64,000 nt of DNA from a virus. Positions within the stretch are counted from its first letter, which is position 1; every line of letters begins with the position of its first letter. The notes below the pieces were generated by a model. The model was not told where the DNA came from. It did not search any database and saw only the letters and a program-made list of their open reading frames with translations. Of this stretch, positions 1 to 64,000 are shown in pieces. The stretch covers positions 1 through 64,000 of the IMG/VR virus record IMGVR_UViG_3300037247_001169; one strand, given 5' to 3'. The translations under genes were made by a program, and so were the position numbers.

Positions 1-346
1 ACTCCGCTTGATAAGCCTCGCACGCTGCCCGCGCATACTCCCAACCCGCGGGGTCAACAAACGCACAGTGGCCGCCGCGCAACTGCTCGCCATTCGGCAA
101 CGTGACGGGCGCGACAATCCCCGTGCGAACCTGGTAGCTGCCCGCGAGCTCTTTGAGCACGGCGCGAATGCTGTCCGTGGCCATCTGGAAATCTTTCGCC
201 AGGCTCACGATCGACACGCCACGCTGCCACGTGGTCCGCCCGTTGTGATTGCCGTGGCCACCACCGCACGGCAGCGTGCAGAGGATTTCCATGTATAGGC
301 TGCGAGTCTCCAGGGCGATTCCGGTGGCTACGTCATCCATGGGCAT
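1..346 (-). CDS. Hypothetical phage protein (3' truncated by window), homolog of 49990-50349
   Basis: Near-identical DNA to 50,004-50,349; ATG at 346. Confidence 0.7.
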   Translation of the reverse strand, partial: MPMDDVATGIALETRSLYMEILCTLPCGGGHGNHNGRTTWQRGVSIVSLAKDFQMATDSIRAVLKELAGSYQVRTGIVAPVTLPNGEQLRGGHCAFVDPAGWEYARAACEAYQAE

Positions 347-908
347 TGGCGTTCTCCTTTAAGCCGGGGCGGCCAGCCTTGTCGAACTCCCGCATCGCAG
401 CCTCGAATTCGTGCTGCTCGTTTAAGAACGCGCCGCCGCGGTGTATCGCGCGATTGTCCGACGTTAATGTTTGCCACCAGACCCGAGCCGCCTGCTGGTT
501 CCGACGTGTTCGGTCCTCCCGCTCCGCCTGTTCCTTCCGGCTTGGCCCGCCGGGCTGGACGGTCTCTGCGGGTGCGTCTTTGCAACGGTCCCAATTCTTA
601 ACCAGGCCCGCAGCCGTCACCTTCACCTGGTGCGGCTGTTTGCCTTCAATGTCGGCTCTCATTTTCCGGTACACCTGCGCACGTCGCACAACCTCTGCGT
701 AACCGACCGTATCATTCGGGACCCCCTTTATTTGTCGCAGATCCTTCGCCCCCGCCCGCACGTCGCCGCCATCGAAGCGCGTCAGTCTCTTGATGTCGAC
801 CTCAGACACGAAGCACAGCGCTTCGAGCACGTATTCGCGTGCGTGCGCCCGTTTTTTCTTCACCGGCGCCCATCCGTTTCCTAGCTCGGGGTCAGGCATC
901 GTCAACAA
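333..908 (-). CDS. Hypothetical protein, possibly replication-associated
   Basis: 191-aa ORF in the slot where genome B has its replication genes. Confidence 0.55.
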   Translation of the reverse strand: MLTMPDPELGNGWAPVKKKRAHAREYVLEALCFVSEVDIKRLTRFDGGDVRAGAKDLRQIKGVPNDTVGYAEVVRRAQVYRKMRADIEGKQPHQVKVTAAGLVKNWDRCKDAPAETVQPGGPSRKEQAEREDRTRRNQQAARVWWQTLTSDNRAIHRGGAFLNEQHEFEAAMREFDKAGRPGLKENANAHG

Positions 909-1092
909 TCTCCGCAGTCGCCCTTTCGAGCATCGCCCAACACCTCCGACAGTAAACTAATAGCAGCGAATAACGACCCGCACACTTCGGACAAACCGGC
1001 ATGTGGCAATTGAAGCAGCCGTTCGAGGCTGCTTTGCCGCAACTGCACCGTCGATACACAATGTCCGCCATCACCGTCTCCGTTCGTGGCAC
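892..1092 (-). CDS. Small Cys-rich zinc-finger protein
   Basis: CSCG..CFNC..CPKC..CRRC pattern. Confidence 0.55.
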   Translation of the reverse strand: MPRTETVMADIVYRRCSCGKAASNGCFNCHMPVCPKCAGRYSLLLVYCRRCWAMLERATAEIVDDA

Positions 1093-1372
1093 TCATCTCC
1101 CCATGTTCGGGAAGGGTTAGATCCTGAGTCCATACGATCCCCGTCGAAACGGGGCGCGTGGTAAGGATTTCGGTTTAGGGCCGAGTCCGTCGCCACACGC
1201 TCACAGGCAATTCACAGCGCTCCTGTGAGTTTCACCCCAGCGCCCGAGAGCCACTAAGTCGACGCCCACCCACCGTGCCGGCATAGGCCCTCGTATCTAA
1301 CCGCTGTCGGTTCCAAGCTCCGACTCGCTGCCCACGTTCCGCAGCCCCATGAGCGGGGTAAGCTAGATTGTC

Positions 1373-1435
1373 GAAAGAGAACCCGCCTTTGAATTCCAGA
1401 ACTGATGCTACTCGGCACGGGAATTCGCCGGCGGG
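1373..1435 (-). terminator. Terminator/attenuator hairpin with large loop
   Basis: CCCGCC/GGCGGG and GAATTCC/GGAATTC stems followed by TTCTCTTTC. Confidence 0.55.
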
Positions 1436-1477
1436 GCGTATCAAGTCAAATGTCATTGTGTCGAGTAGCATCCTTGC

Positions 1478-1506
1478 ATTCTCACGAAGTCGCCCAGGCG
1501 TGTCAA
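1478..1506 (-). promoter_or_regulatory. Sigma70-like promoter TTGACA-N17-GAGAAT, ATG 6 nt downstream (leaderless)
   Basis: Read directly on the minus strand. Confidence 0.6.
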
Positions 1507-1551
1507 GCCTTATTCTGTGTCGCAAATACGGACGCCGCCGGGCGGGCGCCG

Positions 1552-1929
1552 TTATTTACATTCTCGCAACGCCTTACACGTTCGTTCAAAAAGCATTTCC
1601 AGGACCGCACGACCAGACGCGTCGGGCGGAGGCGGAGTATCGTACAAGTCCAGGACCGCTCCGACGACGCCTAGGGCAGCGGGATACCCGCTTCGCGCCG
1701 CCGCACAAAATCGGTAGTTGGGTAGACGCCGCCTGGAAGAGTAAAGGTCCCATAAAATCGCCTCCTGCTTCCCTGCATCCTTCCGCAGCTCGCCGTCCTT
1801 GCGGACGCCGATCATCGTCGCCACTGTCCGCACGCCACTCTGCCCCCATACCTCCCACGGTCCGGGTGTTGCGGACTCGCAGAGTTGAATCTGCAAGCAC
1901 AACCAACGTCTCAAGTCTGCTGTGTCCAA
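1552..1929 (-). CDS. Hypothetical phage protein (ATPGPW-motif family)
   Basis: ATPGPW and FCAAAR motifs common in small phage proteins. Confidence 0.6.
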   Translation of the reverse strand: MDTADLRRWLCLQIQLCESATPGPWEVWGQSGVRTVATMIGVRKDGELRKDAGKQEAILWDLYSSRRRLPNYRFCAAARSGYPAALGVVGAVLDLYDTPPPPDASGRAVLEMLFERTCKALRECK

Positions 1930-1930
1930 C

Positions 1931-2236
1931 TCACATTACCTCGTCACCGGGCCACCGAATCCGAATCCGGCAGCCACACGTCAGCACGATATCCGGGCCG
2001 GCCGTAGGCTTTGGCCGCGACATTGCACCGCAATTCGGGCACTTTGAGGATGGGGTCACCAGCTCCACGTTGTCCGCACACGCCTGGGCGGCCGTCATGC
2101 CGCGGCGGTAGCACGTCGGGTGGTCGCACTTGCGGCACGCTCGGCCGATGCTCCAGGTTGCCTCGTAGCACCCCCCGCCTTTCGTCGGGACGCTCAGAAA
2201 CGGGCCGCACAGTATGGCGTTCAGTTCGCCGGTCAT
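1931..2236 (-). CDS. Cys-rich hypothetical protein
   Basis: Conserved in genome B (54654-54962). Confidence 0.7.
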   Translation of the reverse strand: MTGELNAILCGPFLSVPTKGGGCYEATWSIGRACRKCDHPTCYRRGMTAAQACADNVELVTPSSKCPNCGAMSRPKPTAGPDIVLTCGCRIRIRWPGDEVM

Positions 2237-2562
2237 CCGTTCACCTCGTCGTCCTCGTCGTCCACGTACTCTTCTGCCATCACTTCAGCGCCGTCCGCCA
2301 GGCGTTTCGCGTTGTCCTGTTCCCGCCGCTTCACGGCCTCGTTAGTGTCTGGCTGGTCATCGCCCCGCCGCTTCATGGCCTCGTCGGTGAAGGCCTGGGC
2401 TTCGTTGAATACGCTCTCGGGGGTGCCTACGTCGCCGTAACCCGACCGGCCTTGCAGAATCGCCACCGCAAACCGCTCGCGGAGTTTCGCGTGCTCGCTC
2501 AGTCCGTCGTTGCTCATGCTCGCTCTCCCGTCGTTACCGCCTCTGCTGGGGGCTTCACCCAT
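2233..2562 (-). CDS. Hypothetical protein
   Basis: C-terminus shared with 55089-55310; ATGA coupling. Confidence 0.6.
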   Translation of the reverse strand: MGEAPSRGGNDGRASMSNDGLSEHAKLRERFAVAILQGRSGYGDVGTPESVFNEAQAFTDEAMKRRGDDQPDTNEAVKRREQDNAKRLADGAEVMAEEYVDDEDDEVNG

Positions 2563-3047
2563 GACTTAAGGCCCCATTCGTCAAGCCCCTTATATTCCCA
2601 CCCCGCACAACGGGGACAAAACCACAGCTCTTCTCCGTCGTCTCGTGGCCATGGCTTAGTTCCTTCGGGCTGTTTGCAATCCGGGCACAGTGCGCGTGTG
2701 CCATCGATAACCCGTAGCCGATTCGGAAACAGCCGAATTGGATTTCGCGTAGGCGGATCATGCTCAGCGTCATCGTCATCGTCTACCCATACGAGTACGC
2801 CCCCCCTGAAAGGACGCATGACCGTCCCACGCATGGTCTCTTCGACATCCGTTTCCCAGCCGGTTTCTCCCATCGGAACGCGCAGCTCAAACTCTACCCG
2901 CTGACCAGCAGGAAACTCAGCCAAGTATCTCGCGCATCGAAAATGCAAACTCGTGACACCCAACCCGCGCAAAGCCACCAGCTTCGCGGCTTTGATCTCA
3001 CAGCCGTTGTTCGTGTGCGGACAATTCTTACAGGGCTTCACGAACAT
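2514..3047 (-). CDS. Hypothetical zinc-ribbon protein
   Basis: CKNC, CPDC and CPRC pairs; RBS upstream. Confidence 0.6.
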   Translation of the reverse strand: MFVKPCKNCPHTNNGCEIKAAKLVALRGLGVTSLHFRCARYLAEFPAGQRVEFELRVPMGETGWETDVEETMRGTVMRPFRGGVLVWVDDDDDAEHDPPTRNPIRLFPNRLRVIDGTRALCPDCKQPEGTKPWPRDDGEELWFCPRCAGWEYKGLDEWGLKSWVKPPAEAVTTGERA

Positions 3048-3050
3048 TCG

Positions 3051-3792
3051 TCACTCTCCCTTACTCCAACCCGCCGCGCCGGCGTCCACATCGCACACAT
3101 ACCGCCCGTCGAAGTCCACCTCGTAGGGCTTGGTCCATTCGGGCTCAGGGGGAACAACGATGTCGTCATTATCAGAGGCGCTGTCCGCGACGCGAGCCGC
3201 CCATTCTCCGGCTTCTAGCTGTTGCTCGTCGGTCCACCGCACGATGACTGCGAGCGGAATTGTCGCGCGCCGCTAAGAGCAACCCATTGCGTACAATCTC
3301 TGGCGTAAGCTCCGGCCGGGACTGCGCCGCCTCGCCGGGCTCGGCCCCTAGCTTTTCTTCGTAATCATCTTCGTCTTCATCTGACGGGCGCGCCCGTCTT
3401 TGGGCTTCGAGCGTCTGGACTATCTCTTCCTTCGTCATGGGCTCCGTCCGCTCGGGTGCGTTCGCACCTGTCTCGCTGTCTGCCGTTGCGGACGTATCGC
3501 CCTGGTTTAGATCCTCAATCAGCCCTTCCATCGTATCGAATGACTGCTGCTCGGGTGCGGGTGCGTCGGCGAGGAGGGCTTCGGCACGAGCAACGGCCTC
3601 CTCGGGTTGGCACTTCGCCTTGTGATACCAGCCGTCGACGAACAGCCGCAGCACCGCCAGCGGCTCGGCAAGGGCGTCGGCTTGGATGTCGGCTATGCAG
3701 CCGCATTCCGTGTCTTCCACGTTCTTTTCGGTTCCGCGAGTCCCAAGCGACCGCGCCGTGAATTCATCGTACCATACTTCCGCCGTCTTCAT
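3051..3792 (-). pseudogene. Frameshifted homolog of 55307-56137
   Basis: An extra base near 3,265 splits LLLAAR from TIPLAVIVRWTDEQQ; the ORF is continuous in genome B. Confidence 0.6.
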
Positions 3793-3977
3793 CGCTCGGT
3801 CTCCCACTTCCGCCGCCAGCGTGCCGGTGCAAGGCGACGGCATTTCTCGCAGTTGACGTTTTTCCACCACCAACTAGTAGATGCCCGTTTCTTCGCGGTT
3901 CCAACACATAGGACAAACACCCCTGCCGTTGAGAGCGCTGTCGTATCCTGGAATATCCGCTTATGCGTCTCCGCCAT
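3789..3977 (-). CDS. Small zinc-finger protein
   Basis: MAETHKRIF..VNCEKC; near-identical copy at about 56,134-56,322. Confidence 0.65.
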   Translation of the reverse strand: MAETHKRIFQDTTALSTAGVFVLCVGTAKKRASTSWWWKNVNCEKCRRLAPARWRRKWETER

Positions 3978-4590
3978 CGGCAGCCTCCGCCTCGATCTCG
4001 TCGAGCTGTTTGTCCAGCGCAATCCGCAACTTGTGGGCGTTCCAGAACTTGTGGGCGTTCCAGGCCCCGTGGCCGCCGAAGTAGACGCCCAGGAAACACC
4101 GGATGCTTCGATGGTCCTGCACGCCAGCCCAGACCATCCATTCAAGGAACATCACGTCGCACTGTGTTTTGGTAAACGTCCGCCACTCATATACCCAGGC
4201 TCCGTTCCGCATTTGTCGAACTTGGACGCGGCCGCAATTGTAGTACAGCCAGTTGTGCCAGATGGCTGCCAGCCGGACACGGCCACCGGGGCGAACGCCA
4301 AGCAAGGACCACAGCCAACGGGGGATGGACACGCCATCGCACCGCCACGGCTTCTTGCCCCCGTAACACCGTTCTGCGGGAATGAATAAGCGCCAAGCCC
4401 ATTGCAGTGGGAAGTCGATAGCCGACATCAGAACATACAGGTTACCGTCTGCCCTGGCATCCGGGTGGTCCAACGGCGTGATGGGTCGGTCCGGAAACTT
4501 GAGAACCGACGGGCCGAACCGTGCGCGCGTCGTGCGCCGCAACGTCGTACCGATAAGACGGTCTGCCCAATGGTCGATTCTACCTACCAT
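3961..4590 (-). CDS. DUF1353-like protein
   Basis: CDGVSIPRWLW..AAIWHNWLY motif. Confidence 0.75.
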   Translation of the reverse strand: MVGRIDHWADRLIGTTLRRTTRARFGPSVLKFPDRPITPLDHPDARADGNLYVLMSAIDFPLQWAWRLFIPAERCYGGKKPWRCDGVSIPRWLWSLLGVRPGGRVRLAAIWHNWLYYNCGRVQVRQMRNGAWVYEWRTFTKTQCDVMFLEWMVWAGVQDHRSIRCFLGVYFGGHGAWNAHKFWNAHKLRIALDKQLDEIEAEAADGGDA

Positions 4591-4753
4591 CGTCCTCGGC
4601 CTTCTCGTGTTCGGGTTCGTCCGGCGTCAACACGTCTACCACCGCCACGACCGCTTTCACCGCGACGTAGGCGATTTTCACGGCGGTCCGCGGGGCCATG
4701 CAGCCACACAGCGGCAACGCGAGGGCGAGTAGTAGGGGGAGGGTGCGTTTCAT
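4580..4753 (-). CDS. Small lipoprotein (57 aa, not in ORF track)
   Basis: MKRTLPLLLALALPLCGC lipobox; homolog at 57164-57340. Confidence 0.7.
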   Translation of the reverse strand: MKRTLPLLLALALPLCGCMAPRTAVKIAYVAVKAVVAVVDVLTPDEPEHEKAEDDGR

Positions 4754-4756
4754 GGT

Positions 4757-4975
4757 CTATCTTCCTAACATCTTACGGGCCTCTTCGCGGCGGTCGTGTT
4801 GCAGATACTCGCCATCCTTCAGCCCGAGGCGGGTACGAGCATCGGCGATACGTTGTGGCGTGGTCGGCAGTCCGCCAATGTACTTCACCTTGCAAATCGA
4901 ACACACGGCCTCCTGCGTGACGTAAGCAAAGAGGTCGTCCTTCTGCGGAGCATTACAAATTTGGCAATCCATCAC
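4757..4975 (-). CDS. Zinc-finger hypothetical protein
   Basis: CQIC..CSIC; AGGAG RBS. Confidence 0.6.
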   Translation of the reverse strand: MMDCQICNAPQKDDLFAYVTQEAVCSICKVKYIGGLPTTPQRIADARTRLGLKDGEYLQHDRREEARKMLGR

Positions 4976-4990
4976 ACTCTCCTTGCCCGC

Positions 4991-5320
4991 CTACGCGGGC
5001 GGATGGTGCTTTCGCATCGCTGCCTTTACGGCATCCTTGCTGCCCAATCGTTTTTCCAGCATCGCCATGCGTTGCTGATGGGCATGGCTGTGCCTCGGAC
5101 CCCCGTCCCAGCCCCTCCTGCTTCCTGGGGGAACGTGATGCGGTGGACCAAGGCGCCATCTCGCCGTAGCGACCACGCCAAGCAGGAAGGCTGCGGCTAC
5201 CGCTATCAATCCATATTCGTTCATAGTCACATTCTCCTTGCGCGCCGACGCGGGCGGGGTGCAAATCGCACCATTACCCAGCCGCGCGGCTTGCCGACGA
5301 TCATGGCCGCGGTCACCCAC
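4991..5320 (-). CDS. Small membrane protein
   Basis: Hydrophobic GLIAVAAAFLLGVVA; likely start MNEYG. Confidence 0.5.
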   Translation of the reverse strand: MGDRGHDRRQAARLGNGAICTPPASARKENVTMNEYGLIAVAAAFLLGVVATARWRLGPPHHVPPGSRRGWDGGPRHSHAHQQRMAMLEKRLGSKDAVKAAMRKHHPPA

Positions 5321-5505
5321 TGCCCGCCGTTGGGCGCCAGCACTGTCGTAGAGGGCGCCACACTGCTGGAACTCGTATCACACATCGCAAGCATCCGTTT
5401 GCCCGCCATTCGGCGGGCGGGGTCATATTCGCTTCCTGATAGGACAATCTTCCACAGCATGATCCATGCTATGACACTGAGTGCATCTACTGGCTAGCAT
5501 CGGCA

Positions 5506-6300
5506 TCACCCCCTTACCCTCGGTATGAGACCAGCGTCAATCAGGGCCGCGGGAATCGACTGCGAGGCTTCGACCCACCGGCCCTGCCCTGTGTGGAGCA
5601 ACGCACAGCCCGTGTCGCGGAACGTGGCGAGGCGGATCGCCTCGGGCGCCTGCGCGTCTTGCCACCACCTGCTTTGAAACTGTAGCATGTGCGCGGGCGT
5701 TTCATTGGCGAACTCGCGCAGCATCCCCGCCACTCTCACGTTGGCGGGGTACGAAAGGGCGCGAGGCCCCGAGAGTGAGGCGGCGTTGATAAACACGATG
5801 TTGGCAAAGCTCTCCTGTGCGGCGCGGCAGATCAACTCGGCCTTGAGCTGCTCAACCTCGTTTCGGGAAGGCACAGACGGACCCCAGTAGTAAGTTACGT
5901 CTTGCGGGAAGGCCGCATTCACGATGGCCTCCACCAGCTTGTCCGCGTCGAACGCTTGCTCGCCCGTCCACACCGGGTGCATCGCGCTCTCGGCATCGAT
6001 GACAAAGACATCGTCTTCGGCATCCTCCAGGCACGCGACAACCTCACCCCTCACCCTGCGCCACCCCTCCGGCGAGGCGTGGTTGTCTTTCAGCAGTGCG
6101 TGTACCTTGAGCCCCCGAATGATGCCCATGCGCGGAACCTGTGCCTGGATAATGCTGTATACGTCCGCGTTGCCCGGCACGGTCGTTACGACACACGTGC
6201 CTGTCATCCCCAGGAAGTTCTTCAGCCCCTCGATCGTGGGTTCTTCGTGGGCCTCGCGGTTACACTGCACGTAGGGCACGATGCCAGCAATGCTAGTCAT
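5506..6300 (-). CDS. Hypothetical protein (possible TIM-barrel/hydrolase fold)
   Basis: 264 aa; clear homolog at 57761-58588; fold is a guess. Confidence 0.7.
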   Translation of the reverse strand: MTSIAGIVPYVQCNREAHEEPTIEGLKNFLGMTGTCVVTTVPGNADVYSIIQAQVPRMGIIRGLKVHALLKDNHASPEGWRRVRGEVVACLEDAEDDVFVIDAESAMHPVWTGEQAFDADKLVEAIVNAAFPQDVTYYWGPSVPSRNEVEQLKAELICRAAQESFANIVFINAASLSGPRALSYPANVRVAGMLREFANETPAHMLQFQSRWWQDAQAPEAIRLATFRDTGCALLHTGQGRWVEASQSIPAALIDAGLIPRVRG

Positions 6301-6332
6301 TTAAGTTCCTTTCAATCCACACGCTGCGAGTC

Positions 6333-6467
6333 TCATTGTCGTTCTCCGTGAATGCTCAGCGATAGCATTACCAGAAACAGGATTACGGCGAGCGAGAACG
6401 GGGGCACCACCCGGATGGCCCAGGTGATGACCCAGTCCTCAAACGCCGTTACGGGGTAGATAATCAC
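6333..6467 (-). CDS. 44-aa membrane microprotein
   Basis: GTG start overlapping the upstream stop; conserved at 59216-59341. Confidence 0.55.
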   Translation of the reverse strand: MIIYPVTAFEDWVITWAIRVVPPFSLAVILFLVMLSLSIHGERQ

Positions 6468-6538
6468 CCCTCGTCTCCGATGCTGATCAGGCCGAAGCGG
6501 CCCTCAATCCAACTGTACAAAAACTCGATCCACGACAT
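6464..6538 (-). CDS. 24-aa microprotein
   Basis: MSWIEFLYSWIEGRFGLISIGDEG with AGGAG RBS; conserved at 59338-59412. Confidence 0.55.
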   Translation of the reverse strand: MSWIEFLYSWIEGRFGLISIGDEG

Positions 6539-6587
6539 TTGCAATCTCCTTCAAGTTGTGCCCGCAACACACGGGCGTTGACATCAA

Positions 6588-6671
6588 GGGCGGGAGGCCG
6601 GTCCTGCCCCGGCCTTGCGAATATTTCGCCGCAATGGCGACTAGCGATCGTTCGCTACGCCGCTCCCGCCC
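6588..6671 (-). ncRNA. Cloverleaf-like structured RNA candidate
   Basis: 9-bp GGGCGGGAG/CTCCCGCCC closing stem with three internal hairpins. Confidence 0.35.
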
Positions 6672-6676
6672 AATAA

Positions 6677-6860
6677 GCGGCCCTCGGCTGTCGCTCTCGC
6701 GACGCGATACATTGGGCCGCGTATCGCCAATCAAGGGCGGGAGGCCGGAGTCTAACCGTCCCGAGAAAAACTACGCTCGCCTGAACGTCGCTCCCGCCCG
6801 CAGTCTGTTGCAAACCCTTGCCGTGTAATCGATCTTGGTCTGCGTGCAAGCCGCAATGCC
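6677..6860 (-). ncRNA. Conserved structured RNA block (mini tRNA-like T-arm plus pseudoknot)
   Basis: Non-coding, near-identical at 59,781-59,960; mutually nested stems. Confidence 0.5.
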
Positions 6861-6864
6861 CGCA

Positions 6865-7062
6865 TCATCCACCAAACACTTTCAAGTAGACATCATTCAG
6901 CCAGGTCATCTGAGACGTCGTCGGCTGCCAGCCAAAACGACTCGTGTCCGACTGCCGGTGCAGGGACGCGATGAAGTATTTGTCCCTGTCCGTCATCGTG
7001 TCGCCCTCGTCGAGCATCAGCTCATCGATCATCCCTTTCCACGTTTTGTCGAACTTTCCCAT
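6865..7062 (-). CDS. Hypothetical protein
   Basis: MGKFDKTW..LKVFGG; homolog 59964-60167. Confidence 0.7.
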   Translation of the reverse strand: MGKFDKTWKGMIDELMLDEGDTMTDRDKYFIASLHRQSDTSRFGWQPTTSQMTWLNDVYLKVFGG

Positions 7063-7187
7063 ACTGTTTCAATCAAGGGCAGACTCGGCAGTTGTAACAG
7101 GACTACCGGTCGTCCCGTTGCCGCCTGCAACGCCACCCGCCCGGCCGCCTGCGAGAGCCACGGGTATAGGCGCGTTCAAAGAATTCT

Positions 7188-7460
7188 CATTCAAGACCCG
7201 CGGCCGGATTCCTCAGTCCGGCTCCGGCGTCTCGGATAGGATGCTGGCAGTCACGCACACCGAGCACGTCTCCCCAATCTCTCAGGCGCTGCCACGCCTC
7301 GCGGGCCCGCTAAGACCGGCCCTCACGGCTCTCGCGAGCCGAGTCTCCCGATACAACCGGCCTCAAGTTCTCTACGACTGCACCCACGCGAGCCGCACCG
7401 TGGCATTGCCGACCCGCGGGGGTTGCGGGTCTAAAACGAGACCCTGCGGCGGTCGCGGAG
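7188..7460 (-). ncRNA. GNRA-tetraloop-rich structured RNA candidate
   Basis: Conserved at 60,271-60,480 with single-base indels; several GNRA-capped hairpins. Confidence 0.5.
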
Positions 7461-7487
7461 GCGACCGTATCCTTGGCGTTGGTCGTT

Positions 7488-8000
7488 TTAGCCACGGTCG
7501 TGTCCTTCGTAGGTCGCGTGACCATAAGTCGCTATCAGCAGCGCATCCGCCATGCCGTCGTGGGGTTTCTTGCACCCGTCGGGTACAAGATTCAGCCTGG
7601 GATAGAGCCGCGACGCGGCCAGGACCGATGAACTCTTGCGTTCCCTGTAGTCGCCGGTCGGATACCCCTTGAGCATCACCTTCTGCCACGCCTGCGCCGA
7701 CACCAACACAAAGGGGACAGAGAATGCCGACAAGATACCTACCCATAGGCCGAATCCCTCCATTAGAGACCTGAGTCGGAGTCGCCCAGCAGTTGGCCCC
7801 ATTGTGGGTACGCTCTCTATGAAGGCGACGGCACCTGAACGGTGACATTCCAGCACGTGCACCATACCCGGCACGTCATACACGCGGCGTGATTGTTTGA
7901 ATGGTAACGTCGGCGTCGGTGTGGCGATAGCAACGCCGGTTCCCAGCTTGGCAACGCCGCCGCTCAATCCAACGTCTATGCCGATGATGATATCAGCCAT
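7488..8000 (-). CDS. RuvC-like Holliday junction resolvase
   Basis: IIGIDVG, FIE, WQK and HDGMADALLIA catalytic motifs. Confidence 0.85.
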   Translation of the reverse strand: MADIIIGIDVGLSGGVAKLGTGVAIATPTPTLPFKQSRRVYDVPGMVHVLECHRSGAVAFIESVPTMGPTAGRLRLRSLMEGFGLWVGILSAFSVPFVLVSAQAWQKVMLKGYPTGDYRERKSSSVLAASRLYPRLNLVPDGCKKPHDGMADALLIATYGHATYEGHDRG

Positions 8001-8253
8001 CCCTCCCCTCCATCGCGGCAAGCCACGCCGCGGCTATGGCGGCTTCGAGCGATTCAGACACGGCACTGCGACCTCCGCCCTTCGGTGGGATGTAATAAAC
8101 AAAGAAGTTCTCAGGCCGCGCATCAATTTCGACCTCCCTGGACATTCGCAGCAGCCCCATCGCCGCGGCCGGGTCGGTGTCGAAGAGGGGCATCGCGGCC
8201 AACGACTTGCCGTTCGGATGAAGCCAGTCCGTACTCCTGCCCCCGATAGGCAA
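7993..8253 (-). CDS. Hypothetical phage protein (ABA sandwich-like)
   Basis: P.F.TD.AAAM..AAIAAAWL pattern. Confidence 0.5.
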   Translation of the reverse strand: MPIGGRSTDWLHPNGKSLAAMPLFDTDPAAAMGLLRMSREVEIDARPENFFVYYIPPKGGGRSAVSESLEAAIAAAWLAAMEGRDG

Positions 8254-8309
8254 AGGCCCCTCAAGTCGCTTCGCGTGCTCCGGACTCCCCGGCGGCTTCC
8301 ACCCGAGCT

Positions 8310-8594
8310 TCAGGGCGATTTGTTCGTTGATGTCGATGACTGTTTCTCCATTGCCTCGCGGGCGATGCCGTCCAATATCTCCAAGACTTCGGGCTGCGCC
8401 TTGACGTCGAGATTACGCATGGCGACGGACAGCATCTCCCACAGCGGTTCCACGTCGGCCTGGCTAGCTTCTATTAACGCGGCTTCGGTAACGCCCGGCA
8501 GGCACTCAAACACGGTCACCCGAAACCTCGCAAGGACAGCCAACCGCTCCTCCGCCTTCTTGAGATACGTCTCGGTGTCAGTGGGTTCAGGCAT
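8310..8594 (-). CDS. Hypothetical protein
   Basis: Homolog 62536-62878. Confidence 0.65.
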   Translation of the reverse strand: MPEPTDTETYLKKAEERLAVLARFRVTVFECLPGVTEAALIEASQADVEPLWEMLSVAMRNLDVKAQPEVLEILDGIAREAMEKQSSTSTNKSP

Positions 8595-8865
8595 CGGGGG
8601 CTCCGGTGGGATGCCATTCGGCAGATAACCTGTGGTCGCTACGACAGAGCCGATCCGGGCCCGCTTGCAACAATCCGCCGTAGGATAGATGGGCCAAACG
8701 ACGTTCTAACTCCTGACGCATCATGCGGTGCGACACAAGGCTATGAGATTGTTTGTTCACGAGTTCTCCAAGCGTTCGTCCGGGCCAGTGTCTCACCAAT
8801 TGCAGGACCGCCACATTCGCGCGATGGCTATCGGATGCGAGCTGCGCATCGGATAGAGGGCTCAC
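8587..8865 (-). CDS. Winged-HTH DNA-binding protein
   Basis: VRHWPGRTLGEL..RRLAHL..RLC pattern; GTG start coupled to the RecT stop. Confidence 0.55.
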   Translation of the reverse strand: MSPLSDAQLASDSHRANVAVLQLVRHWPGRTLGELVNKQSHSLVSHRMMRQELERRLAHLSYGGLLQAGPDRLCRSDHRLSAEWHPTGAPDA

Positions 8866-10037
8866 GTATTCTCCCCGGGGGCTCCGGACTTGGACGTCTT
8901 TTCCAGCCGCGCCCTGACCTGCTCGTACATCTCCCTGAGTTTCCCCGGGTCGTTCACGGAATAGCACGCCCCGATATGCGGCCAGTCCTGGCCGGCCGCC
9001 AGGCTCCATTGGTGAAGCAACTGATTGGCGTCGGGAGTATTGAGTTCCGCGAACACGGTCGTCAACCCACGTTGCAGCACGCCGACCGAAGCCGGATCGT
9101 CTGCGGGCGCCTCGGGTGCAGGTTCGGCCGGCGGGGGCGCCGCGGCCTTCGACTTCGAGCACCTGTCCGCGTGCTGGTAACCGCGTCCGTGCTTCTTGCC
9201 GCCGCACTCAGGGCAGGTTTCGACTTTGGCTGGCGGAGGTGGGGGCGGTTCGGGTTCCGGGGTCTCGGCTTGCGTTTGTGGCGCGCCGTCGACGTCGGCA
9301 ACGAACGTGCCACCGCCCGGATCGGGCATCGTCACGGTTTCCGGCTCCGGCGCCGCTTCCGGCTGCTTCGTGACCTTCGACGCGTCGAAGGGTTCGCGCG
9401 GGGCCTGGGTTTTGCCACTGAGGTCAAGGCCGTTGAGCACATCGTCAACCGCCATTTCCTCGCGGGAGTAGAGGCCCTTGGTGATGTCGGGAAACGTATA
9501 ACGCAATCCGAAGCTGCGGGCGCGTCGCAGGAGCATGTGCTTTGGGTACGATCGGTATGTCTGTTTATCCCATAGCTTCGCTTTCTTGGCGTCGGCCACC
9601 GAGAACGTCTCTTTGCGCGGCTTCCCGCCGATGCGACCAACGATGCAGTAGGCTTCGAGTGTGTCGCCCTCGCCAGTCCATCCTTCCTCAAACACGGTTT
9701 GGTCGAAGAGCGACGTCTTGCGCATGCACAGGCCCAAAAGCATGTCGCCCCAGACCGTCGGCCGGCCATTGATGACGGCGATATTCTGAACGGACTGCAC
9801 GGGATCGATGCCCAACTCGGCGCCGAACTGCATAGCGACAACAATCCCCTGCTGGTTCATCCCGTCTGGCGCCCAACCGGCCTTGCCGACGCAGGCGGCG
9901 AATCGCCAGTAGTCGTCCATCGTCTGCAATTGCATGCCGAGCTGCCCGCTTGGCGGCGGGGTGCTTGGTACTGTCGACCGCACTTGTTCGCGCGCTGCTG
10001 CCGCCGTCTGTTCCACTGCTGCTGTTGCCGTCGTCAT
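8862..10037 (-). CDS. RecT-like single-strand annealing protein
   Basis: GAELGIDPVQSVQNIAVINGRPTVWGD, AKKAKLW, YPKHMLLRRARSFGLR..FPD..GLYSREE. Confidence 0.85.
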   Translation of the reverse strand: MTTATAAVEQTAAAAREQVRSTVPSTPPPSGQLGMQLQTMDDYWRFAACVGKAGWAPDGMNQQGIVVAMQFGAELGIDPVQSVQNIAVINGRPTVWGDMLLGLCMRKTSLFDQTVFEEGWTGEGDTLEAYCIVGRIGGKPRKETFSVADAKKAKLWDKQTYRSYPKHMLLRRARSFGLRYTFPDITKGLYSREEMAVDDVLNGLDLSGKTQAPREPFDASKVTKQPEAAPEPETVTMPDPGGGTFVADVDGAPQTQAETPEPEPPPPPPAKVETCPECGGKKHGRGYQHADRCSKSKAAAPPPAEPAPEAPADDPASVGVLQRGLTTVFAELNTPDANQLLHQWSLAAGQDWPHIGACYSVNDPGKLREMYEQVRARLEKTSKSGAPGENT

Positions 10038-10705
10038 TCTGTCCTCCCTGCTGTTCTCGTGTCCTTGTACACTTCGATTCCGCCGACTTGCTCTTCGGCC
10101 AGCTTGCCCATCGATGTCGCCGCCGCGTCGATGGCCTTCATGTTCGGCATCAGGTATGCCCGCTTGATTTGTGATGCGTTGACGATCCTAGCCTTCCATA
10201 CCGTGCGATGCGAGATCCCCTTGACGTTCGGCACCTCGCTACGGATCACGGGGGGGGGCGGTGATGGCTCCGCGGCCACCATCGCCTCAGCCGCCTCCGG
10301 CATGTCCGCCTGTCGCAATTCTTCGGCCTTGCGCGCTTGCTCTTGTGCGAGACGTTGCCGTTCGCGCTCGGCCGCCTCTTGCTCGCGGCGCACGCGGGCT
10401 TCTTCCTCGCTCTTGTATCTGCCCATCTTGCCGTCAAACAGATCTTGCGCCACCTTAAACGGCCCGAGACACGTGTTCTCAAGAGCGCAGATAGACTTGT
10501 GGGCCCTATTGGCATCAGCCTTCGCTTCCTGGAACAGTGCCTTCACTGCCTTGATCCGGGACCGACAGCTCAGCGTATGTTCGCCGGCTATCTTGTACGA
10601 CGGCGCATCGGCCACCTCAAAAGCCGTGGCAAGCCGAACGAGGCTCGCACTTGCGGTGTCGAGATCTTTCGTGTCCGGCGCTGTGATCGTCGCCAGTTCA
10701 ATCAT
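10034..10705 (-). CDS. Coiled-coil phage protein of the recombination module
   Basis: Coiled coil plus KGISHRTVWK..GGIEVY tail. Confidence 0.7.
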   Translation of the reverse strand: MIELATITAPDTKDLDTASASLVRLATAFEVADAPSYKIAGEHTLSCRSRIKAVKALFQEAKADANRAHKSICALENTCLGPFKVAQDLFDGKMGRYKSEEEARVRREQEAAERERQRLAQEQARKAEELRQADMPEAAEAMVAAEPSPPPPVIRSEVPNVKGISHRTVWKARIVNASQIKRAYLMPNMKAIDAAATSMGKLAEEQVGGIEVYKDTRTAGRTE

Positions 10706-11282
10706 CCTTTGCTCCCTTGTTTCCCCGGTAGTTGTAAGCGTTCAGGTAACTCAGCCACCCGGCGGCGTCCGCAGGGTCATCGTGCTCTACCCACTTGGCT
10801 TTGCCATTACGACCGAGGTAGACGCAGCCTCGCACGTTAACGCCTATGCAACATTGCCTGTAGCCCTCGGTCTGCAACGGATGCCACCACTCAGGGGCGC
10901 CGGTTTTGATGTCGAGGAGGACGGTTGCTAGTCCAAGGTTCAAGAACGAACCACGTCTATCAAGCGTCCCGGCATAGCCGAGCCTCGCGTTACCGACCAT
11001 GACTTGCGTTAATGCAGGCACAAAGCGCGTTTCCGCCCGAAACGCGATCCACGCCTTCGCATACCCAATGTATTGCGGGCAGTAGATTTCGGCGGCTTCG
11101 ATGTCCAGCTCGCCCTTGTCATGCAGCTCCGTCAGCGTATCGATTGCCTTGCCCCGTTCGCGCCCCTCTTCGGTGTACCAGCGGGTGTCCACGCAGTTCA
11201 TCACCTTGAGGATATGCGTCACGCTCGGGACCGGGAGGCCGTTGATCTTGTACGTGTGAGTTGGCTCGTGGAATTCAATCAC
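10698..11282 (-). CDS. PD-(D/E)XK (Cas4-like) exonuclease
   Basis: VPSVTHIL, YAGTLD, LLDIKTG, QTEGY. Confidence 0.85.
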   Translation of the reverse strand: MIEFHEPTHTYKINGLPVPSVTHILKVMNCVDTRWYTEEGRERGKAIDTLTELHDKGELDIEAAEIYCPQYIGYAKAWIAFRAETRFVPALTQVMVGNARLGYAGTLDRRGSFLNLGLATVLLDIKTGAPEWWHPLQTEGYRQCCIGVNVRGCVYLGRNGKAKWVEHDDPADAAGWLSYLNAYNYRGNKGAKDD

Positions 11283-11553
11283 TTACCGCCTCCGCGGGCA
11301 ACTCGATGACGACTTCCGCGCGGGGCGGGGGTTTGGCCCCGGACTTGACAGCCAGCGCCTCATGGACCTTCGCAATGCACCCTTCAAGGGTCGGGGCGGA
11401 ATGCCAGCTAACCTCCTCGTGGTACAATTTAATCTCGCCAAGCCGGGGAGGGATGCCAACGTGACAGTTCATTTCTATCTGCAGCGCGGTGTAGGCAGCC
11501 GGCCATTCCGCTTGCAGCCGCTTTCCGATCTCGCTAGTTCGTAACGTTTCCAT
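11275..11553 (-). CDS. Hypothetical protein
   Basis: AGGAG RBS, coupled to downstream gene. Confidence 0.6.
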   Translation of the reverse strand: METLRTSEIGKRLQAEWPAAYTALQIEMNCHVGIPPRLGEIKLYHEEVSWHSAPTLEGCIAKVHEALAVKSGAKPPPRAEVVIELPAEAVSD

Positions 11554-11611
11554 TATTCACTCCTGTTTCACTGCCGACTCCGCGGGTTGGTCGTGGGGGC
11601 GGGGGGGGTTG

Positions 11612-11845
11612 TCATTCTTCATCCAACGCAATGCGGCCCTGCGCGTCCCTTTGGAACCCGTGTCTCGCATCCAAGCTCATAGTCCTGCACAAGCCGGCGG
11701 CGCAAAGGCGCAATATGCAACCGTCAGGCACGCATTTGCCCGCAGTATCGACTACACGCAGCTCGACCGTTCCATCCCCGACGTTGAATACGTCGATCTG
11801 CCTAATCGTCTCGGCCCCCGTTTCGCACACTCGCACCTTCATCAT
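11612..11845 (-). CDS. Hypothetical protein
   Basis: 77-aa ORF, ATGA coupling. Confidence 0.55.
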   Translation of the reverse strand: MMKVRVCETGAETIRQIDVFNVGDGTVELRVVDTAGKCVPDGCILRLCAAGLCRTMSLDARHGFQRDAQGRIALDEE

Positions 11846-12155
11846 TCACTCTCCAAAAGCTCGCCCCCGCCCCGACGTGTTGTAGCACGCGAGACGGGGA
11901 CTCTCTCGCCAGTGGTTGCATTAGAAAAGAGAACCTCCGCCGACTCTCGCCGACGGAGGTCTCCGGAGGGAAAGAGGTTTCGGAAAAACCACAGCGGGAA
12001 AATCCCGCACGCACAGCAGGCGTACCAGAGCACGTCGGCCCCCGACCGCCCTTGTCCGCCAGCTACAATGTCTTCAGGAATCCCGCTCATGGCGAACTCT
12101 CGCTCTGCCATCTCGTCAGCAATGGCATCGGCTTCCGCGAGTTCACGTTCGGAGT

Positions 12156-12499
12156 TCACGCCTTCGCCTCCGCGTCTTCGGATTTCGTTTCGGGTTTCGG
12201 CTCCTGTGCGAATGCTCTCCGTTTCACCATGACCGCGGCGCGTGCGTCCTGAAACAGCCTCACAGATTCTTCCCGCCTTAGCGGAATTGCACCGTTGTCG
12301 ATCGCGTCTATCCGCTTCCCTTTGGTCAAGTCGTAGTGAGGCAGGAACCGGTGGTTCTGAAACCATGCCCGTTCAGGCCGATACTCAGAGTGAACTCGTG
12401 CAGTTCGGCCAGCGTGTCGGCCGTCAGGTGGGCAACCCATCCGTAGGGCCAGGCTGAGGACTCCGGCCATTGGATTCCTCCGTCGACGTAGACGCTCAT
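12156..12499 (-). pseudogene. DUF4031-like gene with a 1-nt frameshift near 12,372
   Basis: MSVYVD..HLTADTLAELHEF..IGL in one frame, RAWFQ..PHYDLT..GA in another. Confidence 0.7.
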
Positions 12500-12568
12500 C
12501 GGGTGGGCTCCTGTGGGCTTGAGGGGTCCAACCGCCCAACCCGGGCCGTGCAGCTCGCCGTGCGTGAG

Positions 12569-12790
12569 TTATGGGCTCGCAGGGGCATTCTGTGGCGGCT
12601 CCGGAGTTTCAATGGGATTGGCGATTCCCGTCACGGATTCGACAGCCCGTTGAGCACCAACGGCCGCTGCAGCCGTCTCGATCGCCCAACGCACCCTGGA
12701 AATCGCCGTCGTGCAATAGGCCGGTGCTTTGCCTTCCAGCTTCGCTAGATCCTCATTTGGGACCTCCATCACCGTTACGCCCTGTGGCAT
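12569..12790 (-). CDS. Small protein, first gene of the leftward operon (possible regulator)
   Basis: AGGAGA RBS directly below a promoter. Confidence 0.6.
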   Translation of the reverse strand: MPQGVTVMEVPNEDLAKLEGKAPAYCTTAISRVRWAIETAAAAVGAQRAVESVTGIANPIETPEPPQNAPASP

Positions 12791-12815
12791 CGATTGTTCT
12801 CCTTTCGGCAGATCA

Positions 12816-12844
12816 AGTATAACCTACGCCTAGGCGGGATGCAA
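12816..12844 (-). promoter_or_regulatory. Sigma70-like promoter TTGCAT-N17-TATACT with palindrome CGCCTAGGCG in the spacer
   Basis: Read directly; AT-rich upstream tract. Confidence 0.7.
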
Positions 12845-12924
12845 ATACAATTTAGGATTTTTCTGGATATGCCGCGTAAGCGGGCGCTAGGCAGCGACCT
12901 CGTCGACGCCATCTGGTCGGGCCG

Positions 12925-13116
12925 CTAGCCCTTGCCCTTGGCTTTCGCCGCGTCTGCCAGCGTTCGCACGGCCTCAAGCCGAAGCCAGCCCGCGAGGACG
13001 GTGAGGTTCGTGCCGGACATTCCGCCGATGAAATCCCGTAGCGTCTCCTCCGCCTCGACTACCGTCATTATGATGGGCTTGCCAACGTCTGAGTTTTTCA
13101 GTTCTTTCGGGTCCAT
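12925..13116 (-). CDS. Hypothetical protein
   Basis: AGGAG RBS; last gene of the late operon. Confidence 0.55.
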   Translation of the reverse strand: MDPKELKNSDVGKPIIMTVVEAEETLRDFIGGMSGTNLTVLAGWLRLEAVRTLADAAKAKGKG

Positions 13117-13133
13117 GCGTGCTCCTGTTCTGG

Positions 13134-13409
13134 CTACAAATCGTCTCCGCCGTGTTGGGTGGCCTGGCGATGCACGAGATTGAAATCCTGTGCAACCCTC
13201 GCCGCGAGGAGTTGAAGGCGCGCCATTGATTCGGTTGGCGGCCCGCCCGGAACGTCGGACCGTGAATGCAGCTCGGTCACGACCGTCGTGACAGATGCGT
13301 CAGGGACTTGGTCGCGAAGCGCACCTTCCGCATCATAGAACGGCACGACCGTCTCGATGCTCTGGTCACCCGGGACGCTCACGGCTTTGAGAAAAAACTG
13401 GGTACCCAT
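13134..13409 (-). CDS. Hypothetical protein (tail-fibre associated)
   Basis: AGGAG RBS after the tail-fibre stop. Confidence 0.55.
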   Translation of the reverse strand: MGTQFFLKAVSVPGDQSIETVVPFYDAEGALRDQVPDASVTTVVTELHSRSDVPGGPPTESMARLQLLAARVAQDFNLVHRQATQHGGDDL

Positions 13410-13417
13410 GATATCTC

Positions 13418-16072
13418 CTACGAAACGGTGGTAGTGTCGTTTATCAGGTTCAAAGCGCCTAGCGCGTCCAAACAACTCTTCAACGCCCCCTCGGGATTAT
13501 CCCGAGCCCCGGATACAGTGGGCTTCACGATCGCCGTAGCCCCGCCGAAAAATACCATCTTGCTTGTGGCTTCTATGCGGATCAACGTGTTGGTTCCGCT
13601 GTCCCTGATGTTGAACCGGCCCGCCGTCGCGTATTCTACGCTTCCTCTGGCCGACCCACTTGGCCCCCACTCGCAAACCGAAGCAGTGAACGCCATCGCC
13701 TGAACGGTATTGGCCTGGAAGAAATACCCATCCCCGGTCGGGACATTGAAAATCGTACCGGCAGCCGCGTCGTGCTTGATGTAGCTGCCGGCAGCGGCCA
13801 ACGTGATTTGCGAGCCGGGCGCTGACAGTACCACGTCACCGGCATTCACCACCAAATCGCCGGCTTCGACCGTAACATCGAGGTTGCTCTCGATTGTGAG
13901 TGCCAGATCATTCGTACCGGCGAAATACTGCATGTCGCAGGCGGTCGTACTCCTCATCGTGGCTTTCCATTGCCCTACCAGGGCGTAGGCGCCACCCTGG
14001 TAGGAATAGAATGAAAAGCCGAACAGCTTCGTGCCGCTTACCACGTTGGCCGGTCCTGCTTTGGCTCGCCGATAGGAATGGAAAATCGAGTTACCCGCCG
14101 TATCGCTCTCAACCGTCAGGTACAATCCCGCGCTGCCACCCTCATTGTAGATGTACACATTCTTGTTCGCCGCTCCCGGCGAGAGGGTCGCGTTGACGCA
14201 CCAATTGCCGTTCTCGTCGACACGGCATTTCTCGGTGCCGGCGAGCTCGAACGTGATGGGGCCGGTGCCCGACGAGCCAATGGTCAACGCCGCGTTCGCT
14301 TCGCCGGTCGCCGTTATCAGTGCGGGATCACCGGTCGCCGCGTTCTTAACCGTCACTTCGTTCACGGCGGAACCGACGGAGGCGAACTTGAGAATCTCGT
14401 TGACGCTGCTGTCGACGATGCCGTCTTGGAACTCGACGCCGCCCCCAAACACCCAGTGGGGCGCTGCACGCAGCCACGCGAGGCCGCCGGTGGCCGCGTC
14501 GTTTTTGCATTGGATGACGACATTGTCGGCCAGCGCGGCATGGCCAAATATGCCGAGGCCCGCGGCATCCCTCATCGTCCGATCCGCACCGGCAGACACC
14601 TGAACCGTATTTGCGGCGCCGGATGCAGCCGCGGCGGTTACGGCAAGGCCGAGATCCAGATCCGCGTCCGGTGCCGTGATAGTGCGCGTATTCCCGGCGG
14701 TTATCGCTGAGAGCTGAAAATCCATCTCTTTGGTAACGTCGCCCTCGTCGAAGAGATGGAAGGCATTGTCGGCGAACTCCGTTGTAACACCGCTGGCGCC
14801 GCCGGCCGCCGTCAGCGGTGTAGCGCCCCGCAGATCCACGGTAGACACGTGCGCCCAGGTGCCGCCGATCAAACTCATAGTTACGCGGGCTATGAGGAAT
14901 CCGGTTTGCGAATCGACATTGAATTCGCTGGGGATCCTAAACACATCGTAGCCGTTGATATCCCCTTCTGCCGATGCCTGCTTATTGTAACTCCCGGTCG
15001 ACAAGTTCATCGCCAACGGAGAATACTCGCCGCCCTTGTTGGCAATCCCCCAGATTACCCAGTTGAAGTATTTCTTAACCGCTACACCGTTAGCATCATT
15101 CGTCAACGTCTCCAGGTCCGTCACGGGATCATACGCAGCGCCGTTCTGATTGATGATCAGAATTGCATCACCCGTCGCGGTATCCAGCGCAGGTGTTGTG
15201 TGCTTGTGCATCTGGCGAACGACGCCAGCCGTCACTGCGGCGTCGACCGTCGCCCCGCCACCGGCGACGGTCATCGTTAGGACAACCCCGGTTTTGTAGA
15301 TCGCATGTCGCGACCGTATAGCATCGGTTATGTGAACTATGTGCCCCAGACCGCCGGTCCCCTGAGCATGCTCGTTAATGTTGTGATTGGCGTATACGCC
15401 CTTGGTCTGAACGTATCCCGCTGAAGGAACCAGGAAGTAGCCGATCTTGATGTGCGCGATTGGGTCCGCCGGCCAATCGCTTGTAGACTTCGTCAGCGCT
15501 TTCGTGCTCTGTAGTATGTAAATGAAATTACCTGTCGGGCTGGTGTCTGAACCCGCATCGAGAGGAATGGTGGCAGGGCTCGGCGTGCAATCCAATGTCG
15601 TCGCGCCGTCGGAGAAGAGCATCGTCAGATCGCCGCCCCCGGCCTGCTCGATCGACATCGTCACGACCGTACCGTTGCTCGTGACCAAGGCGTTGAAAGA
15701 CTCGATGAACGTGCCATGGAAGAATGGGTGTATGTGTGCAGACGCAGCGGCGCCAATGTCGGTCAACACATTGGCAGGTGAGCGCCACTCGAGACCCTGG
15801 TCCTCGGAGTCCTTGACCCGGAGCATGTAGAGATCGGTCCCCGGCTGAAAGGCGGCGAAGTCGCTGTCTGAATCACTGACCACGAACTGGCCGGGCGTAC
15901 TCGCCTGAATGTTCCCGCCCTTGGCTTCCGCGCCCGTCGCCTGGGTGAACGTGACGGTAAACGGATTGCTCCCAGACAGATAATTGATATCAGCGGAAAG
16001 GCGCTGTAGCGCAAGGCGCACTTCCTCGAACGACTTGACGTTGGAGCGCACTGGGACAATCGACCTTGGCAT
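13418..16072 (-). CDS. Tail fibre/spike protein
   Basis: 884 aa, T/G/A-rich beta content, C-terminal KPTVSGAR..ALKSCLDALGALNLINDTT, position at end of the virion module. Confidence 0.75.
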   Translation of the reverse strand: MPRSIVPVRSNVKSFEEVRLALQRLSADINYLSGSNPFTVTFTQATGAEAKGGNIQASTPGQFVVSDSDSDFAAFQPGTDLYMLRVKDSEDQGLEWRSPANVLTDIGAAASAHIHPFFHGTFIESFNALVTSNGTVVTMSIEQAGGGDLTMLFSDGATTLDCTPSPATIPLDAGSDTSPTGNFIYILQSTKALTKSTSDWPADPIAHIKIGYFLVPSAGYVQTKGVYANHNINEHAQGTGGLGHIVHITDAIRSRHAIYKTGVVLTMTVAGGGATVDAAVTAGVVRQMHKHTTPALDTATGDAILIINQNGAAYDPVTDLETLTNDANGVAVKKYFNWVIWGIANKGGEYSPLAMNLSTGSYNKQASAEGDINGYDVFRIPSEFNVDSQTGFLIARVTMSLIGGTWAHVSTVDLRGATPLTAAGGASGVTTEFADNAFHLFDEGDVTKEMDFQLSAITAGNTRTITAPDADLDLGLAVTAAAASGAANTVQVSAGADRTMRDAAGLGIFGHAALADNVVIQCKNDAATGGLAWLRAAPHWVFGGGVEFQDGIVDSSVNEILKFASVGSAVNEVTVKNAATGDPALITATGEANAALTIGSSGTGPITFELAGTEKCRVDENGNWCVNATLSPGAANKNVYIYNEGGSAGLYLTVESDTAGNSIFHSYRRAKAGPANVVSGTKLFGFSFYSYQGGAYALVGQWKATMRSTTACDMQYFAGTNDLALTIESNLDVTVEAGDLVVNAGDVVLSAPGSQITLAAAGSYIKHDAAAGTIFNVPTGDGYFFQANTVQAMAFTASVCEWGPSGSARGSVEYATAGRFNIRDSGTNTLIRIEATSKMVFFGGATAIVKPTVSGARDNPEGALKSCLDALGALNLINDTTTVS

Positions 16073-16074
16073 CG

Positions 16075-19000
16075 TCAGGGACCCTCCCCACCCGGATACC
16101 GGTCGTGCAGCCGTCGTTGCCTGTCGCTTAGACTCCGGTTCAGTCTTCCGCTCTTGATGTCGAGCAGCTTATAGCCGCGTGCCCGCCACGCTTCGCGCAG
16201 TACATCGAAAACCTCTCGCTGGCTCATGCCCATCGCCTTGAAGAAACGGACGCTCGTTTCGTCCGGCTTCCTGTCCGTTAATCTCAGAACTTCCGCCTTG
16301 ATGAACGATTCCTCGTCGAACTCGTTTCTGAACAGCGAGTCTATCGTCTGGCCCGAAAGCCCCGCATCATCGAAGACCTTCCTGATCTCCTTTTCGATCA
16401 TCCCCAGTTTCGTGGCGGCGGGTATTTCCCGCTGAAGCCCCGCGAACAGTCGCCGTTTGGATTCGACCATCTCCTCATGCTTTTGGCGCAGCAGATCGAG
16501 GCTCACATCGCCCTTGCTGCGAGCGTGCGTAGTCAGGATGTTCGTCGCCTCTGACCAGTTCCCCGAGAAGTTTCGGGCTTGCCGACCCAAGGCGGTTGGG
16601 ATGTTGATCTGCATCGGACGCTGACCGGTCGCCGCCATCATTTCGTCGACCGGATCTCTGACCTGACCCCACGGCTCGATGACGCCACGCATCCCCCGGT
16701 AGGCGCGACGAACCTGCGCGATCGTGCCCGGTTCGTAGGCCCCCAGAAGATGCACGAAGACATCCCGGACCTGAGAGTCCCAATCCGCCTGCTCATTATA
16801 CACCGTCCCGCCGTACTCGGTCTTGTTGCGGGACACGTCGAGTATGCGCTGGACCAGCAGTTCTTCCGAAGTGAACGGGTCCAAAAACTTCTTTGCGGCA
16901 ACCATCATCGCCGGCAAGATCCCCTCGTCCTGGTTTCTCAGGAAGCGCATGATCGGACTGCGCATATACACGTAGGGATCGACGTAGCTCATGTCGATCA
17001 CGCGGAACGCGTGCGGCTTGTCGGGCACCGGCAGGTGGTAAAATTCCCCATCTACGGCGTAGTCCGGCAGGAACTCGCGCATCGCATTTTCCTGCTCCCG
17101 GTCCATTCCACTGACAAGCATACGGCTTACGGCGGAGATCGCGGGGATGGTAATCGGCACCAGCAGCGTGCCAACAAGGCGCTCGGCGGCGATGCCCCGC
17201 ATCTTGGGATCTTGAAACTCCGTGCCAATCCGCTTGAGGTTATTGCCGTAGGTGCGGAATATCTCATAGGGGAAGCTGGTGAACGGTGCCACCGGGGCGT
17301 TGCGCCCGATCGCCCGCCACAGTTCGGGGACCATCGAATACGTGGGCGCTGTGTCCCGCAGTTCGCGAGCCGCCATCTCTTCGAGTTCGATGTCAGTCGC
17401 ATCGGGCAATGCCTTGCGGAGCCGCGCCTGCATCATCTTCCACATGATGTAGCGCGGCAGATCGTCGCCCGCACGGTACAGTTTCGTGGCGGCCTCGATG
17501 GTCTTTGCGGTGCCCTTCGTGCCCCCTCGCAATGCCTTCGCCGCCGCGCGACGGTGCCAGGGCCTCGCATTATCGTAAAGCGAGTCTGCGAAGGCAGCCT
17601 CGTCGCCCTTGACCGCACCTTCAAGCGCATGTTTCATTTCGCCGGACACGGCCCCGTCGTGAAGCACGCCTAACTCGATTCCACGAACAACCGCAGCCCT
17701 GCGTTCTTTATTCGGCGTTCGCCGGAAATCATCGACGATGGTCCTCGCCGCGCGCATGAACCCTCGCGGACCGAAGTGCCATAAAAGACCGGTGTTAAGG
17801 AACATCTGATTCCACGAGAGGACGTTGCGCACTTGCGTCGTTTCCGACAGGACCGTTTTAGTGAGCTTCGCCCCGCCGATCGCCTTCAGGTACATCCGAT
17901 GGAAGTTCCCGACAGTATCGCTTTTCGTCGCTTGCTCGAATGCCTTGGCGACTTCCGGGTAGGTCTTGAGCCCGTTCAGCGGCCACATGGCCTCGCCGTT
18001 CTTTGCCGCGATTTCAGCCACGGCTTCCGGTGGGATGTTCGGGTCTTCAGCCTCGAACAAGAACCGCCCCAGCCCCTCTTGGCGGACCTGCGTCAGAAAC
18101 TTGTGGGCGGCGATTACGTGAGCCTGCTTTTGCGCACTGCTCACGAAGTTGAAGCGCGGGTCTTTGACTTCGCCCAGGAACGCCCGGTATATCTCCGGCA
18201 GATCCTTGCGCTTGATGAAGATCGACTGGTCCTTCTTGCCCAGCTTGGAGAAGAACCCTATTGGCGTACCCGCTTCCTTGGCTTTGAACAGCAGCTCGTT
18301 CATCTGCTGTTCGAGCTGGTTGTCGGTAAGCTCCATGCCGTCGGCCAGATACTCCTGTCGCAGCCAGCTCTTGAAGTCATTGCGGATCGTGACCGGGACA
18401 TTCTTCGACCACTTCGGATCGATGAATGCGCGGTACTGCCGGTGAAGCCAGAGACCCTTGTTCTTCTCGATGATCGCAGCCAGCCCACCTTCGACAACGC
18501 CGTCATTGATGAGCTGCGTGGACAGCTCGTCGATTTTCTGGCGCATCGCTCGCACGGGCTCTTGAAGCGGCTCGGGAAGAAAACTGACAATGGGCTTGCC
18601 CCCAAGAGCGGCGTTAACGGCCAAGACATCCTCGTCGCTCATCTTCCCCACACCGCCATACGCCTCTTTCGCTCCAGCCATGAAATCGCGGTCCAAGTTC
18701 TCGATCTCTTTGAGCCGGGCGCGATACCACTGGTTGCTCTCGCGGGCACGCTCGAAAGCGCCCTCCGGGAGAACGCCAGCCGGCGTGAACAGACGACGCA
18801 GGAAAGCTGTTACGGGATTGGCGCCCTTTCGCCGAAACTTTGGGATCTCGTCGACCGGCAGTGCCTCGCGTGGCAGTTCGACGGCCGGCTCGGCAGTTTC
18901 GGCCGCCTCTTCGCCTGGGGTGGGTGCGGGTTGCTGGAGCCGTACCTCCTGGGCCTGGCGGGCAACGGGCTCGGTTACAGCTTCATCCCGCGGCGCTTGG

Positions 19001-20703
19001 ACCTGATGTTGCATCAGGGTTTGCTCGAGCTGCTCTTCGGATGTGGGCTGCGCCCTTTCCTCTACGGCGGCCCCAATCATGTCGCGGAAGACATCCCGGC
19101 GCATTTGGGAGACTTGCTCGCCGCTTATCGCGTCTCCCGCCGCGTCCTTCAACTGCTTTCGGCTGACCTTGCCTTCGAGTCCAGCGATACGCTGACTGGC
19201 TTCGGGGTGCAGCTCAACGAACCCGCGGGCACGCTCCATCGTCGGACGGTCGCGCTTGAAACGGGCGGCCGTGCGGACACCGGCAATGGGGATAGTGAAG
19301 GCGACGGCCTCTTGGGCGAGCTGTTCGAGTGTCGGGGCCTCCGCAGGAAGGTCCACGCCCGGAATGAGGCTGGCCACCTTGCGCAAGCCTTCGTTGAGGC
19401 GTTCCTCGGCCATCTCTCCCGTCACACTGCCGATGCCGAACTTGTCGAGAAAGGCCCTCGCGCCAACGCGAGCCGGTTTCATACCGACGGCACGTCGCGC
19501 CTTACCACCGATGAGTCCAACAACCTTGTGAGTCTGCTCCGAGAAGATTTCAATGTAAACGCTGCCTATGGCATTCAGGGTGGCTTCCATGCCGCCTTCG
19601 CCTTCATCGAGGACCACGAACTCGAAGTCCTCTGCCCCGTCCGGGATGTATGCAGCGAATTCCGGCGTAGCTCTCTGGAATGCCTCCGCGGTCACCCGGT
19701 GGCTGAACACGGGCAGCCTGAGAAGTGTCGTACCCGCAAGGCGCCCTACGTCCAACGCGGCCTTCTTCAACACTCCGCTGAGGGATTTCTTGATTGCCTT
19801 CTTGGCAACCTCTTTCCCGCCCTTTTTCAAAATAGCGGGTAGGCCACCAGACGCGAAGAAATCCGCCCAGAACGGCACGCTTCCCAAGGTGATACGCGCC
19901 ACGCCACCACCGAACGTGCGTTCCCGAGCGTCCATCACCGACTGCTCCATGTGGGCGGCCAGCGTCTCCCAGTCCTCGGCAGTGCCCTTGTCGTCCTCGA
20001 TGCGCTTTGCGGCTGCCTGGACGTTCCACAGCTTGGCTACCGTGAAAAAGCCGCCGCCAAGTGGAATGTCTTCCTCGCTCAGTTCCTTGGCCTGCTCGAC
20101 AATCCCGACCTTCTCCGGCAGCTTGTCCGCCGGACCGAGACCATACTTCTCGCGGATCTTGTTGAATCGACCAAGCGCATCCGGAGACCGCCCCAATGGA
20201 CCATGCGCCAAAAGGGCACCCGAATCCGAACGGCGTTTCGCAAATGCATCAGCTTCAGCATTACTATCGAAGCCAGGGAACTCCAACCCGGACTGAACGG
20301 CAAACCCAATGGCCTCTTGGTTGCTGACCTGTTTCCCACGAACGATAGTAGGAATGAGAGTAGGCTTGCCGGAATTCAATTCCTGCACTTCTACCGATAT
20401 CGTGCGCTCACTGGAAAACGTACCATCTGGATTACGAATCCCGGGGACAACTCCATACGCCTTGGCGATCTCCGGGGTAAACGGCGCAAAATCGACGGCT
20501 GCTTGGATCTTCTTGTCTTGGCTGAAATCGAGTTCGGCCGCTCCGGCGGCAATCGTGCGTTGCGACGCTCGAATGCTGTCCTCGCTCGCATCCTCGGCCT
20601 GCTGGGGAGTCGGCTGTTGCTGCGCCTGCTGTGCGGGTTGCTGTTGTTGCAGTAGGGTCTGCAACCGTTGGAGCCGTTGTTGGTCTTCGGGCGTCGGTGG
20701 CAA
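16075..20703 (-). CDS. Large internal virion/DNA ejection protein
   Basis: 1542 aa, helical, APF.SF.YE motif, podovirus position. Confidence 0.75.
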   Translation of the reverse strand: MPPTPEDQQRLQRLQTLLQQQQPAQQAQQQPTPQQAEDASEDSIRASQRTIAAGAAELDFSQDKKIQAAVDFAPFTPEIAKAYGVVPGIRNPDGTFSSERTISVEVQELNSGKPTLIPTIVRGKQVSNQEAIGFAVQSGLEFPGFDSNAEADAFAKRRSDSGALLAHGPLGRSPDALGRFNKIREKYGLGPADKLPEKVGIVEQAKELSEEDIPLGGGFFTVAKLWNVQAAAKRIEDDKGTAEDWETLAAHMEQSVMDARERTFGGGVARITLGSVPFWADFFASGGLPAILKKGGKEVAKKAIKKSLSGVLKKAALDVGRLAGTTLLRLPVFSHRVTAEAFQRATPEFAAYIPDGAEDFEFVVLDEGEGGMEATLNAIGSVYIEIFSEQTHKVVGLIGGKARRAVGMKPARVGARAFLDKFGIGSVTGEMAEERLNEGLRKVASLIPGVDLPAEAPTLEQLAQEAVAFTIPIAGVRTAARFKRDRPTMERARGFVELHPEASQRIAGLEGKVSRKQLKDAAGDAISGEQVSQMRRDVFRDMIGAAVEERAQPTSEEQLEQTLMQHQVQAPRDEAVTEPVARQAQEVRLQQPAPTPGEEAAETAEPAVELPREALPVDEIPKFRRKGANPVTAFLRRLFTPAGVLPEGAFERARESNQWYRARLKEIENLDRDFMAGAKEAYGGVGKMSDEDVLAVNAALGGKPIVSFLPEPLQEPVRAMRQKIDELSTQLINDGVVEGGLAAIIEKNKGLWLHRQYRAFIDPKWSKNVPVTIRNDFKSWLRQEYLADGMELTDNQLEQQMNELLFKAKEAGTPIGFFSKLGKKDQSIFIKRKDLPEIYRAFLGEVKDPRFNFVSSAQKQAHVIAAHKFLTQVRQEGLGRFLFEAEDPNIPPEAVAEIAAKNGEAMWPLNGLKTYPEVAKAFEQATKSDTVGNFHRMYLKAIGGAKLTKTVLSETTQVRNVLSWNQMFLNTGLLWHFGPRGFMRAARTIVDDFRRTPNKERRAAVVRGIELGVLHDGAVSGEMKHALEGAVKGDEAAFADSLYDNARPWHRRAAAKALRGGTKGTAKTIEAATKLYRAGDDLPRYIMWKMMQARLRKALPDATDIELEEMAARELRDTAPTYSMVPELWRAIGRNAPVAPFTSFPYEIFRTYGNNLKRIGTEFQDPKMRGIAAERLVGTLLVPITIPAISAVSRMLVSGMDREQENAMREFLPDYAVDGEFYHLPVPDKPHAFRVIDMSYVDPYVYMRSPIMRFLRNQDEGILPAMMVAAKKFLDPFTSEELLVQRILDVSRNKTEYGGTVYNEQADWDSQVRDVFVHLLGAYEPGTIAQVRRAYRGMRGVIEPWGQVRDPVDEMMAATGQRPMQINIPTALGRQARNFSGNWSEATNILTTHARSKGDVSLDLLRQKHEEMVESKRRLFAGLQREIPAATKLGMIEKEIRKVFDDAGLSGQTIDSLFRNEFDEESFIKAEVLRLTDRKPDETSVRFFKAMGMSQREVFDVLREAWRARGYKLLDIKSGRLNRSLSDRQRRLHDRYPGGEGP

Positions 20704-20704
20704 G

Positions 20705-22168
20705 TCACTGCTCCAATATGCGCTTGGCGATTTCCAGTTCGCGCTGCTGCGTCTCGTCGAGTTGTCGTCCGCCTTCCAATAGGCTCACATAGAAATCGAA
20801 CACGACACGTGCTTCGTCGCGATGCTGCTCAATCTTTTCAGGCGGCCATGTTTCGATATTCGGCGACTTCTGCACCGCCGCTTTCAGCTTGGTGGCGGCT
20901 TCGTTTGCGGTCATCTCCTCGGGAAATTGCTGCCTCTCCATCTCCTCCTGGATCATCCGCTCCATATTTTCGGGAGAGGTCCCTAGTAGGCCTCTAACCG
21001 TAACCCTTTCAGCAGTCTCGTAGGCTTGCTGCATTTGCTCCCGGGTAGGAGTCATCGTCCCCAAAGTCGAGACGCCAAGGGCGTAGTTTTCGTTCAACCG
21101 ATTAAGGTATTGTGCTCTCGGGATGCTCACGCCCAACGACGGAATCTCGATGTCCGTATCCCTGTCCGTCAGCGTATCGACGCTGACCGTCATCTCCCCG
21201 TCCCGGCCGATCGACAGCCTTGGCTTGAATCCCGCCTTCATCCACGCTTCGAGGATTGGCTGCGCCTGCTTAACCTGTTCGGCTGCTGACGGCGGCTGCT
21301 TGCGAACGAGTTTCATGGGGAAGTTCGATGGGTCTTCGATGTCACCGGCGATACGGTTGAGGAGTTCGAGTCGTTGCCCCTGGGGCACATTAGGATCGCC
21401 CATCACCGCGTTGTAGTTACGCACGGCCTTGTGGGCTTCTTGTTCATCCGGGACCATATCGAAGTTGTTGAGAATCCCCGCTTTCTGAAGCGCGGCGTTC
21501 ATCCGCGTTTGGGCGTCTGCCCGGCCCCTCTGCTGCCTCTCTTGCTCTCGCACGCCTCGAATGCGCTCGGCGCCCGCCTGGAAATCGCCTTGCCCGGCCT
21601 CGGTTATCACCTCACGCGAGGCGCCCAACTGCTGAGCCATCTGGCCCTCGAAAACGCTTTGGGCCCGTTGGGCGGCCTGCTGTTGAGCGACTTGCCCGGC
21701 GTACTGTTCGAGCGGAATACCCTCTGCCTTGGCCTGCGCGGTGAACGCTCGGGTAGTCGTTCCCAGGCTCGTGGCCAGTTTGGAAATCTCGCTACGATCG
21801 AGTTTCGTTGGTGCGAAGCCGAATTGCTGAATGTCCTCCTGCTTTTGAAGGAGTGTCCCAATGCCCTCGGCAGCCGTGGCTACGCCACCGGCGACGTCCC
21901 CGCCAACGATCTGGCTGCCCACCATGCCGCCCAAGCCCGCGCCCTGGGCCGCGCCCGCCAGAATCGTCGTCCCCCCGATAGCGGGTCCAAGAAAGGCGCC
22001 GCCAATGCCGCCAACCACTGCCCCACCGAGCGTTCCCACGAGCCGTTGCTGCCTCGCCACCCGTTCCGCATTGCGGATCTCGGATTGCAGTCGTTGATAT
22101 TGCAAGACGCTGAAAAAATCGGCGACTGCCTGATACCGCGGGTCCCGGAACGTGTTGATTGTAGGCAT
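20705..22168 (-). CDS. Internal virion/ejection protein
   Basis: Glycine-zipper segment plus helical Q/A-rich body. Confidence 0.65.
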   Translation of the reverse strand: MPTINTFRDPRYQAVADFFSVLQYQRLQSEIRNAERVARQQRLVGTLGGAVVGGIGGAFLGPAIGGTTILAGAAQGAGLGGMVGSQIVGGDVAGGVATAAEGIGTLLQKQEDIQQFGFAPTKLDRSEISKLATSLGTTTRAFTAQAKAEGIPLEQYAGQVAQQQAAQRAQSVFEGQMAQQLGASREVITEAGQGDFQAGAERIRGVREQERQQRGRADAQTRMNAALQKAGILNNFDMVPDEQEAHKAVRNYNAVMGDPNVPQGQRLELLNRIAGDIEDPSNFPMKLVRKQPPSAAEQVKQAQPILEAWMKAGFKPRLSIGRDGEMTVSVDTLTDRDTDIEIPSLGVSIPRAQYLNRLNENYALGVSTLGTMTPTREQMQQAYETAERVTVRGLLGTSPENMERMIQEEMERQQFPEEMTANEAATKLKAAVQKSPNIETWPPEKIEQHRDEARVVFDFYVSLLEGGRQLDETQQRELEIAKRILEQ

Positions 22169-22180
22169 GGCCCGAATTTC

Positions 22181-23230
22181 CTAGCCGCCGCCGAACCCCG
22201 GCTGAATCTGAACATTCCGGAAACCGCCCGGTCCCAGGCGGTTGATCGAATTGATGAATCCCAACCCCTGTTCGAGCCCCTGCATTCCCATAGTCAGCGG
22301 CAGTTGCCCGAATCCCATCAGGTTGTTCATCTGGTCGACGCCGGCCTGCTGAAGCATGCCCATTTGGCCCATGCCGAATCCGCCCAGCTGGCCAAGCGAC
22401 TGTAGCCCGACGTTGGCCCCGAGACCGGCACCGAACTGTCCGACGCCGAGCTGTTGGCCAAGGAGACCTTGTCCGAGGCCGGTTCCCATGCCCAGGAGCT
22501 GCTGCTGGGCGCCGAGCTGCTGGCCGGTCAGTCTCTCGTTTGCGGCCGCGGCCGCACCGCCGAACTGGCCGAGTATGCCGACCTGCTCACGCCGCAAACG
22601 CTCTCCCAGGCCACCGAGTGCCTGGCCACGCTGCGCTTCGACGCCGCGCTGAATTGACGCGGCCCCGGTAGAAGCGGTAAACCCGCGCTCCTGAAGGTTG
22701 GCCGCCTGCTGAGCACCAAACTGGTCGAATCGCCGGTTGATGTCCGCCTGCTCCTGTTGCCCGAGTCCGGCCGACATCTGCTGCGCCTGACGGAAGAGAT
22801 CCTGGAATTGCCCGCCGACCTGACCGGTCCGTTGGCCGAAGTTGCGCATGAGGCTTTGGCCACCAAGGCCGAACTGTCGCTGCAGCGCAGATGCTCCGCC
22901 GGAAGCAAGCTGGTTGAGCCCGGCCGTCTGCTGGCCAACCTGGCCGGGAAGCCCCTGTAGGCTCTGCATGGTAGAGCCCATGAATCGCTGGAAGTTCTGG
23001 TTCTGCGCGCCCTGGCTGAACAACTGGTTCCCGGCCTGCATGCCTTGGTTGGCGAGGCCCTGGGCTTGCCCGAAGAGTTGTCCGACATTCGGCGTCCCGC
23101 TGATGAGACCCATGCCGCGATCAATGTCGCCTTGCTGCGCCTCCATCACCTGTTGCTGGAGTTTGCGATCCTGTTCGCCGAAGAACAGATTCATTCCAAG
23201 GCCGAACAGCGGACTGCCGTGAAAAGGCAT
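22181..23230 (-). CDS. Q/G-rich ejection (pilot) protein
   Basis: Low-complexity G/Q/L; AGGTGAG RBS. Confidence 0.65.
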   Translation of the reverse strand: MPFHGSPLFGLGMNLFFGEQDRKLQQQVMEAQQGDIDRGMGLISGTPNVGQLFGQAQGLANQGMQAGNQLFSQGAQNQNFQRFMGSTMQSLQGLPGQVGQQTAGLNQLASGGASALQRQFGLGGQSLMRNFGQRTGQVGGQFQDLFRQAQQMSAGLGQQEQADINRRFDQFGAQQAANLQERGFTASTGAASIQRGVEAQRGQALGGLGERLRREQVGILGQFGGAAAAANERLTGQQLGAQQQLLGMGTGLGQGLLGQQLGVGQFGAGLGANVGLQSLGQLGGFGMGQMGMLQQAGVDQMNNLMGFGQLPLTMGMQGLEQGLGFINSINRLGPGGFRNVQIQPGFGGG

Positions 23231-23244
23231 AACTCACCTCACTA

Positions 23245-23913
23245 CTAAAAAAAGCGTTGCTGGCCCCGAAACTGCTTACCGAACCCTTGACCGCCCATTC
23301 CCGGCACACCCTGCATGAACGACAACCCGCTCATGAGGTTCTGCATCATTCCCGGCATCTGACCGGCACCGGCGGCCCGACTCCGCATCATGCCTTGAAG
23401 CAATGCCGGATCGACCTGTTGACCGGGAACGAGTCCCGGCTGCGCCATGCCCTGCTGACCGGCCTGTAGTGGGCCCTGGCGAATGGGAAGGGCGAATCCC
23501 TGCCCGCCTTGTTGTTGCCCAAACCCCGCCAACTGACGCCCTCGATTCTGTGCCACAGATTGCTGCTGAGCCGTTGGGCCGAAGAACTGTCCAAGTTGAC
23601 CTTGCGACAACTGTTGGCCGGGCATGCCCGGCTGCTGGCCCGCCATCCCGGCTTGGCGCCGCATGAACATCTGAAGCATGTTACCCATCGGATTGCCCAT
23701 CATTTCAGGTTGCCCGCCCGGCATGCCAAACGGAGACATTTGCTGTTGCGGCTGCCCGAACATGCCAAATGGCGACTGCTGCTGCCCGAACATCTGCTGC
23801 ACCTGTCGCTGCATGGGCATGAACTGCTGTTGCCCTTGACGCATTCGCGCTTGCCCGCCCTGCCCCTGAAGCTGCGACATCATGCCAAACATTGGATTGC
23901 TGAAAAGCGACAT
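23245..23913 (-). CDS. Q/G/M/F-rich low-complexity virion protein
   Basis: MFGQQQ/PFG repeats; GAGGTGAG RBS. Confidence 0.6.
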   Translation of the reverse strand: MSLFSNPMFGMMSQLQGQGGQARMRQGQQQFMPMQRQVQQMFGQQQSPFGMFGQPQQQMSPFGMPGGQPEMMGNPMGNMLQMFMRRQAGMAGQQPGMPGQQLSQGQLGQFFGPTAQQQSVAQNRGRQLAGFGQQQGGQGFALPIRQGPLQAGQQGMAQPGLVPGQQVDPALLQGMMRSRAAGAGQMPGMMQNLMSGLSFMQGVPGMGGQGFGKQFRGQQRFF

Positions 23914-23927
23914 AACTCACCTCACTT

Positions 23928-24299
23928 TCAACCGATGACCGCGTGCGGACGGCCGTCCCCCAATTCCGTCGGGTCCGTATCCCAATCCCATGTAACACGC
24001 ATGTCGTATCCACGGAACGCCGGATCGTAGAGCCCGTGCTCGAATGGCCAACCAATGACACCACCGGCCGCCTCCAGCGTCACCTCCAGAAGCATGTCGG
24101 TGAACGTCACCGGGGCCCTGCCATACGCGACCTCGATCCTCGTGTTGTCGAAAACGTGGTTGACCCAGTTATGGCCAAGCCACCAGAGCACGAGTAAATC
24201 GTCGTCATTCGCAGCTTCAACGAGGACTTTCGCGTGGGTGCCTTCCCCATCCCCGATGTAGCCTTTGGCCGCATATCGCGTATTGGGTAATCCAAACAT
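23928..24299 (-). CDS. Small virion protein (paralog of 24307-24654)
   Basis: MFGLP..WPFEHGLYDP. Confidence 0.6.
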   Translation of the reverse strand: MFGLPNTRYAAKGYIGDGEGTHAKVLVEAANDDDLLVLWWLGHNWVNHVFDNTRIEVAYGRAPVTFTDMLLEVTLEAAGGVIGWPFEHGLYDPAFRGYDMRVTWDWDTDPTELGDGRPHAVIG

Positions 24300-24306
24300 C
24301 GGCCAC

Positions 24307-24654
24307 CTACGAAATACCCGTACAACGCCCCGTAACATTCAGTTCCTTGTCAGTGCTGCCGTCTAACAAGGTTACAACGATTGCAGTGCCGATCTCTTCC
24401 GGGTCATACAGCCCTTCCGGCCACGTCCAGTGGTAGGCGGTCGTGTCTATGATGTCTATGTCCAGTAGGGTCGTTGACCCCTGCACGATGGTAAGGTTCC
24501 CGGACACCGCCGTCGCATAACCAAATGTCACACTATACACCGCAGGAACCCCATCGGACGACGTGGCCAACGTGAGTACCGCGTCGGACCCGGTTGCGAC
24601 CGTCCCCTTGGCCTTACCGTAAACGGCCGTCTTGGAATCGGGTAATCCGAACAT
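24307..24654 (-). CDS. Small virion protein
   Basis: MFGLP..WPEGLYDP; AGGAG RBS. Confidence 0.65.
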   Translation of the reverse strand: MFGLPDSKTAVYGKAKGTVATGSDAVLTLATSSDGVPAVYSVTFGYATAVSGNLTIVQGSTTLLDIDIIDTTAYHWTWPEGLYDPEEIGTAIVVTLLDGSTDKELNVTGRCTGIS

Positions 24655-24664
24655 AACCAGTCTC

Positions 24665-27124
24665 CTATGCTCTCAGTCGTCCGCCGGGCTTAACTTCCGC
24701 TTCCATGAACTCTAGTGCCCAACGAACGTCACCGCTGTTCTGTATCCGCACGTAGGCGTCACGCCCACGCATTCGTGGCCGGAAACTGGGGTTCAGTCCG
24801 GCCGCCAAGCTGCGAGTGGCGAAATCCGCCGCGTTCTTGGCTGCTTGCGGCGTCTTGCCGCTGCGCACTTTCAACGTGCAAGCGCCGCTGTTTTCACCCA
24901 ATGCCACATCGACACTGTCCAAGTAGCCGTCACGGCCGCGGCCGTCGAGACGGATCGGCCCGAATTCGGCGTAGGAGGTGAACGACGTTCCGTCATCGTC
25001 CGCGGCGCCGCGACTGTACTTGCGCACACGGCCGTCACGGCAACCGACGATGAGTCGGTTCGGCAGATCACCGATCACCCCACAAAAGGCGTCGTGGTCC
25101 TCCGCGTATCGATCGTGGAAAAACCCCTCCAGCCGCATGTCGTACCACCAGGCCTCCGAATCGCCGCTCGACAAAGAAGTGACCCGAATCCAGATGCCCA
25201 GATACTCCGGGTCGTACTCCAGGAACACGTGGTGGGTATCGGGGTCGATCTGCCGCAACTCGTCGGGAATGCGGTCGGGCGACACCCGCCGCGGTTCCAC
25301 GAGGCCGCCGAGTTCGGTACGATGAATCCGGTAGAGCCCGTCAATCGACAGAAAGTAAATCTGGTCGTCGTCGGTAGGCGCCCAGGCGTCGAACGACAAG
25401 ACCCCTACTCGACGGGATAGATGATCGAACGTACCGCCGACCGCGGGGTCGCCGCGCAACACCGAGCATTCGCCCTCGCCCGCGACCATCATCAGATCAT
25501 CGAACACGGGAATGAGGCTGGTAACGGGCGCGCCGAGTCGGCCCAGACCACCCGCATCGAAGGCGAAGGCGTCCTGGACCGTTACGGTGGCCGGGCTGTA
25601 GTCGTAGTTCAACGGATCGCCCTGCTTGGACATGAACACGTCGCCCGGATTATTCGGGTCGCCGCTGAACACCAGTCGGTCGCGGTAGAGTTCCACGATC
25701 CGGCAGGCGTAGGGAGCCGTGCCGGCCCACGCCCCGGATACGATAGCAGCGCCGGTTGCCGTCATCAGCGTCACCGCATCGGTCGTTGCGTCGTAGATTT
25801 TGATGCCCGGAACAATGCGATAGGCGGTAGATGTAGAGTCGCCCGTAGGCGCGGCCGGCGTTGCGACCAACGTCTTGAGCACGAGCGTATTCAGATCGGT
25901 GACGGTTCTCACTTCGTACCATCCGGTGGCAATCGTCCCGGTTACGTCGGTCAGCTCGATTACATCCCCGGTCGCGACAACACCATCGGTAACAAAGTCT
26001 GCGTCCGAATCGATCAGCTCGCCGCTATTGTTGGCGATCGCAGCATTCGCCGATGTCGCCGTCCGCTCCCGTCGCGGCTCTGCCCAATCGGCGATATACA
26101 GCTTCGCGAACCGGGCAGCTACGCTCACCGGCGTGGACTCCACGTCCCGATCCACGAACGTCGGAGTGCCGGTAATCACGGTCAACGCACCGCTCGTCGT
26201 TTCGCTGTACAGTGTGCCGTTGGAACCGGCGACGATTTGACTCTGGGGTGGAAGGTTCTCGGCAGTGTAGGCTACGAGAACCGCATCGATGACGCCCGGA
26301 TTCACGTCCTGGGGCTCAATCTCCACCGCGATCGCATCACCGGAAGGGAACGACCCCAGGGGCAAAAACCCGCCTTGATCGTCCACGAACAGCCCGCCCT
26401 GATTCGCAGAGATGTACCTCACAAATCCGAAGGCTGTGTCGGCGCGGATGAGAAATTGAAGCGTGCCGGGAGTATCGAACGGCTCGGGTATCCAGGAGAC
26501 TTCCAGGATTGACACAATCACGTCGTTCTTTAGCAGACTCAGCGTAGTCGCCGATTGGCCGAACGCGATTTCGCAGCCGATACTGGAAGACACATCGGGG
26601 GACGATTGATTCATCCGAGTGTAGATGCGGTACTTGTTAAAGACCTTCTCCAGGATGTTGAGCGTTATGGTGACCTCGGTATTCCAGTCGATGTCCAGCG
26701 CCGAAGTCTTGTAAACGGCCCCGCGGTTACCGGCCGTTGTCGACCCGATAAGGGCCGTTCCCGATTGGGTCAGGTCCTCATCGTCCCACGGCGCATTCGT
26801 CCAGTCATTCAAGTCGGTGAAATGATCCTGAAACGTCCGCGACGGAGTGACTACCGCCGTGCGGACCAAGGCCAGCAGATTCACATAGGCGCCGGACCCG
26901 AGTTCTTCCGAGAACGCCTTGGCCAGACCCGGCCGACTCCCGCCGCGGGCGCGACTTTCGAGCACATCGTAGGGGCGCACGTTCAGCGCATCCTGGGTGG
27001 TGAACGGGCGCACGTGTTGATGCGATGCGCTGCGGTCGATACCCGCAAGCGGGAACTCCAGATTGATTCGTCCCAGTGCCACTGCGAGCCCCCGGTTAGG
27101 CCGCGGCTGTCCGCAGTTGCACAC
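24665..27124 (-). CDS. Tail nozzle/tubular protein B (P22 gp10-like beta-propeller)
   Basis: DALNVR..SRPGL N-terminus, YRDRLVF..MSKQGDP, IYFLSIDGLY motifs; true start may be a few codons later. Confidence 0.75.
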   Translation of the reverse strand: MCNCGQPRPNRGLAVALGRINLEFPLAGIDRSASHQHVRPFTTQDALNVRPYDVLESRARGGSRPGLAKAFSEELGSGAYVNLLALVRTAVVTPSRTFQDHFTDLNDWTNAPWDDEDLTQSGTALIGSTTAGNRGAVYKTSALDIDWNTEVTITLNILEKVFNKYRIYTRMNQSSPDVSSSIGCEIAFGQSATTLSLLKNDVIVSILEVSWIPEPFDTPGTLQFLIRADTAFGFVRYISANQGGLFVDDQGGFLPLGSFPSGDAIAVEIEPQDVNPGVIDAVLVAYTAENLPPQSQIVAGSNGTLYSETTSGALTVITGTPTFVDRDVESTPVSVAARFAKLYIADWAEPRRERTATSANAAIANNSGELIDSDADFVTDGVVATGDVIELTDVTGTIATGWYEVRTVTDLNTLVLKTLVATPAAPTGDSTSTAYRIVPGIKIYDATTDAVTLMTATGAAIVSGAWAGTAPYACRIVELYRDRLVFSGDPNNPGDVFMSKQGDPLNYDYSPATVTVQDAFAFDAGGLGRLGAPVTSLIPVFDDLMMVAGEGECSVLRGDPAVGGTFDHLSRRVGVLSFDAWAPTDDDQIYFLSIDGLYRIHRTELGGLVEPRRVSPDRIPDELRQIDPDTHHVFLEYDPEYLGIWIRVTSLSSGDSEAWWYDMRLEGFFHDRYAEDHDAFCGVIGDLPNRLIVGCRDGRVRKYSRGAADDDGTSFTSYAEFGPIRLDGRGRDGYLDSVDVALGENSGACTLKVRSGKTPQAAKNAADFATRSLAAGLNPSFRPRMRGRDAYVRIQNSGDVRWALEFMEAEVKPGGRLRA

Positions 27125-28166
27125 ACTTGATGTAGTCGACCAGCATGGTCTCGACGCTACCGCCGGACTTGACGCCGAAAATGAGGTTCATCGGCACCAT
27201 TCCCGATCTGACGAAGCCCATCGTCGTGCCGTGGGCGGTCAGAGGGCCGGTGCCTCCGGCGACGTCGAAGTACGCCGTGACTATGCCGGTAATATCTGTG
27301 GAACTGACGTGGAATCCCACACGGGTCCACGTGTTTGAAACGAACGTAGCCAAACCCGTTTCAACGTCCTGCGTACCGGCATTGCTCGCCTCGGCATCGA
27401 TGGCCATCGCCCCTTCGATCTTGTAGATGAGGGCGCCATCGTAGGTCGCCAACGGGCCGGCGCCGGCCGCTTGGAATCCACCCGTCGTGTCGGACGTAGT
27501 CAGGCCGAACCACCAGCATGTTTCGTTCGTCGCGGCCTCGGTGATTTTGAACCTGGCCTCGAACCACAGTTCGTTTCTGCCGGCGAAGGCGAACGCCTGG
27601 GCGGTGCTCCGCCTGGCGTGGTAGTCGTCGTTCTGGGCGGTCGTTACGAGGTTCAACGACCCGCCGAGCTGGTCCCCGTGGGTAGCAGTACCGGTCCCAC
27701 TGTCATCGAGCTGAACCCATTGCGTGCCGGCATCAATCCCGGTAACGAAGTCGTCGAAAATCGTGACGGCTTTGAACGGGTCGGGGTCGAGCGGCGAGGG
27801 CGCTCCACTCCACAGGCCGGTCGGCGGGCCGCTTTCCAGGTGCACGCCGTTATGTTCGATTTCGATGTCTTCACTGGTGCCGAATAGCATTCTTGCGGAA
27901 TCCGGCAGGCGGAAAGTCTCGCCCGCTTTGATCTCGGAATCCGCCGTCCAGACGGCGGTTGTTTTTGTGCCCGTGTTCCGATAGTGCCGAGTCCCGGCGC
28001 CGCCGTCCGAGTGGATGAACAGGGCATTCGGCGCCCAGTTCTCCCGGCCGTTGCCGGCCGTCGTACCCCAGCCGTGGACATATCCCTCGGGCGTCTTGCC
28101 CGTCCGCCCCGACGTCGGGAAGTCCGCAGTTTCCAGGTCGTTGGCGATGTTGTGCGGTGCTGTCAT
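27096..28166 (-). CDS. Virion decoration-like protein (lectin/LamG-like)
   Basis: FDDF..WFEARFK..VDYIK; paralog of 29444-30283. Confidence 0.6.
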   Translation of the reverse strand: MTAPHNIANDLETADFPTSGRTGKTPEGYVHGWGTTAGNGRENWAPNALFIHSDGGAGTRHYRNTGTKTTAVWTADSEIKAGETFRLPDSARMLFGTSEDIEIEHNGVHLESGPPTGLWSGAPSPLDPDPFKAVTIFDDFVTGIDAGTQWVQLDDSGTGTATHGDQLGGSLNLVTTAQNDDYHARRSTAQAFAFAGRNELWFEARFKITEAATNETCWWFGLTTSDTTGGFQAAGAGPLATYDGALIYKIEGAMAIDAEASNAGTQDVETGLATFVSNTWTRVGFHVSSTDITGIVTAYFDVAGGTGPLTAHGTTMGFVRSGMVPMNLIFGVKSGGSVETMLVDYIKCVQLRTAAA

Positions 28167-28176
28167 ATCTCTTCTC

Positions 28177-29385
28177 CTATGGCAAAGTGCCGTCGACCGT
28201 CACCACGTGATTGATCCGCGTGAGGGCCGGATGAACCGGGCGACGGTCACTGTTGTCTGTCATCACACCCATGCGCTCGCTGCGATGGAGTCGGCGGTCG
28301 AGCTGCATGCTCTTTTGGAGCATTTGCCGATACCGCTCCCACTTCTCGCCGCGGCGATCGTTCTTGTCGTTCTCTGCGGCCGCCAGACAGGCGTACTTGA
28401 TCGTGTCGCCGTGCAACATGCCGCCTACGGGAAACTCGTCACTGGTGATCTGGTCGATCAGCAGGATTTCCTGAAAGTACGCCGTGTAGTTGCTGTCCGG
28501 TATGCGATAGACGAGCAGATCCCATCGCTGGCCGTCCGTAGCATCCGTTCCCGACACCGGCCGCTGGGCTGCAAGCGTCGGCCGGGCGGCGCTCGTACTC
28601 CGTTGAAGCAGCTCGGCCACCTGGCGTTCGCTGACCAAGTCGATCGGCGAATAAGATCCCGCATTGTTCTGGAAAGTGATCGGTCCGACGATCCCGCCGA
28701 AGGCGTCGGGCATACGATAGACGCCGTCGGCCGTGACCGAAAAGAACTTCGCGGAAATCGTCGGGCTGGGCGTCGCCGAGAGCGTCACGACCGTCGAACT
28801 CGTGTACGCACTGATCGTGTACTCCCGGTAGACCTTGAACGTATCGCCGGCGTTGGATGTCGTGCTCGTCGCGTTCCCACTGAGCTTGACAATCGTCGTG
28901 CTCGTCACGGATGCGATCGTGTACGTCTCTCCCGATGTATCGAAAACGAGCTTGGCCCCGACGTCGTCACTGCTCGTCGTGAAAATCGCAGATGTAGCCG
29001 TCAGGGTCGTTTCGCCCGTCGCGAACGCCGCCGCCCCGTCGTCCGTCCCCGACAACGCATTGATCTTGACCTTGCGGCCGACCATCGTCGCGAAGAACGA
29101 AGCGGCGGTCGCGGTCAACGTCGCCGTGCTGCTCGACGCGGTAACCGTTGACTCGGCAACCGTCGCCCACAGAGTCACGTCGACCACCGGAGACAGAAAC
29201 GACCAGTTGAAGGCCCCGAGGAAATCACGCATGCCCTCGCCGAAGTACGCATCTACGTCCGCACCTTCATCGGCGGTCAATCCCGCCGTGGTGTCCGCTA
29301 GGCGCGTATACCCCAGGTAATGGGCGATCGCCTGGCGGATCGTGCTGAACTTCAGACTGAGTGTCGATTCAGCCATGTCGGTCAA
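28177..29385 (-). CDS. Head-tail adaptor (tubular protein A) with inserted beta domains
   Basis: WSFL..YRMPDAF..YRIPDSNY..IKYACLA adaptor pattern. Confidence 0.7.
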   Translation of the reverse strand: MTDMAESTLSLKFSTIRQAIAHYLGYTRLADTTAGLTADEGADVDAYFGEGMRDFLGAFNWSFLSPVVDVTLWATVAESTVTASSSTATLTATAASFFATMVGRKVKINALSGTDDGAAAFATGETTLTATSAIFTTSSDDVGAKLVFDTSGETYTIASVTSTTIVKLSGNATSTTSNAGDTFKVYREYTISAYTSSTVVTLSATPSPTISAKFFSVTADGVYRMPDAFGGIVGPITFQNNAGSYSPIDLVSERQVAELLQRSTSAARPTLAAQRPVSGTDATDGQRWDLLVYRIPDSNYTAYFQEILLIDQITSDEFPVGGMLHGDTIKYACLAAAENDKNDRRGEKWERYRQMLQKSMQLDRRLHRSERMGVMTDNSDRRPVHPALTRINHVVTVDGTLP

Positions 29386-29387
29386 TC

Positions 29388-29434
29388 AAAAAACGGCGGG
29401 GGCGGGCGCGGACAAACACGTCCGCACCCCGCCG
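29388..29434 (-). terminator. Rho-independent terminator after the capsid genes
   Basis: CGGCGGGG..CCCCGCCG stem followed by T6. Confidence 0.75.
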
Positions 29435-29443
29435 CACTAGCGC

Positions 29444-30283
29444 CTACGTTATGGGCATCGCGATAACCTTCACCCAATCGACAAACAAATTGCCGGGAGT
29501 CGCGCCCGCCTCATTACACAGAAGCACGCCCAATTCCTGGTCGCCCGGGAAGTTGGTCGTGTCGGTGATGGTGTTGGCCTTGCTTCCGACCGTGTTGTAA
29601 TCCTCCTGGGTCTCCTTCGCACCATCGAAAAAGATTTCCAGGAAGCGGTCCTGACGATTCGTCGGGTCCCACAAGAACCCGGTCTTGACATACTGGTCGG
29701 CAACCAGGGTCTTCGCGTCAACTTCCATGACAACGTCGGTGCCGTTCTCCTTGTTGAAGATCGGCTCACACTGATCACCGTCGGCCTCCAAACGCGAGAA
29801 GCCGATGTAGTCCACGTTTTGCATGGTTCCATCGGCAGCTATGATGCCTTCGTCCTTGACGAGACCCTCTTCGGTGAGGCCCACGAACACACCGAACGTC
29901 GTGTTCGCGATCGTGTTGACCTTCCACCGTGCCTCGAACCAGACCCGATGATCCGCGTCCAACTTGACGAAGCTGCCGGCGTTTCCGTCCGTCCCGATGA
30001 CCGCAGTCTCGTCGGCCGTATCGGCACTGATTTGCATCACACCGCCGACGGCTGTTGCAATCGTGTTCAGGGTCCCGCCCGAATCGGCCGCCCCCGCCCA
30101 CTTATGCAGAACGGTATCGGCCGCCCCCAAAACCGGGAAGTTGATGAAGTCCTCCCAGAAATACCAGCCGCGGATTCGACTTGCAAGTATGGCTTCGATC
30201 GGACACAAGTGCCACAGTTCCGGCGTTGGAGCCGCAGCGGCCGAGCCGGTCGTAACACCATAAGGTAATACGCCTCTCATCAC
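29444..30283 (-). CDS. Capsid decoration-like protein
   Basis: Immediately after the major capsid gene with AGGAGG RBS; WEDF..WFEARWK..VDWVK. Confidence 0.65.
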   Translation of the reverse strand: MMRGVLPYGVTTGSAAAAPTPELWHLCPIEAILASRIRGWYFWEDFINFPVLGAADTVLHKWAGAADSGGTLNTIATAVGGVMQISADTADETAVIGTDGNAGSFVKLDADHRVWFEARWKVNTIANTTFGVFVGLTEEGLVKDEGIIAADGTMQNVDYIGFSRLEADGDQCEPIFNKENGTDVVMEVDAKTLVADQYVKTGFLWDPTNRQDRFLEIFFDGAKETQEDYNTVGSKANTITDTTNFPGDQELGVLLCNEAGATPGNLFVDWVKVIAMPIT

Positions 30284-30295
30284 TGCACCTCCTTT

Positions 30296-31339
30296 CTATT
30301 CGCCGAACGGGGCTGCCTTCGCACCCACGAAGTGGGCACGGAACAGCTCGTTGGCAAAGTTCCAAGAATGGTCCAAGTGTTTCTCGACCACGTTGTGCTG
30401 CTTCGGCGCCTCACGCGGACCGGTCTCGCGCATGTTGTTGTTGCGCAAGATGCCGATGTAGAAGTGCGTGAGGTTGATCCCGTAGAACGGGTTGCTGCTG
30501 GCAGCCGCTCCGTCATCGAGGTAAGGAACCCAAGTAATCGGAATGCGTTTGAACGACGTCGCGTCCATCGTCACGGCCACATCGAAGCCGATGTTGTCGT
30601 TTCGCTGGCGGGCCATCGCTTCGATGGCCTTGAGGGTCGTCTCGTCCGTGAAGAAGGCGTAGTTCTGGATATTCACGCCCTCGACGCGCGGAGGTGGACG
30701 GAATCTCACCTTTCGGAACGCCGTCGAAGTCAGCGAATACCAGTCGTCTTCGCTGACGAGCGTGTACGTGTACGCCCAATTCTTCTGGTTGGGCTCGGCC
30801 GCCGGATCGATGCCGTACTTGTCCGTATGACCCGACGCGAGACTGCCGGTGAAGCCGTCCGTGCCGTTCCAGATGACCGAATACGGAATGCCGTGGGGCA
30901 TGAGCACATCGGAAGCGCCGGGCACCTGCCAGGCGCCGGTCTCGATGTCCTCGGCCACGTCGACGAACAATCCGTCGTCCTGGACTGCGACGAGATCCAC
31001 GATCTCTTCCGCGGGGCTCGCCATGTCTAGTTCGCGAATGTCGATACCCCAACTGCGATTGATATGCCGCCACTGAACTTCGCCGGCCGTAATGTGCTTC
31101 CCTCGATCGACGTTGTCCTCCTCGTACAACTGGACATAACCGCTCCCGCCTTGGGTGCGGTTCATCACGTTGAACTTGAAGGACTTCCCGCCCTTGGTCC
31201 TAGACCGACCTCCGTCCAGCAACATGCGGACGATCGGATAGTCCTGGTAGGCCTGGGCCACCTGGACCCAGTTCCCTCGATCGAGGTCTGAAAGCACGCC
31301 GGCGGCCAGATCGGCGATCTGACTCGGCGTAAAAGGCAT
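30296..31339 (-). CDS. Major capsid protein
   Basis: 347 aa after the scaffold; GG..F N-arm, FKRIPITWVPYLD..YGIN pattern. Confidence 0.8.
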   Translation of the reverse strand: MPFTPSQIADLAAGVLSDLDRGNWVQVAQAYQDYPIVRMLLDGGRSRTKGGKSFKFNVMNRTQGGSGYVQLYEEDNVDRGKHITAGEVQWRHINRSWGIDIRELDMASPAEEIVDLVAVQDDGLFVDVAEDIETGAWQVPGASDVLMPHGIPYSVIWNGTDGFTGSLASGHTDKYGIDPAAEPNQKNWAYTYTLVSEDDWYSLTSTAFRKVRFRPPPRVEGVNIQNYAFFTDETTLKAIEAMARQRNDNIGFDVAVTMDATSFKRIPITWVPYLDDGAAASSNPFYGINLTHFYIGILRNNNMRETGPREAPKQHNVVEKHLDHSWNFANELFRAHFVGAKAAPFGE

Positions 31340-31351
31340 TGGTTATCTCCT

Positions 31352-32194
31352 CTAGGGAGCCGTGCCCATTTCGGCCATCTGCAGCCTTCGCACACTTTGT
31401 GTGGCTTTCTCGCGGCCGCTCTGGGCGGGCTCTTCTTCTCGGGACCTCGGACGTTCCGAAGTCCGGTCCACGCCCCGTTGGACTCTGCCACCGAGGGCCT
31501 TCCGTTCCATCTCGGCCAAGCGCGAGAAGTACAAACTCCCCAGCGCCCGCTGGAACGCTTCGCCGTAGTCGGCGGTCCCGAGCTGCTGCATGGCACCAAC
31601 GTGCTGGCGCAGCCTGTCGAGTTCCTTGGCATTCCGGGCGTTCGGAGGCCCGAGCACGGGATGCCAGTCTTCGCCAAGCGCGTTGACCTGCTCGTTGAAT
31701 GTCATGCGCCCGACGGTATCGTTCATCCCCGTAATCCGGTTCACCAGCTCGCCGATCGCGGTCATCATCTGGACCGACTGATTGGCATAATGGCTGTTGA
31801 TCCCGTTCAGGGCGTTGATCACGTTTTCGTCCACATCATCCTTGTTCAACTCCAGCGCGGCCGCGAACTGCATCGGGTCGATCTGGCCGGCCTGCTGTTG
31901 GTCGGCACCGACTTGTTGCTGTTGCTGGCCCGGGATACCGGCCGTGGCCGCCCGATCGGCGGCGCGCAAGACCATCGAGAGATTGGCCGGGCCGAGCGCG
32001 TCGATCTCGCCCTGGTCGAAGCCGAGCGATTGGGCGCGGCTAAGGGCCGCAGGGTCGAACTGCGGCGCGGCATCGGTTCGCTCGCCGGTTTGCGTATCCT
32101 GGGTAATGACATCCGCCGCCACTCCCGTCTGCTGGTCTGCGTTGTCGACGTTCGTTGCTTGATCTGGTTCCGGCACGATTGTCTCCCTATCCAA
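31352..32194 (-). CDS. Capsid scaffolding protein
   Basis: Acidic N-terminus, helical, between portal and capsid. Confidence 0.65.
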   Translation of the reverse strand: MDRETIVPEPDQATNVDNADQQTGVAADVITQDTQTGERTDAAPQFDPAALSRAQSLGFDQGEIDALGPANLSMVLRAADRAATAGIPGQQQQQVGADQQQAGQIDPMQFAAALELNKDDVDENVINALNGINSHYANQSVQMMTAIGELVNRITGMNDTVGRMTFNEQVNALGEDWHPVLGPPNARNAKELDRLRQHVGAMQQLGTADYGEAFQRALGSLYFSRLAEMERKALGGRVQRGVDRTSERPRSREEEPAQSGREKATQSVRRLQMAEMGTAP

Positions 32195-32543
32195 AATAAC
32201 TGTCTTTGTTATGGGCCTTCATGTACTTGTTGAACTTCCGCTGGTGCGCCATGTCTCTCATCAGCGGATTCCCGTCCTTGTTGAACGTAGTCGGCACACC
32301 ATGCGCCGCCGCGTCTTTCATCGCCGTAAACCGATCGTCGGGATGCACGCCCATGGAGTACGATTCGATGGGCCAGCCCCTCGTAACGCCACGAAGTTCC
32401 TTTGGGCGCGACAACCATTCGGCAGGTATACACCGCTGACCCATCTCTCCGTCGTCGAAGCGGACGGCCATGGGCGCCGTGCCTATCGGGAAGTCCTTCG
32501 TCCTGACTTCACCCGACGACAACTTGAAGCAATAGGTGCTCAT
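32187..32543 (-). CDS. Small protein after the portal (FmdB-like position)
   Basis: MSTYCF..WPIESYSMGVHP; coupled on both sides. Confidence 0.6.
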   Translation of the reverse strand: MSTYCFKLSSGEVRTKDFPIGTAPMAVRFDDGEMGQRCIPAEWLSRPKELRGVTRGWPIESYSMGVHPDDRFTAMKDAAAHGVPTTFNKDGNPLMRDMAHQRKFNKYMKAHNKDSYFG

Positions 32544-34306
32544 TGTGCACCCCCGACCGTATTGGCCTGCCCGGCACCCGATAGAAGCCGAGACATAAGC
32601 TGGGTCTCGTCGAGATCCCCTCCCTGCTGACGACCGTCGGCGGCGCCACCCGCTTGTTGGCCGAACGGTTGGGGCCGACCCGCGGCCGGCGCGGGCGTCG
32701 GGGCGCCCTGAAGATCCATCTCGGACGGCTTGAACCGGACCATCTGTCGCAGCTCGGGGAAGTTCGCCAGGCGAGAGACCCCGTCGTAGAAGCCGTTGAA
32801 ATCGGGGGCTATGTTCTGGGCGGCGAGCATCGGCGCCGCCTGCATCGTCCGGTCCCACATCGCGAACATCAGTTGGAGCTTGTCGGCCGGGGTCTGCCGC
32901 CGCATGCTGAACGGCTCGACCGTGATGTCATACTCCACCAAGTCGCCTTCGCGCGTCTCCGGGCTCCACAGCTCGCTGGTATAGAAGTCCGTATCTGCGA
33001 TCCGCCGATAGACGACATCCTCGCGCAACTCCTCCGTCCACTCGTACCAGGCGCATGCCTGAACGATGTCCTGTGTGAATTCGGCGAACCGATCCTGCAT
33101 GGCGCCCACCCGTTCGTCCGACGAACCCTTGACGATTTTTTCCTGGGTCGCCGTATCCGTGATCTGACCGAAGCCGGCGATTACGTCCGTCCCCGACCGC
33201 CGCTTGAACAGGCCGTGTGCGTGGATCGCCATGGCAATGGTTTGCCCTGACGCCCCGCCGACTTTGATGCGCTGGACCGGGTCTTGGACATCGCTGCGTA
33301 TCGAGTCGCCATCGACAGCATCGAGAACGCGCCGGAACGTGTCTTCCGCTTCGCCCTGATAGGTGAAAACCTCTTTCTCGCGCTCGCCCTGGCGGAATAT
33401 CTTCCGGTAGATGCGGTTCACGAAGTCGTCCAGGTCCCACAACGTGTAAGCCGGGGCCAACGGCCAGAGTTGGCCGGGCACATCCTGGAACGACAAGACG
33501 CGATAGGGGCCGCCTTCCGGCCCGTCGAACGGCACGATCCGTAGCGGTTTCTCGGCATTGAGCGACATCGTGACGACGAGATTGCTCTCCGGAAGCCAGA
33601 CGTGATAGACATCCACCCGCTGGCGGAAGCGCTCTTCGTATTGGCCCTTCCCCAAACTCAAGGTCTGTTCGCGCTCGATGTTGGTATCGTCTTTCGAGCC
33701 GAACGTCCCGCTTCTAAGCTGGTCCACCGCGTCCTGGTCGTAGAGCGGGTTGTCCTGGAAGTGTTCCAACGGGCGACGGAACTTGTCGCCCATGAAATCC
33801 ATCAGCTCCCGCTCGTCGGGCGACATATCCCAAACCAGGTTGGCATGATGGATGTTGTCGACGAACGGCTGACCGACGTTATGCATGTAACCGCCGATGC
33901 GATTGCGCCGATCCGCCTCGACCCCGATCCGGACAACGCCCGGGCCGAACACCGCGTTCACGATGGCGCCGCGCAATGTCGCCGCCAGGTTGATCTCCTG
34001 GATCAGCTTGTTGAGTCGCCGCTCGAATGTCTGGGCTTGCGGCAGCAGCCCCTCGATGAACGTGCTGACCAGGACCTGCGGATTCCGGGCGGCGATGGCC
34101 ATGCTGAGCACGCTGGCCAATTCTTCCATCCCGTTGACCGGGACGCGGTCGTGCTCGTTCTTGGACGTGTGACCGTAGTGCGGGCCGACCATCTGCCGTT
34201 TCGCCATCATCGCGAACTCGATAAACGGCTTCATCTGCTTGCGGGCGTACTTGACCGAATTCTTCAGCCGGTCAAAGTCTTTTTCGTTGTCAGGATCGAA
34301 CGGCAC
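32540..34306 (-). CDS. Portal protein
   Basis: 588 aa, helical, TATQEKI motif, position after the terminase. Confidence 0.8.
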   Translation of the reverse strand: MPFDPDNEKDFDRLKNSVKYARKQMKPFIEFAMMAKRQMVGPHYGHTSKNEHDRVPVNGMEELASVLSMAIAARNPQVLVSTFIEGLLPQAQTFERRLNKLIQEINLAATLRGAIVNAVFGPGVVRIGVEADRRNRIGGYMHNVGQPFVDNIHHANLVWDMSPDERELMDFMGDKFRRPLEHFQDNPLYDQDAVDQLRSGTFGSKDDTNIEREQTLSLGKGQYEERFRQRVDVYHVWLPESNLVVTMSLNAEKPLRIVPFDGPEGGPYRVLSFQDVPGQLWPLAPAYTLWDLDDFVNRIYRKIFRQGEREKEVFTYQGEAEDTFRRVLDAVDGDSIRSDVQDPVQRIKVGGASGQTIAMAIHAHGLFKRRSGTDVIAGFGQITDTATQEKIVKGSSDERVGAMQDRFAEFTQDIVQACAWYEWTEELREDVVYRRIADTDFYTSELWSPETREGDLVEYDITVEPFSMRRQTPADKLQLMFAMWDRTMQAAPMLAAQNIAPDFNGFYDGVSRLANFPELRQMVRFKPSEMDLQGAPTPAPAAGRPQPFGQQAGGAADGRQQGGDLDETQLMSRLLSGAGQANTVGGAQ

Positions 34307-34565
34307 GCTGTTTCAATCTCTCTACTAGGGCTGCAACCTCATCCACGACCTTGTCGTCCGGATCGAAGCACACCGCCCCGAAATAGGTCACCTCGCTGAC
34401 CTCGGGATCGTCTCGCAGGCTGATGCGGCAATGTCCGTCATCGCCTTCGAGTTTGACCACGAACTCCTTGAGCATGCGCAACCCCGCCAGGATGCCACAT
34501 ACCCATTCCCTCGCAGCGCGATTTACGGCCTCTCGTGCTTCCATGTAGCCTTCCAGCGCAAACAA
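34290..34565 (-). CDS. Hypothetical protein
   Basis: ORF between terL and portal. Confidence 0.5.
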   Translation of the reverse strand: MFALEGYMEAREAVNRAAREWVCGILAGLRMLKEFVVKLEGDDGHCRISLRDDPEVSEVTYFGAVCFDPDDKVVDEVAALVERLKQRAVRS

Positions 34566-34602
34566 AAAGGGCAGTACAGTGGTACGGCACCGTACTACCC
34601 TT
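34561..34602 (-). terminator. Long hairpin plus U-tract between terL and portal
   Basis: AAGGGTAGTACGGTG/CACTGTACTGCCCTT stem then TTTGTTT. Confidence 0.6.
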
Positions 34603-34659
34603 CAGTTTGCCAACTGTTGCCCGGCTCAGGAGCGACCCTTGCCGAGGGAATCCCTCAAT

Positions 34660-36546
34660 TCACCAAAGCGCCTTACTCCGCTCCGCTTTCTCCCGTTCCT
34701 TTATCCTCCCACCCACGCTATCCGTCGGGATCTGCGCCGGCCGTTGCTCGGCGGCCAAAAGTTTAGCCTGTTTTTCGAGTGGCTTCAAGAGCATCCAGGC
34801 TCCGGCATCGGCGATCACCAGGTCACCGTGGTTTTTCTTCTTGCCGGACGCACTGACCTCTCCCAAGGCCGTGGAATGCTCGACCGTCCCGCGGTCCGTC
34901 CATTTGTACTCTACACACTCGCGGACCGCCTCTTCGTCTCGGTTAGTGATCCGCCCACTGCCCAGGGCTCCGTTATAACTCAATAGCATGCGCTGCTTAG
35001 CATCGCCGCCAGACGGCCACCCGTCCTTTCCCGATTCCTTCCCCCGCTTGTCGCGGTATTTGTAGAATCGGGAATATCCCAATTCGTGAATTTCGTCCGA
35101 GAAAGAGTCCCCCACGCCCTGCATTTCAAACCACAACTTCGGATTGTGGAACCACCGCAGAATCGGGAAGCAATACCTGGCGAACTTAGCCGGGCTCATT
35201 ACGTTAGTTTTCACACGAGCGACCTTCTCCATCTTGTCGCTCCAAATGGACAAACAACTATCAGACGCACCCGTTCCGGCTGACACGTCAACGGCCGCAA
35301 CGTACTCTTGATCGGACTGCGGTCTTCCTCCCAGCAGGTTCAGCCATAGCAACAGGTTGCCGCCGGGGCTTTCGATGAACTCGTCGAACGCGAAATCGTG
35401 TTCATCGTAGCTGAGTTCACCTTGCCAGAACGGTTTCCGACAATCTCGTTTGACCACCGCCTCAATCTCCTCCGGCTCGAAAAAAGGGTCGCCCGACCTG
35501 AGGAAGTCGATGTCCATTTCCTGGGCGATGAGCGATTCGACGCCCAGCTTCAGACATCCGTTGTCGTAGTACGGACTGCGGACCGCCGATTTGCCGAGGC
35601 CGTTGACACCCCACGGATAGTGGTCCCGCGCCAGATCGTCGTCATCACCCCCGATTGTGATCTCGCCGAACCGCTCTTTGATGTAACGGACCTTCGCCTT
35701 CGCCCAGAACGACTCGTCAATGAACCTCGGGTCGCCCTTGGCCATCCGATAGGCGCCCTGGTAGTGCTCGGGATGATCCGTCCAGTGGAGCTGGAGGATA
35801 TTGCGATTCTTGTCGTGGGCCAGCCGGTAGAACTCGCCGCCGATACCGTTCGGCGTGCTCGGGACGATAGCGCAGTTCGTGTTGCCTACGATCGACGCCC
35901 AAGCCTTACGCGAATCGAGCGGATCGATGAACGCGAATTCGTCGGAAACGACAGCCGTCTTACGCCCGCCGCGGCCCATGTTGCCGGTCGTCGACGTTCC
36001 CATGATGTTGCTGCCCGTCGCCCAATTGACATAGCTGAGCTTGGCGCGTCCCAGACCGCCGGTCATCCACTCGGGAAGATGGTCGTGAACGAAGTCCAGC
36101 TTGGCGAACAGGCAATCCGGGTCGCCCTTCTTGTCCACCATGTCCTCGGTACGGCTGACCAACAGGAACGTCTGCAAGCGGCGAAACAAGAACCGGCGAT
36201 CGATCGGCAACAGGACCATCCACGTCGCACCGATATACCGGCTCTTGGGGAGGATGACGTTGCGCCGCCCGATCGACGCATCGATCTCCAGCAGCGCCTT
36301 CTCCTGAAACGGGTAGGCGATAAACGGACGGAGCGGATGATCGGCATGTTCCCGGGGATTGAACGTCCAGACGAACGTGTCGATCCAGAAGAGCAGGTCC
36401 CGGCTACAGCAGTCGATCACCGTCTGGCGGTTCGACTCCGATTGCAACGCCCACTTCTCCATGTGGAGGCGCCAACGGAGGTTCGCCCTGAAGTCACGAG
36501 GGACGGCCTGGGCCGGTTCAGCAGTTTCCAACTCCGACAGCAACAT
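34660..36546 (-). CDS. terL: Terminase large subunit
   Basis: KSRYIGATW Walker A, GRGGR..SDEFA Walker B, STPNG, AVDVSAG..DS and HGDLVIA nuclease motifs. Confidence 0.92.
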   Translation of the reverse strand: MLLSELETAEPAQAVPRDFRANLRWRLHMEKWALQSESNRQTVIDCCSRDLLFWIDTFVWTFNPREHADHPLRPFIAYPFQEKALLEIDASIGRRNVILPKSRYIGATWMVLLPIDRRFLFRRLQTFLLVSRTEDMVDKKGDPDCLFAKLDFVHDHLPEWMTGGLGRAKLSYVNWATGSNIMGTSTTGNMGRGGRKTAVVSDEFAFIDPLDSRKAWASIVGNTNCAIVPSTPNGIGGEFYRLAHDKNRNILQLHWTDHPEHYQGAYRMAKGDPRFIDESFWAKAKVRYIKERFGEITIGGDDDDLARDHYPWGVNGLGKSAVRSPYYDNGCLKLGVESLIAQEMDIDFLRSGDPFFEPEEIEAVVKRDCRKPFWQGELSYDEHDFAFDEFIESPGGNLLLWLNLLGGRPQSDQEYVAAVDVSAGTGASDSCLSIWSDKMEKVARVKTNVMSPAKFARYCFPILRWFHNPKLWFEMQGVGDSFSDEIHELGYSRFYKYRDKRGKESGKDGWPSGGDAKQRMLLSYNGALGSGRITNRDEEAVRECVEYKWTDRGTVEHSTALGEVSASGKKKNHGDLVIADAGAWMLLKPLEKQAKLLAAEQRPAQIPTDSVGGRIKEREKAERSKALW

Positions 36547-37216
36547 CAGCAGTTCCCATCATTGCATCCAAAACATCCCGTTCGGCAAACAGTTCTCTCG
36601 TCACCTCCACGTGACTCCGGCCGCTGTCCGATAACGACGTGCGCCCCCTGGCCTTGCGCTCCTCATGCTTGTCATAGTCGTCCCAGAACTTGGCCTGGTC
36701 GCCCTTCGCCCACTCCAGCATGTTGAGGGCGGTTCGCGACGGGATATCGGCGGGATCCAAAGCAAGAATGTCAACTTCCGCGAAAAGGTGCTCTGCAACC
36801 CACTCTATGCCCGGCACGGAACCCTTCTTGCCCGCCAGTTCCCTGTGAAGTTCAATCCGCGACATGCCCTCGACGGCAGCACAGTCGCGCTTGGCCTTGC
36901 GCTTTTTCCGAACGGCACGTTGGCGCTCGCTCTTGGTGTATTCGCCTGTTTCCCTAAGTGTTTTACGGCTCGGAACCTGATCTGCAACTTCGACGATCGC
37001 CCGACGCCATGCTTCCCGAACACTCAATCCGCCGCGCTTCAGTGCGTCGCGCTTGCGAGTGAAACCCGTCCAGAAATCGACGCCCAACCTCATGCCGAGC
37101 CTCGCGGCCTCGCGCTTGTCCTCTTTGCAATCGAACTCGAGGTGCTTCTGGTCGAGCCAGCGATCTCGGCTGGTGGGCTCGTAGTTTTCGTCGTTGTGTG
37201 TCTGGAGGTCAGGCAT
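36518..37216 (-). CDS. Putative terminase small subunit
   Basis: Overlaps the terL start; helical and basic. Confidence 0.5.
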   Translation of the reverse strand: MPDLQTHNDENYEPTSRDRWLDQKHLEFDCKEDKREAARLGMRLGVDFWTGFTRKRDALKRGGLSVREAWRRAIVEVADQVPSRKTLRETGEYTKSERQRAVRKKRKAKRDCAAVEGMSRIELHRELAGKKGSVPGIEWVAEHLFAEVDILALDPADIPSRTALNMLEWAKGDQAKFWDDYDKHEERKARGRTSLSDSGRSHVEVTRELFAERDVLDAMMGTADVAVGVGNC

Positions 37217-37697
37217 GTTCCAAATACTTCTCTGCCGCGCTCATGGCCATCGCAGCCGATTCGGAGGACACTGACATGTTCACAATGTAACGGCCGCGGC
37301 CGCCATAATCGCGCCAGATGGCCGGCCAGACAATGAGGGCCAATCGAACAAGCTCTGCCGGGTGTCCTCGAGCCTTGATGAGAAAACAGTCGGCGGCTTC
37401 CTGCGCGTCTTTCGCCGCATTCGCAAACCGTTCGTCGCCGATTCTGTACCGACCGCCCGCACGCTCCATAGTGCACGGCCAAATGTGCTCGACGATCGCC
37501 TGCCGGCTCGGGAGCCCGGGATCTTTACAATCGTCCTCGGCTTCCGCCTTCTGGTTCTTGACGATCCCGTAGACGTACTGGATCGCACACCCGGCCTCCT
37601 TGGCTGCCTCAGATGGGCTTTTGCCCATCGCCAGGGCCGCTAGAACCACATCCTTCTTGGACGATGACTGAACCTGCCCCGTCGCCACTTCGTTCAT
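37209..37697 (-). CDS. HTH DNA-binding protein
   Basis: LAMGKSPSEAAKEAGCAIQYVY helix-turn-helix. Confidence 0.7.
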   Translation of the reverse strand: MNEVATGQVQSSSKKDVVLAALAMGKSPSEAAKEAGCAIQYVYGIVKNQKAEAEDDCKDPGLPSRQAIVEHIWPCTMERAGGRYRIGDERFANAAKDAQEAADCFLIKARGHPAELVRLALIVWPAIWRDYGGRGRYIVNMSVSSESAAMAMSAAEKYLEHA

Positions 37698-37980
37698 CGA
37701 ATCGCTCCTGTAACTGGATCACCGCCGCATTGAGGGTCAGGCATTGCCTGGACAGGAAAAACACTGCGTCCTCGAGGTAAAGCACGAGTTCCGGCGTGAC
37801 CGGCACGCCTGGCCGTAGAGATGGTTTCCCCGGAACACGGATCTGCTTTTGGGCTGCGAGCGCCGCTACGTGCTTGGCCTCCACCAATTGCGTGTGGACC
37901 GTGTGGATCCGCCCGTACATCTGCTTCTCGGGCGAAGCGCCCTTGCCATTCCCGTCAGACGGCCTTTCGTTCAGCCTCAT
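37609..37980 (-). CDS. Hypothetical protein
   Basis: 123-aa ORF in operon. Confidence 0.5.
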   Translation of the reverse strand: MRLNERPSDGNGKGASPEKQMYGRIHTVHTQLVEAKHVAALAAQKQIRVPGKPSLRPGVPVTPELVLYLEDAVFFLSRQCLTLNAAVIQLQERFDERSGDGAGSVIVQEGCGSSGPGDGQKPI

Positions 37981-38221
37981 ACGTTCGCTCGCATTCGTCG
38001 GGGTCTCCGTGGACGTAAAGCACCAGCTTCCCGTAGTTGACGGGGATCAACGGCAGACCGCACCGATGGCACAGCGGCCGTTCCACCTCTGGGTCGGTCA
38101 AGATGTCATCTACCAGCGTTTCCATTCCGGTCATCCACGGGCGCGGGCTCCTGCCCAAGTGGCGCCCCAGGTTACACGGGCAAGGCAGTGCAACCGACCC
38201 CGACCTGGGAGCAATCCGCAA

Positions 38222-38278
38222 TGTATCCTATGGATACACATTCAAGCAAAGTGTATCCTATGGATACACTTTCGTCAA
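38222..38278 (-). promoter_or_regulatory. Promoter TTGACG-N17-TACACT with two palindromic operators TGTATCC-tat-GGATACA
   Basis: Palindromes at 38222-38238 and 38248-38272, 30 bp apart. Confidence 0.75.
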
Positions 38279-38310
38279 GCCGAGTGTTTCATGTGCGTGG
38301 AATCACGCAG

Positions 38311-38574
38311 TTACGTGGTCGGATGTGGGACAGGCAGGCCCAGAGTAGAATACTCCCTGGGGGTGAGCACAACGGGGTTCCCGTCGAAGAAAAGCATGGG
38401 CTCTCCGTCCACGACCCCATAGGTCATAAAAAAGCCAGGCCAGCACACCGGCCACCGAGGATTTACCACGGGCTCCAGCGCCCGCAAGCAAGACGGGGCG
38501 TAGACGGCGGCTATCGTGCCGAAAACAGCAGCTACGGCGACGGAAAGGCGGTTGAGGAAGGTTCGGCGGGTCAT
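38311..38574 (-). CDS. Small protein with Tat-like signal
   Basis: MTRRTFL followed by a hydrophobic helix. Confidence 0.55.
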   Translation of the reverse strand: MTRRTFLNRLSVAVAAVFGTIAAVYAPSCLRALEPVVNPRWPVCWPGFFMTYGVVDGEPMLFFDGNPVVLTPREYSTLGLPVPHPTT

Positions 38575-38756
38575 TTGCTCAGCACCGACGTTACGCCCAA
38601 GATGAAAAGTAGGGGCCCGCCTACCAGGCACGCGATCGTCATCTCCACGTCCTTCGAGAAAAATCCTTCAACCGGCGCCCAGATAACAAGAAGCTGAGAG
38701 GTGATCACGAAAGCGGCGATCAACAAAGCGTAAAGGAAGGTTCGGCGGGTCATCAT
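38571..38756 (-). CDS. Small membrane protein with Tat-like N-terminus
   Basis: MMTRRTFL plus two hydrophobic segments. Confidence 0.55.
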   Translation of the reverse strand: MMTRRTFLYALLIAAFVITSQLLVIWAPVEGFFSKDVEMTIACLVGGPLLFILGVTSVLSK

Positions 38757-38960
38757 CGCTGGGCCCCCCGCCACCAGTAAATCAGGCCAATCCTACCCAA
38801 CAACAGCACCATGGCCCCGCTTTCGACTTTCGCCACCCAACTCCATCGGCACAAACGAAACAGGTCAAACCACCGGCAGGCTATCCTGTAACGGTTGACC
38901 CGCCAATACAGATACGGTCGACGAGCAATCACACCACGTACTCCAAACGGGGGCCGGGGA

Positions 38961-39311
38961 CTACGGGCACGTCGAACACTTCGGCCCGCAGGTGACCATC
39001 CCACTTCCAATCCACTTTCCGGTCAAACGATCGAAGCTATAGTCCCGACCGCCGATGTGGATGTACGTTCCGAACCGAGTAACTCGAATGTGGATATGGA
39101 AGCCCGTCACCAAATCGTCCACTTCGTAATCGCGGACAAACCCCGGCAACCCCAAACGGTGTACGAGGCCGCACAGGGCCCTCCGTGAGCGACTTCGCCA
39201 AATCTGCCAACGAGTCGCGCCTGCATCCGCCGGACCACAACCCGGGAAGGGGAAAATGCCGCCCATCACATCGCCACCCACGAGAGGGGGACGGGGCTGG
39301 AAAACACGCAA
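38961..39311 (-). CDS. Hypothetical protein
   Basis: Coupled small ORF. Confidence 0.45.
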   Translation of the reverse strand: MRVFQPRPPLVGGDVMGGIFPFPGCGPADAGATRWQIWRSRSRRALCGLVHRLGLPGFVRDYEVDDLVTGFHIHIRVTRFGTYIHIGGRDYSFDRLTGKWIGSGMVTCGPKCSTCP

Positions 39312-39471
39312 CGAGCGTCCTCGCGAATGCGAAGAACCCGCCCCCGCATATCAGGATTCCGACCCACGAGCACAGACACCATGTATGACGACTCCGATCC
39401 AGTGCGTGGCACAAACGTGGGATCAGTGTCCCACATTCGCCGCAACTCGGCCTTACGCTCGGGGGTTAGCA

Positions 39472-39711
39472 TCAGTAAATCTTCGTCAAGTCAGCGGCCT
39501 TGACGGATTCGGTCTCAACGAAAATCGTCTGCTCGGCCCGATCCGCCGTGTCGTGCATTCCAGACACCTCAATGATCTTAGGTGCCGTTGCGGGCTCCAG
39601 CTTCGCCTGTTTCAACTCCCCGTAAGCGGCGCGAAGCACGTCTTCGGAGCCATGAACCTTCCAGCCGGTGCCGTTGTCAATCAGAATTTCCAGGCGCCAA
39701 ATGCCGTCCAT
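39472..39711 (-). CDS. Hypothetical protein
   Basis: TAATG and TGATG coupling. Confidence 0.55.
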   Translation of the reverse strand: MDGIWRLEILIDNGTGWKVHGSEDVLRAAYGELKQAKLEPATAPKIIEVSGMHDTADRAEQTIFVETESVKAADLTKIY

Positions 39712-40436
39712 TAGAACAAACCTCCCAACGCCCAGAGCGTGCTGGCGAGGGCCAGGTAGGCGGCGATCCAGTTGACGGGGCCGAAGGCGGCGCGGCGGTG
39801 TTTGGGCTCCGCAGGCCTATGCCGCACCAACGACCGCCATGCCCGTCCACGCATCAAGCGAGCGAGTGCCTGGTCTCCATAACGCTTCGCCAGCGCCTGG
39901 TCGATCTCGGCGGGGGCAACCTGAAAATCTGTCTGCTTGTCATGATGTCGAACTGTAATCCAATCCCCGCGAGGATCCGTAAAGGCACCCCAGCCAGACG
40001 GCAAACAAGGAGCTAGTCGCTTTATCGCAGCCTGAGCTGGTTCGTCGTTCAAGAGGTTGGCCTTGGGTTGCTCCTGCGTGGGGGCACCCATCATGCCGAG
40101 TGCCTGACCCCGAAGGGCTTCCGCCATGCCCAACTGGTGAGCGGCGGAATCCTGCGGAATCCCCAGCCGGGCCAGAGATTGCTGAGCCCCCATCGGGCCA
40201 AGCCTCATGTTCTGAGCCTGAACCTCCGGCGGGAGGTGGGAACCGGCACGGAGAGCCTGCATCTGCTGGACGATCCTGCCCTCTTTGGCTTCGCATGCGA
40301 CGACTTGACGCTGGTGCAACTCCTCCGGGGTCACACCATGCATGTTGCAGGCGCCACCCAGCAACCCAGCATCCAACGGTCCGAATGGGCCGGGAAAGCC
40401 GTGTTGGGGGTTGTTGAAGTCCTCAAAGCCCGTCAA
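39711..40436 (-). CDS. Hypothetical protein with C-terminal membrane anchor
   Basis: 241 aa; WIAAYLALASTLWALGGLF. Confidence 0.5.
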   Translation of the reverse strand: MTGFEDFNNPQHGFPGPFGPLDAGLLGGACNMHGVTPEELHQRQVVACEAKEGRIVQQMQALRAGSHLPPEVQAQNMRLGPMGAQQSLARLGIPQDSAAHQLGMAEALRGQALGMMGAPTQEQPKANLLNDEPAQAAIKRLAPCLPSGWGAFTDPRGDWITVRHHDKQTDFQVAPAEIDQALAKRYGDQALARLMRGRAWRSLVRHRPAEPKHRRAAFGPVNWIAAYLALASTLWALGGLF

Positions 40437-40572
40437 CGGAGGCTCGCAATCGCCATCAGCTACTCCCAGACCGGCCCATTTACAGTCCTCTGACCTTGAG
40501 ACACCAGTCGACCAAGTCGAGAATCGGTTGGGCGCTGCCTACCGGAACCTCGCCCGTGCCATGGCAAAGCTT

Positions 40573-41070
40573 TCATGTCGACCATTGCTCGCATTTCGGA
40601 ACATCCGCAGATTCTCCTGGACCTATCGCCGCACGCAGATCCTTGCGGTGCCTCATCTGCCACTTAATCCACTCGTCGTGCTCAACTTCGCCCTTGCCGC
40701 CACATCTCGAGCACTTAAACAGCATGGAAGAATCCGAAGCCTTGCCCTTCACCATATCGGCCTCCTCAAAAAGAGATTCCACAGCGTCGCGGATCAAGCT
40801 GACATCTAGACACATTCGATCATCGTAACAGGCTACCTCCGCATTCCAGCGCTGAGGGTTCCTTTTGAGGCGGATAATGACCGGAAGACGCTCGTCTTCG
40901 CTGTCGCCGATTACCTGGAAATGCTCCAGGACGCCGAGGCCGGCAAGAACGCCATAAACGCATTCCTTGCCGGTTGTCAACCATAGACCCCTCGGGGCGT
41001 CGTGATCCCGGGGAGAGGCAATCCAGTCAAACTCGCTGTCAGCCTTGCGCTTGCGGGGCGTGGCCATCAC
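40573..41070 (-). CDS. Hypothetical protein with DnaJ-like CxxCGGxG motif
   Basis: CSRCGGKG. Confidence 0.55.
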   Translation of the reverse strand: MMATPRKRKADSEFDWIASPRDHDAPRGLWLTTGKECVYGVLAGLGVLEHFQVIGDSEDERLPVIIRLKRNPQRWNAEVACYDDRMCLDVSLIRDAVESLFEEADMVKGKASDSSMLFKCSRCGGKGEVEHDEWIKWQMRHRKDLRAAIGPGESADVPKCEQWST

Positions 41071-41390
41071 CGAAAGCTTACACCAATTCGTGAAACAGGC
41101 AAGGAGTCCCTAGAAGTCGTAGATTGGGAATTGGTGGGCGGGGGGTAAGTACAGGGGGGTAGCGCCTCGCGCGATGGGGGGTGTACTTTGGTTTTCGCTG
41201 GCGGGCTTGGAGTCCCATCGACTTTTGGCGCTTGTTATCAGCCCGACCGTCGATATTGGCCTGGAATCGATGATCCTGCGCCAATACTACGTCCCATAAG
41301 GCATAATACGTCACATTCGATTATCTGGACGTGACCGGGTGGCGATTGTGCCCACGGCGAAGTGGTTGGGTCGCATTGAACATAGCTCTC

Positions 41391-41590
41391 CATGCCCCTG
41401 CCTCCGATGCGCCCTTCATGCGCCCTTCATAGCAGACTGTCCTGCGTCCAAGCGCGCCCATGCTCGCCATTGCCACACTGTAGACTGATGGGGAACGGGG
41501 TGGAAACGTCCAGCTTTGTCCAGCTTCACCCACATCCAGGCTGTATCCAGGGTACTTTTGGTCATCCGTTGTCCAGCTTTGTCCAACTGC
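41391..41590. repeat. Short tandem repeats in the putative genome-end region
   Basis: ATGCGCCCTTC x2 (41407-41428); GTCCAGCTTT-type 10-mers at 41508-41526 and 41571-41588. Confidence 0.6.
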
Positions 41591-42029
41591 GCCCACCTGG
41601 ATGATTCGACTTGTGCTTCGTTACGTGCGCACCCGTTCCCAGGGCCAGTGTCCATTATCGACACACACTGGCATGTCGCGGGGCGACCGGCTTTCGCCGG
41701 GCTGGAGTTGTTACGGTAAGCGCACTCCAGGTGCCATGTTCCGATAACGCTCCTAAATTACGCCGGAGCGTCTAGGCTGGGCGTGCTCGGTTGCGTGGGA
41801 TCGGTGCGGGCTTCCAGGCTCAACAGCTATGGGCCTTGCGGCGCTCCGCTGCCTGTTGCCTGGTTACTCATAGACCGTCCTGCATCCGCCATTGTGGCCC
41901 GTTCGAGCTGGGCCGATTAACTACCAGGTGGCGGGCTTCGTCCCGGCCACAACAGGGCTATCCGGGCCTTCGCCTGCCCTGCATTCGTCCTACCCACAAC
42001 CCGCCTGGTAGGCCTACGCCTGCGCAATG

Positions 42030-42067
42030 AAAAGCCCCGCGAAGCATGGTCAGTGGTCTGCGGGGCT
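42030..42067 (-). terminator. Terminator/attenuator hairpin
   Basis: AGCCCCGC..GCGGGGCT followed by TTT. Confidence 0.65.
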
Positions 42068-42125
42068 GAAGTAGTGGCAATGCCACCACGTTCAAGGCTA
42101 GATTGTAGCCACTGACCATGCCTCA

Positions 42126-42154
42126 AGCCTACACCACGATGTGACGTTTGTCAA
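42126..42154 (-). promoter_or_regulatory. Promoter TTGACA-N17-TAGGCT
   Basis: Read directly; ATG 6 nt downstream. Confidence 0.7.
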
Positions 42155-42241
42155 ATCAGTGTTATCCTGGCGCCCCGATCATGGGTTTCGTGTGCTTTAA
42201 CACCGATTAACGGTCAATTCCACATTTTTATGGGAATCCAC

Positions 42242-42288
42242 TTGACCTGAGTAACAAGTGTTGTATACTTCATTTGTGAGTAACGAGT
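42242..42288 (+). promoter_or_regulatory. Early promoter TTGACC-N16-TATACT with direct repeats TGAGTAAC(A/G)AGT
   Basis: Repeats at 42248-42259 and 42277-42288; AGGAG RBS follows. Confidence 0.7.
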
Positions 42289-42300
42289 CTTTTAGGAGTT

Positions 42301-42489
42301 GTGACGATGACAGCAAAGCTAATCGACGTCGTGTATTCTCCGGAACACTGGAATCAGAACTGTGGTTCCATGATCCCCGAGGCGTGGGAGGCGCTCGTTG
42401 ACACTGGCGACGGTGTGTGTCGCGTGTTTGGGCATACCCGCGATGAAGCACTGACGAGCGCCGGAACGGAATTCCCTGAGATCCAATGA
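42301..42489 (+). CDS. Early hypothetical protein
   Basis: AGGAG RBS after the promoter. Confidence 0.6.
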   Translation: MTMTAKLIDVVYSPEHWNQNCGSMIPEAWEALVDTGDGVCRVFGHTRDEALTSAGTEFPEIQ

Positions 42490-42561
42490 ACAAACGTAGT
42501 GGCCCGCGACGGCGTGACGTCCGGGCCGTGGCCAGTACCAAACTGTGAGGAGATACTGACA

Positions 42562-42855
42562 ATGGCAAGTCTACTTCAAACAGCCGACGGTCGCATGGTC
42601 AAAGTCGGCGACAAGGTCTATTTCTACTGGGGTGGCGTGGACGCTCGCACCCAGAAAGCACGGGTTACACATGGGGTGGTCGAGGCCGTCACCCAACGGT
42701 CGCTCATGCTGATTATCCGACGCCACACCGGCAAGTGCAGTTCTCGGCACGCTTGGCACGTCTTTACGACGCGCGAAGTATTGGAAGCTGACCGCAAAAA
42801 TACTCCGTTCGAGCGCGTCAAGCGGTCCCGTGTCACCGGAAAGTCGGTGTCGTGA
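42562..42855 (+). CDS. Early hypothetical protein (SH3-like)
   Basis: GAGGAG RBS; VKVGDKVY. Confidence 0.6.
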   Translation: MASLLQTADGRMVKVGDKVYFYWGGVDARTQKARVTHGVVEAVTQRSLMLIIRRHTGKCSSRHAWHVFTTREVLEADRKNTPFERVKRSRVTGKSVS

Positions 42856-43190
42856 TGACGCTCAAGCGACGAACCAGATGGAAGCGTGTCATCCGTTTAC
42901 CATTGCTCACATGGAAACTCTACCAAATCGAACACCTCAGCCTGTGGATGGCGTTCCGGTTTGCATGGCTGACGTTGAAATAGAATCACTGCCCGCGCGC
43001 CGCACGAACGGCCGCGGGTGGAATATCGTTCGCGGGTGCTCCTGTCGCGAGCTTCGAGCGTGACGATGTGGTACGAATGCTGAAGCTCGCAGTCGAACGA
43101 GAAGGCACGGCGCGCCAACGATACCAAGACCTCGTGAGTAAGTTTTAGGGGCCAATCAGCCGCCCCGGCGGCGATTTACGGAGGAGTATT

Positions 43191-43445
43191 GTGAGACGCA
43201 ACCAACGCTACTACATGGCCAACGGATTCCACCACACCGAGACCTACGTGGTCGCCAAGCGCGGCCGCGTGTCGACTGCGGCCATGATTGCAGCGGAGAA
43301 GCGGCTGTGCAAACAGGACGATTGCAAGTGCGGCATGAGTGAGGCCAGTAATCCAACCGACGGCCAGCGTCACGGGATACAGGGCGAGCCAGAGCTGTGT
43401 CTGGTGAATGATGGCGGCGGGTACTGGCGATTGGAACGACGTTAG
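43191..43445 (+). CDS. Early hypothetical protein
   Basis: GGAGGAG RBS within the repeated motif. Confidence 0.65.
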   Translation: MRRNQRYYMANGFHHTETYVVAKRGRVSTAAMIAAEKRLCKQDDCKCGMSEASNPTDGQRHGIQGEPELCLVNDGGGYWRLERR

Positions 43446-43481
43446 GACCAGCCGCACGGCGGCGATTTACGGAGGAACGAT

Positions 43482-43853
43482 GTGATGACGACAGAAGCAG
43501 AGAAACCGATTGAAGTCCTGCGGCAAAAACGCAACCTGGAATCCGGCGAAACGGTGCTACTACGCACGGGAATCGAAGAAGTGAAGCCGCTCGTGAAGAT
43601 TACGATGGTTATCCTAAAGCGGCTGTACGAAGAGAAGCCGATCGTCCTCTACGAGCTTGCCCAGCTCTGCCGTGACCGTGACCACGAACCATGGGGCAAG
43701 TGCGGCGATGATCTCGTCGAGAGAAAACTGATTCAGAAAACAGAAAACGGCTATCATGTCCACGACTCCATTCGCAACATCGTCTTGGCTGCGATCGACG
43801 GCGAAGGTGTGGATATGGTACTCCGCTCACCGTTGGCGCCGAAAGACCCCTAA
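43482..43853 (+). CDS. Early hypothetical protein
   Basis: GGAGG RBS within the repeated motif. Confidence 0.7.
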   Translation: MMTTEAEKPIEVLRQKRNLESGETVLLRTGIEEVKPLVKITMVILKRLYEEKPIVLYELAQLCRDRDHEPWGKCGDDLVERKLIQKTENGYHVHDSIRNIVLAAIDGEGVDMVLRSPLAPKDP

Positions 43854-43882
43854 CCAGCCGCCCCGCGGCAAGGAGACGAATC

Positions 43883-44020
43883 ATGGATTGGAACTTCGGA
43901 AGATGGGTATCGAGCATGACCTGGCCGGGCATTGTCGCCTGGCTGTCGATGGTCATGCATACGTACCAGCAGCACGGCCCGCCGTGGGACGTGTTCAACT
44001 TCATCGGGGGAGGACCATGA
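43883..44020 (+). CDS. 45-aa early protein
   Basis: AAGGAG RBS; ATGA coupling. Confidence 0.45.
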   Translation: MDWNFGRWVSSMTWPGIVAWLSMVMHTYQQHGPPWDVFNFIGGGP

Positions 44021-44295
44021 ACGAAGCAACAATCAAAGTGACGTCACTCTGCGGCTGTGCGTGGGAAGCACGGGTCGACCCCGATACCCTGCTCGACACT
44101 ACCGTCCGGGTTGACCTTGTGTGCCCCACGCACGGCAAGCTCGGGGTGAGACTCGAGCTGACGAGCCCAGCCAACGTTGACCTGCTGACTGCGTGCAAGG
44201 TCGCGCGAGAATGTCTGTTGAATGGCAGTCCGCCCGGGGTGCCGCTATTGGCCACCGAAGCCGCCATCGCCAAGGCCGAAGGAGGAACGCCATGA
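44017..44295 (+). CDS. Early zinc-binding protein
   Basis: CGC..CPTH; DLLTACK..AAIAKAEG tail. Confidence 0.6.
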   Translation: MNEATIKVTSLCGCAWEARVDPDTLLDTTVRVDLVCPTHGKLGVRLELTSPANVDLLTACKVARECLLNGSPPGVPLLATEAAIAKAEGGTP

Positions 44296-44501
44296 GCAAG
44301 CAAACTTTCCCGCACACGAACTACGATTGCGGCTGTCAATTTGTCCCGCGTGACGACGGTTGGGCGATTTGGACTATGTGCCCGCTGCACGAGGCCGCCC
44401 CCGACCTGCTGGCAGCGTGCAAGGCGTTCATGTCCGGCCCACCAGCGGGCGTAGTCGGAAAGATGCGGGCCGCCATCGCCAAGGCCGAGCCCGACGCATG
44501 A
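44292..44501 (+). CDS. Early zinc-binding protein
   Basis: CGC..CPLH; AAPDLLAACK..AAIAKAE tail. Confidence 0.65.
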   Translation: MSKQTFPHTNYDCGCQFVPRDDGWAIWTMCPLHEAAPDLLAACKAFMSGPPAGVVGKMRAAIAKAEPDA

Positions 44502-44752
44502 CCGGCAACCCCCACAAGAAAATGGGTCCGGCCCCGATCGAAGGGGAATACCTCACCAAACAGCAGATGATTCGGTTAGACCCGACGCTCGAGGAGGCGA
44601 TTGTCAATCGCGCAGGACAACGGTCGTTCGCCGCATGGATCAGGTGGGCGGCAAGACGGGCGCTGGGTCTACCCGAACGCCAGCCGGAGCCCCGCGCCGA
44701 CAGCAGCGAGGATGGCGGCCGCAAAGACCCCTCGGAGCCAACGGCGGTTTGA
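44498..44752 (+). CDS. Ribbon-helix-helix-like regulator
   Basis: QMIRLD..RSFAAWIRWA pattern. Confidence 0.6.
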   Translation: MTGNPHKKMGPAPIEGEYLTKQQMIRLDPTLEEAIVNRAGQRSFAAWIRWAARRALGLPERQPEPRADSSEDGGRKDPSEPTAV

Positions 44753-44992
44753 CGTCTGGTCCACTTCGTGCTCGTCGCGCGACTCCTCGAGGCTGGCTGT
44801 CCGCGCCATCAGGCCGAGTTTGTCATTGTACCCGCGAATCGCCTTGTCGATCCGGTGGACCGTGGCCTTAATCTCCTCCGTGTCCTTTGTCAACGTCCCG
44901 ATACCAGCTTCCAACATCGAGATCCGGCGGATGTGGTCCATGACCTGGTCACTGCTCGCGCCACAGCTCGGCGTTGATGGTGCTTTCGCCAT
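44669..44992 (-). CDS. Coiled-coil protein with C-terminal TM helix (holin/XhlA-like)
   Basis: Coiled coil then WLRGVFAAAILAAVGAGL; own leaderless promoter. Confidence 0.55.
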   Translation of the reverse strand: MAKAPSTPSCGASSDQVMDHIRRISMLEAGIGTLTKDTEEIKATVHRIDKAIRGYNDKLGLMARTASLEESRDEHEVDQTSNRRWLRGVFAAAILAAVGAGLRLAFG

Positions 44993-44998
44993 GCCTCA

Positions 44999-45027
44999 AG
45001 CCTACCTCATGTACGGATTCGGGTCAA
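44999..45027 (-). promoter_or_regulatory. Promoter TTGACC-N17-TAGGCT (leaderless)
   Basis: ATG 6 nt after the -10; 17 bp identical to 42116-42132. Confidence 0.7.
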
Positions 45028-45042
45028 GTTGGGCTGGAACCG

Positions 45043-45665
45043 AAACCCGCTCGTACCTTTTGGTTGCCTCGCTGAGAGTGGCACACTCGAGCCTTTTGGT
45101 TGGCTTCCGGTTTTTGACTCGCTTCCGCCAGATGGTTGACTCCGGCATTCTGGCTCGCTCGGGATCAGTGGGTGCCTGATGAAGCGTGGCTCGCTCCGCG
45201 GCTCTGGTTGCCTAAGTCCTCTGTGGCACGCTTGACTCGTGTGGGTCCCTTCTGAATCATGGCTCGCTTACGCAGCTTGGGTGTCTACTGGCGAATGGCT
45301 CGCTCGGCTCGCCCTGGTTGCCTTGTACAGCGTGGCTCGCTCCGAGATTGTGGGCGCCTTCGTCTATCTGGCTCGCTTGTATTCGATGGTCGCCTTGCTT
45401 ATTCTGGCTCGCTCCGATCTTCTGGTTGCCTCTCAACGTTTGGCTCGCTCTCACCGAATGGGTGGCTGTTTCGGCCTGGCTCGCTTACGCTCTGTGGTTG
45501 CCTGAGTCATCATGGCTCGCTCCCGCGTCCTGGTGGTCTCGGAAAAACTGGCTCGCTCCCGCGCGTTGGTTGTCTCAATCCGCTTGGCTCGCTTACTGTA
45601 CCTGGTTGTCTGTGCTGCACTGGCTCGCTCGTCACAAATGGTCGCCTTTCGCGCCATGGCTACGC
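45043..45665 (-). ncRNA. TIGR guide-RNA array, downstream (17 units)
   Basis: 36-nt period; plus strand TGGCTCGCT-N9-TGGTTGCCT-N9; 13 exact edge repeats. Confidence 0.92.
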
Positions 45666-46703
45666 AACGTGAACCTTGCCCAGCTTAGCCTCCGAGTACG
45701 GCGGGGCAACCTCCAGACCCTCAATCTCCCGCCATGCCTTGTACAGATCGATCAGGAACATCTTGATCATGTACCGGATGGCCATGTTGTGGCGCCTCAG
45801 CTTGGACGTCACAATGTGGCCGTCCTCATCCTTTTTCTTGTCGTTGTGGATGCCGTACTTCGTGTGAGACTCCATCCGGTGCTTGTAGTCGTAGTAGACC
45901 TTCGCGTAGGGCGAATCGCCAGCACGAAGGAACGACGCCCCGAGCACTCCCACGAGCTTCGTTTTCAAGAACGGGTTGAACGTGATGCCCATGCGGGTCG
46001 CGGGCTTCCCGTCCTTGTCCTTGTATTCGACCTCGCGCAAGTGCTCCTTTTTCTTCGATCGGCCGCTGCTCGCCGCCTGGTAGCGAGCTACCGACAGATC
46101 GTCAACGATCAGCAGAAACCCGTTGCCATGCTCAGACATCTTGGCGTTGGGCGGTGGGCCGATGAAGGCCCTTGGGACCGTCACGTCTTCCGTGAACGTC
46201 TCCACAAGAGTCCAGTAGGTTACGCAATCAAGCCCAGCGTAGGCCCACATGCTCGACGGATACCGCGCCTTGTGGATGTCGAACTCGCTGACGATGACAC
46301 CGGCCATTGCCGGGCCGACTCCCTTGACCTTCAACAGGAACTCATTCCAGATTGCGAATTCCGTCAGAATCCTGCCTAACCTGGAGAAATGGTCCGTCTC
46401 GGCTTTCTCCAGGCCGACGTATTGGGCCAGCAGACACAACTCCGTGTACGTGCTGATCACCTCGTCGCCCTTGAACGTCGCTTGCCTCGGGAACGTCGTC
46501 ACGCCGTCCGTCAGCTTCTTGTACCGCATACGAAGATCGGCGAGTACCGCTTTGGCGTCCTCTTCGATCTCCTCTTCTTTCTCGCCCGGCTTCTGGCCGA
46601 GCTTCGCCTTGAAGTTTCCTACGATCCGATTGCCCATCTGGATTCTGAGCTTTTGGATGTCGTAGGCTCCGCGGACTACGGTCCGCAATTGTTCACGTTG
46701 CAT
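45660..46703 (-). CDS. tasA: Tas protein (TasA-type; Nop/IS110-like RNA-binding domain, no nuclease)
   Basis: LR..IQKLRIQMGNRI coiled coil, KGVGP HhH, SSMWAYAGL, FNPFLKTKL, RRHNMAIR; no N-terminal RuvC; CAGGAG RBS; flanked by arrays. Confidence 0.85.
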   Translation of the reverse strand: MQREQLRTVVRGAYDIQKLRIQMGNRIVGNFKAKLGQKPGEKEEEIEEDAKAVLADLRMRYKKLTDGVTTFPRQATFKGDEVISTYTELCLLAQYVGLEKAETDHFSRLGRILTEFAIWNEFLLKVKGVGPAMAGVIVSEFDIHKARYPSSMWAYAGLDCVTYWTLVETFTEDVTVPRAFIGPPPNAKMSEHGNGFLLIVDDLSVARYQAASSGRSKKKEHLREVEYKDKDGKPATRMGITFNPFLKTKLVGVLGASFLRAGDSPYAKVYYDYKHRMESHTKYGIHNDKKKDEDGHIVTSKLRRHNMAIRYMIKMFLIDLYKAWREIEGLEVAPPYSEAKLGKVHVA

Positions 46704-46720
46704 TCCGTTGCTCCTGAAAA

Positions 46721-47231
46721 GGGTTCGCTTTGCCGTTTTGGGTGTCTAGTTTGTGGTGGCTCGCTAATCCGCACTGGGCTCCTCGTGGACTTTGGCACGC
46801 TCATTACTTCCGGTTTCCTCCCAGCACTTGGCTCGCTTAACGCTCATGGCTGTCTTTTAGCTCTTGGCTCGCTCTTGGCTTCTGGTTGCCTCTCAACGTT
46901 TGGCTCGCTTGTCACGCGTGGGTGACTGCAACACTCTGGCTCGCTTCGTACACACGGGCGTCTTGCCTCCAATGGCTCGCTTTCACGCTCTGGTTGTCTA
47001 CGATGACATGGCTCGCTCGTGCTCACTGGGTGCCTTAAGCCAGCTGGCACGCTCTTTTCGGTTGGTTGACTGTACTCGCTTGGCTCGCTCGTGTTCTGTG
47101 GTAGCCTCACGCGCGCTGGCCCACTTGGTCACCTGGTCGCCTTTGCAATTCGGTACGCTTGATGTTCATGGTTGCCTTTCAGATCCTGGCTCGCTAAGTA
47201 GCCTTGGGCGACTCCGAACCTATGGCTCGCT
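46721..47231 (-). ncRNA. TIGR guide-RNA array, upstream (14 units)
   Basis: Same alternating 9-nt repeats; 10 exact edge repeats. Confidence 0.92.
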
Positions 47232-47273
47232 CACCCGTGCCCCTTCTCCGTCATCCACAGGACCGCCACACCG

Positions 47274-47462
47274 TCAGTCGTCCTCAGCCTCACGCCCCGC
47301 TTGTTCAAGACGCGCTTGGATATATTCGTCCTCGCAGCACGCCATCGCGCCCCAGTCGGGATTCGCCGAGCCGCCAACCGGTTCACGCGTCTTCGTGTCC
47401 ATCGTGTACAACGTGCCGCACTCAGGACAAATCCAAATCTCAGTTGGCGCTTGCCAGATCAT
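47274..47462 (-). CDS. Small zinc-ribbon protein
   Basis: CPECG..CC. Confidence 0.55.
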   Translation of the reverse strand: MIWQAPTEIWICPECGTLYTMDTKTREPVGGSANPDWGAMACCEDEYIQARLEQAGREAEDD

Positions 47463-47465
47463 AGT

Positions 47466-47861
47466 CTACGTCATCCCGCCGTCAGGCGCCGGATTCTCCG
47501 CCCGCACATACGTCCCATCGTTCGTCGGCGCCCGGCGGCGCGCTATCGTCATGTCCCCGGGTCGGCGCTTGACGGCGGGCGCGGGGTTCTCGGGGATTAA
47601 CGCCCAGATTTCGGCCGCATTACATGGGGCGTAGTTGCCAGTACCGTACACGTGCGTGCGCCGGTGGCGGTCACCACTAACTGCGTATCCATCGCGACAC
47701 CACGTGCACACCGCCTTCGCCGCCGCTTCGAGGGCGTTGCGTTGGATGTCGCGGAATTCCTCCAGTGCCACATAGCCGGGGGCAACCCGACGGCCTGCAA
47801 TCCATCGCCCTCTGGAGAATTTGCTACTCCACTCCTTCGCCGTTACCAGCCCGGTCGTCAT
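47466..47861 (-). CDS. Hypothetical protein
   Basis: RDIQRNALEAAA..C motif shared with the upstream gene. Confidence 0.6.
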   Translation of the reverse strand: MTTGLVTAKEWSSKFSRGRWIAGRRVAPGYVALEEFRDIQRNALEAAAKAVCTWCRDGYAVSGDRHRRTHVYGTGNYAPCNAAEIWALIPENPAPAVKRRPGDMTIARRRAPTNDGTYVRAENPAPDGGMT

Positions 47862-48181
47862 GGTTTCACCTCGCCTGCGGGCGCCGGGTCTTTCGGTATC
47901 AGCTTGCGAATCGCATCAGCGCAACTATGCCGCGTTAGCTTCGCTGCCTGAATAGTCACACGGTTTTCCACGATCACGATGTCCTCAACCGCCTCCGCCG
48001 CCCTCTCGAGCCAGTGCTGCGCGACGTTGCGTTGGATGTCGCGGACCGTCGTCAGCATCCGCGCACGCCACTCGTGGGCTGCCGGCGAGTCTTTGCCGAC
48101 CCCCCACGTCATCGGCGAGAAGCCGGACTCTTCCAGGTCCTCGACGATGTCTTCCGCCGTTATCAGATCGGTCTCGGTCAT
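47858..48181 (-). CDS. Hypothetical protein
   Basis: AGGAG RBS; RDIQRN..CADAIRKLIP. Confidence 0.6.
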   Translation of the reverse strand: MTETDLITAEDIVEDLEESGFSPMTWGVGKDSPAAHEWRARMLTTVRDIQRNVAQHWLERAAEAVEDIVIVENRVTIQAAKLTRHSCADAIRKLIPKDPAPAGEVKP

Positions 48182-48190
48182 CGCTCGCTC

Positions 48191-48568
48191 CTACGCCCGC
48201 TGGGTGGGTAGTGCCTTCTCGATTCGCCGGACAAGCGATTCACTCGCCAAGCTGAACATCTGGTCCAGCACGGCAAACTCACGATCCGAGACGAGTTGTT
48301 GCACGGCCGCACGATACGTTTCCATCTCTGCGGCGAACGTATGCAGCAACTCATGTCGTACCGATGCGAGCACATCCGCCTCGTCTTCATGCTCTCCCGG
48401 ATCAAAAGTCAATGCGGCGCGCTGGTAACCCGGCTTGGCTTCGCACTTGGCCCGTCCCTCGTCGAGGCGGCCGCACTGCGCCTCGATTATCCAATCGCGA
48501 ATCCCGAGCGTCGCGCAAATAGCCGGCACCGCGTCACTGATGATTCGTTCAACGTCCTCTGTCGTCAT
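48191..48568 (-). CDS. HExxH metallopeptidase-like protein
   Basis: LGIRDW..VRHELLH. Confidence 0.65.
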   Translation of the reverse strand: MTTEDVERIISDAVPAICATLGIRDWIIEAQCGRLDEGRAKCEAKPGYQRAALTFDPGEHEDEADVLASVRHELLHTFAAEMETYRAAVQQLVSDREFAVLDQMFSLASESLVRRIEKALPTQRA

Positions 48569-48613
48569 GCTCTTCTCCTACGCCCGATAACGGCGTAATG
48601 CGTAACGTGTCTG

Positions 48614-48859
48614 CTAGGACGTTGCCTCAATCATCGCGTTCGCCAAATCCTCCAACGACAGTATCCACCGTGTGCCATCGGGCAGCCGCATAATCAACGC
48701 GGTCGGTGGTATCGTCGTATTGAATTGCCACTCTTTGCCGTCAGCGCCGCCCATCACAAACAGCCCTCGGTGCAAGTACAAAGCCCGCGCGTGAACAGGC
48801 TTCATGTTCACTCGGACTTCCTTTTTCGGCTCATCCGTTGGAGGATACGGAACACCCAT
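48614..48859 (-). CDS. Hypothetical protein
   Basis: Start within the 51-bp repeat carrying the GGGAG RBS. Confidence 0.55.
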   Translation of the reverse strand: MGVPYPPTDEPKKEVRVNMKPVHARALYLHRGLFVMGGADGKEWQFNTTIPPTALIMRLPDGTRWILSLEDLANAMIEATS

Positions 48860-49183
48860 CACGTCTCCCTTCGTTCGTCGGTCACGTCTTTCGGGGCTTG
48901 CGTGTCGTCCCGGACCTTGTTCAATCCCAATTGTGCCTGCGCCCAGATATGGGATCAGCCACGATTTCCGGTCGCCTGCCGAACATGACAACGACCGAAC
49001 CCCAATGCAGTTCCGCCAATGAACTCATTGGAGCCTGAGACAAATAGGGACGCCAGCGCCAATCTGCGCGCAGCGCAACGCAGCGCACTTTGTAGCGACG
49101 TATCCTGAAGTCCCGCCCGACAATCCACTTCGCCATCACGTCTCCCTTCGTTCGTCGGTCACGTCTTTCGGGGCTTGCGTGTC
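48856..49183. repeat. 51-bp perfect direct repeats (48856-48906, 49133-49183)
   Basis: CCATCACGTCTCCCTTCGTTCGTCGGTCACGTCTTTCGGGGCTTGCGTGTC twice. Confidence 0.9.
48921..49136 (-). CDS. Inserted small gene between the direct repeats
   Basis: MAKWIVGRDF.. uses the duplicated RBS. Confidence 0.55.
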   Translation of the reverse strand: MAKWIVGRDFRIRRYKVRCVALRADWRWRPYLSQAPMSSLAELHWGSVVVMFGRRPEIVADPISGRRHNWD

Positions 49184-49596
49184 TTCGTCTTCGCCGCGGG
49201 GCGGGCGGCCTCTTCCACCAACTTGACGCCCTCCGGTAGGCACATCCCTCGAAGGCCCGTAAGCGGAACCGGCGTGTTCGCCTCAATGCACCGCCGAGCA
49301 ACTTCTTGCACGCTGCGCCCATTCTTCAAGTGCGGTCCTGCCAGTTCGCGCCACCGGCGCCATTCCCTACCCGTGTAAGCATAAGCGCCGAGCCGGAGCC
49401 TTCGCTTACGCCCCCTCCACCGACAGCCCTCCGGCCGGTAGCGCCGTACTTGATCCACGGACGGCCGCACGCCGTTCATTCTTGGCGCATCGCAGGCAGC
49501 GTCGATGAACGGCGTTCCCTCTATCCACAACCGCTGGTCGTTCTCTCGCAGCCACGTCCGAAGTTTCTCCCGTTGCTCCGCATCTAGCTTTGGCAT
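49159..49596 (-). CDS. Basic hypothetical protein
   Basis: GGAG RBS, 145 aa. Confidence 0.55.
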   Translation of the reverse strand: MPKLDAEQREKLRTWLRENDQRLWIEGTPFIDAACDAPRMNGVRPSVDQVRRYRPEGCRWRGRKRRLRLGAYAYTGREWRRWRELAGPHLKNGRSVQEVARRCIEANTPVPLTGLRGMCLPEGVKLVEEAARPAAKTKTRKPRKT

Positions 49597-49820
49597 TGCG
49601 TATCTCCCGCTCTCCCTGCGTCCTTCATCGCCGCCCGGTACACCGCCAGCAGACCGTAATCCGCGATCCGCCCCTTTAGTATCCGGCAGCGCAGCTTACC
49701 GAATTGACGCACCTGCCACTTGCGGGCCTCGTCAAGTTCCCGGTCTACGCCCGTCAGCGTGCGGGTCTGGGCAGGGCAGCCCTTGTAGCTGTGCGACGGC
49801 TTGCGTTGTTTCTTAGCCAT
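49584..49820 (-). CDS. Hypothetical protein
   Basis: Coupled ORF. Confidence 0.5.
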   Translation of the reverse strand: MAKKQRKPSHSYKGCPAQTRTLTGVDRELDEARKWQVRQFGKLRCRILKGRIADYGLLAVYRAAMKDAGRAGDTQCQS

Positions 49821-49989
49821 ACATCACACCCACTCCGGCGTAAGACCCATGCGTTTCGCCCGGGCGTCGCCGGAACGGCGAGCGTCACCTTCTATCGCCC
49901 AAACGGGCTCCATCCATATCTTCCCCAAATGGGCTTGCCAATACTTCCCGCAAACATCGGTCCGCATCCTCACCGTCTTCCGTTTCTTC

Positions 49990-50349
49990 TTAGCCATCCT
50001 CAAACTCCGCTTGATAAGCCTCGCACGCTGCCCGCGCATACTCCCAACCCGCGGGGTCAACAAACGCACAGTGGCCGCCGCGCAACTGCTCGCCATTCGG
50101 CAACGTGACGGGCGCGACAATCCCCGTGCGGACCTGGTAGCTGCCCGCCAGCTCTTTGAGCACGGCGCGAATGCTGTCCGTGGTCATGTGGAAATCTTTC
50201 GCTAGGCTCACGATCGACACGCCACGCTGCCACGTTATGCGTCCGTTGTAATTGCCGTGGCCACCACCGCACGGCAGCGTGCAGAGGATTTCCATGTGTA
50301 GGCTGCGAGTCTCCAGCGCGATTCCCGTCGCTACGTCATCCATGGGCAT
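49990..50349 (-). CDS. Hypothetical protein
   Basis: Conserved with 1-346; GAGGAG RBS. Confidence 0.7.
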   Translation of the reverse strand: MPMDDVATGIALETRSLHMEILCTLPCGGGHGNYNGRITWQRGVSIVSLAKDFHMTTDSIRAVLKELAGSYQVRTGIVAPVTLPNGEQLRGGHCAFVDPAGWEYARAACEAYQAEFEDG

Positions 50350-50355
50350 TGGCGG

Positions 50356-50592
50356 TTACTCCTCGGGTGCCGGCACGGCACATACCTCGACGATAGCCAG
50401 CTCCCTCAGTCCGCCATGGTCATCTCGCACCATGTAGCCGCCCATGACGCCCGCCGCGGTTTCTGTCAGCACGCGAGCGGTAATCACACGCTTGATCCCC
50501 GAGTCGCGCACCATCACTTGCTCACCAACCTGCCACGGACAATAGAGGTTGAACGCCGCTCCCACTACGACTTCCGCTGGTTGCTCTGGCAT
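50356..50592 (-). CDS. Small SH3-like hypothetical protein
   Basis: WQVGEQVMV; AGGAG RBS. Confidence 0.55.
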   Translation of the reverse strand: MPEQPAEVVVGAAFNLYCPWQVGEQVMVRDSGIKRVITARVLTETAAGVMGGYMVRDDHGGLRELAIVEVCAVPAPEE

Positions 50593-51545
50593 TCCGTGTC
50601 TCCTATTCGTTGCCTTTGGTCACCTTCGAGATTCACATCATCCTGGCGCCTGAATTCCATCGTCTCCTGGCCGTTGCTCACGCTAGGGCTCGGCGGTTCG
50701 ACCGTGACGGCACCGCCCTGGCCCACACACTTGTCACGTGTGCCGCCCGGCAGGAACGACTGCGTGATCGTCCCGACCATATTCGGTTCGCCCAACTCTT
50801 CGCCTTCGACGGCCGTACCGGCTTCCCGCGCAAGCGCCTTGCGCCGAACCGCTGCCCCCTCGACAGTGCCGTGCAAGATGCAAAGCTCCTTCTCGCTCTG
50901 CGCCAGTATCCCCTTGCCCACGTCGCCCCGCTCTAATTCTCTGCGCAGCGCCGCGAACGATTCCGTATGCCGCGGGTGCTCGATGGGCTCATCGGGGCGC
51001 ATCAAAAACTCCGGCACCGGCCACCCGGCGTCGCGGTGGTAGTCTCGCCAGCGTTCGGTAATCTGCCTGATCTTCATGGCAGCTCGCCAGTTCAGCAGCC
51101 CGTGCGGATCCGGTATCGACTTCAGGTAATGCGTGTTGCGAAGATCGTTGGGCCCCTTGGTCGTGCCGTGCCACGTGAACAAGATCGGCGCGGTCTGCGC
51201 CCGCAGGTGTTCGTTAAACAAATCTTCCGGGGTATAGTCGCGGGCCTCAGTCCAACCGGCCTTGATCTTGTGCTCCCGAATTTGGTCGAGCAGCACAAGA
51301 AGGTCGTTGCGGCCGCTGCTATAGGTCTGCTTCATGTCGCCAAGCACGACCTTCCACTTTGGCCCACGGGCGTCGGGTTCGTCGCCACGATGATGCTGCA
51401 GCGCCGACGCGATGTCCTCAACGTCCCGGTGTCGGAGACATCGCTTCCACACGCCCTCTCGAAATTCAACGGCCGATGTGACGTACCGCGGCCACAATTT
51501 GGTCACCAGCTCGTAGACCTGCCGTTCACGCTCCTCCTCGGTCAT
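50565..51545 (-). CDS. Replication-associated protein (helicase loader-like N-terminus)
   Basis: Coupled to the initiator; LWP..W..L..ALQ pattern. Confidence 0.5.
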   Translation of the reverse strand: MTEEERERQVYELVTKLWPRYVTSAVEFREGVWKRCLRHRDVEDIASALQHHRGDEPDARGPKWKVVLGDMKQTYSSGRNDLLVLLDQIREHKIKAGWTEARDYTPEDLFNEHLRAQTAPILFTWHGTTKGPNDLRNTHYLKSIPDPHGLLNWRAAMKIRQITERWRDYHRDAGWPVPEFLMRPDEPIEHPRHTESFAALRRELERGDVGKGILAQSEKELCILHGTVEGAAVRRKALAREAGTAVEGEELGEPNMVGTITQSFLPGGTRDKCVGQGGAVTVEPPSPSVSNGQETMEFRRQDDVNLEGDQRQRIGDTECQSNQRKS

Positions 51546-52351
51546 GGCTTGCTCCAGGGATCGTTGCCCTTAACGTAGTCAAGCAGCTCGTTCGCCTGGG
51601 CGCTATCGCCGCGGCCGCCCGGTGCGTCCCGCCAGCGTTCTTCACAGAACCACGTTTTGGCCGTGGGCACGAATTCCCAATCCGGCGTGCCCCGTTTGTC
51701 CGTCTGGTCCGCCTCGAACACCTGTACCCGCTCGAGCAGCGCGGCGGCCGTGATGTCACCCGACTGCAGCGCCTCGGCAATTGCAGCCTTGGCGGGCTTT
51801 GAACCGATCGGTTTCGGGTGTGCTTCGAAGATGCGGTCGACTTCGGCTTGGCTGGCGCCCGATCCCGCCCCCCCCTCACACTCCCCCTTACCTAATATAG
51901 ATACAGAAGACAGAGGACAGAGGGGTGTTACCCCCTTTGCTATCTCTTTTGCTATAGGTGGTGCCATAGGCTTTGCTTTAGCACCCCACCTGATGGCCGC
52001 GCCAGCCCTACCAGCACGTGATTTCGTCTCACGTTGTTTGATATCGCGCACGACCCGACGCGAAAAAAGGGCACCGTCGTCGTCACGGTGCAGCACCTTT
52101 TCCTCAAGCAGCTCTCCTAGGGCCGTGTCGAATTCTTCACGGGTCCAACCAGCGAGCTTCTTGAAGATCCGTTCGTCGGGTATGGATCCTTTGGCAGTCT
52201 TTAGGGCGCCGGTTGCCGGCTCCATCGAATACATCGTGCAGATCAGATCCACATGCAGGGAACGCGCGAGGGCAGAACAACCTCGAAGTTCCTGGTCGGT
52301 GAGCCAATCCTTGTGGAAGAATGGGAACCAAGGCCAATCGGCAATCGACAT
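51542..52351 (-). CDS. Phage replication initiator (DUF1376-like)
   Basis: WFPFFHKDWLTD..SRRVVRD N-domain; HPKPIG..AKTWF..ERWRD C-domain. Confidence 0.8.
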   Translation of the reverse strand: MSIADWPWFPFFHKDWLTDQELRGCSALARSLHVDLICTMYSMEPATGALKTAKGSIPDERIFKKLAGWTREEFDTALGELLEEKVLHRDDDGALFSRRVVRDIKQRETKSRAGRAGAAIRWGAKAKPMAPPIAKEIAKGVTPLCPLSSVSILGKGECEGGAGSGASQAEVDRIFEAHPKPIGSKPAKAAIAEALQSGDITAAALLERVQVFEADQTDKRGTPDWEFVPTAKTWFCEERWRDAPGGRGDSAQANELLDYVKGNDPWSKP

Positions 52352-52449
52352 CCCTGTCCTCTCAATTCGCCGCCGGGCGAGCGTTGTATGTCATGTTTCC
52401 GTGCCCACTGCTCCGCAGAGCCCGGTCCCGTGGGCGGGGGCGGTATTAT

Positions 52450-53016
52450 TTATTCTGCCGATAGGACGACACCAACACGGTTCTTGGCATTGCTCAATTC
52501 GTCCCAGTCGACAAACAGAAATTCGTTTCCATCTGTCGGGTTTTTGCGACTATGGCGTCTGATCCATGCACCGTCGCCGAGATGCGCCCCGACGAACTCG
52601 TACAGATCCTTCGTGTAGCATATTCCGGCAGCCAAAAAGGCTCCCCGCCGGCGCGGTTCTGCGACGTATGCGTGTACTGTCAGCGTAGGATATAACCATC
52701 CAGAACGGATGGCGTCTATTCGCTTTCGCAGCTCCGTCTCGGCGCCCGTCGTCCGCTTTGACCGTATCGTGAACGTATACCACGGCTCACCCCATTGCAC
52801 GCGACTCGCCAAGCCCCTCATACGGCCATTCGCTTGCTGGATATGCCATCCGTCTATGCCGGCCAGCGTATCCAAGCATTGGCTCAAACTCTTCTCCGTC
52901 ACGCTTTCAACCGCCACCAAAGTTCCATCTCCGCATTTGCCCTTGATCGCGGGCCACACAACCCGCTCGAAATCGTAGGCACTATCGCTAAGGTCGCATG
53001 CAATGTCACTCCGCAT
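52450..53016 (-). CDS. Methyltransferase-associated protein (possible PD-(D/E)XK fold)
   Basis: LDTLAGIDGW..LASRVQW..TFTIR..TE..K motif. Confidence 0.6.
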   Translation of the reverse strand: MRSDIACDLSDSAYDFERVVWPAIKGKCGDGTLVAVESVTEKSLSQCLDTLAGIDGWHIQQANGRMRGLASRVQWGEPWYTFTIRSKRTTGAETELRKRIDAIRSGWLYPTLTVHAYVAEPRRRGAFLAAGICYTKDLYEFVGAHLGDGAWIRRHSRKNPTDGNEFLFVDWDELSNAKNRVGVVLSAE

Positions 53017-54190
53017 GCACGTCCACTCCGCGCTCTTCTGCGATATCGCACATCTCACGCGAGCTATCGCATCCGAGCCCGATGCGACCTAGCTTTTTCG
53101 CTGCGAGCAAGAACGTCCCCGTCCCGGCAAATGGGTCTACGATGACCCCACCCTCGGACGTGCTGTGACGTATGAACCGCTCGGCCAGCACGTCTGGCTT
53201 CTGCCATTCGTGAAAGCGGTCGCCCTGACGACCGTCCGGGGCACGAACGTCCTGCACGCTCCAACGTTCGTTGTGGATCGGACAGTTCAGGTCTGGCGCA
53301 TCCCCCCCGACGAAGTAGAGGACCGCTTGCCAGTTGGCCTTGTAGGCGCCCTTCAGTGACGGACCCAGCGTATTGCGGTATGTCCACACCAGGACCTGGG
53401 CGAGCGACACGTCAGCACATCGTTGGGCCGCCCCAAAATAGGCGTGAAGCTCCACCGGATAGGCGCCGATGCAGACGAATGCTCGGCCGGTTGGCTTGAC
53501 GTGCTTGATCGCTTCGGGCAACCAGGCGTTGGCGAAAGCCTCGATGTCCGGTATGTCCGTAGCGTAGGGCGGGTCCGTCAACAGCAGGTCGCATTCGGGC
53601 TGCTCGCCGAGCCAGTCCTCCCAGCCAGCAAGATGCAATTCGGCCTTGCCTTTGGCGGTCCCCGCCGCCTGCTTTTGAAGGTACAGAACGTCGGCCTGAG
53701 CCAGCGTCGTACACTTGCCGTCCTTGACGGCCTTGAAGATGGCCTTCTGTCGCTTCCGGTCATCGTTCAGGCGAGCGAGACGATACACGTCGCCGGTCTT
53801 CAGTACCCGTCCGGTGGCGGATGCTAGGTCTATCCAGCCCTCGCGTAGCTCCCCGAGGACGTGTACGCCCTGCCAGCGAGATGATTGCTTATGGTTGATG
53901 CCTAGATCTAAAAGTGGGCTGCCTTCTTGGCAGTCCACTTTTTTGCCTACCCCGCGGGCACCATGCTGCTTAGGTATATCCTCCAGCAGCTCGCCAGCTC
54001 GGCCCTCAGCCCGTATCCTGAGCTTGCAGACCTCATCTTGAACCTCGCGGGTTTCGCCGATCTCGCGGGCGTAGGTTTGCAGCGCCTTCGACTTGTCGAT
54101 GATGACCTTCACCTCTGGGATCGTGGTCGCCTGCGACAACGCCGACCGCATCGCGTCGTAAGCTACTATGTTTGTGTCTGCTTTAGCCAT
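53006..54190 (-). CDS. DNA adenine/N4-cytosine methyltransferase with N-terminal helical domain
   Basis: TDPPY motif IV; HEWQKP; VDPFAGTGT motif I. Confidence 0.9.
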   Translation of the reverse strand: MAKADTNIVAYDAMRSALSQATTIPEVKVIIDKSKALQTYAREIGETREVQDEVCKLRIRAEGRAGELLEDIPKQHGARGVGKKVDCQEGSPLLDLGINHKQSSRWQGVHVLGELREGWIDLASATGRVLKTGDVYRLARLNDDRKRQKAIFKAVKDGKCTTLAQADVLYLQKQAAGTAKGKAELHLAGWEDWLGEQPECDLLLTDPPYATDIPDIEAFANAWLPEAIKHVKPTGRAFVCIGAYPVELHAYFGAAQRCADVSLAQVLVWTYRNTLGPSLKGAYKANWQAVLYFVGGDAPDLNCPIHNERWSVQDVRAPDGRQGDRFHEWQKPDVLAERFIRHSTSEGGVIVDPFAGTGTFLLAAKKLGRIGLGCDSSREMCDIAEERGVDVHAE

Positions 54191-54299
54191 CCCTGACTCT
54201 CGTTTCACCCTATAGGAAAACAACAAACGCCCCGGCCGAACGCTGGCCGGGGCGCCGTGAAGGATCGACCCGCCGCACGCACGGCGGGATCGTTCACAA

Positions 54300-54357
54300 A
54301 TGAAAAGCCGCCGCTGGGCTTGAGCTGATTGGCACCAGAGTCACCCGAGACGGCGGC
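54300..54357 (-). terminator. Terminator/attenuator hairpin
   Basis: GCCGCCG..CGGCGGC followed by TTTT. Confidence 0.6.
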
Positions 54358-54396
54358 GTCGAAACCTAATTGTACCAACTCTAGTGCCATAATTCT

Positions 54397-54424
54397 AGCC
54401 TACTACATTCTCGGACGTTTGCAA
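54397..54424 (-). promoter_or_regulatory. Promoter TTGCAA-N16-TAGGCT (leaderless)
   Basis: ATG 6 nt downstream. Confidence 0.6.
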
Positions 54425-54653
54425 GCTGTGCCGAATGCGGACACAACTCGCCGCCGGGCGAGCGCTTTATGTCACGTCGCGGTCCGCCTCCAGCCACTGC
54501 TCAACCGTTATTCTCAGATCGAGCAAACAGGAATCGCACAGGTCGATGTGCAGATTCTTTTCATCAACGGCGTTCCGGCTGGCGATTGTTGCCGCCATTT
54601 GGCAGCCGCACCCCGCCAAGTCACGCTTACATCTGTCACAGATAGTCATCGTC

Positions 54654-54962
54654 TCATCCCTTCGCTGTGTCTCCAGGCCACCGAATCCGAATCCGGCAGC
54701 CGCACGTCCGCACGATATCCTTGCCGGCCGTAGGCTTTGGCCGCGACATTGCACCGCAATTCGCGCACTTCGAGGATGGGGTCACCAGCTCCACGTTGTC
54801 CGCACACGCCTGGGCGGCCGTCATTCCTCGGCGGTGGCACATCGCGTGGTCGCACTTACGGCACGCTCGGCCGACGCTCCAGGTTGCCTCGTAGCACTCC
54901 GCGCCTTTCGTCGGGACGCTCAGAAACGGGCCACACAGTATAGCGTTCAGTTCACCGGTCAT
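54654..54962 (-). CDS. Cys-rich hypothetical protein
   Basis: Homolog of 1931-2236. Confidence 0.7.
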   Translation of the reverse strand: MTGELNAILCGPFLSVPTKGAECYEATWSVGRACRKCDHAMCHRRGMTAAQACADNVELVTPSSKCANCGAMSRPKPTAGKDIVRTCGCRIRIRWPGDTAKG

Positions 54963-55088
54963 CCGCCACCTCGCCGCCGTATGCGTTTCCACAGCCATTT
55001 CCCAATCGGGGGGCCGTCGATAATTCCGTCCCAAATGAAATGGAACCCCGCCAGGGCAAACATGACAATAAAGCACCACACGAAGAGT

Positions 55089-55310
55089 TCACCCATCGTT
55101 CGCCTCGTCGTCCTCGTACTCTTCTGCCATCGCCTCGGCACCGTCCGCCAGGCGTTTCGCGTTGTCCTGTTTCCGTAGCTCATCGCGACGATTCCGAAGG
55201 ATATCTAAGTGCCGTTCGTAAATCGCCGCCAATTCTCTTTCGCCCTTCGCCTTTGCCAGTTGCAGATGAGACTGCGTTTCTAGGATCGCTTTGGCTACGT
55301 CTTCGCTCAT
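55089..55310 (-). CDS. Hypothetical protein
   Basis: Shares C-terminus with 2233-2562. Confidence 0.55.
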   Translation of the reverse strand: MSEDVAKAILETQSHLQLAKAKGERELAAIYERHLDILRNRRDELRKQDNAKRLADGAEAMAEEYEDDEANDG

Positions 55311-56137
55311 GCTCGGTCTCCCTTACTCCCACCCGCCGCGTCGGCGTCCACATCGCACACATACCGCCCCTTGAAATCCACCTCGTAGAGCTTGGTCCAT
55401 TCGGGCTCCGGCGGAACAACGACGTCGTCATTATCAGAGGCGCTGTCGGCTACGCGAGCCGACCATTCTCCGGCTTCTCGCTGTTGCTCGTCGGTCCACG
55501 CCGCAATGACTTCAAGCGGAATGGGTCGCGCCACCAGGAGTAGGCCATTTTGCACGATCTCCGGCGTCAGCTCCGTCCGCTCGGGGGCGCCGTCTCGCAT
55601 TCGGCGAATCCTGACTTCAGGCAACTCGTCAATGACCGGCTTGTAAGCGCCGCAGGCTTGCTTGTAGTCGTCGGTCATCTCCGTCCGCTCGTTGGCGAGG
55701 AGGTTCTCGGCGCGCTGGCACAAAGCCTCAAACTGTCTCGCAAGAGCAGTACACTCCGGAGCTTCCGAAGCGTCCACATTCGGTTCTTCGCCGGTGAACT
55801 CGACGAGGTTGTTGTCGATGAACCCCATAAGCTCCCTCAGCGCCTCGAGCGCCGTGGGCTCCGTCTGCTCGGGTGCGGGTGCGTCGGTGAGGAGGGCCTC
55901 GGCAGCAGGAACAGGGCAAGAAGGGTTATGTGTTATCACGCCGTCGGCAGTTCGGCTCGCCACACACAACGCGCAGGCCGCATTGCGGTTCTTTGCCAAC
56001 TCGACAAGTATTCTCAGCACCTCCAGCGGCTCGGCGTTGGCGTCGGCCTGGATATTGCAGACCACCCCAAACAAGTAATGCTGATTCGGAACACGTGCTA
56101 GGGCGTTGTCTTTAAGCCATTCTTCCGCCGTCTTCAT
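55307..56137 (-). CDS. Mosaic hypothetical protein
   Basis: Intact homolog of 3051-3792. Confidence 0.65.
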   Translation of the reverse strand: MKTAEEWLKDNALARVPNQHYLFGVVCNIQADANAEPLEVLRILVELAKNRNAACALCVASRTADGVITHNPSCPVPAAEALLTDAPAPEQTEPTALEALRELMGFIDNNLVEFTGEEPNVDASEAPECTALARQFEALCQRAENLLANERTEMTDDYKQACGAYKPVIDELPEVRIRRMRDGAPERTELTPEIVQNGLLLVARPIPLEVIAAWTDEQQREAGEWSARVADSASDNDDVVVPPEPEWTKLYEVDFKGRYVCDVDADAAGGSKGDRA

Positions 56138-56444
56138 CGCTCGGTCTCCCATATCCGCAGCCAACGTTTCGGTGCCAGGCGACGGCATTTCTCGCAGGTG
56201 ACGTTTTTCCACCACCAACTAGTAGATGCCCGTTTCTCCGCAGTTCCAACACATAGGACAAACACCCCTGCCGTTGAGAGCGCTGTCGTATCCTGGAATA
56301 TCCGCTTATGCGTCACCGCCATCGGCAGCCTCCGACTTGCGACCACTCGACAGAATCAGCCACACAGCCACCGGCTGCACAACGAACACAACGAATGCAA
56401 CTACTAGTTTCCATGTAGTGGCAGACCACCCGAAAAGTAATCCG

Positions 56445-56897
56445 CTATCCATCGGCAGCCTCCCGTCCAATCCCCAAACTCTCACGGGCTTCTCGCCGCC
56501 GTTTGTGGGCGTTCCAGGCGTACCAGCCACACGCGGTCACCGCCCAATAACATCGGCGCATTCGATGGGTTTCCATTCCGGCCTCGCCCATGATTCGCCG
56601 GAACAGCCCATCTCCCTGATAGCGAGAAAACTCATGCCCACCACACGCCTCGGCAGCGCCGTTGTTGTAGTAAATCCAGTCGTGTACCACGCCCGCCGCA
56701 CAGATTCGGCCCCCGAGACGAACGCCCGCCATGGTCCAGAATATTCGCGGAATCGACGCGCCGTCGCAGACGAATCCCTTCGGCACCGTAATCGTCCAGT
56801 CCGTCCCGACTGGATACACATAGGGTGTGAGCAGCCGAAACATCTTCGAGCCGTAAATCGCTCGCAAGTCCGGCTGCTGTTCGGCGTCAATCTTCAT
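56445..56897 (-). CDS. DUF1353-like protein
   Basis: VPKGFVCDGASIPRIFW..AAGVVHDWIY. Confidence 0.85.
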   Translation of the reverse strand: MKIDAEQQPDLRAIYGSKMFRLLTPYVYPVGTDWTITVPKGFVCDGASIPRIFWTMAGVRLGGRICAAGVVHDWIYYNNGAAEACGGHEFSRYQGDGLFRRIMGEAGMETHRMRRCYWAVTACGWYAWNAHKRRREARESLGIGREAADG

Positions 56898-56913
56898 CGG
56901 GAATGTCTCCTGT

Positions 56914-57183
56914 CTAGGTGTCGGCCACCATTTTGGTTCTGCCCAGGTCCGTAAGCTCGTATCCCCGGGTGGTCCAGCGGGCCAAACCGCCCTTCACGAG
57001 TTTCCCGAGAACGCCCCCCGCGCATAGGGCCATGTTATTGCCGCCCTGCCCATGGCCGGCCCGGTGGCATCGGTGCGGCTTGTCTGGCCATGCCCGTTGC
57101 GCGAACTCGGCAGGCGAGACGGGGCCTAACTGGTAAATGACGAGCAAGTTTCCCACGGTTGCCTTACTGAGTTTCTTCGCCAT
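56914..57183 (-). CDS. Winged-helix-like protein
   Basis: LGKLVKGGL..GYELTDLGR. Confidence 0.55.
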   Translation of the reverse strand: MAKKLSKATVGNLLVIYQLGPVSPAEFAQRAWPDKPHRCHRAGHGQGGNNMALCAGGVLGKLVKGGLARWTTRGYELTDLGRTKMVADT

Positions 57184-57340
57184 CGTCCTCGACCTCCTCG
57201 GGTGCGGGTTCGTTCGGCCTCAACACCTCGACCACTGTCACGACCGCCCGTACCGCGACGTAGCCGATTTTCAGGGCGGTCAGCGGGGCCATGCAGCCGC
57301 CGAGCAACAGTAGCGCGAGTAGGGGTAGGGTGCGTTTCAT
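57164..57340 (-). CDS. Small lipoprotein
   Basis: LLLLGGC lipobox; homolog 4580-4753. Confidence 0.7.
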   Translation of the reverse strand: MKRTLPLLALLLLGGCMAPLTALKIGYVAVRAVVTVVEVLRPNEPAPEEVEDDGEETQ

Positions 57341-57750
57341 TCGGGGTCCCCCAGTGGGCCAGCCCGCAGAGCAGCAGCCGCCGTCTCTAAAAGGTGCGCA
57401 CACTGCGTCCGGTCGCCGCGGAATACGCAATAGCTGATGTCCGCACCGGGTACGCCACCACCCACACTGATACGTACAATCTTCTGTTCATCCTCTGGGC
57501 GCTCGACGATGCTCAGCGTCTTGTAGCGCCACTCCGCAAGCACGGATTCGTCCGGCAGCCCGCCTGCGATACCGGACATGTCTCCGCGCATAGCCCGATC
57601 CGCACGTCCCTTCAGGCGGGACCAGAAGTGGGGCGGTAATACGCTTTCCGCGTCTCTATCAACGTGGCTCTGCATCACTCTCTCCTTGCCCGCCGAATGG
57701 CGGGCGGGGTCATATTCGCTCAAGGTGGTCCTGCTTGTCCTGGACAGCAC
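57337..57750 (-). CDS. Hypothetical protein
   Basis: Likely start MQSHVD after AAGGAG. Confidence 0.55.
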   Translation of the reverse strand: MLSRTSRTTLSEYDPARHSAGKERVMQSHVDRDAESVLPPHFWSRLKGRADRAMRGDMSGIAGGLPDESVLAEWRYKTLSIVERPEDEQKIVRISVGGGVPGADISYCVFRGDRTQCAHLLETAAAALRAGPLGDPE

Positions 57751-57760
57751 GCATCAGGCA

Positions 57761-58588
57761 TCACCCCCTTACCCTCGGTATGAGACCAGCGTCGATCAGA
57801 ATCCGGGAAATCTCCCGTGCGGCCTCTGGCCAGCGCTCAAGCCCCGGATACAGAATCGCCGGACCATCCTCGACGTACTCCAACGCCTCGGGCAAATCTT
57901 CATCCTGCCACCAGCCCTTTGTTGGTCCGTAGCAGTAGAGCATGGGGATGGGAGGGTTGTAGGCAAATGGGAGATAACCCATAGCTCGCACATTGGCATC
58001 CCACGTCAGCGACTTAGGCCCCGAGAACGTGGCGCTGTCCAGGAACACTACGTTCCTGAGGCTGGCCTGGACCGTGCGACAAACCGAGGCGGCGATACCC
58101 TGTTCGTCTTCGCTCCACGCTCCGATGGACGGATACCACCAATAAGTCACGTTCGTCGGGAAGTGCGCCCCTTGAATCGACGCGCGAAGGCGATTCAGGT
58201 CACACTCCTGCTTACCCTCCCACACCGGGCGCATGGCGCTTTCCATCTCGAAGACAAACACGTGCGTGCGCGTCCGCCAGATGGCGTCCACGACCTCCCG
58301 CTGGATGGCTTTCCAACCCTCCGGCGAGGCGAAATCGTCCTCGAGGAATCCGTCCGTCTTGAGCCCGGGGTAGATGCGCATGCGCGGCACCCGCTGGCAG
58401 ATGTCGCTGTACAACCTCGCGAAGTTGTGCGTCGTGGTCACGATCGCGGTGTCCGTACTGGACAGCCAACCCCGAAGGCCGTCGACCGTGGCCTCTACGT
58501 GATCCGGTCCATTGCATTCGACCCACGGGATGATCTTCAAGTGGGTCTTCGGCAACTCTCCGAGTACCCGCAGATTGTTCGCCGACAT
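57761..58588 (-). CDS. Hypothetical protein, homolog of 5506-6300
   Basis: Shared PGLK, SPEGW, ESAM.PVW, VTY.W, LIDAGLIPRVRG. Confidence 0.75.
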   Translation of the reverse strand: MSANNLRVLGELPKTHLKIIPWVECNGPDHVEATVDGLRGWLSSTDTAIVTTTHNFARLYSDICQRVPRMRIYPGLKTDGFLEDDFASPEGWKAIQREVVDAIWRTRTHVFVFEMESAMRPVWEGKQECDLNRLRASIQGAHFPTNVTYWWYPSIGAWSEDEQGIAASVCRTVQASLRNVVFLDSATFSGPKSLTWDANVRAMGYLPFAYNPPIPMLYCYGPTKGWWQDEDLPEALEYVEDGPAILYPGLERWPEAAREISRILIDAGLIPRVRG

Positions 58589-58614
58589 AAGGTTTCTCCG
58601 GTTGTTACGTAACC

Positions 58615-59172
58615 CTAGCTCGCCATCGCTACCGTGCGCCCGTCACGCTCAAAGTGGAAGACCGTGTCCAAATCCCATAGTAACCCAATAGCCCCGCCCG
58701 CGGCTTGGCACTTGAGCACTTCCTCGTTCACCGCGTTATAGAACCGTGGCCCACTGTTTCCCGCATTCAGGAGTTCTACCTGCGATGCGTAGACCGTGAA
58801 CGGATCACCACCAATGAAACCATACCGCCGTGGTGACGGCTCAGACGTCAAGTCGATCGCCTCACGAATTGCGTCTTTGACGCCGGCGCTTGTCAGTTTC
58901 GTGATCGTCTCGCTCCCATCGGCACCCATCAGCTCTTGCACCGGGAATCCGTCGTGAGATACAAAACGGATGTCATTGAATGCAATGAAGTTCGCGCGAC
59001 GCCCCGGCCGGATCAACTCGATACCATCGCGCTCTGCGAGCGTCCTGAGCTTCCCCCAGTGGAACTCGTCATCGACGTCGATCGCAATGACATCATGGCC
59101 ATCCTTGAAGCACTTACGCCACAAGGCCCACCCGTCAGTCCAAACCTGTTTTGATTCCTTGGTCTGTGTCAT
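58615..59172 (-). CDS. Hypothetical protein (genome B only)
   Basis: AGGAG RBS, 185 aa. Confidence 0.65.
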   Translation of the reverse strand: MTQTKESKQVWTDGWALWRKCFKDGHDVIAIDVDDEFHWGKLRTLAERDGIELIRPGRRANFIAFNDIRFVSHDGFPVQELMGADGSETITKLTSAGVKDAIREAIDLTSEPSPRRYGFIGGDPFTVYASQVELLNAGNSGPRFYNAVNEEVLKCQAAGGAIGLLWDLDTVFHFERDGRTVAMAS

Positions 59173-59423
59173 GCACTTCTCCTTCGTCCGCTATTCGACT
59201 GTTAGCGTCATTCACTTACCACTTCGCGCTAAGCGACAGCATTCCCAGAAACAGAATTACGGCGAGCGAGAACGGGGGCACTACCCGGATTAGCCAGGTA
59301 ATGACCCCGTCCTCAAACGCCGTCAAAGGGTAGATAATCACCCCTCGTCTCCGATGCTGATTAGGCCGAACCGGCCCTCAATCCAACTGTACAACCACTC
59401 GATAAACGGCATGTCGATTCTCC

Positions 59424-59699
59424 TTAGTGTTTCTGGACGCACGTGTAATCGAGACAAATCCAATATTCGATGTCTTCGCAATCGTCGCATTGTTGCGGAT
59501 ATTCCTGGCAAAAGTCGTAACAACGATCGGCCGCGCAGGCCCAACAGCACGGGGTGCATTCGCTGCCCGGCTGGCAGATGTCGCACGGACTGATGGCCCA
59601 GTTGGCCACCGGTTTAACGATAGCATCGGTTCCGTCAAGTGAGGAACATCCACACAGCAATCCGCAACATGCCAAGCTCGCCAAGAGTCTCGCAATCAT
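59424..59699 (-). CDS. Cys-rich lipoprotein
   Basis: LLCGC lipobox plus 12 further Cys. Confidence 0.65.
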   Translation of the reverse strand: MIARLLASLACCGLLCGCSSLDGTDAIVKPVANWAISPCDICQPGSECTPCCWACAADRCYDFCQEYPQQCDDCEDIEYWICLDYTCVQKH

Positions 59700-59780
59700 T
59701 TTTTCACCTTTCTCCAAAGTGCCCGCGGCGCCGGTGGTACTTGCAGCGGAGACCGCTACCCGGCACCGCGAGCGTTCAAT

Positions 59781-59960
59781 GCGGCCCTCGGCTGTCGCTC
59801 TCGCGACGCGATACATTGGGCCGCGTATCGCCAATCAAAGACGAGAGGCCGGAGTCTAACCGACACGAGAAAAACTACGCTCGCCTGAACGTCGCTCCCG
59901 CCCGCAGTCTGTTGCAAACCCTTGCCGTGTAATCGATCTTGGTCTGCGTGCAAGCCGCAA
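59781..59960 (-). ncRNA. Conserved structured RNA block (copy B)
   Basis: Near-identical to 6677-6860. Confidence 0.5.
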
Positions 59961-59963
59961 TCA

Positions 59964-60167
59964 TCATCCAAACACCTTTCTCCAAATTTTCTCCAGGCAT
60001 TCCATCTGCTTCGGTGACGGAGCCCAGGCGAACTTGGCCTGAGCCGCCCGTCGATTGAGCTTGTCGACGAACCGAAACTCCCATCCCGTGAGCTTGCCGC
60101 TCTTTGAGGTCGCCAAGTCGGAGAGCCGGGTTTCCCACGCTTTGTCGAACGTTCCCATACTGACCAA
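59964..60167 (-). CDS. Hypothetical protein
   Basis: Homolog of 6865-7062. Confidence 0.7.
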   Translation of the reverse strand: MVSMGTFDKAWETRLSDLATSKSGKLTGWEFRFVDKLNRRAAQAKFAWAPSPKQMECLEKIWRKVFG

Positions 60168-60182
60168 CCACTAAACCGCCGA

Positions 60183-60255
60183 GGGCCGGTGCGGGATTTG
60201 AACCCGCGTCTTAGGCTCTCCAGGCCCACGTTGTGCCAGACTCAACCAACCGGCA
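60183..60255 (-). tRNA. Atypical tRNA-like gene, anticodon GGA (Ser), short variable loop
   Basis: T-arm GCGGG-TTCAAAT-CCCGC, D-stem GTTG/CAAC, anticodon arm TGGGC-CTGGAGA-GCCTA, acceptor GCCGGT/ACCGGC. Confidence 0.65.
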
Positions 60256-60270
60256 ATCCTCGACAGCGTT

Positions 60271-60480
60271 TCATTCAAGGCCCGCGGCCGGATTCCTCAG
60301 TCCGGCTCCGGCGTCTCGGATAGGATAATGGCAGTCACGCACACCGAGCACGTCTCCCCAATCTCTCCAGGCGCTGCCATACCTCGCGGGCCCGGTAAGG
60401 CACGGTCCTCACGGCTCTCGCGAGCCGAGTGCTTGCAGGCAGGACCGGCCTCAAGTTCTCCTACGACTGCACCCACGCCG
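60271..60480 (-). ncRNA. GNRA-rich structured RNA candidate (copy B)
   Basis: Homolog of 7188-7390. Confidence 0.5.
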
Positions 60481-60543
60481 TGAGCCAATCTAACCATCCC
60501 ATTGCCCACGCAAGCCACGCCAACAGAAGCGATACAAGTCCGG

Positions 60544-61581
60544 TCATTTGCCAATCTCCTCAAAGGTAAGTTGTCCGTCTACGTCTGCTATCACCGGCAA
60601 CGGCTCGGGGTTGGATACCCGATGCCGCGCCTCTTCCACTCGTCTGTGCATAAGCTCCGCTTGCGATTTGCGGAGGTCGATACCGATTGAGTTGCGTCCT
60701 GCGAGAATCGCCGCCGCAAGCGTCGTTCCGGATCCGCCGAACGGGTCAAGCACTACACCGTCTGGCGGGCAGAAGCTGCGGATCCAAAAGTCTGCCAGGG
60801 ACTCGGGAAACGGTGCTTCGTTTTCGTGAGCTAAGTCGGAGCCCATGTGCCCCTTGCCCACCGTGCAGGGAATGAAGTCCATCGCCTCGAATGGAATGAC
60901 GTTGCCGGGGTTTGCTTTGGACGGCGGATCGTAACCCGTCGCATGGCAGCCGTCCGGTCGGCGGCTCTTATTGCGTACCCGGCCTGCCTCTGTGACAACG
61001 TGCGACGGCCGCTTGTGAGTGTCGCGTGTACCGTCCACCTTGCGATGCCCCACCGCGCCTTCGCATCCGCCCCACTGATTGCGGCGGGTGCCATCCGTAA
61101 GCCGATGACTCATCGCGCCGCCCGGCGCCCACCTCGGAGGATGTCCCGCCGCCGTGTTGTCTGACCAGGGCAGTTTCCCGCGCTTCCGCGTCGCACACAC
61201 GATGAACTCGTAGTCATTGCGAAGCCAATCGGGACCGCCGCTGCCAGGGATTCCGACACGATGGAATGCGGACGGCTTACGCAGGAACATGCCGCACTTC
61301 TGGAGTTTTACGGCCAGGTGAAGAGGTGTAGCAGAGTACGAGTAATTCTTGGTCCGCCCCTCGACCACCCACGCTACAAGCCCCTTGCACACGCGCAGGC
61401 ACTCGCGGAAGCGCACGAAGGCCCACTCGACCCATTCCGAACCCTCAAGTTTGAAATCGACCCCGTAGGTCCGCGCTGCCTCATAGGGCGGCGAACCGAA
61501 GACCAGGTCTACGGAATCCGTCTTCATCGCCCGCATCTCTTCCAGAGAATCACCGATTAGGATGGTCGTCTCAGCGGTCAT
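60544..61581 (-). CDS. DNA N4-cytosine/N6-adenine methyltransferase
   Basis: GSPPY motif IV; HENEAPFP; VLDPFGGSGTT. Confidence 0.9.
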   Translation of the reverse strand: MTAETTILIGDSLEEMRAMKTDSVDLVFGSPPYEAARTYGVDFKLEGSEWVEWAFVRFRECLRVCKGLVAWVVEGRTKNYSYSATPLHLAVKLQKCGMFLRKPSAFHRVGIPGSGGPDWLRNDYEFIVCATRKRGKLPWSDNTAAGHPPRWAPGGAMSHRLTDGTRRNQWGGCEGAVGHRKVDGTRDTHKRPSHVVTEAGRVRNKSRRPDGCHATGYDPPSKANPGNVIPFEAMDFIPCTVGKGHMGSDLAHENEAPFPESLADFWIRSFCPPDGVVLDPFGGSGTTLAAAILAGRNSIGIDLRKSQAELMHRRVEEARHRVSNPEPLPVIADVDGQLTFEEIGK

Positions 61582-61859
61582 GCCTTCACCGTCAACACGC
61601 ATTCCAGCGGGCCGCCGCCGGGCCTAAGCGTCATGCCAGCCTTGCGCAAGTAGCGAGGTCCCAGTTCTACGCACAGCGACGTGACGAAATCGCAACCCGA
61701 CGGTTCAATCCACTCCGTACTATCGCGAGCACCACGTATGGGTTTAGTGCCGATGTATACTTCATAGCGGCAATCCTTCGCCGTCGACCGAGCCCAGTTC
61801 TTGGATCGCCGCGTTAACCACAGCGTCATCGTTTCCGGCTTTGCTTTCTTCTTACTCAT
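61578..61859 (-). CDS. Hypothetical protein
   Basis: GAGG RBS, coupling. Confidence 0.55.
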   Translation of the reverse strand: MSKKKAKPETMTLWLTRRSKNWARSTAKDCRYEVYIGTKPIRGARDSTEWIEPSGCDFVTSLCVELGPRYLRKAGMTLRPGGGPLECVLTVKA

Positions 61860-62100
61860 GTTTCCTCAGCTCCTCGATGGCCCAGCGCACGACCTCGTAA
61901 TCGCGCATGAGGGAAAGCCGGCGCGCCTTGTCACCATCGCCACTGGTTGGTGTAATCGCCGCTATTTTCATATCCAATTCCCAGCGCAGCTGTTCTAACC
62001 GTTCCATCATCCGTTCAAACTCACCCCCGCGGGCCGGGTCTCGACACCTTTGGCCCGCGGGGGTTGCGATCACACTACCGATTTTAACCGACTTATCCAC
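61852..62100 (-). CDS. Hypothetical protein
   Basis: Coupled ORF. Confidence 0.5.
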   Translation of the reverse strand: MDKSVKIGSVIATPAGQRCRDPARGGEFERMMERLEQLRWELDMKIAAITPTSGDGDKARRLSLMRDYEVVRWAIEELRKHE

Positions 62101-62543
62101 AGCGAAGCTCCGGGCTGGCCGTATACTTTAGCGACCTTGCCATCGACCACTTGCGCATCGTCGCGATACACGATGCCCGCCAGAGCATCCTCGATGCACC
62201 GTAGCAGCTTGCCTCGGTCGGGCCTCCCAGTCGGGAATGCGGGCGCGTCGTGCTTCAGAACGCCCCGCTCGCGGTTGCCACCCGTGTAGTGGGACATCGG
62301 GCGCTGAAACGCGAACTCGGCTTCGAGGTAGATTGGTCCAGTCCAAGGCGGGTCGCCATGATCCGCATCTCGTCCAAAATGCTCGTCGCATAGTTCCAGC
62401 GCAAACTGGCTAACCCGACCATTCCACGCCTCAAGCGGTTCGTTCTTGACGGGCACGGACTTCCCAGTGGACTTGCTCGTAACCCACTTCGCCGAGCCCT
62501 TCGCACGCGGCTTGCCGGGAATGAATATGTGGAGTTCAGCCAC
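62070..62543 (-). CDS. rusA: RusA-family Holliday junction resolvase
   Basis: IPGKPRAKGS; PDRGKLLRCIEDALAGIVYRDDAQVV..KVY. Confidence 0.9.
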   Translation of the reverse strand: MAELHIFIPGKPRAKGSAKWVTSKSTGKSVPVKNEPLEAWNGRVSQFALELCDEHFGRDADHGDPPWTGPIYLEAEFAFQRPMSHYTGGNRERGVLKHDAPAFPTGRPDRGKLLRCIEDALAGIVYRDDAQVVDGKVAKVYGQPGASLWISRLKSVV

Positions 62544-62928
62544 CCTTCGTCTCCATCGCGGCGCGGGCGATGCGGTTCATTGCCTCCGTTTCGTCACGGA
62601 TAGTGTCCAGGGCGTTGCCCGGCGTTGCACGGCCACCCAAACGATAGGCAGTCAAGAGCTTGTCCTTCGCGTCGATAATCCTGCGCTGACATTCCAGAAT
62701 CTCCCCCAGCGGCTCCACGTCGGCCTGGCCGACGGCTGTAGCGGCATTGAGTAATGCCAGAAGACGGCCATGCTCCTCCGCGTTGTGGCTCGAAGCCATC
62801 AACTCGGTCACCGCGTTAACGATGGCCGCGTCCCGCTCTTTCACCTTCGCCAGATATGTCTCGGTGTCACTGGGCATCGGGGGCTCCGGACTTGGACGTC
62901 TTTGCCAGCCGCGCCCTGACCTGCTCAT
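62536..62928 (-). CDS. Hypothetical protein
   Basis: DTETYL..QADVEPL shared with 8310-8594; likely start MPSD. Confidence 0.6.
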   Translation of the reverse strand: MSRSGRGWQRRPSPEPPMPSDTETYLAKVKERDAAIVNAVTELMASSHNAEEHGRLLALLNAATAVGQADVEPLGEILECQRRIIDAKDKLLTAYRLGGRATPGNALDTIRDETEAMNRIARAAMETKGG

Positions 62929-64000
62929 ACATCTCCCTGAGTGTCACCGGGTCGTTCACGGAATAGCACGCCCCGATATTCGGCCAGTCCTTGCCGGCCG
63001 CGAGGCCCCACTGGTGAAGGAACTGATTGGCGGCGGGAGCATCAAGTTGGTCGAACGCAGCCATCAGGCCCCGTCGAAGCACGCCGATCGAAGCCGGATC
63101 GTCTGTGGGCGGCGTCTCAGACGCAGGTTCGGCCGGGGGAGGCGCCGCCGTCACTTTCGACTTCGAGCATCCCGGGCTGTGCTTGAATGCTCGCCCGCTC
63201 CTGCCCCTACCGCATTCTGGGCATCCCTTGACGGCCGGGGCTTCCGGGGCGGCTGGCTCTGGTTCTGGGGCCAGCGGATCGGCTAGCGGATGTTGGTCCT
63301 CGCCCGGCGGGACTTCACTGCCGTCGTCCATCTGGAGTTCCGGCTGCTTCGTGACCTTCGACGCGTCGAAGGGTTCGCGCGGGGCCTGGGTCTCACCACT
63401 GAGATCAAGGGCATCCAGCACATCGTCAACTGCCATTTCCTCGCGGGAGTAGAGACCCTTCGTCACGTCGGGGAACGTATAACGCAGCGCAAAACTACGG
63501 GCGCGCCGTAGCAACATGTGCCGTAGGTACGATTGGTATGTTTGCTTACTCCACAGCGATACCAGCTTGCCCTTTTCCCAGACCATCGCTTTCTTAGTGT
63601 CGGCCACCGAGAAGGTCTCGCGTCGCGGTTTCCCGCCGATGCGGCCGACGATGCAGTAGGCTTCGAGCGTGTCGCCATCGCCCGTCCATCCCTCTTCAAA
63701 GACGGACTGATCGAAGAGCGCCGTCTTGCGCATGCAGAGGGCCAAAAGCATGTCGCCCCATACCGTTGGCTTGCCATTGATGACCGCGATATTCTGAATT
63801 GCCTGCACGGGGTCGATGCCCAACTCGGCTCCGAACTGCATGCCTATTACGATCGCCGACTGGTTCATATCCTTCGGCGCCCAGCCGGCGTCTAAGACGC
63901 ACTTGGCGAACCGCCAAAAGTCCTCCATCGTCTGCAATTGCATGCCGAGCTGCCTACTTGGCGGCGGGATGCCTGGTACTGTCGCTCGCACTTGTTCGCG
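62867..64000 (-). CDS. RecT-like annealing protein (5' truncated by window)
   Basis: Close homolog of 8862-10037. Confidence 0.85.
   Translation of the reverse strand, partial: REQVRATVPGIPPPSRQLGMQLQTMEDFWRFAKCVLDAGWAPKDMNQSAIVIGMQFGAELGIDPVQAIQNIAVINGKPTVWGDMLLALCMRKTALFDQSVFEEGWTGDGDTLEAYCIVGRIGGKPRRETFSVADTKKAMVWEKGKLVSLWSKQTYQSYLRHMLLRRARSFALRYTFPDVTKGLYSREEMAVDDVLDALDLSGETQAPREPFDASKVTKQPELQMDDGSEVPPGEDQHPLADPLAPEPEPAAPEAPAVKGCPECGRGRSGRAFKHSPGCSKSKVTAAPPPAEPASETPPTDDPASIGVLRRGLMAAFDQLDAPAANQFLHQWGLAAGKDWPNIGACYSVNDPVTLREMYEQVRARLAKTSKSGAPDAQ

Follow-up and report, generated by a model that had tools for sequence, protein, structure and literature searches.

A recurring pairing between leaderless-type 5' ends and terminator loops in an uncultured phage

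The question raised by this locus is whether a phage transcript that seems to start at its own AUG uses that 5' end, by pairing with the loop of a terminator-like hairpin a short distance downstream, as part of a regulatory switch. The locus lies at positions 41,958 to 42,154 of the window, that is, the whole stretch of 64,000 nucleotides analysed here (positions 1 to 64,000 of IMG/VR virus record IMGVR_UViG_3300037247_001169). An original prediction had read it as copy 1 of three. All sequence features named for copy 1 were found on the minus strand with one small coordinate correction: the −35 hexamer TTGACA is present, but its implied range was off by one base and is correctly 42149–42154. 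Because the ATG follows the −10 hexamer at a distance of 6 nt, we placed the likely transcript start at or near the AUG. The terminator-like hairpin is called T and the helix between its loop and the 5' end P1 in the following.

Anatomy and genomic setting of the three copies

The features of copy 1 are:
42149–42154, minus strand: −35 hexamer TTGACA, separated from the −10 hexamer by a 17-nt spacer
42126–42131, minus strand: −10 hexamer TAGGCT
42117–42119, minus strand: ATG, 6 nt downstream of the −10 hexamer
42109–42121, minus strand: complementary segment GCATGGTCAGTGG, spanning the ATG
42109–42119, minus strand: 5' strand of P1, AUGGUCAGUGG, with the inferred transcript start (AUG at 42117–42119)
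42102–42107, minus strand: −10-like TACAAT, at +13 to +18
42071–42089, minus strand: 8-bp hairpin GUGGUGGC-AUU-GCCACUAC, absent from copies 2 and 3
42033–42067, minus strand: terminator-like hairpin T, with a 19-nt loop (42041–42059)
42060–42067 and 42033–42040, minus strand: stem arms of T, AGCCCCGC and GCGGGGCT, followed by TTTCATT
42046–42056, minus strand: 3' strand of P1, CCACUGACCAU, inside the loop of T
42025–42032, minus strand: U-rich tail UUUCAUUG
41958–42119, minus strand: ORF of 53 codons, running from the 5' AUG through T
41860–42287: TGAGTAACNAG in three exact copies, on the plus strand at 42248 and 42277 and inverted at 41860–41870

The segment GCATGGTCAGTGG is the exact complement of 42044–42056 and has no other exact site in the window. 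The repeat extends to 16 nt if one mismatch is allowed, and at the RNA level it forms a helix of 17 bp including two G-U pairs, the longest of its kind on the minus strand of the record. Its complementarity in the DNA continues to 42124, 3 nt upstream of the inferred start. The TACAAT hexamer falls within the loop region of a local hairpin, GGCUA/UAGCC (42096–42110), and the part GGCTTTTCATT of the tail has an exact match in copy 3. Because both partners are located on one transcript, pairing within the molecule is the simplest reading of the arrangement.

The recurrence claimed at 1.4 and 54.3 kb stood as far as the design is concerned, which is real at both places, but these are not independent loci. 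The 72.9-kb (72,880-bp) record contains two diverged versions of one region of about 15 kb, and copies 2 and 3 occupy the same position in them. Because they are positional orthologues, we count two loci per phage rather than three, and the evidence base consists of three copies from one metagenomic record, two of them orthologues. Their features are:
1373–1506, minus strand: copy 2 (variant A), whole element
1501–1506, 1478–1483 and 1469–1471, minus strand: −35 TTGACA, −10 GAGAAT and AUG of copy 2
1462–1471 and 1405–1414, minus strand: 5' and 3' strands of P1 of copy 2
1455–1460, minus strand: CACAAT of copy 2, in place of TACAAT
1430–1435 and 1382–1387, minus strand: outer stem CCCGCC/GGCGGG of the composite hairpin of copy 2
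1420–1426 and 1391–1397, minus strand: inner stem GAATTCC/GGAATTC of the same hairpin
1373–1381, minus strand: tail of copy 2, TTCTCTTTC, an interrupted T-run
54298–54424, minus strand: copy 3 (variant B), whole element
54419–54424, 54397–54402 and 54388–54390, minus strand: −35 TTGCAA, −10 TAGGCT (16-nt spacer) and AUG of copy 3
54378–54389 and 54330–54341, minus strand: 5' and 3' strands of P1 of copy 3, the latter in a 37-nt loop
54369–54374, minus strand: TACAAT of copy 3, included in an extended −10 sequence, TGGTACAAT
54351–54357 and 54307–54313, minus strand: stem GCCGCCG/CGGCGGC of T of copy 3
54298–54306, minus strand: tail of copy 3, TTTTCATTT
54226–54256, minus strand: second strong terminator-like hairpin in the leader of copy 3, with 12 pairs (10 of them G-C), followed by TGTTGTTTTC

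Copies 2 and 3 are identical in 8 of their first 12 nt, and both have a hairpin upstream and AUCAG(U/C)UC in the flank. The U-tracts of the copies are short or interrupted. The second hairpin of copy 3 immediately precedes a DNA methylase gene (53006–54226).

The proposed leaderless start of copy 1 has parallels in the same phage. Its 16-mer TAGGCTTGAGGCATGG recurs unchanged at the promoter and start of a leaderless gene at 44669–44992, and the −10 hexamer and spacer of this gene (start at 44992) are exactly those of copy 1. Two promoters outside the elements, one of them that of the gene at 44992, likewise precede by 6–7 nt the ATG of an ORF whose composition is of the coding type. Judged by these signatures, leaderless starts are in use in this phage. 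The ORFs opened by the 5' AUGs are another matter. The predicted ORF of 53 codons is present (42119 to 41958) but lacks a coding signal, its GC3 being 0.59 versus 0.64–0.81 in real genes, and ORFs of at least 53 codons are opened by 39% of the ATGs in the record. The corresponding ORFs of copies 2 and 3 (79 and 61 codons) likewise show non-coding GC3, neither peptides nor reading frame are conserved among the copies, and runs of regulatory codons are absent. The ORF of copy 1 is probably not a protein gene by these measures, and we rejected the 5' ORFs as protein genes on account of their non-coding composition and unconserved peptides. A GGFSF motif common to copies 2 and 3 turned out to be merely the terminator arm and U-tract translated in frame.

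The leaders downstream of the elements are 100–1000 nt long and head towards structural genes in the case of copy 1 and towards variable cargo, e.g., the DNA methylase, in copies 2 and 3. The two plus-strand copies of TGAGTAACNAG surround a divergent promoter, TTGACC-N16-TATACT (42242–42269), and the TGAGTAACNAG sites bracketing the copy 1 promoter look like putative operators. No copy-1-like module was found beside a paralogous plus-strand cassette at 70 kb. Two proteins of the neighbouring plus-strand cassette gave weak leads only in the ESM Atlas, among them a HicB/UPF0150-like fold for a protein of 61 amino acids. Scans of 81 distinct ORFs against Pfam and of 63 plus 10 ORFs against PHROGs returned only RecT, exonuclease, RusA, HNH, methylases and replication proteins, and left most ORFs without any family. 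No integrase or repressor was found in either scan, no antiterminator or Q family among the same ORFs, and no recombinase, transposase or reverse transcriptase family. With so many ORFs unassigned, the scans speak only weakly against a temperate or immunity setting.

Covariation, rarity and relatives of the pairing

The pairing of a leaderless-type 5' end with a terminator loop proved to be real and recurrent, as it is present in all three copies. Counted from the AUG, positions 2–10 are paired in each of them (27 of 27 cells), and the helix begins at nt 1–2 of the inferred transcript throughout. Both sides change among the copies at all six of the pairs 4–9, and pairs 2, 3 and 10 are invariant. 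Between copies 2 and 3, there are double changes at pairs 4, 5 and 9 and one change from U-A to U-G. P1 is kept by compensatory changes, and the lack of covariation that would have counted against the original prediction was not observed. The G-U pairs of P1, one of which belongs to the core in copy 3, are compatible with an RNA from the minus strand only. Because the arms were first spotted by their complementarity, the case for covariation depends on the register common to the copies and on copies 2 and 3 being homologous; alignment with MAFFT did not bring the arms into register.

The few bases common to the otherwise different copies are the AUG, the G10-C pair, ACAAU(C)UAG and GGCUUUUCAUU. 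The hexamer (T/C)ACAAT, which occurs 37 times in 145,760 positions, follows the 5' arm in three of three copies, and three of the four occurrences of ACAAT(N)TAG in the record are inside the modules. The hexamer is located at +12 to +22 and T at +34 to +90 in all copies. The recurring P1 with its matching two-sided changes points to a regulatory RNA that has not been described before, as far as sequence comparison can tell.

Chance was assessed in two ways. The 106-nt RNA of copy 1 has a folding energy of −50.6 kcal/mol (z = −4.9), and none of 200 shuffled sequences folded as well. We also defined a descriptor consisting of a terminator-like stem with a loop of 12–45 nt that pairs over at least 10 bp with the 110 nt upstream. 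It matched four times in the 72,880-bp record, both strands taken together, whereas 20 dinucleotide shuffles averaged 0.5 matches and never exceeded 2, and 70 other phage or metagenome loci (521,169 bases) gave one match. Three of the four matches start at most 3 nt from one of 15 promoter-plus-ATG contexts in the record, and such contexts make up 7.2e-4 of all its positions. The fourth match (29393–29435) was rejected as an ordinary long-stem terminator after a structural gene.

These values bear on the possibility that the copies have no dedicated function and are ordinary promoters and terminators, whose repeats were produced in the DNA by an inverted duplication or by the correction of quasi-palindromes. 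Such "correction" through template switching could mimic compensatory changes without any RNA function, and the copy 1 repeat resembles a recent DNA event, as it is perfect and runs 3 nt past the likely start. The sample is tiny, its sites were picked for complementarity, and our searches gave no conservation outside the record. However, the design occurs genome-wide at these promoter starts only, and just rarely in 521 kb of DNA from other phages. The copies share a register from the AUG, six covarying pairs, unbroken core pairs and a hexamer at the same place, and the core G-U of copy 3 fits the transcribed strand only. We regard an absence of function as very unlikely.

Several other DNA-level explanations were discarded. 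A pair of operators for a DNA-binding protein does not fit because the arm sequences vary from copy to copy; an invertible switch, a MITE or a retron does not fit because the spacers measure just 39–52 bp, the arms differ and no recombinase, transposase or reverse transcriptase was detected; and a bidirectional terminator is contradicted by the other strand, which has no T-run.

The suggestion of an undescribed class was borne out with respect to Rfam, where no family, C4-type models included, matched at threshold. Rfam 15 gave tRNA only for the whole window, and the best results for the three copies in E-value mode were sX13 (17.2 bits versus 50) and Spot_42 (21.9 versus 80). In IMG/VR, neighbouring proteins and TerL did not lead to relatives of the region, the TerL matches being only 24–28% identical, and a neighbouring protein of 241 amino acids matched only itself among 5.8 billion proteins. 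Relatives of TerL exist at 79% and 69% identity; the metagenome loci obtained from a TerL alignment were too short on the upstream side, locus L006 covering 1.7 kb there, whereas the element lies 5.6 kb upstream. The same alignment yielded only relatives of at most 34% identity in IMG/VR and none in genome contigs. A pattern scan for the shared motifs gave zero matches in both IMG/VR and genome contigs, and a single IMG/VR match to a looser pattern (L004; n = 1) was rejected as an ordinary leaderless ORF with TACAAT within its coding sequence. By eye, this ORF reads like a small excisionase-type DNA-binding protein. Neither near nor distant DNA matches were found among INPHARED phages. One DNA run, from a marine sediment metagenome, and no RNA run is listed for the stretch; this DNA run may be where the stretch comes from. 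The contigs of that run are identical over copy 1 and contain no variant of it.

Folding and candidate mechanisms

We calculated foldings with an energy model that handles nested structures only and no pseudoknots. In a nascent RNA lacking the 3' arm of T, the pairs of P1 reach probabilities of 0.65–1.0 (mostly 1.0) in all copies. From the AUG to the U-tract, the forms with P1 and with T have nearly equal energies in this nested-structure model, namely −36.9/−36.9, −26.3/−29.2 and −31.5/−33.4 kcal/mol for copies 1, 2 and 3. The equilibrium depends strongly on the start, since moving it 2 nt upstream raised P1 to 0.99 in copy 1 and 0.95 in copy 2. Contrary to the proposal that the pairing favours termination, P1 competes with the terminator in the nested-structure model. 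The loop of T offers 5 versus 3, 7 versus 1 and 16 versus 7 nt on the 3' versus 5' side of the P1 strand in copies 1, 2 and 3. Because of the 7 and 16 spare nt flanking the P1 strand in copy 3, P1 and T could coexist there, perhaps without any switching.

We tentatively place first, at somewhat less than an even chance, the reading that the three copies belong to one family of leader RNAs acting in cis, with a gate between the 5' end and the terminator. A host-type promoter would initiate at or adjoining an AUG, and the first 10–13 nt of the transcript, the 5' strand of P1, would pair with the loop of T 35–55 nt downstream. Because the loop is synthesised before the 3' arm of T, P1 should form first and thereby gate T. 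Either transcription would end at T and free an RNA of about 90 nt whose 5' end is tucked in, or polymerase would carry on through the long leader to the genes behind it. The outcome would flip when the 5' segment is occupied or removed, the most likely effector being a 70S ribosome on the leaderless AUG. The (T/C)ACAAT hexamer may hold RNA polymerase in a pause at about +27 to +33, just as the 5' segment emerges. As to direction, we consider it about equally probable that P1 acts as an antiterminator or that it helps the large-loop terminator to close as a pseudoknot. The ribosome logic is clean in one direction only because a translating ribosome would itself melt T. The 3 nt of complementarity upstream of the inferred start in copy 1 speak against the gate, as they are superfluous for a transcript starting at the AUG.

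A stronger version, which we hold to be on the unlikely side, is a self-contained "translation-licensing" attenuator of leaderless transcripts that would constitute a new class. Here, the 5' AUG segment would be contested by a 70S ribosome and the loop of the large-loop terminator, a sigma-dependent pause at the −10-like hexamer would time the contest, and polymerase would proceed into the operon only after engagement of the nascent 5' end by a ribosome or, in the mirror version, only in its absence. If true, the attenuator could do without a protein, metabolite or antisense gene of its own, and each phage would use its two orthogonal copies to gate the structural-gene side and an exchangeable cargo cassette.

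The original prediction had instead proposed action in trans. As we spell this model out, a hairpin RNA of about 60–70 nt would be transcribed from the nested (T/C)ACAAT to T, and its loop would pair with nascent 5' ends so that their own T forms or leaderless translation is blocked. This would give a dose-dependent negative feedback with locus-private specificity, similar to P4 CI, P1 C4 or attenuation by a countertranscript. The hexamer is retained in all three copies, with the extended −10 sequence TGGTACAAT in copy 3, and RNAs begun there are predicted to fold cleanly into terminator hairpins whose apical loop region holds most of the complement. Each loop fits its own 5' end only, the 13-mer of copy 1 having no other site in the window at fewer than two mismatches, and a free 5' end facing a hairpin loop is an efficient antisense geometry, as in IS10 RNA-IN/RNA-OUT. 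For Gifsy-1 IsrK, PMC4825925 describes a short terminated isoform that can act in trans on the read-through isoform made from the same promoter. The nested promoter itself, however, amounts to a −10-like hexamer without a −35 element in every copy, while the other nine candidate promoters all have a TTG-type −35; it may equally be a sigma-dependent pause signal, and in copy 2 it is the weaker CACAAT. Pairing within the molecule should also beat pairing in trans in full-length transcripts. An immunity setting like that of P4 or P1 is not evident, as no integrase or repressor emerged from the ORF scans, no temperate context was seen and no C4-type Rfam model matched. We consider the trans model unlikely.

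A folded 5' element might also bind polymerase in cis, as a put-like RNA, and let it pass terminators further downstream, either alone or together with a phage protein. Two elements per genome, each right after a host-type promoter and beginning at the transcript 5' end, would fit this idea, as would a structure better conserved than the sequence, the early −10-like hexamer, and the AUG, G10-C pair, ACAAU(C)UAG and GGCUUUUCAUU conserved among differing copies. Copy 3 is followed by its second strong terminator before the first gene, but no additional terminator was detected after copy 1 in the scanned stretch. Moreover, a hairpin with a U-tract belongs to the element here, the 5' end of put does not pair with the loop of a terminator, and the ORF scans revealed no family of antiterminator proteins. 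A put-like function appears quite improbable.

The near-equal energies of the nested forms bear on another reading, in which P1 and T would form one compact pseudoknot shielding both ends from 5'-dependent and 3' exonucleases without any switch, either of a stable small RNA of about 90 nt acting in trans or as a protective 5' cap structure of the read-through mRNA. Protection by 5' stem-loop stabilisers requires a helix at the very 5' end, and P1 does begin at nt 1–2 in all copies; the longer 3' than 5' loop spacers suit an H-type pseudoknot. The stretch of about 1 kb after copy 1 lacks a convincing ORF, and a separate promoter at 41080 serves the next gene. Against this, near-equal energies are not predicted by such a stabiliser, a simple local hairpin would shield the 5' end as well, the conserved AUG and −10-like hexamer are left unexplained, and no trans target for the 13-mer of copy 1 was found in the window. 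We judge this reading distinctly unlikely.

Several bacterial phyla and the phages infecting them commonly make leaderless mRNAs, and to our knowledge little is known about the coupling or regulation of their transcription and translation beyond a few leaderless short-ORF attenuators. If the cis-acting gate is true, the 5' start codon and the terminator loop would be a compact new link from 5'-end accessibility to termination. Because the pairing specificity differs per copy, the element might serve as a small orthogonal genetic part, and further uncultured phages can be screened with its structural descriptor. The interest would be modest if the element turned out to be just a stable small RNA or a side effect of repeats in the DNA.

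Comparison with known systems

The CI RNA of P4 and the C4 RNAs of P1 and P7 are processed out of a leader and act in trans in lysogens, and the targets of P4 CI and P1 C4 lie upstream and downstream and not at the extreme 5' end. The present elements resemble them as structured leader RNAs with a segment complementary to the same transcript, a type-private specificity and premature termination or blocked translation as the predicted outcome. They differ in that the partner is the first 10–13 nt with the AUG at +1 and the complement lies in a terminator loop. The 5' terminal segment is the one complementary site found in the transcript, with no second, downstream site for copy 1; nor were temperate-phage genes seen or Rfam models matched.

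Leader-ORF attenuators such as trp and pyrBI combine a short 5' ORF with alternative pairings that include a terminator, which resembles the arrangement predicted here. The pyrBI leader ORF continues through the terminator, as the ORF does here, and mycobacteria use leaderless cysteine-responsive short ORFs as leader attenuators. Here, in contrast, the start codon segment pairs with the loop of the terminator and not with an arm. In IS10, the free 5' end of an mRNA with its start codon also pairs with a hairpin loop, but the partner, RNA-OUT, comes from the opposite strand of RNA-IN. In hok, long-range pairing of the 5' end with the 3' end similarly locks an RNA in an inert state, but a toxin is encoded, whereas no toxin-like peptide was seen here.

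The put RNA of HK022, as PMC9378689 describes it, has about 70 nt in two stem-loops with a short triplex, binds the zinc-binding domain of the β' subunit, suppresses terminators at a distance and contains no terminator itself; for putL, the proposal is that polymerase pauses at a −10-like sequence soon after the start and that the pause aids folding. Like putL and putR in that description, the present elements are promoter-proximal from the 5' end, occur twice per genome, conserve structure more than sequence and would act on termination in cis. They are set apart from put, as described there, by a fold made of the 5' end/terminator-loop helix and the terminator hairpin.

Late control in lambda, according to PMC4825925 and PMC9378689, combines the promoter PR', a sigma-dependent pause and a terminator, tR', which is read through with Q. 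Counterparts here are a constitutive-looking host-type promoter, an early −10-like element as a candidate pause site and a predicted terminator within about 100–200 nt, and copy 1 also heads the structural-gene side. A 5' end paired with a loop is not required in Q systems, and here there are two loci, one of them in the early region.

IsrK of Gifsy-1, according to PMC4825925, acts on the ribosome-binding site of an ORF further downstream, whose translation it activates. As in that account, one promoter would give rise to a short terminated RNA and a read-through mRNA, and the leader pairs with a downstream segment. No Rfam similarity links the two, and the partners here, unlike those of IsrK, are the 5' terminal AUG segment and the loop of the terminator.

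Layout and recurrence of the leader elements

Copies 1, 2 and 3 are RNA elements on the minus strand with their ATGs at 42119, 1471 and 54390. Each contains two complementary segments (arms), one at the predicted transcript 5' end and one in the loop of a downstream terminator-like hairpin (T), which together would form a helix termed P1. Re-reading the minus strand, we recovered the layout of copy 1 as laid out in the original prediction (promoter, ATG 6 nt further on, complementary arms, TACAAT and a 53-codon ORF), with the following features.

42149-42154, minus strand: -35 element TTGACA, 17-nt spacer to the -10 element
42126-42131, minus strand: -10 element TAGGCT, 6 nt before the ATG
42117-42119, minus strand: ATG
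42109-42121, minus strand: first arm GCATGGTCAGTGG, exact complement of 42044-42056
42102-42107, minus strand: TACAAT, 3' of the first arm
Downstream, minus strand: T stem AGCCCCGC/GCGGGGCT with a 19-nt loop carrying the second arm, then UUUCAUU

In a search of the window, the first arm and 42044-42056 were the sole two exact sites of GCATGGTCAGTGG complementarity. The repeat reaches 16 nt if one mismatch is allowed, and as RNA the arms form 17 bp including two G-U pairs; no such helix on the minus strand of the record is longer. The fold of the 106-nt RNA has an energy of -50.6 kcal/mol (z = -4.9), which none of 200 shuffles equalled.

The recurrence was analyzed with a descriptor lacking any promoter term, which called for a terminator-like stem with a T-rich tail and a loop of 12-45 nt that forms at least 10 bp with sequence in the upstream 110 nt. 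On both strands of the whole record, it matched four sites, namely the three copies and an ordinary long-stem terminator at 29.4 kb. Twenty dinucleotide shuffles averaged 0.5 sites and never exceeded 2, and 70 other phage or metagenome loci (521,169 bases) contained one site, without promoter context. Only 15 ATGs in the record stand in a lenient promoter context and 7.2e-4 of positions lie within 3 nt of them, and three of the four matches begin there. The motif (T/C)ACAAT, present 37 times in 145,760 positions, follows the first arm by 1-3 nt at +12..+22 in all three copies, and three of the four ACAAT(N)TAG sites of the record are in the modules, that of copy 2 lying beyond the terminator. 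TAGGCT and the 11-mer GGCTTTTCATT are common to copies 1 and 3. An intergenic hairpin, CTCGCC-CGGC-GGCGAG or close variants (54447-54462, 52366-52381 and ~1533-1550), is located upstream of the copy 2 and 3 promoters and again ahead of the 52351 gene, and could represent either a repeated element of intergenic regions or a short terminator.

Genome setting and number of loci

The window covers bases 1-64000 of an IMG/VR virus record 72,880 bp long. The record has a GC content of ~60% and carries nearly all genes on the minus strand, and a marine sediment metagenome is the sole public run in which the stretch was found. Self-comparison showed that positions 1-15,010 are colinear with 50,004-72,868 at 72-96% identity (e.g., 1-351 with 50004-50354, 8876-11299 with 62878-65304 and 14675-15010 with 72533-72868), and the record therefore consists of two diverged versions of one region, A and B, around a common 35-kb core. 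These represent either an assembly path that crosses two strains, the record then covering ~1.3 genome lengths, or a long diverged terminal duplication. Cassettes are swapped between the variants, and the CheckV label "100% complete, linear" masks the two-version structure. Copy 2 (in A) and copy 3 (in B) are directly downstream of a conserved block (1943-2251, equivalent to 54669-54976) heading non-homologous cargo, which consists of small Cys-rich genes after copy 2 and an N6/N4 DNA methylase and other genes after copy 3. Because the same block precedes both, they are positional orthologues. The predicted recurrence at 1.4 and 54.3 kb thus holds insofar as both copies are real, but they occupy the same locus in A and B, leaving two loci per phage, one with copy 1 and the other with copy 2 or 3.

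Copy 1 is arranged back to back with a plus-strand promoter, TTGACC-N16-TATACT, driving a small plus-strand cassette. The ~1 kb after copy 1 showed no convincing ORF, and within it the 700-800 nt at 41314-42030 carry none of coding-type composition; the stretch contains iteron-like repeats and terminates at a further leaderless-type promoter at 41080, beyond which the terminase and structural-side genes begin. Its features are as follows.

41508-41596: repeat TGGACAAAGCTGGAC, two copies
41407-41430: tandem 11-mer ATGCGCCCTTC, two copies
41921-41931 / 42001-42011: long-range helix

Candidate roles for 41314-42030 are an origin, a packaging site and a long structured leader. Short pieces of the ORF-poor stretch (41351-41487, 41644-41716) also occur on other contigs of the same run. 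Three exact copies of TGAGTAACNAG, the only mismatch-free sites in the window, bracket the copy 1 promoter (41860-41870, 42248-42258 and 42277-42287): two lie around the plus-strand promoter and one, inverted and 380-420 bp off, within the leader of copy 1. The sites resemble operators of a putative DNA-binding regulator, which might place the copy 1 promoter in a DNA loop.

The plus-strand cassette (42304-44501) lies in a genome otherwise on the minus strand and has a partial paralogue (43160-43463 with 70289-70592, 85% identical), found elsewhere in variant B only (record 70052-71138). It is a putative moron-like mobile cassette, and its first gene (61 aa) gave a weak HicB/UPF0150-like structural lead. 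Phased arrays of degenerate ~36-bp repeats at 45048-45648 (~17 periods) and 46757-47120 (~10 periods), in which the boxes TGGCTCGCT and TGGTTGCCT alternate at 18 bp, flank a minus-strand gene without Pfam match (45660-46703, 347 aa) and resemble candidate iterons or a centromere-like site. The early region of variant B contains one tRNA-Ser (GGA) gene (60183-60255, minus strand).

Covariation and folding of P1

The ORFs starting from the AUGs of copies 1, 2 and 3 comprise 53, 79 and 61 codons, and each passes through T. Their GC3 is 0.55-0.60 vs. 0.64-0.81 in real genes, an ORF of at least 53 codons follows 39% of the record's ATGs, and neither the peptides nor the frame across the terminator are conserved; we take the AUG to be a possible ribosome landing site and probably not a protein start. 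Elsewhere in the phage, two further promoters lie 6-7 nt before the ATGs of ORFs with coding-type composition, which makes leaderless starts plausible; the gene at 44992 (GC3 0.80) has exactly the -10 element and spacer of copy 1. Leaderless-type starts appear to recur on the minus strand at 44992, 41067, 54390, 42119 and 1471 with the pattern TTGNNN, 16-17 nt, TA(G/A)GCT or similar, 6-7 nt, ATG, which hints at a host rich in leaderless mRNAs.

By the original prediction, a lack of covariation in homologs would have counted against the switch; the copies do covary. Counting from the A of the ATG, pairing holds throughout positions 2-10 (27 of 27 cells across the three copies); pairs 2, 3 and 10 are invariant, and each of pairs 4-9 changed on both sides among the copies (e.g., pair 9 is U-A, C-G and A-U). 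Copies 2 and 3 are recognisably homologous, with 8 of the first 12 nt, a hairpin ahead of the promoter and, past the 3' arm, the flank AUCAG(U/C)UC in common; between them pairs 4, 5 and 9 show double changes and one U-A became U-G. The G-U pairs are compatible with a minus-strand transcript only. The sample is three copies picked out for their complementarity, and a similar pattern could arise in DNA when quasi-palindromes are corrected by template switching; that the elements have no function at all appears improbable to us. An operator pair was rejected because the arm sequences differ among the copies, and an invertible segment, a MITE and a retron were rejected in view of the short spacers and because the ORFs scanned gave no recombinase or reverse transcriptase.

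The T loop is transcribed earlier than the T 3' arm, and in nascent RNA ending just before this arm P1 pair probabilities were 0.65-1.0, mostly 1.0, in all copies. Nested folds from the AUG to the U-tract were nearly equal for P1 and T (-36.9/-36.9, -26.3/-29.2 and -31.5/-33.4 kcal/mol for copies 1, 2 and 3). Equilibrium favours T (0.73-0.96); when the start is placed 2 nt further upstream, copies 1 and 2 switch to P1 (0.99 and 0.95). Pseudoknots lie outside the scope of these models. No nucleotide is common to P1 and the T stem, the spare loop bases 5' and 3' of the P1 strand amount to 3+5, 1+7 and 7+16 nt, and the 3' spacer is the longer in all copies, as an H-type pseudoknot would require. 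By geometric estimate, P1 and T would fit together readily in copy 3 but under strain in copies 1 and 2. The folding suggests that P1 may either block T or organise a large-loop terminator; a plain stabilising pseudoknot or small RNA seems distinctly unlikely.

Candidate mechanisms and relation to known systems

As the original prediction had proposed, Rfam was searched, and no family was found at threshold. Pfam (81 distinct ORFs) and PHROGs (73 ORF queries) identified RecT, an exonuclease, RusA, HNH, two methylases, DUF1353 and replication proteins; they gave no integrase, repressor, sigma factor or Q/N-type antiterminator, a weak negative with most ORFs matchless. Relatives carrying the region were not found in IMG/VR, INPHARED, metagenome loci, genome contigs or protein searches, nor RNA runs holding the stretch among the public runs listed, nor a variant of copy 1 on contigs of the one DNA run. 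Judged by sequence, the copies are a real, recurrent and covarying RNA design in no described family, known from a single metagenomic phage.

Tentatively, we favour a cis-acting gate between the 5' segment and T in all three copies. Whether the 5' terminal segment is free or occupied would decide if polymerase stops at T, releasing a ~90-nt RNA, or continues through the leader to the genes. A 70S ribosome bound at the leaderless AUG would be the most natural occupant. The -10-like hexamer might pause polymerase at ~+27..+33, presumably at the hexamer-to-pause distance of lambda PR', with roughly the first 12-17 nt outside the enzyme. If P1 helps T, ribosome loading and following would each promote read-through, and all conserved features would be accounted for. 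If P1 blocks T, the latter would act chiefly on transcripts without the 5' arm, which leads to the originally predicted short hairpin RNA from a nested promoter at the hexamer, pairing with the start-codon region of the longer transcript; we regard this as unlikely. We infer starts, ends, pausing, the ribosome role and the direction of effect.

A polymerase-modifying RNA of the put type would likewise match two promoter-proximal elements per genome, a conserved structure, a second strong terminator after copy 3 and the -10-like hexamer, as in putL, where such a sequence is described at +23..+28 (PMC9378689). We consider it about as doubtful as the plain pseudoknot, or slightly more so. By kind, the elements are of the leader/attenuator type, set apart by the unusual way in which the 5' end pairs with a terminator loop.
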